Part shown: positions 1 to 35,766 of the stretch, piece after piece | How the letters are laid out: each line of letters begins with the position of its first letter | Numbering within the stretch: the stretch's first letter is position 1 | Virus record (IMG/VR): IMGVR_UViG_3300022666_000344 | Span: 1-35,766 of that record | Reading direction: 5' to 3' (one strand) | Length of the DNA: 35,766 nucleotides | Source: a virus | Lineage: Duplodnaviria; Caudoviricetes | Made by a program: the position numbers and the translations under genes | The notes under the pieces: generated by a model | The model's database searches: none | What the model was told of the DNA's origin: nothing | Seen by the model: only the letters and a program-made list of their open reading frames with translations

Positions 1-42
1 TTAACCACCAGGTCCGAGGTTCGAGTCCTCGAGGGGGAGCCA
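1..42 (+). tRNA. 3' half of a tRNA, probably tRNA-Asn(GTT); phage attachment site (5' half outside the window)
   Basis: Anticodon-loop end TTAA, stem CCACC (5-9), variable loop AGGTC, T-arm CGAGG-TTCGAGT-CCTCG (15-31), acceptor strand AGGGGGA, discriminator G39, CCA (40-42). The xTT anticodon with a ...GGAGCCA end fits Asn. Confidence 0.85.
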
Positions 43-1713
43 TTTTGGACGACCATGCGCAACAAGCGCTTGATCGTTAACATCAGCCCCGTTTCGGAGT
101 AATTCCGGAGCGGGGTTTTTGTTTTTTACGGCGGTTTTGTTGTGATCGCAGTCGTGGATATCGGCCTGCAGGGTTTGTTCAGGATCGCCCAAGTACATCC
201 GCAGGTCAATTACGTCGCTATGGATGGTTATCTCTTTTATAAGGGCGAATATGAGGCTTTTCTGGGCATCCGCGGGGGCTTTGTCGAGGTATTCCAAGGC
301 GAACTGCAGGGTTTCGTGGAGGTAATTGGCCGAGTTGGCCGTCATGTCGTTAGCCGTTTTTTGTGTCCGCAGTTTGGTTAATTTGTCCTCGAGCATTATG
401 ATTTCGTTATCTATTTCCGACATCTTTGTTTTATAAGCCGGGCCTTGTGTTACGGTGCCGGTCATAGCCAGATCCAGCAGGGTCTTGGCTTCATGCTGAC
501 ATTCGTTCAGCTTGGCTTCGGTTTCCGCGATCATGGTGTCGATGCGCCCGGACATCAGCTGGGCTTCGCGCATGGCATCGCCTATGCCTTTGATGATGAT
601 CTCCCTGTTCTGGGAGGCTTTCCGGAAGTATCCGATCAGTGCCCGGTCAAAGACCGGGGCCGGGATGCCCAGTTCGTTGCATCCGAGTTTTTGTTTCGAC
701 CTGCCGCAGATATAGTAATGAAACTTCTTTCCATCCCGCCCTTTGTTGGAGGCCGATATCAGGTGGCTTCCGCATTTCCCGCACTTGAGCAGTCCGCTCA
801 ATAAATAATTATAGGTTTTCGGTCTTCTGCTGAATCCATGGCCGGGCAGTTTTGCTTTGACGATTCTATTGGCTTTCTCCCAGATCGCCGGTTCGATCAT
901 GGCTTCGTGGTTTCCTTTGTGAAGTTCATTCGCGTAGAGGATGTACCCTTTATAAAAAGGGTTTTTGATGACGGATGACAATGTCTGTTTGCGCCAGACT
1001 TTGCCGCGGCAGGTTCGTACGTTTTGCCGTTCCAGTTCTTGGCCGATCTCCATGAGCGATTTGTTGTTTGCGGCCATTTCCCAGATGATCCTGAGTTTCG
1101 GCGCGAGTTCCGGATCCAGAACAACTTTGTGAGGTTGTCTGCCGTTGGGCAGGCGCTCGCCGTCTTTTTCCAGTTTATAACCGTGCGCCAAGAAACCGCC
1201 GACCCATTTGCCTTGGCGTACGCGGGCGATCGCGGAGGCTTTCACGCGTTCGCCGGTCAGCTCACGTTCGAACGCGGAGAGGATGCCGAGTATTCCTATA
1301 ACTACGCGGCCGATCGCGGTGGAGCTGTCGAGGTTTTCTCTTACCGAAATAAAATCGACTTCTTTTTCGCGGAATAAATCGATGAGGGAATAGAGGTCGC
1401 GCGTGTTGCGTGTGAGACGGTCGAGCCGGAAGAATATTATGCCGTCGATTTTCTTCTGCCGGACGTTCTCAAGGATCGTCTGTATTCCCGGACGGTTCAA
1501 ATCTTTTCCGGAATAGCCGTCATCGTTGATTATTCCGTTCTTGCCGATATCTCCCAATTCATAGCCGAACGCATCGAGCATGTTTTTGCAGTGATGCGCT
1601 TGCGCGTCCAGTGTCGTGAAATCGCCCTGTGCCTGATCATCGGTCGAGCATCGGGTGTAAATCACGAATCGTTTCTTTTCTTTCGATCTAATTATTTTTG
1701 TCATGTTGGTCAT
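1..1713 (-). CDS. Large serine recombinase (phage integrase)
   Basis: Resolvase catalytic motif YTRCST, DDGYSGKDLNRP, RLDRLTR; recombinase domain; zinc ribbon CGKCG...YYIC...C; coiled coil. The last 14 codons overlap the tRNA antisense. Confidence 0.95.
   Translation of the reverse strand: MTNMTKIIRSKEKKRFVIYTRCSTDDQAQGDFTTLDAQAHHCKNMLDAFGYELGDIGKNGIINDDGYSGKDLNRPGIQTILENVRQKKIDGIIFFRLDRLTRNTRDLYSLIDLFREKEVDFISVRENLDSSTAIGRVVIGILGILSAFERELTGERVKASAIARVRQGKWVGGFLAHGYKLEKDGERLPNGRQPHKVVLDPELAPKLRIIWEMAANNKSLMEIGQELERQNVRTCRGKVWRKQTLSSVIKNPFYKGYILYANELHKGNHEAMIEPAIWEKANRIVKAKLPGHGFSRRPKTYNYLLSGLLKCGKCGSHLISASNKGRDGKKFHYYICGRSKQKLGCNELGIPAPVFDRALIGYFRKASQNREIIIKGIGDAMREAQLMSGRIDTMIAETEAKLNECQHEAKTLLDLAMTGTVTQGPAYKTKMSEIDNEIIMLEDKLTKLRTQKTANDMTANSANYLHETLQFALEYLDKAPADAQKSLIFALIKEITIHSDVIDLRMYLGDPEQTLQADIHDCDHNKTAVKNKNPAPELLRNGADVNDQALVAHGRPKWLPLEDSNLGPGG
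86..127 (+). terminator. Intrinsic terminator downstream of the tRNA, inside the integrase ORF on the opposite strand
   Basis: GC-rich hairpin GCCCCGTTTCGGAG-TAA-TTCCGGAGCGGGGT followed by TTTTGTTTTTT. Confidence 0.75.
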
Positions 1714-1741
1714 TCAAACTCGTTTTTTGCATTGTGACCCA

Positions 1742-1770
1742 ACCCTATAATGGAAGCTGTCACAAGTCAA
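1742..1770 (-). promoter_or_regulatory. Candidate sigma70-type promoter for the integrase
   Basis: Minus strand TTGACT-17 nt-TAGGGT about 30 nt before the integrase ATG; overlapped by the inverted repeat TTGTGAC (1732-1738) / GTCACAA (1759-1765). Confidence 0.4.
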
Positions 1771-1826
1771 GCTATTACAACATCTTAGAGCCTCTCTGCG
1801 CGGAGATCGCAGACTCTTGCTCCTTT

Positions 1827-1919
1827 GGCTATATACGTCGATTTCCGGCAATGTGACGGAAATTTTTTGTCTTTTTGAACTTTTTTTCGGCAGTTTTACG
1901 GAAGTCGACGTATGTAGCC
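1827..1919. promoter_or_regulatory. Divergent pair of near-identical elements (21-bp inverted repeat), candidate promoters for the phage sigma factor
   Basis: Reverse complement of 1827-1847 is CGGAAATCGACGTATATAGCC; 1899-1919 is CGGAAGTCGACGTATGTAGCC (19/21 identical). Each copy has CG(T/G)CA 16 nt before CGTAT. Confidence 0.6.
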
Positions 1920-1935
1920 GGTAGAGGAGAGTTTG

Positions 1936-2151
1936 ATGGGCGCAAGGCAAATATCCAATTTCGAAAAACGGTTTAAGCGGGGATTCAATGTCATTTATCC
2001 GGACAAGCCATTGGAAGGTGTTGCCCGGACAATGCAGAACAAGAAGATCCTTGAAGCCGTCAAAGCCGTTCTAACTGGAATATTAAAACGAGAGCCGACG
2101 CCTGATGAACTATCGGGATGCAAGCCAATTACACGATCGAACAGACCATAA
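1936..2151 (+). CDS. Small hypothetical protein, candidate recombination directionality factor by position
   Basis: GAGGAG RBS before ATG 1936; first gene divergent from the serine integrase. The function is inferred from position only. Confidence 0.55.
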   Translation: MGARQISNFEKRFKRGFNVIYPDKPLEGVARTMQNKKILEAVKAVLTGILKREPTPDELSGCKPITRSNRP

Positions 2152-2211
2152 AGTGGTCAACGGAATTCATGAGGCTAATTTCCGGACACTGCCTAACAAA
2201 GGGGTGTCCCT

Positions 2212-2784
2212 ATTAGTCAAAACTATCGCGATTTATTTGAGGAGTGGGAGTTACGAGAGGTTCGTTGCTTGATCAAGGATGCTCAGCGCGAGTACGCCTT
2301 TTTGAAGAACGAGAGCTTCGACGATCTTCTGCAGGAATGTTTGATTTACTGGTTTTTCGTCAAAGACCAGTACCGGCCGGAAGCCGGAGCATCACGGCGC
2401 ACATTTTTGAACAGGATCACGCGCAATAAGCTGGCGGATATGGCGAGGTTTGAAGGGCGCAATAAACGAAGGGTTTTCTCAATCAGCGAGTCGCTCGATG
2501 CGATGGACAGCGACGAGGAATTAATCGGGAAAAAGGAGAGGATTCTGATGGTGGAAGAGCAGACGATCTCAAAAATTACGGCGGCGGATCTTCCGGATGC
2601 GATGGCCCGGGCAACCGCAGGCCTGTCGTTCAGGCAAAAACAGCTTTGCCGGTATTTGTCGGAAGGGATGAGTCTTGTGAAGGCTGGCGAAAAGATGGGC
2701 ATCCCGCGGACGACGCTTCAGGAGGAAGTTAAGCGCATCCGCGAAGCGTTTCGTAAAGAGGGGCTTGAAGAATATCTGAGGTAA
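2212..2784 (+). CDS. ECF-like sigma-70 family factor (possible ATT start at 2212, alternatively TTG 2269)
   Basis: Region-2-like DDLLQECLIYWF...FLNRITRNKLADMAR and region-4 HTH LSFRQKQLCRYLSEGMSLVKAGEKMGIPRTTLQEEVKRIR. Confidence 0.8.
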   Translation: MSQNYRDLFEEWELREVRCLIKDAQREYAFLKNESFDDLLQECLIYWFFVKDQYRPEAGASRRTFLNRITRNKLADMARFEGRNKRRVFSISESLDAMDSDEELIGKKERILMVEEQTISKITAADLPDAMARATAGLSFRQKQLCRYLSEGMSLVKAGEKMGIPRTTLQEEVKRIREAFRKEGLEEYLR

Positions 2785-2802
2785 TCAGAGAGGAGGAATT
2801 GC

Positions 2803-3096
2803 ATGGAGTTCGTTTATAAGTTCGAGTTCGATGAAAGGATCGATAAACAGCTGATTCAGGATCAGATGGAATCGGCGATGCGCGCGGCGCGCGGGGTGTT
2901 CGGGAAAGCCCGGGTCAAGATGGACGGGTCGTTTCTCTTGTCCGGCCATCGCGTGATCATTCATGTAACTGATGACGTCGGCGCGCTTCTGGCCAGTGTC
3001 TTTACCGAATGCGCGACCGAGAAGATCGGTGAGGACTTTTTTATCGTTGAAAGAGTTCCAAAGAGCAAGGAAAGGAGACCGGATGAGAGTCAATAA
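2803..3096 (+). CDS. Hypothetical protein following the sigma factor
   Basis: Strong GAGGAGG RBS; 97-aa ORF tightly packed in the operon. Confidence 0.75.
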   Translation: MEFVYKFEFDERIDKQLIQDQMESAMRAARGVFGKARVKMDGSFLLSGHRVIIHVTDDVGALLASVFTECATEKIGEDFFIVERVPKSKERRPDESQ

Positions 3097-3400
3097 GGGA
3101 TGGAAAGAAATCTATAAAAATCTGAGCTGGTATAACCGGCGCAAGCTTGTTGAAGCCAACCGGCCCTTCGGCAAGGATCCGAAAGAGTTCAGGGAAACAA
3201 TGATGTGGCTTTTGGCGGGCTTGTCGATCTTCGGTGTTGTTTTGAACGTGCATAAAGACCCGGCCGGGTTTCTGGTGTGGATGTTTACGAACGCTTGCTG
3301 GGCAGTGATCGATTTTAGAAAACGTTTATATGCTCAGGCGTTCTTGTTCGTTGTGTACTTTTTCTTGGCCTTGTGGGGTTGGATCAGCTGGGCAAGATGA
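3083..3400 (+). CDS. Small membrane protein, PnuC/SemiSWEET-like 3-TM unit
   Basis: AAGGAG RBS before ATG 3083; three hydrophobic segments with GFLVWMFTN and YFFLALWGWISW, resembling PnuC C-terminal halves. Confidence 0.6.
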   Translation: MRVNKGWKEIYKNLSWYNRRKLVEANRPFGKDPKEFRETMMWLLAGLSIFGVVLNVHKDPAGFLVWMFTNACWAVIDFRKRLYAQAFLFVVYFFLALWGWISWAR

Positions 3401-3421
3401 ATTGGTCGGGAGGTGAGATAA

Positions 3422-3670
3422 ATGGAGATGAATGAGCCGGTAGACAAATTTTTATCAAAAGAAGAACAACTCTTGCGCTGGTGCAGGCAGAAAAAGACTT
3501 TCTCAAAGGCCGAGGCCATATCTTTTGGCACTAATAATTATTATTTACGGGCCGAGAGAACGATCAGGGATTTTGTTCTGCAAGGCATCGTGAGGAAGAT
3601 CGGCAAGGATGAATGCATCCGGCGAAACCTCAAGGGCAACATGTCTTGGTATGAAGTTGTTTCTTCTTGA
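3422..3670 (+). CDS. Hypothetical protein (possible winged-helix fold)
   Basis: GGAGGTG RBS; 82 aa; the fold is a guess from the helical pattern. Confidence 0.65.
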   Translation: MEMNEPVDKFLSKEEQLLRWCRQKKTFSKAEAISFGTNNYYLRAERTIRDFVLQGIVRKIGKDECIRRNLKGNMSWYEVVSS

Positions 3671-3681
3671 GAAGGTTTTTC

Positions 3682-4485
3682 ATGGGAAATATCGATATCA
3701 GGGATTTACGAGATGGGAAATTTCTATGGATAGACAAAGCCGCTTTGAATCTGGTCAGCGCGAAGGCCGGTAACCGCGGAGTCGCGGTCTATTCGTGGCT
3801 GTGTTATTACGCCAACGCCAAGAATCAAAACTGCTTTCCGTCCTTGCGGACGCTTGCCCATAACTGCAATGTCAGCCGAAGGACGATCATGCGTACGGTC
3901 AAAGTTCTTGAGAAGATCGAGATTGTTTCGATTGAACGAAAAAAGGGAAAGCCGAATGTTTATAAATTGCTCAATTCGCCTGTGGATAAAAGTAGTGACA
4001 CCGTTGTCACCGGTGTCACGCATGGCACCGGAGTAGTGACAGCGGTGTCACCACCTCTGGTGTCATCAGTGTCACCCAAACAAGAATTAAATGATCAAAA
4101 AGAAACGAACAAAACAGACGTTTGTTTGCCGGAGCTGTGGATAACTTCCAGTTTACCGTACGGACAGCCGGGCAAGGAGCAGGTAACGGAACTGGCTTCA
4201 TGGTGCGAGAGGCTTTTAGGGGAGGTTAATTTATACCGGTTGCTTATAGATTACCGCAAGGACAAAGGCTACCCACCCAAGCCGGAGGTAGTCATTGCTC
4301 TATGCAAGCAGTTTATGCAGGGGAAAGCCCGGGTGAAGAACGCTTGGGGCTGGTTTAAGAAGGCAATCGATGGGCAAATGAAGCAGGTCTTGATGGATAT
4401 AAGACTGATGGAGCATGAAAGACTCAAGAAAGAACCGGCTAACATCGGGCAGTTGCTGTCGCAGATCATGCCGCGCCGTGAATAG
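3682..4485 (+). CDS. HTH-domain phage replication initiator (replisome-organiser/O-like)
   Basis: N-terminal wHTH CFPSLRTLAHNCNVSRRTIMRTVKVLEK...NVYKL, then a Thr/Val/Ser linker encoded by iteron-like repeats. Confidence 0.75.
   Translation: MGNIDIRDLRDGKFLWIDKAALNLVSAKAGNRGVAVYSWLCYYANAKNQNCFPSLRTLAHNCNVSRRTIMRTVKVLEKIEIVSIERKKGKPNVYKLLNSPVDKSSDTVVTGVTHGTGVVTAVSPPLVSSVSPKQELNDQKETNKTDVCLPELWITSSLPYGQPGKEQVTELASWCERLLGEVNLYRLLIDYRKDKGYPPKPEVVIALCKQFMQGKARVKNAWGWFKKAIDGQMKQVLMDIRLMEHERLKKEPANIGQLLSQIMPRRE
3981..4144. repeat. Putative phage replication origin: four palindromic iterons, an A-rich tract and two DnaA boxes
   Basis: TGTGGATAA (reverse complement of TTATCCACA) at 3981-3989 and 4136-4144; GTGNCA-N4-TGNCAC at 3995-4010, 4013-4028, 4036-4051 and 4060-4075; A-rich stretch about 4077-4118. 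Confidence 0.75.
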
Positions 4486-4486
4486 G

Positions 4487-4715
4487 TTTACGGGTCCTTG
4501 GAAGGGGGTGTCGGGCGAGGGTCGGGCGAGGCGCGAGCCTTCAGTGATGATGGGTAAAAAAATCGATGTCCATGTCCATCACTTTTGGGATTTTGCACAT
4601 CTGGGGTAAAAACGGCCAAACGGCCTGTTTTCGTCGGGGATACGGGCTTTTCTTGATTAAAAGACACGTCTGCAAGGGGTTCAAAAAGGGCATTTTGATG
4701 GACATGAGCGGACAT
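4487..4715 (+). other. Putative cos packaging region (cosQ-like site, GC-rich cosN candidate, cosB-like repeats)
   Basis: TTTACGGGTCCTT contains the lambda cosQ heptamer GGGTCCT (4492-4498); tandem GTCGGGCGAGG x2 (4510-4531); inverted repeat CATGTCCATCA (4571-4581) / TGATGGACATG (4696-4706); lies upstream of the packaging genes. Confidence 0.6.
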
Positions 4716-4731
4716 AAAAAAGGAGAAAATC

Positions 4732-6036
4732 GTGGCAAAAATCAATGTTAAACCGGAAATTGCCGAGGTCAGGGTGGAGGACTTAAAACCGGCACCGTAT
4801 AACCCCCGGGAAATAACCGAGCCTGCCTATGCGGGGCTTAAGCACAGCTTGGAGAAGTTCGGGTATGTGGATCTGTTGATCGTTAATAAACGGAACATGC
4901 GGATTGTGTCCGGGCATCAGCGGTACAAGGTCTTGCAGTCTGACGGGGTGGAAAAGGTCGATGTCATCATGGTCGATCTGGACGAAATCCAAGAGCAGGC
5001 CATGAACGTGACGCTTAATAACAGCGAGATTGCTGGTCAATGGACTGCCGCGCTGATCCCGCTTTTGGAGAGGTTGAGAAAAGAAGCTGGTGATGATTAC
5101 CTCAACTTGCGGCTTCAAAGTCTGCGGGAGAGTGTCGGGGACATGGGTGTCGAGAATCTGGGAAGCGGAAAGACGCTTCCGGATGATATCCCGGAGCCGC
5201 CCGAAAAGCCGATCACCAAGAAGGGCGACCTGTGGATTCTTGGCGAACACCGGCTTTTGTGCGGGGATTCTACCAGCGAGGCAGATGTCGCGCGGCTTAT
5301 GGATGGTCGCAAGGCAAGTTTACTGGCAACCGACCCGCCGTACTGCGTGGATTATACCGGTGCCGATCGGCCGAACGGCGGCCGGGACTGGTCGAATGTT
5401 TATCATGAGATTGATATTCCGGACGCGGTGGATTTCATGCGCAAGTTTTTGACCGTGGGCCTTGGGTTTATCAAAGAAAAGACCGCGCTTTATATGTGGC
5501 ATGCCTCAAAGCGGCGCGCGGATATTGAGGGCCTCTGCAAAGAGATCGGTATTCTGATTCATCAGGAAATCGTCTGGGTCAAGCCGTGCGTCATTTTGAC
5601 CTATTCGTTTTATTCGTGGAGACATGAGCCGTGCCTTTTGATGTGGGTCAAAGGCCATAAGCCGGAGTATAAGCCGAAAAACAAGGCGATCGGCAGTGTC
5701 TGGACGGTTGGATTCTTAAGGACGGGCGATCCTGAAACGCCTGAGTATCACACTGATGTTTGGGAGCTGGACTGGGAAGGCAAAAAGCGCAACCCGGGCC
5801 TTGATCATCCGACCGTAAAGCCGACCGAGGTCTTTGCCATACCCATGCGGGTTCACACGACACCCGGGGATGTTTGTTATGAGCCATTTTCCGGTTCGGG
5901 ATCGCAAATTATCGCTGGCGAGAGGCTGAACCGAAGGGTGTTTGCCATGGAGATCGAGCCGGTCTTCTGTGACGTGGCGGTCAGGCGCTGGGAGGAATTT
6001 TCAGGGAAAAAAGCGATAAGGGATAGTAATGGATGA
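4732..6036 (+). CDS. ParB N-terminal domain fused to a beta-class N6A/N4C DNA methyltransferase
   Basis: ParB motifs PAPYNPR and IVSGHQR; MTase motif IV TDPPY, HPTVKP, motif I EPFSGSG; GTG start with AAGGAG RBS. Confidence 0.9.
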   Translation: MAKINVKPEIAEVRVEDLKPAPYNPREITEPAYAGLKHSLEKFGYVDLLIVNKRNMRIVSGHQRYKVLQSDGVEKVDVIMVDLDEIQEQAMNVTLNNSEIAGQWTAALIPLLERLRKEAGDDYLNLRLQSLRESVGDMGVENLGSGKTLPDDIPEPPEKPITKKGDLWILGEHRLLCGDSTSEADVARLMDGRKASLLATDPPYCVDYTGADRPNGGRDWSNVYHEIDIPDAVDFMRKFLTVGLGFIKEKTALYMWHASKRRADIEGLCKEIGILIHQEIVWVKPCVILTYSFYSWRHEPCLLMWVKGHKPEYKPKNKAIGSVWTVGFLRTGDPETPEYHTDVWELDWEGKKRNPGLDHPTVKPTEVFAIPMRVHTTPGDVCYEPFSGSGSQIIAGERLNRRVFAMEIEPVFCDVAVRRWEEFSGKKAIRDSNG

Positions 6037-6655
6037 AAAGAACCGCAACCTTGTTGAGATCGCAAAAAAGAAACGCTACATCGCCCTTGTCGAAAAACTG
6101 GGGCGCGGTTCGCTGTCGTCCAAGGAGCTTAAAGAGCTTGAGGAGTTCGAGAAATCCGAACAGCGGCCAGCGGGGGTTATCGATGGAACAGTAGATCTGC
6201 CGACCTTGTGTGTTTATCTCGAGAAATCCCCGCGGATGATCAGGCGGTATGTCCAGCAGGGCATGCCGGTCTTCAGGGATGCGGTCGGTGAGATCGCGCG
6301 GTTTAAGGTCGGGGATGTCTTCAAGTGGTTCTATAAAAAGCAGGGATCGGAAGAGGACAACGGCAAGGATTACTGGGACAAAGAATACCGCAAGAACCGC
6401 GCGAAGCTGAGTGAGATCGAGTTAAAGCAGAAAGAAGGGGAGGTCATCCCTTTCGAGGATCACGTTTCGATTGTCAAAAACCAGATCCGGGGTATCAAGG
6501 CCGGATTCCTTCGTTTGCCGAAGCACATTGCGCCGAAACTTTATCAGCAGGATCCGAAGGTTATCTGTGAAATGCTTGATCAGGAGATCAGGTACATCAT
6601 TGAACAATTTGCGGGGAAGCAGAATGTCAATAAAGCTGGGAAGGGAAATCCTTAA
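6029..6655 (+). CDS. Terminase small subunit (Nu1-like)
   Basis: wHTH-like SPRMIRRYVQQGMP...W and coiled coil RAKLSEIELKQKEGEVI; directly upstream of the large subunit. Confidence 0.8.
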   Translation: MDEKNRNLVEIAKKKRYIALVEKLGRGSLSSKELKELEEFEKSEQRPAGVIDGTVDLPTLCVYLEKSPRMIRRYVQQGMPVFRDAVGEIARFKVGDVFKWFYKKQGSEEDNGKDYWDKEYRKNRAKLSEIELKQKEGEVIPFEDHVSIVKNQIRGIKAGFLRLPKHIAPKLYQQDPKVICEMLDQEIRYIIEQFAGKQNVNKAGKGNP

Positions 6656-8468
6656 AACTGTCGTGCCGTACGCGGCTGTGGAATGGGTCTTGCCGGTCAA
6701 GATGACGGTGAGCGAATGGTCGGATCAATTCCGCAGGCTTGATGTGAAAACGTCGGCCGAGCCCGGGCAGTGGGCGACCGCCCGCACGCCGTATCTCAAG
6801 GGGATCATGGACGCGTTTACGGACCCTTATGTCGATGAGATCACAGTCATGGCGGCCTCGCAGGTTGGCAAGACCGAGGCAATGTACAACATGCTTGGAT
6901 TTATCATCGATCAGGATCCGGGCCCGACACTTATGGTTTCGCCGCGCGCGGATGATGCAAAAAGCGTTTCGTATAACCGCGTCCGGCCTATGATCGAATG
7001 CTCGCCGGTCTTGAACAGGTACATTCCGATCAATACGGACGATATTACGAAGCTCGAATATCATTTCGACCGGATGATTTTATATTTCGCGGGATCCAAC
7101 AGCCCGGCAGACCTTGCCTCGCGGCCGATCCGGTATCTTTTCTTGGACGAGGTCGACAAGTACCCGAAGTTCTCGGGCCGGGAAGCGGATCCTATCAAGC
7201 TGGCATCCGAGCGTCAGAAAACTTTTTGGAATAAAAAGACGGTCAAGGTCTCGACCCCTACTACGCGCGAAGGTTATATCTTCCGCGAGTACGACAGATC
7301 CGACCAGCGCAGGTTTCATCTGCCGTGTCCGCATTGTGGTAAGAAACAGGTTTTACTTTTTGGGCAGATCAAATGGCCGAAGGAAGAATCATCGCCGGAG
7401 AGGATCAAGAACAACCGGCTGGCGTGGTATGAATGCGCGCATTGCAAGAAGCGCATCGATGATATTCATAAACAGAAGATGATGCTGGCGGGCGAATGGA
7501 TCTCGGAAAAAGGCGAGCATAACCGCAACCGGGGTTTCTGGGTCAGTTCCTTGTATTCGCCGTGGCTGACGTGGAGCGACATCGCGGCCGAGTTTCTGAA
7601 ATCAAAAGACTACGTTGAACTATTGATGAACTTCGTCAATTCGTGGCTTGCCGAGGTTTGGGAGGAGAAGATCGAGGAAACAACGGTTGATAAGGTGCGC
7701 AATCTGGCGCGCGATTACGATCAGGGCGTTGTTCCTGATGAGGTATTGGTGCTCACGGCCGGAGTGGACGTGCAGAAAGATCATTTTTATTACGTTATCC
7801 GCGGCTGGGGATATTACGAGGAGTCGTGGCTTATTCGGGCCGACCGCGTTGAGTACTGGGACGATATCATCGATTGTTTGTTCAAGACCGAATACCGCAG
7901 GGCAAGTTCCGCGGAGACTTTGAGCGTCTATCTGGGATGCATCGATTCGGGTTTCAGGACGGATGAAGTGTATCGTTTTTGCCGCGAGTGGCCGGACAAG
8001 ACAAAGGCGATCAAGGGGCTTGAAGAAATTACCGGCGGCCGGTTCTACCGCCCGAACAAGATCGATATTAATTCCCGCACCGGCGCGGTCATTCCGGGCG
8101 GGCTTGTCTTGTGGAATTTAAACGTCACGCAATATAAAGACAAGATCAACCGCCTTGTGACTTCACAGAATCCGGGCAAGTGGCATATTTTCAAGAACCC
8201 TGCAGACGATTATCTGACGCAGTTTACTTCCGAGCATAAAGTTCTCATCCGCAATCGTACGACCGGAAAGGCCAAGGAGGTCTGGCAGAAAAAGAAAGAA
8301 GCCGCGGCTAATCATTATCTGGACGCGGAGGTATACGCGCTGGCGGCCGCGGATATCATCCGGGCCCTGAATATGCGCAAGGAGGATTCACCCCGGGTTC
8401 ATCAGCCGGTTACGGATGAGTCCGGCCGCGGCGGATGGCTTCGCAAAACGAAAGGGTCATGGATTTAA
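6624..8468 (+). CDS. Terminase large subunit, lambda gpA family
   Basis: RTPYL, Walker A ASQVGKTE, Walker B LFLDEVD, STPT, CPHC zinc motif, GVDVQ and NHYLDAEVYA nuclease motifs. Confidence 0.95.
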   Translation: MSIKLGREILKTVVPYAAVEWVLPVKMTVSEWSDQFRRLDVKTSAEPGQWATARTPYLKGIMDAFTDPYVDEITVMAASQVGKTEAMYNMLGFIIDQDPGPTLMVSPRADDAKSVSYNRVRPMIECSPVLNRYIPINTDDITKLEYHFDRMILYFAGSNSPADLASRPIRYLFLDEVDKYPKFSGREADPIKLASERQKTFWNKKTVKVSTPTTREGYIFREYDRSDQRRFHLPCPHCGKKQVLLFGQIKWPKEESSPERIKNNRLAWYECAHCKKRIDDIHKQKMMLAGEWISEKGEHNRNRGFWVSSLYSPWLTWSDIAAEFLKSKDYVELLMNFVNSWLAEVWEEKIEETTVDKVRNLARDYDQGVVPDEVLVLTAGVDVQKDHFYYVIRGWGYYEESWLIRADRVEYWDDIIDCLFKTEYRRASSAETLSVYLGCIDSGFRTDEVYRFCREWPDKTKAIKGLEEITGGRFYRPNKIDINSRTGAVIPGGLVLWNLNVTQYKDKINRLVTSQNPGKWHIFKNPADDYLTQFTSEHKVLIRNRTTGKAKEVWQKKKEAAANHYLDAEVYALAAADIIRALNMRKEDSPRVHQPVTDESGRGGWLRKTKGSWI

Positions 8469-8716
8469 TGGGGCGATGGATAGAAAGAAAATCAAACTGG
8501 CTGAATAACGGCGGGAGTTCCCAGCCCCGGGAGAAGCCGTTCGGCCGACCGCCGAATGATTCATCGGATTACGGCGTTCGTTTTATTCCTATCCGATGCC
8601 CGAAATGTAGAAGCAAAAATACGCGTTGTTATTCAACGCACCCGCCGATCCGGTATCACAGTTGTTATAAATGCGGGCATAATTTCAAATCTGTTGAGGT
8701 AGATGATGAGAAATGA
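8468..8716 (+). CDS. Ogr/Delta-like zinc-finger protein (candidate late activator)
   Basis: CPKC...RYHSCYKCGHNFKSVE; start overlaps the terminase stop (TAATG). Confidence 0.65.
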   Translation: MGRWIERKSNWLNNGGSSQPREKPFGRPPNDSSDYGVRFIPIRCPKCRSKNTRCYSTHPPIRYHSCYKCGHNFKSVEVDDEK

Positions 8717-8720
8717 CTTT

Positions 8721-8773
8721 TTGCTACTCCGTAGTAACGACCCCATTGCAAAAGTATGAGAATTACATATTAT
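8721..8773 (+). promoter_or_regulatory. Candidate late promoter with an upstream palindrome
   Basis: TTGCTAC-TCC-GTAGTAA (8721-8737), then TTGCAA (8746-8751)-16 nt-TATTAT (8768-8773). Confidence 0.45.
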
Positions 8774-8792
8774 TGAAATAGATACACTTTTT

Positions 8793-8878
8793 GCGAGACG
8801 GCTGATCACCGTTTTCGCGCCCAATAGCAATAAAAAGCTCGTTCTGGTGCACCAGCCGGAACGGGCTTTTTTATTGGG
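8793..8878 (+). terminator. Structured leader: small hairpin plus long terminator-like hairpin ahead of the head genes
   Basis: Hairpin 8793-8818 (loop CTGATCA); hairpin 8828-8876 CAATAAAAAGCTCGTTCTGG / CCGGAACGGGCTTTTTTATTG including a U-tract. Confidence 0.7.
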
Positions 8879-8894
8879 TTCAAGAGGAGGACGC

Positions 8895-9110
8895 ATGGCC
8901 GCACCCACAAAACAGGAAATGCTCGAAAACGTCGAGAACGCCATTAACACTTTCATAAGCAATGGCGCGGTTCAATCGTATTCGATTGGTGGGCGGAGCG
9001 TTCATCGTTCGGAACTGCCGGGGCTTATAAAATGGCGCGATCAATTGCGCCGCGAGATCGCCGGTTCAGGTGGGGCGACCACATACGCTTCATTCGGGAG
9101 GCCGTCATGA
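8895..9110 (+). CDS. Head-tail joining protein, gpW-like
   Basis: GAGGAGG RBS; VQSYSIGGRSVHRSELPGLIKWRDQL pattern; immediately before the portal. Confidence 0.8.
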   Translation: MAAPTKQEMLENVENAINTFISNGAVQSYSIGGRSVHRSELPGLIKWRDQLRREIAGSGGATTYASFGRPS

Positions 9111-10717
9111 AGACGCCGCTGACCGAAAAACTATCCAACGGCTTGGACGGCCTTATTTCTTTTTTCTCACCGCGCGCGGGTCTTAAGCGGCGCATGTACC
9201 GCGAAGCTATAAAAGTTACCAGATCGTTTAGTTCTTATAAAGGCGCGTCACGCGACCGTCTTCGTTCATCGTGGATGCCCGGAGGCGGTTCTGCGGATGC
9301 TGACCTCTTGCCGGAGTTGAAAGATATCCGCGAACGGAGCCGCGATTTAAACCGAAACGACGCGCATGCATCCGGCATTACCTCAACCATGACCGTGAAT
9401 GTGGTTGGTTCGGGGATCCGGCCGCAGTCGCGTATTGACAGGGATGAGATCGGGCTTGGTGAAGAAGAAGCGGCAAAGTTTCAGAAAGACGCAGAGCGTG
9501 TCTGGAAGAGATGGATTCCGTATGCGGATGCAGGCAGGCGCATGGACTTTTACGAGATCCAACAGCTTGTCGACCGCCAGATTCTCGAAAACGGGGAAGC
9601 GTTGATCATTCCGATGATGATCGAGGATCCTTCGTGGCCGTATAGAACGGCGTTGCAGGTGATCGAATCTGACCGGCTGGATACGCCTTCGGATAAACGG
9701 GGAGACAAATCAATACGTGCGGGCGTGCGCATAGGCGAAAAGGGCGAAGCGGTTTCGTACTTCATTCAGAAGACGCATCCCGGCGAGTCGCGTATTGCCA
9801 AGAGCGGCGATAAAGAATTCATGGAGATTCCGGCGTTCAATGAATACGGCAGGCGCAATGTCTTTCACCTCTACTACGTTTTACGTTCGGGACAGACGCG
9901 CGGGGTGCCGTTCTTTGCGCCGGTTTTATCTTATTTCAAGGATCTCGGGGAATACGCGGAAGCCGAACTCGTGGCCGCGAGGATTGCCGCGTGTTTCTCG
10001 CTTTTTATAACTTCGGAAGCGTCCATGGACGTATCGGCGGGCGGTGCCTACGAAAGAAATCCTTCAGGTCAGTTTATCGAAAGTCTTGAGCCGGGCATGA
10101 TCAAGCACTTGATGCCGGGCGAAAGCATCACGTCGTTTAATCCACAGCGGCCGGGATCGAGTTTCGAGCCGTTCGTTGACCGCATCCTGAAGGCAATTTC
10201 TGCGGCATTGGGACTTCCGTATGAACTCGTGGCCAAGGATTTCTCGAAAACGAATTACTCAAGCGCGCGGGCGGCGTTGCTTGAGGCGCGGCGTTATTTC
10301 CGGATGCGTCAGGAATGGCTGGCGCAGAAATTCTGCCAGCCGGTCTGGGACATGTTGCTGGAAGAGGCGTATTTAAAGGGCGAGATTTCGGCAGAGACTT
10401 TTTACGAGAAAAGACAGCGGTGGACTGGGGCTTCATGGATCGCGCCGGGTTGGGAATGGGTGGATCCGCTTAAAGAAGCGCAGGCCGCGGAGGTTGGATT
10501 AAGAAACGGGATCGTGACGTATTCGGATCTCTATGCGCAGGACGGCAAGGACTGGGAAGAGTGTTTCGAACAGCGCAAGCGCGAGCAGGAGAAGATGAAG
10601 AAACTTGGACTTGAGGTGCAGGATGAAAACAAAGCAAAAGAAAAGCAGAAAAACACCGGTGAAGAAGGCGAAGAGGATTCTGGCGGGAGCAAAAAGCCAA
10701 ATGGCAATGCCGATTGA
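9107..10717 (+). CDS. Portal protein, lambda family
   Basis: YKGAS, RSRDLNRND, GQTRGVPFFAP, NYSSARAALLE and WVDPLKE motifs. Confidence 0.95.
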   Translation: MKTPLTEKLSNGLDGLISFFSPRAGLKRRMYREAIKVTRSFSSYKGASRDRLRSSWMPGGGSADADLLPELKDIRERSRDLNRNDAHASGITSTMTVNVVGSGIRPQSRIDRDEIGLGEEEAAKFQKDAERVWKRWIPYADAGRRMDFYEIQQLVDRQILENGEALIIPMMIEDPSWPYRTALQVIESDRLDTPSDKRGDKSIRAGVRIGEKGEAVSYFIQKTHPGESRIAKSGDKEFMEIPAFNEYGRRNVFHLYYVLRSGQTRGVPFFAPVLSYFKDLGEYAEAELVAARIAACFSLFITSEASMDVSAGGAYERNPSGQFIESLEPGMIKHLMPGESITSFNPQRPGSSFEPFVDRILKAISAALGLPYELVAKDFSKTNYSSARAALLEARRYFRMRQEWLAQKFCQPVWDMLLEEAYLKGEISAETFYEKRQRWTGASWIAPGWEWVDPLKEAQAAEVGLRNGIVTYSDLYAQDGKDWEECFEQRKREQEKMKKLGLEVQDENKAKEKQKNTGEEGEEDSGGSKKPNGNAD

Positions 10718-10766
10718 GGTTGACGTTTCCTTCACCGATGTGAAAGAGGTGCGAGATGGCCAATAA
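10623..10766 (+). CDS. Possible 47-aa basic peptide overlapping the portal 3' end (absent from the ORF track)
   Basis: GAGGTG RBS then ATG 10623: MKTKQKKSRKTPVKKAKRILAGAKSQMAMPIEVDVSFTDVKEVRDGQ; its stop overlaps the start of the next gene. Confidence 0.4.
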   Translation: MKTKQKKSRKTPVKKAKRILAGAKSQMAMPIEVDVSFTDVKEVRDGQ

Positions 10767-11820
10767 AGACATTTATTTCAGAGCGGATATCGCGCGCGGC
10801 GGGGCTGTGCGGGTTAACCGCAAGGAAGAGGTTATCGAGGGATTTGCTGTCGTAACCAAGGGGGTGACGCATGACGAAAGGGGTGAGTTCGATGACATAG
10901 GACTGGATACTGTCGTTGTGTTGGGCAACAAAATCAAAGCCGGAGTCAAATCGAGGTTCGGTCATCCGAATATGTCTAGTACCGCGCTCGGTACGTTTTT
11001 GGGGAGGACGAAAAATTTCAGGCGTGACGGCGATATCGTCCGCGCGGACCTGCATATCGATCCGACCGCTCATGAAACACCGGACGGCGACTTGGCCGGT
11101 TATGTCATGAACCTTGCCGAAAGCGATCCGCAGGCGTTCGGGTCTTCGATGGTCATCCACTGGGACGAGGAATTCCGCAAGGAGAAAACAAAAGAGGGTG
11201 AGGATCTGCCGCCGTATATCCGCGTGAAGAAGCTTTTGTCCGTGGATATTGTCGATGATCCCGCGGCAAACAATGGTCTTTTCGGGATGCCGTTTTTCTC
11301 GGAAAGCGTCCGGCCGTCGGCGGAAATGACGGCTTTTTTAGATAGATTCCTAAACCAGCCGGAATCGGTTGCGAAGGTGATCGCGTTCTTGGAAAGGTAC
11401 GGGGCAAACAAAAATAAGGAGGAAAAGAAAATGCCAGAAGAAATCACGATGGAAAAGCTTAAGGCGGAACATTCCGGCCTTTACGACTCCATTCACGCGC
11501 TCGGGGTCGAAGAGGGTATCAGAAAAGAGCGCGAACGGGCGGTTTCTATTTTGAAGAAATCGAAGGTGTTCAAGGACATGTCCGATATCGCCGTCGAGGC
11601 GGTCGAGAACGGCGCGACGTTCGAAAACGCGGTCATCAAGTTTCAGGAGAAACAGCTTGATGGTCTGCAGAAAGCGTCGGTGCCGCCATTAGGGCCCGAT
11701 GCGGAGGAGGAACCGATCAAGAAACAGACAACGCATCTGGAGCGCGCGCGTCAGTATCAGAAAGAGCACGGGTGCAGTACCACCGATGCGCTTAAGGCAA
11801 CAGCGGACAAAAGGAAATAA
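10756..11820 (+). CDS. Probable prohead protease/scaffold fusion
   Basis: Between portal and capsid genes; N-terminal domain with FGHP, GSS and SVDIVDDPAA motifs; helical scaffold-like C-terminus. Confidence 0.7.
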   Translation: MANKDIYFRADIARGGAVRVNRKEEVIEGFAVVTKGVTHDERGEFDDIGLDTVVVLGNKIKAGVKSRFGHPNMSSTALGTFLGRTKNFRRDGDIVRADLHIDPTAHETPDGDLAGYVMNLAESDPQAFGSSMVIHWDEEFRKEKTKEGEDLPPYIRVKKLLSVDIVDDPAANNGLFGMPFFSESVRPSAEMTAFLDRFLNQPESVAKVIAFLERYGANKNKEEKKMPEEITMEKLKAEHSGLYDSIHALGVEEGIRKERERAVSILKKSKVFKDMSDIAVEAVENGATFENAVIKFQEKQLDGLQKASVPPLGPDAEEEPIKKQTTHLERARQYQKEHGCSTTDALKATADKRK

Positions 11821-11838
11821 CCAAAAGGAGGTAGGACG

Positions 11839-12192
11839 ATGTCTCAATTCAATATCGGATCAAAAGCATTTATCGCGGGAGAGGAACTTGAAGCTTACCG
11901 CAGGGTCAAGCTGAGTACGGGAAGCGGATCGCAGGTGGAATATGCCGATGCGGGCGAAGCCTGTATCGGGATCACCGCGGCCAAGGCCGCTCTTGGCGAG
12001 CATGTCAGCGTTGATTTAAAGAGTTCCGGCAGGACGTTCAAGATGGTCGCGGCCGGAGCGATCAGCGCGGGAGGCAGTGTTTACGGAGCCATTGACGGGA
12101 AGATCAGCGCAACCGTGAGCGGTTCTATCATCGGCAAGGCGCTGGAAGCATCAACAGGCGACGGTGAAGTTATCGAAGGGCTATTTGCCTAA
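11839..12192 (+). CDS. Head decoration/capsid cement protein (DUF2190-like)
   Basis: Gly/Ala-rich 117 aa (AAGAISAGGSVY...IIGKALEAS..DGEVIE) directly before the major capsid gene. Confidence 0.8.
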   Translation: MSQFNIGSKAFIAGEELEAYRRVKLSTGSGSQVEYADAGEACIGITAAKAALGEHVSVDLKSSGRTFKMVAAGAISAGGSVYGAIDGKISATVSGSIIGKALEASTGDGEVIEGLFA

Positions 12193-12211
12193 TCAAAAGG
12201 AGGAATGAAAC

Positions 12212-13168
12212 ATGCCAGACTATCAGGGAACAAGAGCAGTACCGAGACTCGAGTTGGGGGAAGCGGCGTTGGAGTTTATCCAGTCGCAGGATGAGTTTAT
12301 AGGCACGAGAGTCCTGCCTATTTTTCAAACCAAAAAGAAAGCGAGCATCTTTCCGGCGATCACCCGGGAGAGTATCACGCGCGAAGCTGATACCAAACGC
12401 GCGCCTCGCGGCAACTACAACCGGGACACCTTTCAGGCGAAAGACCGGCAGTACAACTGCGAAGAGCACGGTTTGGAAGGGCCTCTGGACGATTCCGAAC
12501 GGGAAATGTACGCCACGGATTTCGATGCCGAGCTTACGACCGTTCAGATCGTGACGCGCAGGGTTCTGCAGGCGCAGGAGAAGAGGATCGCGTCGAAGGT
12601 TTTCGATACCACGGTTTTTACGGGATCGAAGCTTTTTACCGACTTCTCGACCGCGCCTTGGGATAACGCCTCAAGCGATGTCATCGCTCAGGTGAGAGCC
12701 GCGCGCGAACAGGTGAGGCAGAACTGCGGCATGGAGCCGGGAACGCTCATCATGAGCAAGGCGAACATCGACCGGCTTCTCGGCAACGAGAAGATCAAGG
12801 CCGCGATCCAGTATGTCGCAAGGCTGACGGAAGCGGAGATCCTCAACGCCATGGCAGATATTCTCGGCGTGAAGAGGATCCTTGTTGGCAAGGCGATCTA
12901 CAACACCGCGAAAGAAGGCAAGGCGTTTCAGGGCGCGGATATCTGGAGCGACGATTATGCCATGGTGGCGGTGATCGGCGAGGGGCAGAGACTGTCTGAT
13001 CCGACCGTGGGAAGAACGTTTCTCTGGACGGCGGACAGCCCGGAGAATGCCACTGTCGAGCAGTATCGCGATGATGCGGCCAGAAGCGATATCTTCCGCG
13101 TGCGCCAGCATGTGGACGAGTTGATCGTTGATCCGTATTTCGCGCATCTGATCAAGGTTGACGCTTAA
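12212..13168 (+). CDS. Major capsid protein (lambda gpE-like)
   Basis: 318 aa; RAPRG, YNCEEHGLE and WDNASSDVI motifs; strong RBS; position. Confidence 0.85.
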   Translation: MPDYQGTRAVPRLELGEAALEFIQSQDEFIGTRVLPIFQTKKKASIFPAITRESITREADTKRAPRGNYNRDTFQAKDRQYNCEEHGLEGPLDDSEREMYATDFDAELTTVQIVTRRVLQAQEKRIASKVFDTTVFTGSKLFTDFSTAPWDNASSDVIAQVRAAREQVRQNCGMEPGTLIMSKANIDRLLGNEKIKAAIQYVARLTEAEILNAMADILGVKRILVGKAIYNTAKEGKAFQGADIWSDDYAMVAVIGEGQRLSDPTVGRTFLWTADSPENATVEQYRDDAARSDIFRVRQHVDELIVDPYFAHLIKVDA

Positions 13169-13179
13169 TCACGAGGGAT

Positions 13180-13212
13180 GCCCGGGGGCGTAACTGCTCC
13201 CGGGCCCCTTTT
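13180..13212 (+). terminator. Hairpin after the capsid gene (weak terminator or stabiliser)
   Basis: GCCCGGGGGCG-TAAC-TGCTCCCGGGC followed by CCCTTTT. Confidence 0.5.
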
Positions 13213-13218
13213 GGGGGC

Positions 13219-13569
13219 ATGTTCATGAGCTTAAAAGAACAAATGCCGAAGGATGCTGTCGGTTGTTTCTTGAATATGGGCGAGTTTGCCGAGGAGATCA
13301 CGTATACGACCGGTGCGGGAGTATCCAAGGTAATCCCGGCCGTGGTTGTGCGCTATGAGCTTACACCGGCAGAGGAAAACATCAACCGGTCGCTCAAGAA
13401 ACAGGCAGAGGTTTATATCGCCAATGATGAAACGAACGGTATCGCGGCAGTAAGTAAAGCAGACGACCGCATCACGCTTAAAGACTCGGAAGGATTCGAC
13501 CGCGAGGCTCGTATCAACGATGTCATCAGCCGTGATGAGGGGATGTGGCATCTTCTGGTGGGGTGGTAG
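13219..13569 (+). CDS. Head-tail adaptor (gpFII-like)
   Basis: Position; EFAEEITY motif; beta-rich 116 aa. Confidence 0.65.
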   Translation: MFMSLKEQMPKDAVGCFLNMGEFAEEITYTTGAGVSKVIPAVVVRYELTPAEENINRSLKKQAEVYIANDETNGIAAVSKADDRITLKDSEGFDREARINDVISRDEGMWHLLVGW

Positions 13570-13571
13570 GC

Positions 13572-14180
13572 ATGGTGCAGTTAACCACAGAGATTGATAC
13601 AAGGGCGCTGGACAGGGCGATCAAGATCGCGCCCCGCGTCCTTAAGTTCGAACTGGCGGACGGGCTGGATCGTATTGGCAAGGGGTTTTTGAAACGGTTC
13701 AGACAGCAACAGCTTCAGGGCCCACCGGGTGTGCGAGGCGCGTCCGGTCATGGGCTTTTCGGCACGTTCAAACGGGTGTTTTTGGTGTCACCCGAGATCG
13801 AGGGTATGGGCATCGAGGTCTTTTCGGAATCAAAGATTGCCAAACTGCACGAGACCGGAGGAACGGTCAGGGATCCCGGCGGCAAGCGGCTGGCAGTGCC
13901 GTTGTCGGCGCGGTCGGAGATGTTTACGCCTTCGGGGAAACTCCGAGCGCGGTATAAGAAGCCCAAAGAGCTGAAAAACGTCAGGGCTTTGCGATGGAAG
14001 GGCGAGACGTTTCTTGCCCGGGTGACGAAACGCGCGCAGAAGATTCTGCCGTTGTATGTGCTTAAAAGGTCAGTTCGTATTAAACCGAGGCTGGGGTTTT
14101 ACCGGACATGGGACGGCCTCGTGAATTACCGGATAGATATTTTGAATAAATCGATCGAAAAGGCGTTGAGGAAAATCTGA
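13572..14180 (+). CDS. Tail completion/neck protein
   Basis: Basic protein with AKLHETGGTV and LYVLKRSVRIKPRLGF; position between adaptor and tail terminator. Confidence 0.6.
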   Translation: MVQLTTEIDTRALDRAIKIAPRVLKFELADGLDRIGKGFLKRFRQQQLQGPPGVRGASGHGLFGTFKRVFLVSPEIEGMGIEVFSESKIAKLHETGGTVRDPGGKRLAVPLSARSEMFTPSGKLRARYKKPKELKNVRALRWKGETFLARVTKRAQKILPLYVLKRSVRIKPRLGFYRTWDGLVNYRIDILNKSIEKALRKI

Positions 14181-14647
14181 TGGAAACGGTTAGAGAACGG
14201 ATATTGCAAAACATCAAGACTGTACTTGAAGGCGTGACGATCGCCAACGGGTACAACTTTGATTTTACGCCCGCCACCGTACAGCGCTGGTCGATGCACG
14301 GCAACAGAATGGTTGATATGCCGATGGTGGTGATCAGCCCGGGAGATGAAGACGAGTCGAGCCAGCCGAATCCGTTCGAAGAATGTCTTTTAACTTTGTA
14401 CCTCGACATATTTTTCGTGAACGACGAGAACGACCCGGTGCCGACCGATACGTATTTAAACAGACTGCAGGGAGATATCAAGAAGGCGATCCTGCAGGAC
14501 TCCACGCGCGCGGGCAATGCGGTGGATACGGATGTTCTGGGGACAACGCCTTTTGAGACGACCGAGGCACAGCCGTACGCGGGAATCATCATGGAGGTTC
14601 GCGTCCGCTATCGTCATTTGCGGACGGATCCGACAGCAAAGAACTAA
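14180..14647 (+). CDS. Tail terminator (gpU-like)
   Basis: Acidic 155-aa protein starting RERILQNI, directly before the tail tube. Confidence 0.65.
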   Translation: METVRERILQNIKTVLEGVTIANGYNFDFTPATVQRWSMHGNRMVDMPMVVISPGDEDESSQPNPFEECLLTLYLDIFFVNDENDPVPTDTYLNRLQGDIKKAILQDSTRAGNAVDTDVLGTTPFETTEAQPYAGIIMEVRVRYRHLRTDPTAKN

Positions 14648-14661
14648 AAGGAGGGATTGCA

Positions 14662-15813
14662 ATGTCAATGCTCATAAGAAAACGCCAGCTTGCGGCAAAA
14701 ATTGAGGCGGTCGAAGGTTCTGCGGAAACACTTCTGGCGGCCGACGCAGGCATTCTGGTGAATTTTTCACCGAAGGCAAGTTACGATCCGCAGATGTACC
14801 AGCGCGACCCTGTGCGCGCGTCTTTGACCAAGATGGGGAAACTGGCAGGGAAACGTTCGGCAGGGATCGATTTCAGTATCGAGTTGAAAGGTTCGGGATC
14901 GGTTACGGTTGAGCCGGAGTGGATGCGGTTGGTCAGGGCCTGCGGGTTTCAATCGAACGCGCTTAAGAAAATATCGATTGGGGCGATCACCAGCGGGCCT
15001 TACCAGCATGGAGAGGTCATTACCGGAGATACGTCAGGCGCAGTCGGCCGGGTAGTGATCAAGACCGCGAACGGTGCGGTCGCGCTTTATTATGTCGCGC
15101 TCACCGGAGTTTTTGAGACTGGGGATCACATAACGGGCGCGGATTCCGGTGCGGTCTCGACTGCTTCATCCGATCCGGCAAGCGCGGGTTTTGAAATAAA
15201 GCCGATCAGCAGTTCCGTGGTTTCCTTGACCATGGGGCTTTATGAGGACGGCGTGGCGAAACTTCTTAAAGGTTGCCGCGGGACGGTCAAATTTAACTTC
15301 AAGATCGGCGAACCGGCCACGCTCGATTTCAGCTTCAAGGGCGTTGAGCATGGAGTTACGGATACGCCGATGTTTACCGGTGTGAGCTTTGACGATACGG
15401 TGCCGCCGGTGCTTTTGAACGCGGTCATGTACTGCGACGGCGTGTCGCTTAATGTCGGCGAGATGGAGATCGACGTATCGAATACGCTGGCTTCAAAAGA
15501 CAAGATCGACGATGCAAAAGGGATTTTGTCCTACATGATCACCGGCCGGGATATGCAAGGGTCGTTCAATCCGGAAATGGTGCCGGTTGCTTCGCACGAT
15601 TTCTTCTCCAAGTGGTTCAGCAATGCGCCGATGGTTCTTGATCTGGCGTACGGAGAAACCGATGGCAACAAGTTCCGGTTCTACGCGCCCAGTATCGTTT
15701 ACAACAAAGTCGATGACGGCGACCGTGACGGCATTCAGCTAGCGCAAACGTCGTTCGATCTGACCGGTTCGATGGAGCCGGGGGATGATGAACTCGCATT
15801 ATTACTTTTATAA
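14662..15813 (+). CDS. Major tail tube protein with an inserted accessory domain
   Basis: LAAKIEAVEG N-terminus, GCRGTVKF, DGDRDGI...DDELAL C-terminus; internal twice-repeated G(E/D)xITGxxSGAV motif. Confidence 0.8.
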   Translation: MSMLIRKRQLAAKIEAVEGSAETLLAADAGILVNFSPKASYDPQMYQRDPVRASLTKMGKLAGKRSAGIDFSIELKGSGSVTVEPEWMRLVRACGFQSNALKKISIGAITSGPYQHGEVITGDTSGAVGRVVIKTANGAVALYYVALTGVFETGDHITGADSGAVSTASSDPASAGFEIKPISSSVVSLTMGLYEDGVAKLLKGCRGTVKFNFKIGEPATLDFSFKGVEHGVTDTPMFTGVSFDDTVPPVLLNAVMYCDGVSLNVGEMEIDVSNTLASKDKIDDAKGILSYMITGRDMQGSFNPEMVPVASHDFFSKWFSNAPMVLDLAYGETDGNKFRFYAPSIVYNKVDDGDRDGIQLAQTSFDLTGSMEPGDDELALLLL

Positions 15814-15827
15814 ACAGGAGGTGGTTC

Positions 15828-16253
15828 ATGCTTACAGGAATTGATGTCAATGCTACGCGTGAATATGTGTCAAAACTTGATCCGGACAAAGAAAATCCAA
15901 GTGTTTTTCATATCGGGCTTCTGGATCCGGTCTTGAGGGCCGAGGTTGACGATGAAAGCAGTACGTATGAGATGAGTTCAACCAACCCCAACGACAAGGC
16001 CAAGGTCAGGCTCAACTGGAACAAGCGGCAGATTACGGCGATCAAGTTCGGGCTTAAGGGCCTGACGAATTTTCTGGATCCCGAGACCAAGAAGCCGATC
16101 GAGCTTAAGTTCGACACGATTCATTACGCGGGCAAGATGAGAAATGTTGTTCCGGACAGGATCATTGCCATGTTCCCGAACGAGTTGAGACAGGAGCTGG
16201 CCGAGGTCATTTTGAACGAATCGAAACTGTCGGAGGGCGAGCAAAAAAACTGA
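15828..16253 (+). CDS. Tail assembly chaperone (gpG-like)
   Basis: Between tube and tape measure; ends ...EQKN on the slippery sequence A AAA AAC. Confidence 0.85.
   Translation: MLTGIDVNATREYVSKLDPDKENPSVFHIGLLDPVLRAEVDDESSTYEMSSTNPNDKAKVRLNWNKRQITAIKFGLKGLTNFLDPETKKPIELKFDTIHYAGKMRNVVPDRIIAMFPNELRQELAEVILNESKLSEGEQKN
16244..16250 (+). other. Programmed -1 ribosomal frameshift site
   Basis: X XXY YYZ heptamer A AAA AAC just before TGA; the -1 frame continues CTG ATC GTG into ORF 16256-16579. Confidence 0.85.
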
Positions 16254-16255
16254 TC

Positions 16256-16579
16256 GTGGCGGTTCATTTGGGCGGCCTCACCGTGAACTGCCAGAGCTGT
16301 TTAAGCGGGAGAAAGATTCAATGCGAATATGAAGTGCCCGGGCAGGAAGTCTGGGAGCTTAACGGAACGCAGTATCGAGGATGCCCTTTTAAGATCGTCA
16401 CACGTCAGTCGGCGAGCTTCATAAGGGCATTTCAGTTTTATCGGCAGGGATATTTGCCGAACGCGGGCGGCTGGATCGACCAGTCGGCCAAAATGCTCGA
16501 TGCCTTTGAAGTAATCGAAAAGGAACTGCAGGCAATCGAGCAGGAGATGCAGAAAAGAAGGGACAGGTTCAAGCGATGA
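16256..16579 (+). CDS. Frameshift extension of the tail chaperone (gpT-like), four Cys
   Basis: No RBS of its own; lies in the -1 frame of the upstream ORF; CQSC...C...CP and GYLPNAGGWIDQ. Confidence 0.8.
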   Translation: MAVHLGGLTVNCQSCLSGRKIQCEYEVPGQEVWELNGTQYRGCPFKIVTRQSASFIRAFQFYRQGYLPNAGGWIDQSAKMLDAFEVIEKELQAIEQEMQKRRDRFKR

Positions 16580-18351
16580 CGAATAAAGAACTCTCGATCA
16601 TATTGCGCCTGCGGGATGAGGCGACAAAGCGTCTGGAAGGCGTGCGCGGAAACCTGCAGAGATTTGCCAATGCATGGAAGCAGAATTGGCTGGCGATTAC
16701 CGCGGCCATTACGGCAAGCATCATGGCGCTTCGTAAGGCGTGGGATCTCATGGAAATGGGAGCCAAGGCCCAGCAGATCGAGCAGAGTTTCAGCCGCATG
16801 GCAGAAAGCGTCGGTATAGACGCACAAAAAATGCGGCAGGCGATCATGGCGGCCTCTAAAGAAACGGTCAATTTCTCCAACGTGGCAGACAAGGTTTCGG
16901 CGCTTATGGCGCAGGGTTTGAACATGGATCAGGTCGCGGCGCTCATGAAGCAGGCGCGGGCTGAGGCGCGGATATTCGGCACCACGACCGAAGAGGCGTT
17001 TCAAAATATTTCAAGTGCGGTCACCGGAGGTCTGGTCACGACCTTGAGGCGTTCGTACGGCCTTCAGTTGTCGCTGAAAGACGCGGCGGAGGAATACGCG
17101 AAGGCAACCGGCAAGACCGTCGAGCAAGTCCAGAAGTATCACATGGCGCAGGCGATGGCCAATCATATTCTCGCGCAGAGCAAATCGCACCTTGAAGCGG
17201 TGAATCTCGAGATGATGACCAGCTACGAAAAGGTGCAGATGCTCAAATCCCAGTGGAATGACTTTATGGAAAAAGCAGGGCAGTCGCTCTGGCAGGTTCT
17301 GGGGTTTCTGCAGGGCTTTGCCAATCATCTGGTGGCAGGGGTTTTCACGATCCTTGAGTACGGCGCGGGCGCGGTCAAAGGGTTCATTCAGGGCATAACG
17401 AATGCCTTAAACGGCCTCTTGGGTTTTGCGGTTGATTTCTTTCAGGCTCTCATGGTTCCGCTCATTAAATTCTACGATCTTCTGGGAAAGTTACCCGGTA
17501 GTGTCGGCGAAACATACCGGCAGGCGTCCGCGGAGGTAGAGCGGTTTTCGCAGTCGCTGGAAGAGAACAAGATTCAATTTAATGTCGAGGGTCTTACTCA
17601 GGGGCTTGAAGAGGCGCGAACGGCATTCAATTTGGCGGCTCAGGAAAGCGCGCGGGACGCGATGAAGCAGTACGACCTTGTATTTGCCAAGGTCAAGGAT
17701 ACCGGTGACAAGACAGCGGAGATTTTGAAGAACGTAGCCAAGGACGTGGGAAAGAGCGCGGAAGCGGCCGCTCAGCAGTTTAACGTCATGGAAGAGTTTG
17801 CCAAGCAGTCGGCGCATAACATGCAGAACGCGTTTTCGCAGTTTTTCTTCAAGGCATTTACGGGCGAGCTTCGCAGTGTCAAAGAGGTGTTTGCGGATTT
17901 TGGCAGGGCGGTTCTGCAGATGATATCGAACATCTTGGCGAAGCTGTTACTCATAAAGATATTTACAGCAATGGCCGGAGCGGGCGGCACGATCTTTGGT
18001 GTGCCGGTGGCAAGTTTGTTTCATAGCGGAGGAACGGTCGAAAAGCGCAACCGGGCGTTTATCCGGGCGCATTCGGGCCTTGCGCCGGATGAGGTGCCGA
18101 TCATCGCGCAAACGGGAGAAGGCGTGCTTTCCCGCAGGGGAATGCAGGCAGTTGGCGGGTCGGACAACTTGCGCGCGCTTAACCGCGGTGAATCTATGCG
18201 CGGGGAAGGTGTCACGATCAACGTCAATCAGGTGATTCAGGCGTGGGACGCGCAGGATGTTTGGCGTAACCGCAAGATGCTTTCCAACGCTATTGCCGAC
18301 GACATTTACAACAACGGGAAGATCCGTTCGGTGATCAGGAGTTACGCATGA
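16576..18351 (+). CDS. Tape measure protein
   Basis: Ala-rich helical 591 aa; LSIILRLRDEAT start; C-terminal FHSGG...DEVPIIAQTGEGVLSR. Confidence 0.9.
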   Translation: MTNKELSIILRLRDEATKRLEGVRGNLQRFANAWKQNWLAITAAITASIMALRKAWDLMEMGAKAQQIEQSFSRMAESVGIDAQKMRQAIMAASKETVNFSNVADKVSALMAQGLNMDQVAALMKQARAEARIFGTTTEEAFQNISSAVTGGLVTTLRRSYGLQLSLKDAAEEYAKATGKTVEQVQKYHMAQAMANHILAQSKSHLEAVNLEMMTSYEKVQMLKSQWNDFMEKAGQSLWQVLGFLQGFANHLVAGVFTILEYGAGAVKGFIQGITNALNGLLGFAVDFFQALMVPLIKFYDLLGKLPGSVGETYRQASAEVERFSQSLEENKIQFNVEGLTQGLEEARTAFNLAAQESARDAMKQYDLVFAKVKDTGDKTAEILKNVAKDVGKSAEAAAQQFNVMEEFAKQSAHNMQNAFSQFFFKAFTGELRSVKEVFADFGRAVLQMISNILAKLLLIKIFTAMAGAGGTIFGVPVASLFHSGGTVEKRNRAFIRAHSGLAPDEVPIIAQTGEGVLSRRGMQAVGGSDNLRALNRGESMRGEGVTINVNQVIQAWDAQDVWRNRKMLSNAIADDIYNNGKIRSVIRSYA

Positions 18352-18686
18352 GTGATTTTAGCTATTTGCCGGACTTTGTTTTCGAAGAGACGCTGGAATA
18401 CAAGACGCTTGTTTCGGAGTTTGAAAGCGGCGTTGAACAGCGCAGGCGTAAATGGGCGGCGCCATTACACAAATGGCGGCTCAGGTTTTCCAGCCGGTCA
18501 AAGGCGGATATGGAGATGGTGCGGAACTTCTTTTCCGCGAAATACGGCTCGTTTATGGCGTTTACATGGACGAACCCGAACGATGCCGTGGAGTATACGG
18601 TTCGGTTTGCCGAGGACAGTTTTAAATTCACGATGAAGGCGTACGAGGTATACGACTTTGAGTTTGATTTTATAGAGGTGAAGTAA
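18348..18686 (+). CDS. Distal tail protein (gpM-like)
   Basis: FESGVEQRR, FF..KYGSFMAFTWTNP, VRF; follows the tape measure. Confidence 0.8.
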   Translation: MSDFSYLPDFVFEETLEYKTLVSEFESGVEQRRRKWAAPLHKWRLRFSSRSKADMEMVRNFFSAKYGSFMAFTWTNPNDAVEYTVRFAEDSFKFTMKAYEVYDFEFDFIEVK

Positions 18687-19297
18687 TGCCGAGAGATGTC
18701 AGCCCCTCATTTATCAGCGAGAAATCGAAGCAGGAGAATGCGCCCATCTTTTTATACGTCCTCGAAAAGTATGACTCCATTAATGACTTGAGGATCGCGG
18801 GGTTCGATCAGGATGTGACGTATCAGGGGCAGGTGTATTCCAAGTTCCCGGTGACGCATGAGTTTATCGGCGAAAACAATCAGGGGCAGATTGATCAGGT
18901 CAAGGTGCGGCTGGCGAACGTATCGCGGTTTATTCAGCTTTATCTGGAGCAGTTCGATCTGCGCGGGAAGAAAGTAACGATCCGCATGGTCTGGGCCGAT
19001 CGGCTGGCGGATCCGGACGCGCATATGGACGACGTTTTCTACATCGACAGCTATACGGCAGACCAGAAGAGCGTGGAGTTCACATTGACCGGCAAGTTTG
19101 ATGTCTTGGGCGTTGATCTACCCGCGCGCCGGTATGCACGTAATTACTGCGCATGGAAGTTTAAATCGACCGAGTGCGGGTACACAGGAGGAGAGGCTTC
19201 ATGCAACAAAACAAAACAGCGGTGCAAGGTGCTGGAGAATTACCACCGGTTCGGAGCGTTTCCGTCCGTGCCGACGCGCCGGATCTACGTGATGTAG
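18686..19297 (+). CDS. Minor tail protein L-like
   Basis: VRLANVSR, LPARRY, C-terminal CAWKFKSTECGY...CNKTKQRC...FGAFPS with four Cys as in lambda gpL. Confidence 0.85.
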   Translation: MPRDVSPSFISEKSKQENAPIFLYVLEKYDSINDLRIAGFDQDVTYQGQVYSKFPVTHEFIGENNQGQIDQVKVRLANVSRFIQLYLEQFDLRGKKVTIRMVWADRLADPDAHMDDVFYIDSYTADQKSVEFTLTGKFDVLGVDLPARRYARNYCAWKFKSTECGYTGGEASCNKTKQRCKVLENYHRFGAFPSVPTRRIYVM

Positions 19298-19692
19298 AAA
19301 AGGCGATCATCGGGAAATATCTCGGGATCCCGTACCGCCACCGGGGCCGGACGATGGAAGGCCTCGATTGCTGGGGATTTCTCAAACTTGTTTATGCGGA
19401 TCTGGGTTACCGGCTTTTCGATATCGAGGATCTGGAATACAGCAAGGTGTGGGGTTTAAGCGGCAAGGACTATTTCAAGGAGCATTACGGCCACGATTGG
19501 GATCGCGTTGAAACGCCGCAGGTATTGGACGGCGTCTTGTTTGTTAATTCGAGAGGTATTGCCGATCATGCCGGGATCGTTCTTGGCAAGAGGCGGTTTA
19601 TCCATTGTTGCCGTCAGGGGGTCGTAGTGTCGAGGCTCGATGATGTTTCGTGGAAAAAGAAAACAGAAGGATTTTACAGGTTAAGAAAATGA
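19201..19692 (+). CDS. NlpC/P60 tail-associated peptidase (gpK C-terminal-like); start uncertain
   Basis: YLGIPYRHRGRTMEGLDCWG, HAGIVLG, FIHC; GGAGG RBS before ATG 19201. Confidence 0.85.
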   Translation: MQQNKTAVQGAGELPPVRSVSVRADAPDLRDVEKAIIGKYLGIPYRHRGRTMEGLDCWGFLKLVYADLGYRLFDIEDLEYSKVWGLSGKDYFKEHYGHDWDRVETPQVLDGVLFVNSRGIADHAGIVLGKRRFIHCCRQGVVVSRLDDVSWKKKTEGFYRLRK

Positions 19693-22600
19693 TATCCGTT
19701 CGTAATATCGATAATCCATTCAAACTCGAGGAGGCGCAGGTTCTGGAGTTTACCTATTCCAGAAGCAAATCCGTGCGCGATTATCTCGACAATTCCGGGT
19801 TTGATTATAAAGACAAACGCGTGATCGTTACCGGCAAGTGCATAGAAGACCTTGATTTGCGTATTGAGGAGGGTGACGAGATCGTGGTCGCGCCGGAAGT
19901 AAAGGCACCGGTGGTGGCGGTTATTTCGTTTATTGTTTCAGCGGTCTGGGCGGCCGCGGTGGCGCATCCGTTCTTGTTCACGTTCTTTGTTCTTTCGATG
20001 GGTTACGCCATTTACCAGTATATGAACCAGCCGAAAATGCCGGATTTCAATCTCGGTTCAGCCGGGATGGATGAGGGATCGCCCACATACGGCTGGGATG
20101 GGGTACAAACGATTCAGGAGGTCGGCGTGCCGGTTGCCGTGGTTTACGGCGAGCATCGTGTTGGCGGCAATATCATCAATCAGTTTCTTTGGGAGGATGG
20201 CGATAAGCACTATTTGAACGTTCTTCTGGCGATCTGCGAGGGTGAGATCGAGTCGATAGAAAATATCGAGCTGAATAATAATCCGATCATTAACTTCGAA
20301 GGCGTATCGATTAGCAAACGTTTCGGCACGAATTACCAGAGTATGATCCCGAATTTCGAGGATCTGCACAATATTTATCCGGTCAGTGCCAACCTCACGC
20401 AAAACAATCCTTACATTTACACCACGGTCGATTTGGATGTCGAGGCGTTCGAGATTCACTTGCGGCTTAATAACGGCCTCTATCAGCAGAATTCCAGCTC
20501 CGGGGATATCCAAAGCTGGAGCGTTACTTATCGGGTCGAATATAAAGAGCATTCCGCGGGGACATATATCGATCTGGGCGAGACGACTATTTCCGCGCAG
20601 TCGCGTTCATCGGTCAGGCGCGTATTCCGCAAGGCAGGGCTTATCCCGGGTCAGTACGATATCCGCATTACCCGCACCAGCGAGGACAGTTCGCTTCAGC
20701 CGTTAAAGCAGGGCGACCTTTTGCTTTTTCAGATCGATGAGCTTAAGACAGATGATTTGAGTTATCCGAACACCGCGCTTTTAGGGCTACAGCTTTTGGC
20801 GACCGACCAGCTTTCAGGATCGATGCCAAATATCACATCGGTTGTTAAAGGCAGGAAGGTTTCTGTACCGGATGTCAGAAACGGCACGGATCCGGTTACT
20901 TGGGATGATTATTACTGGGATGGGGCAGATTACCGTCTGCTTGCGGATGACACTTTGCTTTCGTGGGACGGTGTGACGTTTGTCGAGAGGTATTCGGCGA
21001 ATCCGGTCTGGTGCCTGCGGGATTTTATTATCAGCAATCGTTTCGGGCTGGGCGAGTTTATTTCATCCGGAAATCTGGATAACGCTTCGCTTCTTGAGAT
21101 GTCGCAGTATTGCGAAGAGAAAGTTGCGGACGGTCAGGGCGGCTACGAGAAACGGTTCAGGATGGATGTGGTTATCGACAGCAACAACAGGGCCCTCGAC
21201 GTTCTCATTCAATTATGTGCCACGTTTAATGCCATGCCGGTCTACAGCGCGGGCGGTTTGGCATTCAAGATCGACAAGATCACGAATCCGACCCAGTTGT
21301 TTGGCATGGGCAATATCGTCAAGGACACGTTTGCGCAGAGCTGGAAGACGATGAAAGAAGTGCCAAACGTGATCGAGGTTCAGTTCACCGATAAAGAGAA
21401 AAATTATCAGCAGGAAACGATCGCTTATATCGATGAGGAATCGCTGGCTTCCGGTGAGCCGATGCGTAAAAGCCAGATCCGGCTTTTTACGACTGGCGCA
21501 AGTTACGCGATCCGCGCGGCGCGTTACGCATTAAAGGTGGCGCGGTATATCAATCGTTCAGTCACGTTTAAGGCAGGGATTGACGCGATTGCCTGTCAGG
21601 CTGGAGATGTTATTTCGATATCGCACGATGTTCCGCAGTGGGGTTTTTCCGGCAGGGTGCAGGAGGGCAGTACTGATGTGCTTGTCAAATTAGACCGGTC
21701 AATGGTCATTGAGGACGGCAAGTCCTACAAGATTCAGGTTCGTTTCTCAGACGATACTATCGAGGAGCGGCTCATTACTTCGCCGACCGGAACGTATATG
21801 GAGGTTTCGTGCGAAGCGTTCCCGCAGGACCCGCAGGCTTTCGATGTGTTTGCGATAGGCGAAACGCACAAGGTCAAAAAAGATTTCAGGGTGGTGGCGA
21901 TCCAGCGGGAAGGCAAGAGTGAGGTTCAGATATCCGCGCTTGAGTATAACGAGGCGGTGTATGACGATTCGGACATCATTCTGCCGCAGAACAATTATTC
22001 GTCTTTATCGAGCGAGATCCCGGCCGTCAGCAACCTCAGCTTGACCGAGTCGTTGGTTAAGAAGACAGACGGAACGATCGAGAACGCCATTGATGTCTGG
22101 TTTGACCGCCCGGCCTATGTGGATCATTTCGTCAAGTCATACGCCAAGGCAAAGATTTATATTAGCGACGATGACGGTTTAAGCTGGCGCGCGCGAGGAG
22201 AAACCTCGGGGACGAATTTCCGGATCATCGGTGATATCGTTGATCATCACACCTATAAAATCAAAGTTACGTCGCTCGATTCCTTAAACGAAGAGAGTTC
22301 TCTTGCCTCCGCACCTGAAAGTACGATCACGATTGTGGGCAAGTCAGCCCCGCCTTCGGACGTGTCATCGTTTTTGGTTAACCGAAACAGGGACATGCTG
22401 TATTTCGGCTGGACGCCGATTCCGGATGTGGATGTCTGGGGGTATGAAATCCGGCGCGGTCTTGACTGGGAAAGCGCGGAGTTTATTACGCTTCAGCAGG
22501 GGACGCATTATCTCACCAAAGATGTCAAACGCGGCATTGGCCAGCGGTACTGGATCAAGGGGATCGATACCTCGGGAAATTATTCCGTAAACGCAAAAGA

Positions 22601-23306
22601 GGCGGTTGTCACGATTACTGAAATTCCCTTCAGAAATATTATCGCGGAATATCAGGAACAGCCGCTTTGGGAAGGCGCGAAGAATTATGTCGAAAAGGAC
22701 GGCGAGTCGATCGTGATCACGGACGGCGTTATGTCTGGAACATATACGACACCGGTTAGGGATTTCGGATATGTGGCAAGCGTCCATATCGGGATCGATG
22801 TGATTGTTTCGACGTCATTGGGCAGGAGGTTCAATAGCGATGGGGTGACGAAGTTTAACGACAGCCCATCGTATCGATTCACTGGTCAGGAAACGTTAAG
22901 AGCGGCCAGCTTTCGGATCCGTACGTCAGAGGACAATATCACATGGAAAGATTGGGAGGACTATCAGCCCGGAGATTATTACTGCCGGTACTTTCAGATT
23001 GAACTTGCTCTGCATCGCGAGAATATCGGCGATGAGATCACCTGTTCGACGTTTCAGTATTTTGGTGACCTGCCGGATGTCGATGACTACGGCAACGCTA
23101 CAGTGGTTTCGGCTGTAGATGGCAAGCAGGTGTTTTTCGGCAAGACCTATCACGAGGAGCCGAGCGTTCATATCGAGATTCGAAGCGGGAACGGCATCTA
23201 TTCGCAGTTTACAGATAAAAGCATCACCGGCTTTACGGTGAAGCTGTACGACGCTCAGGGCGTGGTGCAGACCGGTATGTTCGACTGGCACAGCCACGGG
23301 ATTTAG
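19689..23306 (+). CDS. Tail tip/host specificity protein (gpI-gpJ-like fusion)
   Basis: Ubiquitin-like N-terminus, hydrophobic segment, PVAVVYGEHRVGGNII, YPNTAL, SANPVWCLRD, GDVISISHD, FnIII-like domains. Confidence 0.9.
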   Translation: MISVRNIDNPFKLEEAQVLEFTYSRSKSVRDYLDNSGFDYKDKRVIVTGKCIEDLDLRIEEGDEIVVAPEVKAPVVAVISFIVSAVWAAAVAHPFLFTFFVLSMGYAIYQYMNQPKMPDFNLGSAGMDEGSPTYGWDGVQTIQEVGVPVAVVYGEHRVGGNIINQFLWEDGDKHYLNVLLAICEGEIESIENIELNNNPIINFEGVSISKRFGTNYQSMIPNFEDLHNIYPVSANLTQNNPYIYTTVDLDVEAFEIHLRLNNGLYQQNSSSGDIQSWSVTYRVEYKEHSAGTYIDLGETTISAQSRSSVRRVFRKAGLIPGQYDIRITRTSEDSSLQPLKQGDLLLFQIDELKTDDLSYPNTALLGLQLLATDQLSGSMPNITSVVKGRKVSVPDVRNGTDPVTWDDYYWDGADYRLLADDTLLSWDGVTFVERYSANPVWCLRDFIISNRFGLGEFISSGNLDNASLLEMSQYCEEKVADGQGGYEKRFRMDVVIDSNNRALDVLIQLCATFNAMPVYSAGGLAFKIDKITNPTQLFGMGNIVKDTFAQSWKTMKEVPNVIEVQFTDKEKNYQQETIAYIDEESLASGEPMRKSQIRLFTTGASYAIRAARYALKVARYINRSVTFKAGIDAIACQAGDVISISHDVPQWGFSGRVQEGSTDVLVKLDRSMVIEDGKSYKIQVRFSDDTIEERLITSPTGTYMEVSCEAFPQDPQAFDVFAIGETHKVKKDFRVVAIQREGKSEVQISALEYNEAVYDDSDIILPQNNYSSLSSEIPAVSNLSLTESLVKKTDGTIENAIDVWFDRPAYVDHFVKSYAKAKIYISDDDGLSWRARGETSGTNFRIIGDIVDHHTYKIKVTSLDSLNEESSLASAPESTITIVGKSAPPSDVSSFLVNRNRDMLYFGWTPIPDVDVWGYEIRRGLDWESAEFITLQQGTHYLTKDVKRGIGQRYWIKGIDTSGNYSVNAKEAVVTITEIPFRNIIAEYQEQPLWEGAKNYVEKDGESIVITDGVMSGTYTTPVRDFGYVASVHIGIDVIVSTSLGRRFNSDGVTKFNDSPSYRFTGQETLRAASFRIRTSEDNITWKDWEDYQPGDYYCRYFQIELALHRENIGDEITCSTFQYFGDLPDVDDYGNATVVSAVDGKQVFFGKTYHEEPSVHIEIRSGNGIYSQFTDKSITGFTVKLYDAQGVVQTGMFDWHSHGI

Positions 23307-23314
23307 GAGGCGTA

Positions 23315-23545
23315 ATGGCAAAGGGATTGATTCCATACAAGGTGGTTATTGAGTTTGAGAACGGCGAGTTTCTGAACGGAGTCATTTTATATAAGGTCAA
23401 TGACGGCGGCGAGATCAGTCGGATCAAAAGTATCGGGATCAAGGACGCGGTGTTTAACAAATCGACATTGAACGGTTTGTTGCAGAAATTCATCAAACAT
23501 GCCAATCAGTCGGAAGGAGTAAGCGATGGTCAAGTTGATCTGTAA
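23315..23545 (+). CDS. Hypothetical protein
   Basis: AGGAGG RBS; 76 aa coupled to its neighbours. Confidence 0.7.
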   Translation: MAKGLIPYKVVIEFENGEFLNGVILYKVNDGGEISRIKSIGIKDAVFNKSTLNGLLQKFIKHANQSEGVSDGQVDL

Positions 23546-23801
23546 TAAATGCAAAAAAGAGATACCGGACGACATGGCGTATATGTCGGTCAAGGGCGAC
23601 ATTATTTTGCGTATGCCGAAAAGGAAGCCGGTTGTTTTTACCTGCGCGGAGCAGGCGGAAAACTATGCCCGGCAGATGACGATTCATGATGTTTGCTGGA
23701 TCCAGATGCTACGCGAGCACGGCATCGAGCTTCACGATATGAACGCGGTTGCCGAGGCGTACCAGAAAAGAGAGGTGGGCGATGGCTTGGGACAAGACTA
23801 A
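23526..23801 (+). CDS. Small protein with a CxxC...C...HxxC possible metal site
   Basis: ICNKCKK...FTC...IHDVCW; AAGGAG RBS. Confidence 0.7.
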   Translation: MVKLICNKCKKEIPDDMAYMSVKGDIILRMPKRKPVVFTCAEQAENYARQMTIHDVCWIQMLREHGIELHDMNAVAEAYQKREVGDGLGQD

Positions 23802-24273
23802 ACCGGAGAACGACATGCTGTTGATCAATTTCCCTCCGGCTTGCCGGGCCAACTGGGAGGCGCTAGAGCTGTTGACGGACCCGGCGCTTCAGATCACGAA
23901 TGAGAAGGTGGCCCCGGGCGCGGGTATCGAGGATACGAAGCTGGCGCAGATTACCTCGGCCAGCAAGGTGAGCGGTACGGCTTTGACGGGTCTTGCCAGC
24001 GTGTCAGCGGCGGCCGGTGTTCTGCCGACCGAGAATTCTCCTAATAAATTAAAGGCGGATGTCAGCGATACGACACCGGAATATCTGGACGGGCTTATTG
24101 ATACGGCAATGTTTCAGGTATCGGCAGGCGATCAGTTGCAGTTAAAAGACGGCGGGGTTTCAACCGCGAAGCTTGAGAACGGCGCGGCTTCGCCCGGGAA
24201 TAACAAGTATTACGGAACGAATGCATCAGGGACAAAGGGCTTTTTCGATAGGACGGCGGTTTACGCCTCGTAG
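23782..24273 (+). CDS. Tail fibre-like structural protein
   Basis: MAWDKTKP..IN..RANW.ALE anchor-like N-terminus; IEDTKLAQI and GVSTAKL fibre-type repeats; DTTPEYL; NKYYGTNASGTKGF. Confidence 0.6.
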   Translation: MAWDKTKPENDMLLINFPPACRANWEALELLTDPALQITNEKVAPGAGIEDTKLAQITSASKVSGTALTGLASVSAAAGVLPTENSPNKLKADVSDTTPEYLDGLIDTAMFQVSAGDQLQLKDGGVSTAKLENGAASPGNNKYYGTNASGTKGFFDRTAVYAS

Positions 24274-24281
24274 GTAGAATT

Positions 24282-25007
24282 ATGGCGCATAAAATGCCCC
24301 CAAAACAATGCTCATCGAATATACCGGCTTGGACGGATCCGGTGCTTACGGATCTGTCTACAAAGGTGCGCAAGGTGCATATCGATGAGCTGAGGTCGTT
24401 TTTGAATACCGAGTTTGTCAGGCGCGGGCTTACGCAGGCGTCTTTTACGGATCCTACGATCACGGCTTTGGTGACAGAGATCAGGAAGGTGCATGTCGAT
24501 CAGCTACGCACGGAATTGGCGGCTTGCAAATCGGGCCGCGGTGAATCCGGGTATTGTCCGCAGGATAGTTCCGGATGCATGGATTTTTCGGATCCTACGA
24601 TTACGGCGCTTTCAACCGAGGTCAGGGGTATTCACTTTCGGCAGATGATGCAGAAGGTTCAGGCCATCATGACCGGCTGTATCTGCGAAACCGAGCAGTG
24701 CCAGTATTGCGCGGACTGCGGATATCACTATACGACTTGTTCGCATGCGGGCGTGGCATGTGATGATCATAAATATTCAGAATGCCAGTATTCGATAAAT
24801 CATTACTGGAATTGCGCGAGCATTAATTTGCCGTCGAGCGCTGAGCATCCTTACAAATCGGCGAACCCGCCTGTGGCTTGGGATGGATATGTGCCGTGGG
24901 ATTGGTGTGTGTATACGCCGCCCGGATCGAACTGGGGGACGTGCGAGTATTCGGGCGGGCATAACCATAGCGCGTGGAATTGTAAATGTAACCCGTATTC
25001 ATGGTGA
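24282..25007 (+). CDS. Cys-rich protein with three N-terminal repeats; candidate radical-SAM substrate and virion fibre component
   Basis: Repeats (W/F)(T/S)DPxxTxLxTx(V/I)Rx(V/I)H at aa 17, 55 and 102; 17 Cys, 13 of them in aa 133-236; many W/Y/H. Confidence 0.8.
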   Translation: MAHKMPPKQCSSNIPAWTDPVLTDLSTKVRKVHIDELRSFLNTEFVRRGLTQASFTDPTITALVTEIRKVHVDQLRTELAACKSGRGESGYCPQDSSGCMDFSDPTITALSTEVRGIHFRQMMQKVQAIMTGCICETEQCQYCADCGYHYTTCSHAGVACDDHKYSECQYSINHYWNCASINLPSSAEHPYKSANPPVAWDGYVPWDWCVYTPPGSNWGTCEYSGGHNHSAWNCKCNPYSW

Positions 25008-25011
25008 GGAA

Positions 25012-25407
25012 ATGTTTCAGGATCAGATAAAAGCACAGGAAGTATCGTTCAGGATCGCGCGGCTTGAAGGTGAGAACGCCGTTGGCGAGCTGGTGAACTG
25101 GTGCAGAAATAATCTCGATGAATTGACCGTTCAGTGTTTTACGCACAAGCGGTTCATGAGCGTTCAGGCTTTGATTGATGCCCTTTGCGAGGTTTACAGA
25201 GATCTGGGCGTTGAAGGCGACAAGGGAAACGTTTCGGTCTTTGTTCTATTTTTGGCCGGTGAGCACAGGGACAAGATTTACGCCTCGCACGTGGTCGAGC
25301 TTAACGATACGCACCGGCAGATTATCAGGGACAAACTGGGGCTGGATATCGAGGAGATTGAACCGGGCTTGAGCAAGCTGGACTGGAGGGCGGATGCCGG
25401 TATTTGA
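25012..25407 (+). CDS. Hypothetical accessory protein of the radical SAM cluster
   Basis: ATG 4 nt after the upstream stop with GAGG RBS; overlaps the first rSAM start. Confidence 0.7.
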   Translation: MFQDQIKAQEVSFRIARLEGENAVGELVNWCRNNLDELTVQCFTHKRFMSVQALIDALCEVYRDLGVEGDKGNVSVFVLFLAGEHRDKIYASHVVELNDTHRQIIRDKLGLDIEEIEPGLSKLDWRADAGI

Positions 25408-26617
25408 ACTTAAGAACAGCAAGGCGTGCGGCGATCTGCCGTTACAGTGCCGTGAGGTAATCAAGCGATACAAGGATGAGGGTATGTTCGATATCGGTTC
25501 GATAACGGACGGCAAGCAGGAATACAGCACAGTTTATTTTCTGATGACGCAGGACTGTAATCTGCGTTGTGCTTATTGCTATCAGCCCAAAGAATTCAGG
25601 CAAAAAGACAGCGGGATCACGCGGGATGTTATCGATGCGGCCGTGGACTGGGCCTCGCGCACGTTCGATGAAAGGCGCATCAAGTTCAGCATATTCGGCG
25701 GTGAGCCGTTCTTGAATTTCCCGATGATGCAGTACCTCTGCGATACATATTGTATGTACCGCTATGTGGTGACAACGAACGGGCTGGTTCTTTTGAATGA
25801 TCCCGGCATCCGCGAATGGGTCTTAAGGCAAAAATATCATCTCAATTTGAGCGTCAGTATATCTGCCTTGCGCGGTGTTCTGGGAGAGGGATATCTGGAT
25901 AAGGCAGGCGCGGTGCTTGATCTCGTAATGGCTAACGGCGGGGATGTTCATTATGTGGTCGATGACCCGGAGCGGCCGGGCATCTATGAGGAGATCATCC
26001 GGCTTTATGAATACGGCGTGCCTGTGGTGCGGATATCTTCGGCCCGGCATTGGGATCTGGTGAGGGGCAAGAACGAGCAATTCAAGGAATTATTCAGGCG
26101 CGTTGCGGATTACGTTTACTTCTCAGGCGAGCCGAAGTTCGGACGGAGCCAATGGGACATTGCGTTAAAAAACAACATTTATCGCAAATTGAAAGGCATC
26201 TCGCTCAAGGACGTGCCGCCGACTTTCTGCGGGTGTGGGTATTTGTATCTGGCCGTGAACAACAAGGGCGAGATATATCCGTGCGATTTCTTCGCCAATT
26301 ATCCGGAGTTCAAAATCGGGGATGTGTGGAGCGGGTTTAACGATACAGCGTTCTTTTTCAAAAAGATGGGCGACTGGATCGATGAGCTTTACGAACATTG
26401 CAGAGACTGCGAGGTTTGCTTTGACGGTGATATCCGCTGTTGTCCGCGCGCAATGTGTCTGGCCGAGAATTACACCGTGACCGGCAATCCGCTGAAACCG
26501 GCGGCGAATCACTGCTGGGCGAACCGGATCGAGACAGCGACGTATGAATATATCGCCAAGAAGGCGATCGAGACCGGTATCGATGCTTTGTATTACAAGG
26601 GGGCAGTGCGGACATGA
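25394..26617 (+). CDS. Radical SAM/SPASM protein 1
   Basis: CNLRCAYC, FGGEP, TTNG; SPASM CGCG..LAVNNKGEIYPC...CRDC...C...C...HC. Confidence 0.92.
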   Translation: MPVFELKNSKACGDLPLQCREVIKRYKDEGMFDIGSITDGKQEYSTVYFLMTQDCNLRCAYCYQPKEFRQKDSGITRDVIDAAVDWASRTFDERRIKFSIFGGEPFLNFPMMQYLCDTYCMYRYVVTTNGLVLLNDPGIREWVLRQKYHLNLSVSISALRGVLGEGYLDKAGAVLDLVMANGGDVHYVVDDPERPGIYEEIIRLYEYGVPVVRISSARHWDLVRGKNEQFKELFRRVADYVYFSGEPKFGRSQWDIALKNNIYRKLKGISLKDVPPTFCGCGYLYLAVNNKGEIYPCDFFANYPEFKIGDVWSGFNDTAFFFKKMGDWIDELYEHCRDCEVCFDGDIRCCPRAMCLAENYTVTGNPLKPAANHCWANRIETATYEYIAKKAIETGIDALYYKGAVRT

Positions 26618-27699
26618 GGATCCCTGTCTATAAATCGGTTTATCTGTATCTCACTCACGCGTGCAATGCGAATTGTTCGTTTTGTTACCGAAGAGGATTG
26701 TTCGAGAGGCACAAGGTTTCGACGCTTGGGCCGGTGAAGATGTCGAAGGAGACAGCGGCCGATATTCTGGACTTTTGTTTCTCGAAGCTTCAGCTGGCGC
26801 CCAAGTTCACGATCTACTTTTGGGGAGGTGAGCCGACGGTTAATTTCGAGGTCATCCGGCATGTGATGGAGAGGTATCCGCAGATGCTATTTCATATGAA
26901 CACTAACGGTGCGCTGATTGATGAGCGGATGCATGAGTTCTTCTCAAGGCACCGCAATATCGGGATCACATGGTCGTTCGGCAATTGTTATGAGAAATAT
27001 GGCGGACCTCAGGGCAAGGCGGAGGCGGAACGCTGGATGTTGAAATTGGTGAGGGAAAATCCAAACCACAATGTCAATTTCATGGTCGTGGAGTACGGAA
27101 GACTCAAAGAGGACTTTGATTTCATCGCGCGAAATATTACCCGCAATATCACGATCGACCTTGCAACCCGGCACGATCATAAGCCGGAAGATTTGGAGAG
27201 GTTTGCGGCGCAGTATTTCGAACTGCTTATCGAGCACGAAAAAGACACGGACCTTTTTCAGACGCTTAATCCGGCGCTTCATAGCAACGCTTATGTCAGG
27301 GAATTCGGGCTTAAGGCGCAGGTGCGGGAGTTTCACTTCTGCCGGACGGGCCTTGAACGGCTTTTTATCGATACTGAAGGCGGGATCTGGCAATGCGACA
27401 ACATGTATATCTGCAGGCATAACCGGCTGGGATCGGTTTATGATGGAATCGATTACTCGAAGCTGGATTATGTCTGGGAGATCGATGAGAACCGCGAGAA
27501 GTATCTGGGCAGGTTTTGCGAGAGTTGCGAGCTGTTCAAACGATGCCCGCGCAATAAATGTTTGGGCCTTAACCTCGAGCATATGGGCAATATGCTCGAT
27601 CCAGAGCCGGGCTATTGCGCCATGAACAAGGTTCTGGCCAAGGTCATTGATAAATATATCCAGTTGGAAAAAGAGAAACGGGAGGGAGTTCATGTCTAA
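26614..27699 (+). CDS. Radical SAM/SPASM protein 2
   Basis: CNANCSFC, WGGEP, NTNG; SPASM CRTG..FIDTEGGIWQC...CESCELFKRCPRNKC...YC. Confidence 0.92.
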   Translation: MRIPVYKSVYLYLTHACNANCSFCYRRGLFERHKVSTLGPVKMSKETAADILDFCFSKLQLAPKFTIYFWGGEPTVNFEVIRHVMERYPQMLFHMNTNGALIDERMHEFFSRHRNIGITWSFGNCYEKYGGPQGKAEAERWMLKLVRENPNHNVNFMVVEYGRLKEDFDFIARNITRNITIDLATRHDHKPEDLERFAAQYFELLIEHEKDTDLFQTLNPALHSNAYVREFGLKAQVREFHFCRTGLERLFIDTEGGIWQCDNMYICRHNRLGSVYDGIDYSKLDYVWEIDENREKYLGRFCESCELFKRCPRNKCLGLNLEHMGNMLDPEPGYCAMNKVLAKVIDKYIQLEKEKREGVHV

Positions 27700-28855
27700 C
27701 GCGGAATTGGTTGGTGGTAAATCCAAAGACGAAATAAAGAGCATCGATCTGTTCATCACCGAGAAGTGCAATATGAATTGCGATTACTGTTTTCATCCCA
27801 AGGGTGAGGCGGTGCTGTCGGTCGAGCAGGGTAAGAAGATCCTTGCTCGGATGAAGGAAATAAGCCCCGCGGGCCTGCAGGTCACGTTCTTCGGAGGCGA
27901 GCCGCTTCTCTATCCAGAGACGGTACTTGAGCTTGCTCTTTATGCCCGGGAGCTGTGGCCGCCGGATAAAAGCGGGCGGAACACCTCGACCTTTTCGATA
28001 TCGACCAACGGCATGTATTTCGATGAGTCAATGTTTAAGAAATTTGCCGAGTTGGGCATGGCGGTTCAGGTGAGTTGTGACGGCGATGAGATCACGCATA
28101 CCGAATATCGGCATGGCGACTATCCGCGCATCATCGAAAACATGAAGAAGATTCTGGCGATCAAGCCGGATATGAGCGTGCGCATGACGTTCACACCCAA
28201 GACAGTCGGAAGGCTGTCGATCAACGTGCAGTATCTACATGAGCTGGGTATTACGAAGATCATGCACCACGCGGTCATGGAAGAGGATTGGGCTCAGGAG
28301 GCGGTCGAGCAATACCGCTATCAGCTGACGCAGATTTATCATTATCGCCGCTACTGTAAGCGGCAGGGTCTGCCGATCGAGATCGCATTCATCGATAAGC
28401 CGCTCAAGATCGTCAATGATGAGGTGCCGCCGGAGAAGGAATACTGTCAGGCCGGAAAGACCTATATCGCGGTTTTGGATAACGGAGACGTCTATCCGTG
28501 TCACAGGGCGGCCAGCGCACGGATATTTAAGCTGGGAAATATCTTTGAGGCTCGGCCGTTTATACGCGGGATATTCCTGAATATCGACAAGGAATACACC
28601 GGGTGCTGGAAAAATTGCCCGCATGCACGGACCTGCCACAGTTGCGTGATCACGCACTATAAGGTTAATCAGGAGTTGACGGTTCCGGTCACGAAGTATT
28701 GCCGGATATGCGCGGTCGAGAGCGAGCAGGCGCTGGGTTTCCTGCCGGTTGAGCTGGCGGATAGGCGCGAGCGCATGCTTTATAAGGTCGGGCAGGTCTT
28801 GGTGGATGTGGCAAAGCAGAATGAAGAAATCTTGGAATCGTTAAAGAAAAAATAA
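27692..28855 (+). CDS. Radical SAM/SPASM protein 3
   Basis: CNMNCDYC, FGGEPLL, STNG, VSCDG; SPASM CQAG..AVLDNGDVYPCH...CWKNC...CHSC...YC. Confidence 0.92.
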   Translation: MSNAELVGGKSKDEIKSIDLFITEKCNMNCDYCFHPKGEAVLSVEQGKKILARMKEISPAGLQVTFFGGEPLLYPETVLELALYARELWPPDKSGRNTSTFSISTNGMYFDESMFKKFAELGMAVQVSCDGDEITHTEYRHGDYPRIIENMKKILAIKPDMSVRMTFTPKTVGRLSINVQYLHELGITKIMHHAVMEEDWAQEAVEQYRYQLTQIYHYRRYCKRQGLPIEIAFIDKPLKIVNDEVPPEKEYCQAGKTYIAVLDNGDVYPCHRAASARIFKLGNIFEARPFIRGIFLNIDKEYTGCWKNCPHARTCHSCVITHYKVNQELTVPVTKYCRICAVESEQALGFLPVELADRRERMLYKVGQVLVDVAKQNEEILESLKKK

Positions 28856-28867
28856 GGAGGGATGGCA

Positions 28868-29158
28868 ATGGCAAAAGTTATCAATCATGAGGAGATCGTG
28901 GTCGGCAGTTCGGTTAAGGCGTTGACACCGGCGGTTTATAACCCGGGCGACGGGGTTTCGGCATCGTTTGCGATGATCACGGCCGAAGGCGGTGACATGC
29001 GGTATTTCGTCAACGGCCAGAATCCAAGCGCGGCATCAGGCGTGCTTTTGGAGGAGGGCGATATCGTCGAGCTTCCGTCGATTTATCACATCAAGGATTT
29101 CAGAGTGATAAAGGCTGGCGATGATGACGGAAAAATTACGGTCACTTACGAAGGTTAA
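28868..29158 (+). CDS. Small beta-rich hypothetical protein, possibly structural
   Basis: AAGGAGG RBS; MRYFVNGQNPSAASGVLLEEGDIVEL. Confidence 0.7.
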   Translation: MAKVINHEEIVVGSSVKALTPAVYNPGDGVSASFAMITAEGGDMRYFVNGQNPSAASGVLLEEGDIVELPSIYHIKDFRVIKAGDDDGKITVTYEG

Positions 29159-29172
29159 AAGGAGGGTGAAAA

Positions 29173-29724
29173 ATGGATCATATTAAACATCAAAAAAAGA
29201 ACCGGATCATTACCCGGGTTAATGAAATCGTCACGAATGGCGGTCTGCCTAAAACCGGCCAGACGATGGTTTATCAGATGGGTGATGATGGTTATTACCA
29301 GATGGGGTATCCCATCGGCGGAGGGCAGAGGTATATCGATAACGGCGACGGCACCGTAACGGATACGGTTACCGGTCTTATGTGGGTCAAGGATCTGCAG
29401 ATGGCCGGATTCGGGATGACTATGTACTGGTATGACGCGATCAATGCCTGTGAGAACCTGTTTTTTGCAGGGCATGACGACTGGCGCATGCCGAATATTA
29501 ATGAGCTTATGTCGATTGTGGATCACTCGCGGTATGACCCGGCATGGGATCCCATGATCTTCGGATACCCTGTTGAGCAATGGGTGCCGTTCTGGTCATC
29601 GACAATAAGTTCGACATGGTCTGATGGCGCGTGGTGTTTGTATCCGTATGACGGGTATAAGACGACTTGGGGTAGACCTTACGATATGTGTTATGTGCGG
29701 CCGGTTCGCGGCGGACAAGCATAA
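29173..29724 (+). CDS. DUF1566/Lcl C-terminal (C-type-lectin-fold) protein
   Basis: LPKTGQ, DNGDGTVTDTVTGLMW, GHDDWRMPNINEL, FWSST, YVRPVRGG. Confidence 0.9.
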   Translation: MDHIKHQKKNRIITRVNEIVTNGGLPKTGQTMVYQMGDDGYYQMGYPIGGGQRYIDNGDGTVTDTVTGLMWVKDLQMAGFGMTMYWYDAINACENLFFAGHDDWRMPNINELMSIVDHSRYDPAWDPMIFGYPVEQWVPFWSSTISSTWSDGAWCLYPYDGYKTTWGRPYDMCYVRPVRGGQA

Positions 29725-29739
29725 AAAGGAGGATTTCAA

Positions 29740-29919
29740 ATGGCAAAACCTACAGTTGAATACAAGGATGGCAAAAAAATTGTGACGTATCCTTCCGGTG
29801 AAAAGCGGGAGCAGACGAAAGCAAGTTTGACCACTGCGAAGCAGATGTTTCTGAAACGCAGGGAGAAGATCGATGAGCAGATTGCGCTGATTGATGATGA
29901 CATTAAGAAGATTGGATAG
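29740..29919 (+). CDS. 59-aa hypothetical protein (absent from the ORF track)
   Basis: AAGGAGG RBS; MAKPTVEYKDGKKIVTYPSGEKREQ...DDDIKKIG fills the gap between neighbours. Confidence 0.75.
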   Translation: MAKPTVEYKDGKKIVTYPSGEKREQTKASLTTAKQMFLKRREKIDEQIALIDDDIKKIG

Positions 29920-29923
29920 GTTT

Positions 29924-30196
29924 ATGAAAAATGAGGGAAGCTGGACAAGGTTCATCACGCCGGTTTTGGTGACGATCGTTATCTTTATGCTTGGCACGGT
30001 TATCGCGCAGGTCAACCGTATAGATGAGAAGTTGTTTCATCATCTGGCTAATGATGAGATCCATATGCCGCGGGCCCTGTATGTGTCTAAGGCCGAGTTT
30101 GACCTGCAGAGCCGGTTTATCGAAAAGGAGAACGACCGGATCATCAAGGCGATCGATGAACTGAGAAAGGATTTAAAGAAAGGGGTGGCGCAATGA
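29924..30196 (+). CDS. Single-TM protein with C-terminal coiled coil (holin-like candidate)
   Basis: FITPVLVTIVIFMLGTVIA hydrophobic segment, charged tail, position after tail genes. Confidence 0.6.
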   Translation: MKNEGSWTRFITPVLVTIVIFMLGTVIAQVNRIDEKLFHHLANDEIHMPRALYVSKAEFDLQSRFIEKENDRIIKAIDELRKDLKKGVAQ

Positions 30197-30312
30197 TTAC
30201 GATCAAGCTGGTTATTGCCTTCGCGCTGGGCGCGGTGGTTGGAGGTCTGGGGATGTTCTTTTATCTGTGGTTAAAAGGCAAGGTGCAGGATGGCGGAAAG
30301 CGAAAAATTTAG
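30193..30312 (+). CDS. 39-aa single-TM peptide (absent from the ORF track)
   Basis: ATGA overlap, AGGGGTG RBS; MITIKLVIAFALGAVVGGLGMFFYLWLKGKVQDGGKRKI. Confidence 0.65.
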   Translation: MITIKLVIAFALGAVVGGLGMFFYLWLKGKVQDGGKRKI

Positions 30313-30622
30313 CGTCCTTAAGTTTCTGGGGAGTTTCGTTCAGTGGTTGCCGTGGGTCAAGACCGCGCGTTACGCGATCGGGATCGCGGCAATCGGCTTG
30401 ATCGGATTGACGATTTATAAGGCTTTCTTCATGCCGACTCAAACTACGAAGCAGGAGACGCATATCATCGCCCAGCCGGGCGCGCAGGTCACGATCGACC
30501 AGAAGCGCGAGGAGAAGAAGTCCGGGCTTGAGGTTCATCCGTTTGTCGAGGGGTACGGTTTCGCGGAATCTGACGATCGAAAAGGGGTCGGAGCCAAGGC
30601 CGGTGTTCGGGTAGATTTTTGA
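30290..30622 (+). CDS. Membrane protein with a TM helix and C-terminal amphipathic beta-hairpin ending in Phe
   Basis: TM YAIGIAAIGLIGLTIYKAFF; C-terminus LEVHPFVEGYGF...GVGAKAGVRVDF. Confidence 0.7.
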   Translation: MAESEKFSVLKFLGSFVQWLPWVKTARYAIGIAAIGLIGLTIYKAFFMPTQTTKQETHIIAQPGAQVTIDQKREEKKSGLEVHPFVEGYGFAESDDRKGVGAKAGVRVDF

Positions 30623-30678
30623 GACAAAGGCCTTGCCAACTATTAAACCGTATGGCCCTATACCCTCGAAAGGAGGGG

Positions 30679-30951
30679 ATGATTATGGTTCGTGAAAACA
30701 TGACGGCAAAAAAGACGCGGTATATCAGCGTCAGAAACGGCGGCGAGGAGACGTACGTCGAAAACATTCCGGTGTTGGGCCGGATGCGGGATCACCTTGA
30801 GGCCGCAAAGTTGCGTTTGAGGGAGATCCAGCGGGTTATGCCGCTGGGTAAGTGGTCGATCACGATCGAACAGCAATGGAAGGATGCGGGCGTTACGCAC
30901 TTTCAGATGCTGGATGTCGTGACCGGAAAATTGCAGGAGTCGGTGCTATAA
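30679..30951 (+). CDS. Hypothetical protein
   Basis: AAGGAGG RBS before ATG 30679 or 30685. Confidence 0.7.
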   Translation: MIMVRENMTAKKTRYISVRNGGEETYVENIPVLGRMRDHLEAAKLRLREIQRVMPLGKWSITIEQQWKDAGVTHFQMLDVVTGKLQESVL

Positions 30952-30968
30952 AACGGGAGGAATTACTC

Positions 30969-31265
30969 ATGGCAAAGAAAGCTAAGAAGGAAAAGACGGT
31001 AACCGCGAAAAAGAGCGCGCCCGAAACGCAGGCATCATCCAAGGAAGGGATCGTTATGCATGCCGGGGCTTCGCGCAACGAGCTTATGCTCGCGGCCAAG
31101 GAGCGCGGTGTCAAAAACTTCCGCGTTCTCAATAAGCAGGAGCTGGCGGATGTGTTGAAAAATATCGGGGATCAGAAAGCGGTTGATGCGATCGTGGCTG
31201 GTGCAGTGACCAGATGGAAGTCCGGCTGGGGAAAGAAGAAGGTGCAGAATGAAAGTCAAAGCTGA
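30969..31265 (+). CDS. Basic protein with a Rho N-terminal-like helix-extension-helix domain
   Basis: GGAGG RBS; SRNELMLAAKERGVKNFRVLNKQELADVL. Confidence 0.6.
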   Translation: MAKKAKKEKTVTAKKSAPETQASSKEGIVMHAGASRNELMLAAKERGVKNFRVLNKQELADVLKNIGDQKAVDAIVAGAVTRWKSGWGKKKVQNESQS

Positions 31266-31560
31266 GATCGAATTAAAGGTCGAAATGGGTGGGGTGTCGC
31301 ATGACGGAACCGGTTGTCAGGGCTACCTGCCGGAAGGAACGCGTTACGAGGATATCGTTCGGGTCTTTGGCACGCCTCAGCTTGGCACTTCGCCGGACGG
31401 AAAGATCAAGGCAGAGTGGGTCGGCAGGATCAACGGCCTTGTGTTCACGATCTACGATTACAAATCGAAACTGGATCCGGAGCGCAACACCGACTGGCAT
31501 ATCGGAGGCAAACAGAAGTTCGTCGCGGATCTAGTGAGCATCTACTTCACCGCTCGTTAA
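31249..31560 (+). CDS. Hypothetical phage protein
   Basis: 103 aa; YEDIVRVFGTP...KAEW...FTIYDYK...WHIGG. Confidence 0.7.
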   Translation: MKVKAEIELKVEMGGVSHDGTGCQGYLPEGTRYEDIVRVFGTPQLGTSPDGKIKAEWVGRINGLVFTIYDYKSKLDPERNTDWHIGGKQKFVADLVSIYFTAR

Positions 31561-31573
31561 TAATATAAGTATT

Positions 31574-31628
31574 AAAAAAGAAACCTTCGCTGGTCATTAT
31601 GGCTGGCGGAGGTTTTTTCTTTTATTTT
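31574..31628. terminator. Intrinsic terminator (possibly bidirectional) ending the phage late/accessory genes
   Basis: AAAAAAGAAACCTTCGCTGGTCA-TTA-TGGCTGGCGGAGGTTTTTTCTTTT. Confidence 0.75.
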
Positions 31629-31640
31629 CCGCATTTGTGA

Positions 31641-31668
31641 TTGACTTTTCCCGTATTTTTGCTATAAA
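31641..31668 (+). promoter_or_regulatory. Sigma70 promoter of the defence operon
   Basis: TTGACT-16 nt-TATAAA with a TG extended -10; another TATAAT at 31671-31676. Confidence 0.6.
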
Positions 31669-31729
31669 TATATAATTATAGCAAATGGAGTTTCCCAAAA
31701 TGATACCCCCAATATCAGATAGGAATAAA

Positions 31730-31906
31730 ATGAAGAAAACCACCATTGAACTCACTGAAGATCAATACTTTTTTCTCAAAGAAAAGGCATTGGAATTACA
31801 GAAACAAAGGAAGCATTATTCTATTGTTTCAATCATACGTGATTTGGTCGAAACAGATATGAAATCATGGAGAAAGAATACTAAAGGACAAAGATCTGGA
31901 GCTTAA
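31730..31906 (+). CDS. Ribbon-helix-helix (CopG/Arc-like) regulator
   Basis: MKKTTIELTEDQYFFLKEKA...SIVSIIRDLVE fits a beta-alpha-alpha pattern. Confidence 0.65.
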   Translation: MKKTTIELTEDQYFFLKEKALELQKQRKHYSIVSIIRDLVETDMKSWRKNTKGQRSGA

Positions 31907-31918
31907 TGTTTTTGCTCT

Positions 31919-32932
31919 ATGAGGAAGAGTAATATGACAAATAAAAAAATCGGGCATGGAGCGGTCAAAGAGAAATCTATTGATTCAAAGATTAGTCGTA
32001 AAAAAAAGATCGTAACAGATCAGAAACGACTGGCTGTTTTTGAAGGAGATTCTAATTATGGCACAAACTTATGTGTTGGTGATGAGCGTTTATGTAAGTG
32101 CGGACCCACGCATATTAACTGCATGAGTCCAAAGGATTGGTTAAAATCTCAGATTGGAGTCTGGCAGTTTTTTTATGAATCTCGAGATATAAGGGATAAA
32201 GCTATTCATCCCGCGACGTTTCCACTATCTCTTGCAAAAAAAATTATTGAGTTGTTCACTCATCAAGGGCAATTGGTTATCGATCCCTTTGTTGGTAGCG
32301 GAACATCACTTATTGCCGCAAATGATCTCAACCGGAATGCTGTAGGATTTGATCTTCAAAAGAAATACGTTGAGTTGTGTGTTAATCGGCTTCAGCAGAA
32401 TCCTAATTTGTTCAATGCTTGTTCTCAGATAGCTGTTCAGGATGACTCGAGAAATATTGCAAAATATATTAGCCCCAACACCGTAAGCCTGATTTGGACA
32501 TCCCCACCATATGCGAATCTTTTAAACCGATCGCGAAAAAATAAATCACGACGAAACAGAAATAATGATCAATTGGGTAAGGTTGAGCAGTATTCGCAAG
32601 ATGTTCGAGATCTGGGCACAATGTCAATTGATTCGTATGCGGTTGCCATGGGGGATATTTTCGAAGGATTACTACCTCTTCTGAAAGAGAAGGCGCATTG
32701 TGTTATTAACGTCCCTGATATGTGGTGGGAAAACCAACGCATAACGATTCATGTTTCGTTAATTGAAGAGCTTCGAAAACGCGGCTATGAGTTGCGCAAT
32801 ATTATAATCTGGGATCGAACTAACATTGTTAATAGCATCGGCATCTTTGGCTGGCCAAGCAATTATATAACTATGGGTGTCACTTTTGAGTATCTTCTGG
32901 ATTTCTGGAAGCCACCCCAAAAAAGAGATTAA
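31919..32932 (+). CDS. N4C/N6A DNA methyltransferase, motif I before motif IV
   Basis: HPATFP, DPFVGSG, then WTSPPY. Confidence 0.9.
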   Translation: MRKSNMTNKKIGHGAVKEKSIDSKISRKKKIVTDQKRLAVFEGDSNYGTNLCVGDERLCKCGPTHINCMSPKDWLKSQIGVWQFFYESRDIRDKAIHPATFPLSLAKKIIELFTHQGQLVIDPFVGSGTSLIAANDLNRNAVGFDLQKKYVELCVNRLQQNPNLFNACSQIAVQDDSRNIAKYISPNTVSLIWTSPPYANLLNRSRKNKSRRNRNNDQLGKVEQYSQDVRDLGTMSIDSYAVAMGDIFEGLLPLLKEKAHCVINVPDMWWENQRITIHVSLIEELRKRGYELRNIIIWDRTNIVNSIGIFGWPSNYITMGVTFEYLLDFWKPPQKRD

Positions 32933-32945
32933 TGAAGGGGATTTT

Positions 32946-33752
32946 ATGAAATTATTTTCAAAGGATGAGTTGATTAAAGAAATCAAAGCTATTGCATCGA
33001 AGGGGTGGCATAAAAGCGTAAAACAAACGCGAGACACTCGAAATGATGGCGCTGTTGGCAACACGCTGGAAGTACTTCTTGGTATTACAGAAAATAACCT
33101 GCCAATTCCTAATGCTAGAGAATGGGAGCTTAAAGGGCAAAGGGCGCACTCTGCTTCCTTGATAACATTAAAGCACATTGAGCCGTCGCCAACGGCGGCC
33201 CGCATTGTTAGCAATATACTCTTACCAAAGTATGGTTGGCCCCATAAGCAGGCGGGATCTAAGTATCCGAAAACCGAGATGAGTTTCCGATCTACAACTA
33301 GCGCTAGCTGTTTTACAAATCGTGGATTCAAAGTGGTTGTGGATCGTGCTGAAAGAAAATTAAAGTTTGTGTTTGATTCAACAAAGGTTGATACATCAGG
33401 TATTGAAATCAAAGCATGGTTAGCATCTGTTGAGAAAAGAGCTGGCTTGGGAGCGATTTCACCTGAACCATATTGGGGTTTTGAGGACCTAAAGTACGCA
33501 ATTGGCGAAAAGATAAAGAATTGTTTTTATGTTATTGCTGAGGCAAAAATTGAGGACGGGCATGAATATTTTTGTTATCAGAATCTTTTTGTTCTATCTG
33601 GTTTTTCATTTGAGAAATTCTTGTGCTGTGTAGAGGCAGGAAGTCTGCTGGTCGATTTTGACGCACGAACAGGACATAACCATGGAACAAAATTTCGGCT
33701 TAAGCAAGGCGTGTGGTCGGATCTCTATGACGATGTTAAAGAGGTATTTTGA
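32946..33752 (+). CDS. MvaI/BcnI-family type II restriction endonuclease
   Basis: NDGAVGNTLEVLLGITENN..IPN..EWELK...SLITL and DFDAR..HNHGTKFR. Confidence 0.85.
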   Translation: MKLFSKDELIKEIKAIASKGWHKSVKQTRDTRNDGAVGNTLEVLLGITENNLPIPNAREWELKGQRAHSASLITLKHIEPSPTAARIVSNILLPKYGWPHKQAGSKYPKTEMSFRSTTSASCFTNRGFKVVVDRAERKLKFVFDSTKVDTSGIEIKAWLASVEKRAGLGAISPEPYWGFEDLKYAIGEKIKNCFYVIAEAKIEDGHEYFCYQNLFVLSGFSFEKFLCCVEAGSLLVDFDARTGHNHGTKFRLKQGVWSDLYDDVKEVF

Positions 33753-33776
33753 TTAGCCAATTAATGAAAGAATGAA

Positions 33777-34547
33777 ATGAGAGAAAAATTGAAATTTCCT
33801 AAAGATCACCTTAATAAGATTATTTGCGGGGATTGTTTAGAGGTAATGAAAACAATTCCGAATGAATCAATCGATTTAATCGTAACCAGTCCACCGTATA
33901 ATCTCAAGAATTCTACAGGAAATGGAATGAAAGATGGTCGCGGAGGTAAGTGGTCCAGAGCCGCATTAATTAATGGATATAGCCATCATGATGACTGTAT
34001 GCCACATGATAAATATGTAGAATGGCAAATTAAATGTTTGGACGAGATGTATCGATTAATAAAAAATGATGGCGCTGTTTTTTATAATCATAAATGGCGG
34101 GTGCAAAATGGATTACTCCAAGATCGTCACGATATTGTTGCAAAATTTCCTGTTCGTCAAATAATTATTTGGAAAAGAAAGGGCGGTATTAATTTTAATG
34201 CGGGATATTTTTTGCCGACCTATGAAGTCATATATTTAATAGCGAAACCTGATTTCAAATTAGCGTCAAAAGCGAATGCTTATGGAGACGTTTGGGAGTT
34301 TACTCAAGAAATGAAGAATGGCCATCCCGCCCCGTTCCCTGTGTCTTTAATTCAAAGAATTGTTGCGTCGACAAATGCCAATATTGTTCTCGATCCATTC
34401 ATGGGTTCAGGGACAACAGCTGTTGTTGCTAAGAGTCTTAAGCGCAACTATATAGGCATTGATATATCACCAGAATATTGCCATATGGCAGAAGAACGAA
34501 TACGCTCAAAATATACTTCAAAGACAGCCGTTGAATGTTTGAAGTGA
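33777..34547 (+). CDS. Beta-class N4C/N6A DNA methyltransferase
   Basis: IICGDC, VTSPPY, HPAPFP, DPFMGSG. Confidence 0.92.
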   Translation: MREKLKFPKDHLNKIICGDCLEVMKTIPNESIDLIVTSPPYNLKNSTGNGMKDGRGGKWSRAALINGYSHHDDCMPHDKYVEWQIKCLDEMYRLIKNDGAVFYNHKWRVQNGLLQDRHDIVAKFPVRQIIIWKRKGGINFNAGYFLPTYEVIYLIAKPDFKLASKANAYGDVWEFTQEMKNGHPAPFPVSLIQRIVASTNANIVLDPFMGSGTTAVVAKSLKRNYIGIDISPEYCHMAEERIRSKYTSKTAVECLK

Positions 34548-34566
34548 TAAATTATAAAGGTGCCCA

Positions 34567-35766
34567 ATGAAATCAAAGACAAAATCGGCCGAAAATTCAG
34601 TTATTGCGACGGAATCTCCAAGCGACCTTAGTTTCTTAAAGGAAGTAAAATTAGCAGACTCAATAAAAAAGCTTGAAGAGCTTATGTCGCAAAATAAAAG
34701 GTCGTTTCTTCTTGGGGCCGGTTGTAGTTTGTGCGCTGGACTTCCATTGACTACTCAATTAACGGAAGGAGTAAAGAACGACAGCAAGTTGTCGGATGCA
34801 ACAAAGAATGTTCTTCAAATCATTGAGGCAAAATTTTCCGGTTCTGTCACGGCGACCATAGAAGATTATATGAGTGAGCTTGTCGATTTGTTATCAATAG
34901 CAGAGAGACGTGAAGAAGGCGGGGCGACTAACAAGAAAATAGATATCGATGGTAAAGAGTATGAAGCAAACGAGTTGAGAGAAGTTTTAAAGGACATTAA
35001 ATCTTCTATCGCAAAATGTATTGATTCGAAGAAATTAAATCTTACTACGCATCGCGAATTTGTTCGTGCAGTTCATCAAATATTGAGGTCAGGGAAGGGC
35101 AATGGCGCTAATTTGGTGGATTACTTCATTCTTAACTATGACACTTTGATAGAGGATGTTTTAGCTCTTGAACGTTTATCTTATGCAGATGGTTTTAGCG
35201 GCGGAGCGACGGCATGGTGGGATGATTCTGTTTTTAAGCAAGATGGTATTCAAGCCCGTGTTCTTAAAATTCATGGTTCGATCGATTGGATGCAGTTAGA
35301 AGGGGATCCTTTACCGCGACGCATCCGCTTAAGTGGGCAGAATTTTTCAGGTGTTGATCCAAAAGATAAAGTCATAATATGGCCCGCGGCAACCAAATAT
35401 CAGGAGTCGCAGAAGGATCCTTACGCGCAAATATTGGCTGTTATGAGAAATGCTTTAAGGCCCGCAGTTCATTCGGAAACTGTATTAGCTATCTGTGGAT
35501 ATCGTTTTGGGGATTCGCACATTAATGTCGAAATTGATCGTGCTTTACGAGAGTCCGAAGGCAGATTAACTGTGTTAATTTTTACTGAGAACGACTCTCC
35601 CATCGGCCAATTAAAATTATGGTTTAATGATGTTGCCGTTAGAGAGCAGGTTAGGATTTATGCGAAACGTGGTTTCTTTCATGGAGAAACCAGTATTACA
35701 TCAGAAACTGATTTGCCATGGTGGAAATTCGAAGTTCTCGCTCGAATACTGGGAGGCGAACGATGA
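34567..35766 (+). CDS. SIR2-like (SIR2_2) defence protein, probable NADase
   Basis: LLGAGCS, LNYDTLIE, DGFSG, LKIHGSIDW, GYRFGDSHIN; the stop overlaps an ATG (35763) that has a GGAGG RBS. Confidence 0.88.
   Translation: MKSKTKSAENSVIATESPSDLSFLKEVKLADSIKKLEELMSQNKRSFLLGAGCSLCAGLPLTTQLTEGVKNDSKLSDATKNVLQIIEAKFSGSVTATIEDYMSELVDLLSIAERREEGGATNKKIDIDGKEYEANELREVLKDIKSSIAKCIDSKKLNLTTHREFVRAVHQILRSGKGNGANLVDYFILNYDTLIEDVLALERLSYADGFSGGATAWWDDSVFKQDGIQARVLKIHGSIDWMQLEGDPLPRRIRLSGQNFSGVDPKDKVIIWPAATKYQESQKDPYAQILAVMRNALRPAVHSETVLAICGYRFGDSHINVEIDRALRESEGRLTVLIFTENDSPIGQLKLWFNDVAVREQVRIYAKRGFFHGETSITSETDLPWWKFEVLARILGGER

Follow-up and report, generated by a model that had tools for sequence, protein, structure and literature searches.

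Why a phage should keep three radical SAM/SPASM genes and a Cys-rich protein among its tail genes is the question raised by this locus, which was analysed on a stretch of 35,766 nucleotides (the window) from the viral record IMGVR_UViG_3300022666_000344. The source phage is lambda-like and temperate and its hosts are anaerobic Omnitrophota bacteria; the relatives of the window found in genomes are prophages of Ca. Omnitrophota. A sequence-only reading of the same DNA had described a cassette of five ORFs, namely a protein with 17 Cys, an accessory ORF and three enzymes, and had proposed that RiPP-like chemistry matures a receptor-binding or fibre protein in an anaerobic host. The five ORFs were recovered as delineated there and are listed with their surroundings in Table 1.

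Table 1. Coordinates of the cassette and of neighbouring features in the window
Feature	Position	Strand	Basis or remark
Lambda J-like central tail tip protein (context)	19650..23306	+	phrog_31 E 1e-155; Pfam FNIII-A_GpJ, Phage-tail_3
Short side-fibre protein, 163 aa; putative trimeric tip carrier	23782..24273	+	sister phages share gene
C-terminal AVYAS motif of fibre; putative docking peptide for triple-repeat domain	24256..24273	+	genetic coupling
Tip protein, 241 aa, 17 Cys; putative substrate of RS1-RS3	24282..25007	+	49 homologues
Three TDPxIT..KxHIxELR repeats, residues 14-131	24321..24674	+	alignment; AF2 helices 31-47, 69-84, 116-131
Cys/Trp/His-rich domain, residues 133-241	24678..25004	+	conserved CxxE, CxxE, CxxxN, CxxN; variable loops between
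Accessory ORF, 131 aa, optional, no known fold	25012..25407	+	ATG at 25012
RS1, radical SAM/SPASM, 407 aa	25394..26617	+	PF04055; TIGR04085 32.5 bits, cut-off 27
RS2, radical SAM/SPASM, 361 aa	26614..27699	+	PF04055; Cys set by alignment
RS3, radical SAM/SPASM, 387 aa	27692..28855	+	PF04055 and PF13186
98-aa ORF and Lcl_C (DUF1566-type) protein	28862..29724	+	PF07603 E 2e-27
Long hairpin with T run	31578..31618	+	19-pair stem; sole long hairpin in 22500-31800 scan

The cassette lies directly behind the tail tip and fibre genes, as that reading had it, with two small ORFs and then the 163-aa fibre-like gene standing between J and the Cys-rich gene. From the fibre gene onward, the genes are separated by gaps of 8 and 4 nt and then overlap by 14, 4 and 8 nt, in line with the overlapping starts and stops noted before, and the phage-like GC content of the cassette, 0.51-0.53, compares with 0.50-0.56 across the structural genes. 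A scan of positions 22500-31800 gave no promoter-like site on the + strand and several weak + strand terminator-like matches within genes (15 terminator-like sites observed on both strands against 8.5 expected), in agreement with the claimed lack of a promoter or terminator break. The hairpin beyond the cassette likely marks the end of the late operon that holds it, and past this hairpin the GC content falls to 0.38-0.45. A Pfam scan of the 43 ORFs revealed neither a transporter nor a peptidase or sulfatase that could serve the cassette, again as previously remarked. The cassette belongs to one late operon and travels as a unit among sipho-, myo- and podo-like tails, and it is 58-72% identical between relatives in which J is only 25-32% identical. 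The 98-aa ORF and Lcl_C genes are present behind alleles A and B of the tip series described below, absent behind C and D, and missing in loci L045, L046 and L049; they usually trail triple-repeat alleles and are not essential. Contigs from four metatranscriptome runs span the region evenly at 85% likeness; contigs as such cannot show transcription. The Velamenicoccus chromosome bears the cassette at 93-96% identity (L047). As regards the proteome of this bacterium, for which PMC12583861 names the metaproteome PXD025008, the terms phage, SPASM and terminase gave no text match in three supplements of PMC12583861.

All three enzymes belong to the radical SAM family, with PF04055 scores of 32.1, 31.9 and 63.8 bits for RS1, RS2 and RS3 against a cut-off of 29.5, and to the SPASM group, RS1 through TIGR04085, RS3 through PF13186 and RS2 through alignment only. 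Each carries a single CxxxCxxC (first residue 55, 17 and 26, respectively) and a C-terminal part with 8-10 Cys; their mutual identity is 20-27%, which bears out the earlier description of three divergent enzymes with both Cys sets. CxxxCxxC, GGEP and TNG are retained in 13/13 aligned phage enzymes, in which six C-terminal Cys positions are invariant. In a tree from a quick search RS1-RS3 fall into three clades (SH-aLRT 98, 99 and 97), the RS2 clade being sister to RS1, and sipho- as well as myo-type phages are represented across the clades.

SPASM enzymes carry out many chemistries, and none of RS1-RS3 reaches the cut-off of a specific maturase family. Indeed, the PapB model (NF047865) gives 104.9, 101.3 and 163.7 for RS1, RS2 and RS3 against 340, and TIGR04115 (rSAM_Cxxx_rpt) gives 75.8, 33.7 and 93.3 against 350, while the three enzymes score 45-108 against 425 with the SCIFF/CteB model TIGR03974, 52-63 against 453 with the QhpD model TIGR03906, 30-47 against 525 with TIGR04463 and 41-66 against 349 with the anaerobic sulfatase maturase (anSME) model. 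Their best solved relative is CteB (E 2e-53; anSME E 2e-20), and thioether-maturase models score above cyclophane models for each of them. Since CxxxCxxC begins at residue 17-55, there is no space for a full N-terminal RRE domain. The 131-aa ORF as an essential RRE is ruled out, given that it is missing from 22/78 homologue loci and present in 56/78; its model places helices first rather than in the strand-then-helix order of an RRE, and fold searches with this model gave nothing clear (best Z 4.2), an absence that excludes nothing. In locus L157 the ORF is located behind RS1. It is thus a dispensable component.

The link between the enzymes and the Cys-rich protein was examined across loci. 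At least one radical SAM/SPASM enzyme is present at 78/78 distinct Cys-rich homologues having downstream room, and the full trio at 41/44 loci. Starting from the enzymes, a Cys-rich ORF was found within 3.5 kb at 52/56 distant phage radical SAM loci against 1/50 fibre loci without radical SAM, the loci compared not being independent of one another. A motif scan, which replaced the too divergent short-form alignment A2, gave 25 loci, mostly known already, plus L135. The sequence-only reading had counted radical SAM genes without the Cys-rich gene as evidence against itself; for RS1 this was not seen, its orthologue occurring in 8/401 sampled genomes with the Cys-rich gene adjoining in 8/8. The linkage is not due to chance. 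Enzymes acting on DNA, a cofactor or a sulfatase, with an incidental Cys-rich neighbour, would agree with the weak matches to MoaA, viperin and QueE-like models and with the distant loci L080-L082, where three radical SAM genes occur and the Cys-rich ORF is absent. However, those scores are far under the peptide-maturase ones, and a nucleotide or cofactor family, named beforehand as adverse, is the best match of no enzyme; the window holds no sulfatase and the Cys-rich protein no sulfatase motif; and the 78/78 linkage, together with an allele D devoid of radical SAM, makes this explanation extremely unlikely. Three repeats in the target do not stand for three enzymes, a correspondence ruled out by L041, L079 and L135, where a triple-repeat protein is accompanied by a single enzyme or by two.

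The 241-aa protein is composed of two parts. Residues 14-131 are predicted as a single three-helix bundle (AF2 pLDDT mostly 84-94), and no confident fold was obtained by AF2 for residues 133-241 (pLDDT 28-63). A wider search returned 3754 matches, chiefly to the repeat domain, which is also found on many secreted bacterial proteins and bears CxxxC tails in L076, L077, L093 and L135; the GenBank phage collection held no homologue of the tip protein. There was no NCBIfam match, the Cys spacing is irregular, and in its sequence a Cys-rich domain stands in place of the polyglycine sandwich of gp38-type adhesins. Foldseek against PDB and viral sets found nothing at E<=0.001 for the model, which excludes nothing, and the best VIA match (Z = 7.6) was to a helical filament, with no known virion protein matched.

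Six conserved Cys of this protein are followed at +3 or +4 by a near-invariant Asn, Asp or Glu, with acceptor conservation among homologues of 37/37 for N13, 37/39 for D95, 38/39 for E136, 39/39 for E138, 38/39 for N182 and 37/39 for N237. A linker Cys with D/N at +3 is seen in 14/15 phage-type homologues compared with 1/42 other, mostly secreted, homologues, although the phage-type homologues share ancestry and the counts therefore overstate independence. Thioether bonds are installed in proteins by QhpD and CrpC (PMC13692751) and Asn serves as acceptor for NxxcB (PMC9389541). With enzymes of this kind, ranthionine-type thioethers would form at C10-N13, C92-D95, C133-E136, C135-E138, C178-N182 and C234-N237, an assignment which, taken as a whole, we regard as somewhat probable. 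That the enzymes act covalently on the Cys-rich protein is a probable step in its own right, as intact enzymes track the presence of a Cys-rich tip. Simple CxC ladders accompany one SPASM enzyme and the irregular domain of the window accompanies three; that the three clades share out the sites is speculative.

Two other uses of these residues were considered. The protein may be a fibre tip whose Cys are mainly metal or Fe-S ligands, with the SPASM proteins helping in loading or folding instead of cross-linking. C140, C143 and C146 (CxxCxxC) are invariant, lack an acceptor at +3/+4 and resemble metal ligands, and His are conserved as well. Metal-bound tail tips exist in lambda gpL and T4 gp37, and a sister phage, L396, keeps a degenerate SPASM-family protein devoid of CxxxCxxC next to a Cys-poor polyglycine tip. 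Nevertheless, the SAM-cluster, GGEP and TNG motifs are intact in all the aligned enzymes, D/N/E at +3 sets the phage-type homologues apart and a single loading step hardly accounts for three stable paralogues, so that we consider this explanation unlikely. A mixed state, with part of the Cys cross-linked and part metal-bound, is compatible with a thioether-locked tip. The second possibility is another radical chemistry on the tip (Trp/Tyr cyclophanes or C-C cross-links), or thioethers made by one enzyme only. W200, W206, W218, W232, Y142 and Y148 show little or no variation in the alignment, and RS1-RS3 are distant from each other; moreover, allele B has one SPASM and one B12-type radical SAM enzyme, therefore such cassettes can hold other chemistries. 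This is nonetheless improbable for the window in view of the model scores of all three enzymes and of CteB as their best solved relative.

The fibre gene in front of the cassette gives the context in which the Cys-rich protein would be used. The 163-aa fibre has no Pfam match and no PHROG match at E<=0.01, and its module KYYGTNxxGxKG recurs within many long phage proteins. What is new here is an allelic series of tips behind this shared fibre gene, the fibre being complete in 46/55 surveyed loci; since these 46 loci amount to about six events, their counts overstate independence. In allele A (26 loci) the fibre ends in AVYA[STP] and is followed by a window-type cassette, and in allele B (12 loci) it ends in PRAVYA and the triple-repeat protein behind it bears a (CT)n ladder. 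In allele C (4 loci) the fibre itself carries a fused CxxxC tip, a triple-repeat gene is lacking and two other radical SAM genes are present; in L270 and L376 the same fibre (85% over 156 aa) continues straight into a CxxxC tip. Allele D (2 near-identical loci) encodes a 291-aa Cys-poor protein with no radical SAM gene in 6.4-6.8 kb, allele E (1 locus, L396) the polyglycine protein in the tip slot, and allele F (1 locus) another tip. A radical SAM gene is present at 33/33 Cys-tip allele loci having at least 1.9 kb downstream. The SPASM protein of L396 could be a relic, or else proteins of this type could serve a non-catalytic role in assembly; placed beside a Cys-poor tip, it is not explained by a simple maturase reading.

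A triple-repeat gene comes next in 38/38 loci whose fibre ends in AVY-x(-x) and in 0/8 with another ending. A Tyr at -3 occurs in 7/14 upstream-gene families against 25/443 background families (Fisher p 1e-5); the motif is absent from the directly upstream gene in 7/14 families and stands at -2 in allele B. A Shine-Dalgarno artefact is ruled out by the Tyr codon, which is not rich in purines, and by its distance of about 15 nt from the start behind it. Furthermore, the D and E tips have a 34-aa C-terminal piece in common and the D and E fibres a GQIW.RTD ending, hence fibre end and tip form matched pairs. These observations also bear on whether the product belongs to the virion at all. It could instead come from a RiPP-like moron among tail genes and act, as a modified protein or a peptide set free, in the lysogen or from it. 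The occurrence of the repeat domain on secreted proteins and the lack of a structural match to known virion proteins would suit a moron. Against it, signal peptide, protease and transporter are all absent, allele C fuses the Cys tip to the fibre while D and E swap in Cys-poor and polyglycine proteins, the tip co-varies with the last fibre residues, the homologue P0052 carries a fused fibre chaperone of the Peptidase_S74 type (E 9e-14), and the cassette has phage-like GC, unlike the true moron past 31.6 kb. We thus hold a non-virion product to be very unlikely. For P0052, the S74 fusion points to a trimeric and not a monomeric state.

Taken together, sequence comparison leads us to favour, with more confidence than doubt, a monomeric side-fibre tip whose Cys-rich head would be locked by RS1-RS3 through Cys-to-Asn/Asp/Glu thioethers in the host cytoplasm before assembly. 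Judging from the genetics, three copies of the 163-aa fibre would probably offer three AVYAS ends to be bound by the three repeats of the helical bundle, an arrangement that would resemble, by analogy, gp38 capping gp37 in T-even phages. The thioethers would stand in for disulfides, which the reducing anaerobic cytoplasm precludes, and the cross-links would stiffen a scaffold showing variable receptor-binding loops. More tentatively, swappable enzyme-matured tips could be common to many tailed phages of anaerobes, with a pseudo-trimeric helical socket on three Tyr ends and a head thioether-locked by radical SAM enzymes devoid of an RRE; the three enzymes of the window would then differ in their preference for Asn, Asp or Glu sites. 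The proposal of RiPP-like fibre maturation in an anaerobic host hence gains from comparative genomics, through the Cys-rich target, the fibre tip, the thioether-maturase grouping and the Omnitrophota prophages, and leaves L396 unexplained.

A literature search found no description of such a cassette, and thioether cross-linking by radical SAM enzymes is known in peptides and, in the literature consulted, in few proteins (QhpC and CrpA; PMC13692751). If the proposal is true, the virus would build its host-binding tip in a way not described so far, radical chemistry would for the first time be shown to mature a structural protein of a virus, and phage assembly would gain a post-translational step. 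Such maturation would also account for the radical SAM/SPASM genes amid the tail genes of many uncultured phages, often annotated as metabolic cargo, and would supply RRE-free enzymes able to cross-link folded proteins, the matched pairs of fibre end and tip being a simple natural plug-and-socket system for host recognition by Omnitrophota phages.

Among known systems, QhpD/QhpC and CrpC/CrpA of Methanococcus voltae (PMC13692751) likewise place a radical SAM/SPASM gene beside a Cys-rich protein rather than a short peptide, with Cys-to-Asp/Glu or CxxQ/D acceptor motifs akin to the CxxE/D/N of the window, and CrpC reportedly has a SPASM set of seven Cys. These systems use one enzyme with an RRE whereas the window has three without, and the target of the window, unlike QhpC and CrpA, is phage-encoded in a tail module; the main text of PMC13692751 mentions neither phage nor tail. 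PapB, CteB/SCIFF (PDB 5WGG) and NxxcB give the best profile and structure-sequence matches to the window enzymes and share with the window a Cys located 3-4 residues from Asp, Glu or Asn. Yet NxxcB acts on NxxC and the window has the reverse order, Cys before Asn (CxxN), and in place of the short ranthipeptide precursor with leader, protease or exporter there is a 241-aa protein among the 43 ORFs scanned. TIGR04115 with its CXXX-repeat target (PF27846, tSAM_targ_Cxxx_rpt) is, as in the window, a bioinformatically defined pair of radical SAM enzyme and Cys-repeat protein, but its target consists of CXXX repeats while Cys spacing in the window is irregular. In the ESM Atlas, a weak look-alike of the target (score 0.80) is a cluster that is 83% viral and in which 52% of members carry PF27846, and a literature search for the TIGR04115 and PF27846 accessions found nothing related. 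Finally, gp38 of T2/T6-like Straboviridae (PMC12032242) sits as a monomer on the trimeric fibre gp37, attached through its N-terminal domain, and its rigid scaffold exposes variable loops, as proposed for the window tip; the polyglycine protein in the tip slot of L396 recalls it. No sequence or fold match was found between the two tips, the scaffold being polyglycine in one and Cys-rich in the other, and gp38, as far as described in PMC12032242, needs no modifying enzyme, unlike the tip proposed here.

The window is a complete 35.8-kb record of a lambda-like temperate phage encoding a serine integrase, terminase, portal, capsid, tail tube, tape measure, L, NlpC/P60 and J proteins. Of 12 close relatives located in genomes, 8 carry the label Ca. 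Omnitrophota, 3 Planctomycetales and 1 Saccharibacteria; among the 8 is the complete Ca. Velamenicoccus archaeovorus LiM chromosome. When the ORFs were re-examined, the five genes of the cassette, the 17 Cys of the target, the CxxxCxxC motifs and C-terminal Cys sets of the radical SAM (rSAM) enzymes, the overlapping starts and stops and a GC content unremarkable for the phage were all found as the sequence-only reading had described them.

Linkage was counted over 101 distinct target sequences, 78 of which have at least 900 nt downstream and 44 at least 4500 nt. An rSAM gene lies near all 78 of the former, while the latter carry three rSAMs in 41 cases, two in one and one in two. The genes in front of the cassette are those of lambda-like tails in some phages, and baseplate-wedge or podo-like genes in others. 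Furthermore, cassette identity is 58-72% where J identity is 25-32%. Searching from the enzymes instead, a Cys-rich ORF was observed within 3.5 kb in 52/56 distant phage loci versus 1/50 control fibre loci. A sample of 401 genomes from the phylum to which genome G001 belongs contained 8 with an RS1 orthologue, and the target adjoins RS1 in 8/8, one pair spanning two contigs.

Residues 14-131 of the target comprise three repeats that AlphaFold2 predicts to form a single three-helix bundle; the Cys-rich remainder gave no confident AlphaFold2 model, and fold searches with the target no clear match. The repeat domain is found widely, with 3754 representative matches, many of them on secreted bacterial proteins; its phage versions bear CxC ladders, CxxxC repeats or Cys domains without regular spacing. 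The homologue P0052 runs on into a Peptidase_S74 chaperone, a hallmark of fibres and spikes. Across 39 aligned homologues, Asn, Asp or Glu is near-invariant at +3 or +4 of six conserved Cys. Moreover, a survey of 150 representative matches, 129 of them parsed, gave 57 with a Cys in the second linker, followed by D or N at +3 in 14/15 phage-type versus 1/42 other proteins, which counts as a single contrast and not as 15 separate cases because the phage-type members have common ancestry. Many secreted bacterial proteins (P0045-P0049, P0128, P0150 and similar homologues), Elusimicrobia proteins included, carry the triple-repeat domain at one end or the other; two Cys are common in these and may form a disulfide.

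All three enzymes pass the Radical_SAM cut-off, and the top NCBIfam model for each is the ranthipeptide maturase PapB, with scores of one third to one half of its cut-off. With a profile of 13 phage enzymes, CteB is the top solved structure (E 2e-53; sulfatase maturase, E 2e-20). A quick tree of 74 phage enzymes places RS1, RS2 and RS3 in distinct clades, with SH-aLRT values of 98, 99 and 97. Siphovirus-type and myovirus-type members occur in every one of these clades, and RS1 is sister to RS2. On this tree, the three are old paralogues, each retained separately.

The 163-aa fibre, used as a query, retrieved 55 loci, with a complete fibre in 46 and the contig end reached in 9; the alleles behind it are listed in the table. 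A triple-repeat gene follows AVY-ending fibres in 38/38 loci and other fibre endings in 0/8, the allele loci amounting to about six events, and an rSAM is present in all 33 Cys-tip loci with at least 1.9 kb downstream. The series nevertheless shows that the slot behind the fibre gene holds what appears to be the distal module of the fibre, and that SPASM enzymes with intact motifs accompany Cys-rich tips. In allele C, the 263-aa ORF matches gp185 and one enzyme matches gp183, both from ChrisDB, an isolated phage of Erwinia.

Features of the window, of related loci and of the allelic series
Feature	Coordinates	Description
J to fibre	23315-23801	Small ORFs of 76 aa and 91 aa, both kept across the window's clade; the 91-aa ORF contains four Cys, a CxxC among them, and gave no family match
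Target	24282-25007 (+)	241 aa
Lcl_C	29173-29724	DUF1566-type protein, a fold frequently targeted by diversity-generating retroelements (DGRs); seen with alleles A and B, not C or D; no reverse transcriptase in the window
Hairpin	31578-31618	Long; one-strand gene run ends there
Block past terminator	31919-35766	Low GC (0.38-0.41); two N6/N4 methyltransferases, MvaI/BcnI-family endonuclease, SIR2-like protein; probably defence cargo
L076 (also L077)	2616-5472	Reverse transcriptase and 337-aa virion-like protein, DGR-like in appearance, between AVYNE-ending fibre and triple-repeat protein with about 50 Cys
L216	7995-16694	Two separate triple-repeat/Cys genes on one contig, each with its own rSAM set
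L226 (ChrisDB, NC_031126.1, isolated jumbo phage)	3100-7299	Small ORFs with CxxxC repeats, an accessory gene and a pair of rSAMs (homologues of the allele C enzymes) adjoin virion structural gene
L226 repeat ORF	3100-3483	Annotated strand is the opposite one
L396	7555-9716	CxxxCxxC-less SPASM-family protein, either relic or non-catalytic partner, beside 360-aa polyglycine protein in the slot of the window's cassette
L380-L393		(CT)n ladder of varying length ends triple-repeat proteins; SPASM enzyme and B12-binding rSAM, suggesting added methylation
L394 and L396		Second matched pair: fibre ends GQIW.RTD; tips have a 34-aa C-terminal piece in common
Allele A		26 loci; same arrangement as window
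Allele B		12 loci; fibre end PRAVYA; triple-repeat protein with (CT)n ladder; one SPASM enzyme and B12-type rSAM
Allele C		4 loci; CxxxC tip fused to fibre; 263-aa ORF and two rSAMs; no triple-repeat gene
Allele D		2 near-identical loci; 291-aa Cys-poor protein; no rSAM
Allele E		1 locus; polyglycine protein and degenerate SPASM protein without CxxxCxxC
Allele F		1 locus; another tip; B12-type rSAM 1.2 kb away

Phage groups differ in which gene immediately precedes the target, yet this gene often has a Tyr three residues before its stop. With the last 8 residues cut off before family clustering, this motif was observed in 7/14 upstream-gene families versus 25/443 background families (p 1e-5). 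Two of the 7 motif-less families (loci L077 and L079) carry a gene that ends in the motif at another position of the locus; L206, motif-less directly upstream, has one three genes upstream, and in L202 and L212, motif-less at -3, the Tyr stands at -1 or -2. In the reverse test, 52 proteins with the common fibre module displayed neither motif nor target in 43 cases, both in 7, all from the window's clade, and Tyr alone in 2.

Gene content, linkage, alleles and motifs were observed directly. Most likely, a single tip protein would receive the three Tyr-bearing ends of a fibre trimer in its three repeats. The enzymes would close Cys-to-Asn/Asp/Glu thioethers in this protein, which would rigidify its head in a cytoplasm that does not permit disulfide formation. 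Taken jointly, docking, virion location and thioether chemistry are in our estimate somewhat favoured. Counted against the mechanism are allele E, three distant loci (L080-L082) with three rSAMs each and no Cys-rich ORF, a CxxCxxC at 140-146 lacking an acceptor, the lack of an RRE, and the Peptidase_S74 fusion of P0052, which implies a trimer in that relative.

No paper describing a virion protein matured by an rSAM enzyme was found, most subscription papers lying outside the reach of the search, and SPASM goes unmentioned in the accessible text of a preprint on Omnitrophota genomes. QhpD and CrpC are described as making Cys cross-links of the kind proposed here in proteins (PMC13692751), NxxcB as using Asn (PMC9389541), and a cyanophage rSAM maturase is regarded as an antibiotic gene (PMC12801897). 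The proposed placement of the window's tip on its fibre resembles that of gp38, which caps gp37 as a monomer (PMC12032242). Our verdict on the cassette is one of known chemistry in a new role.
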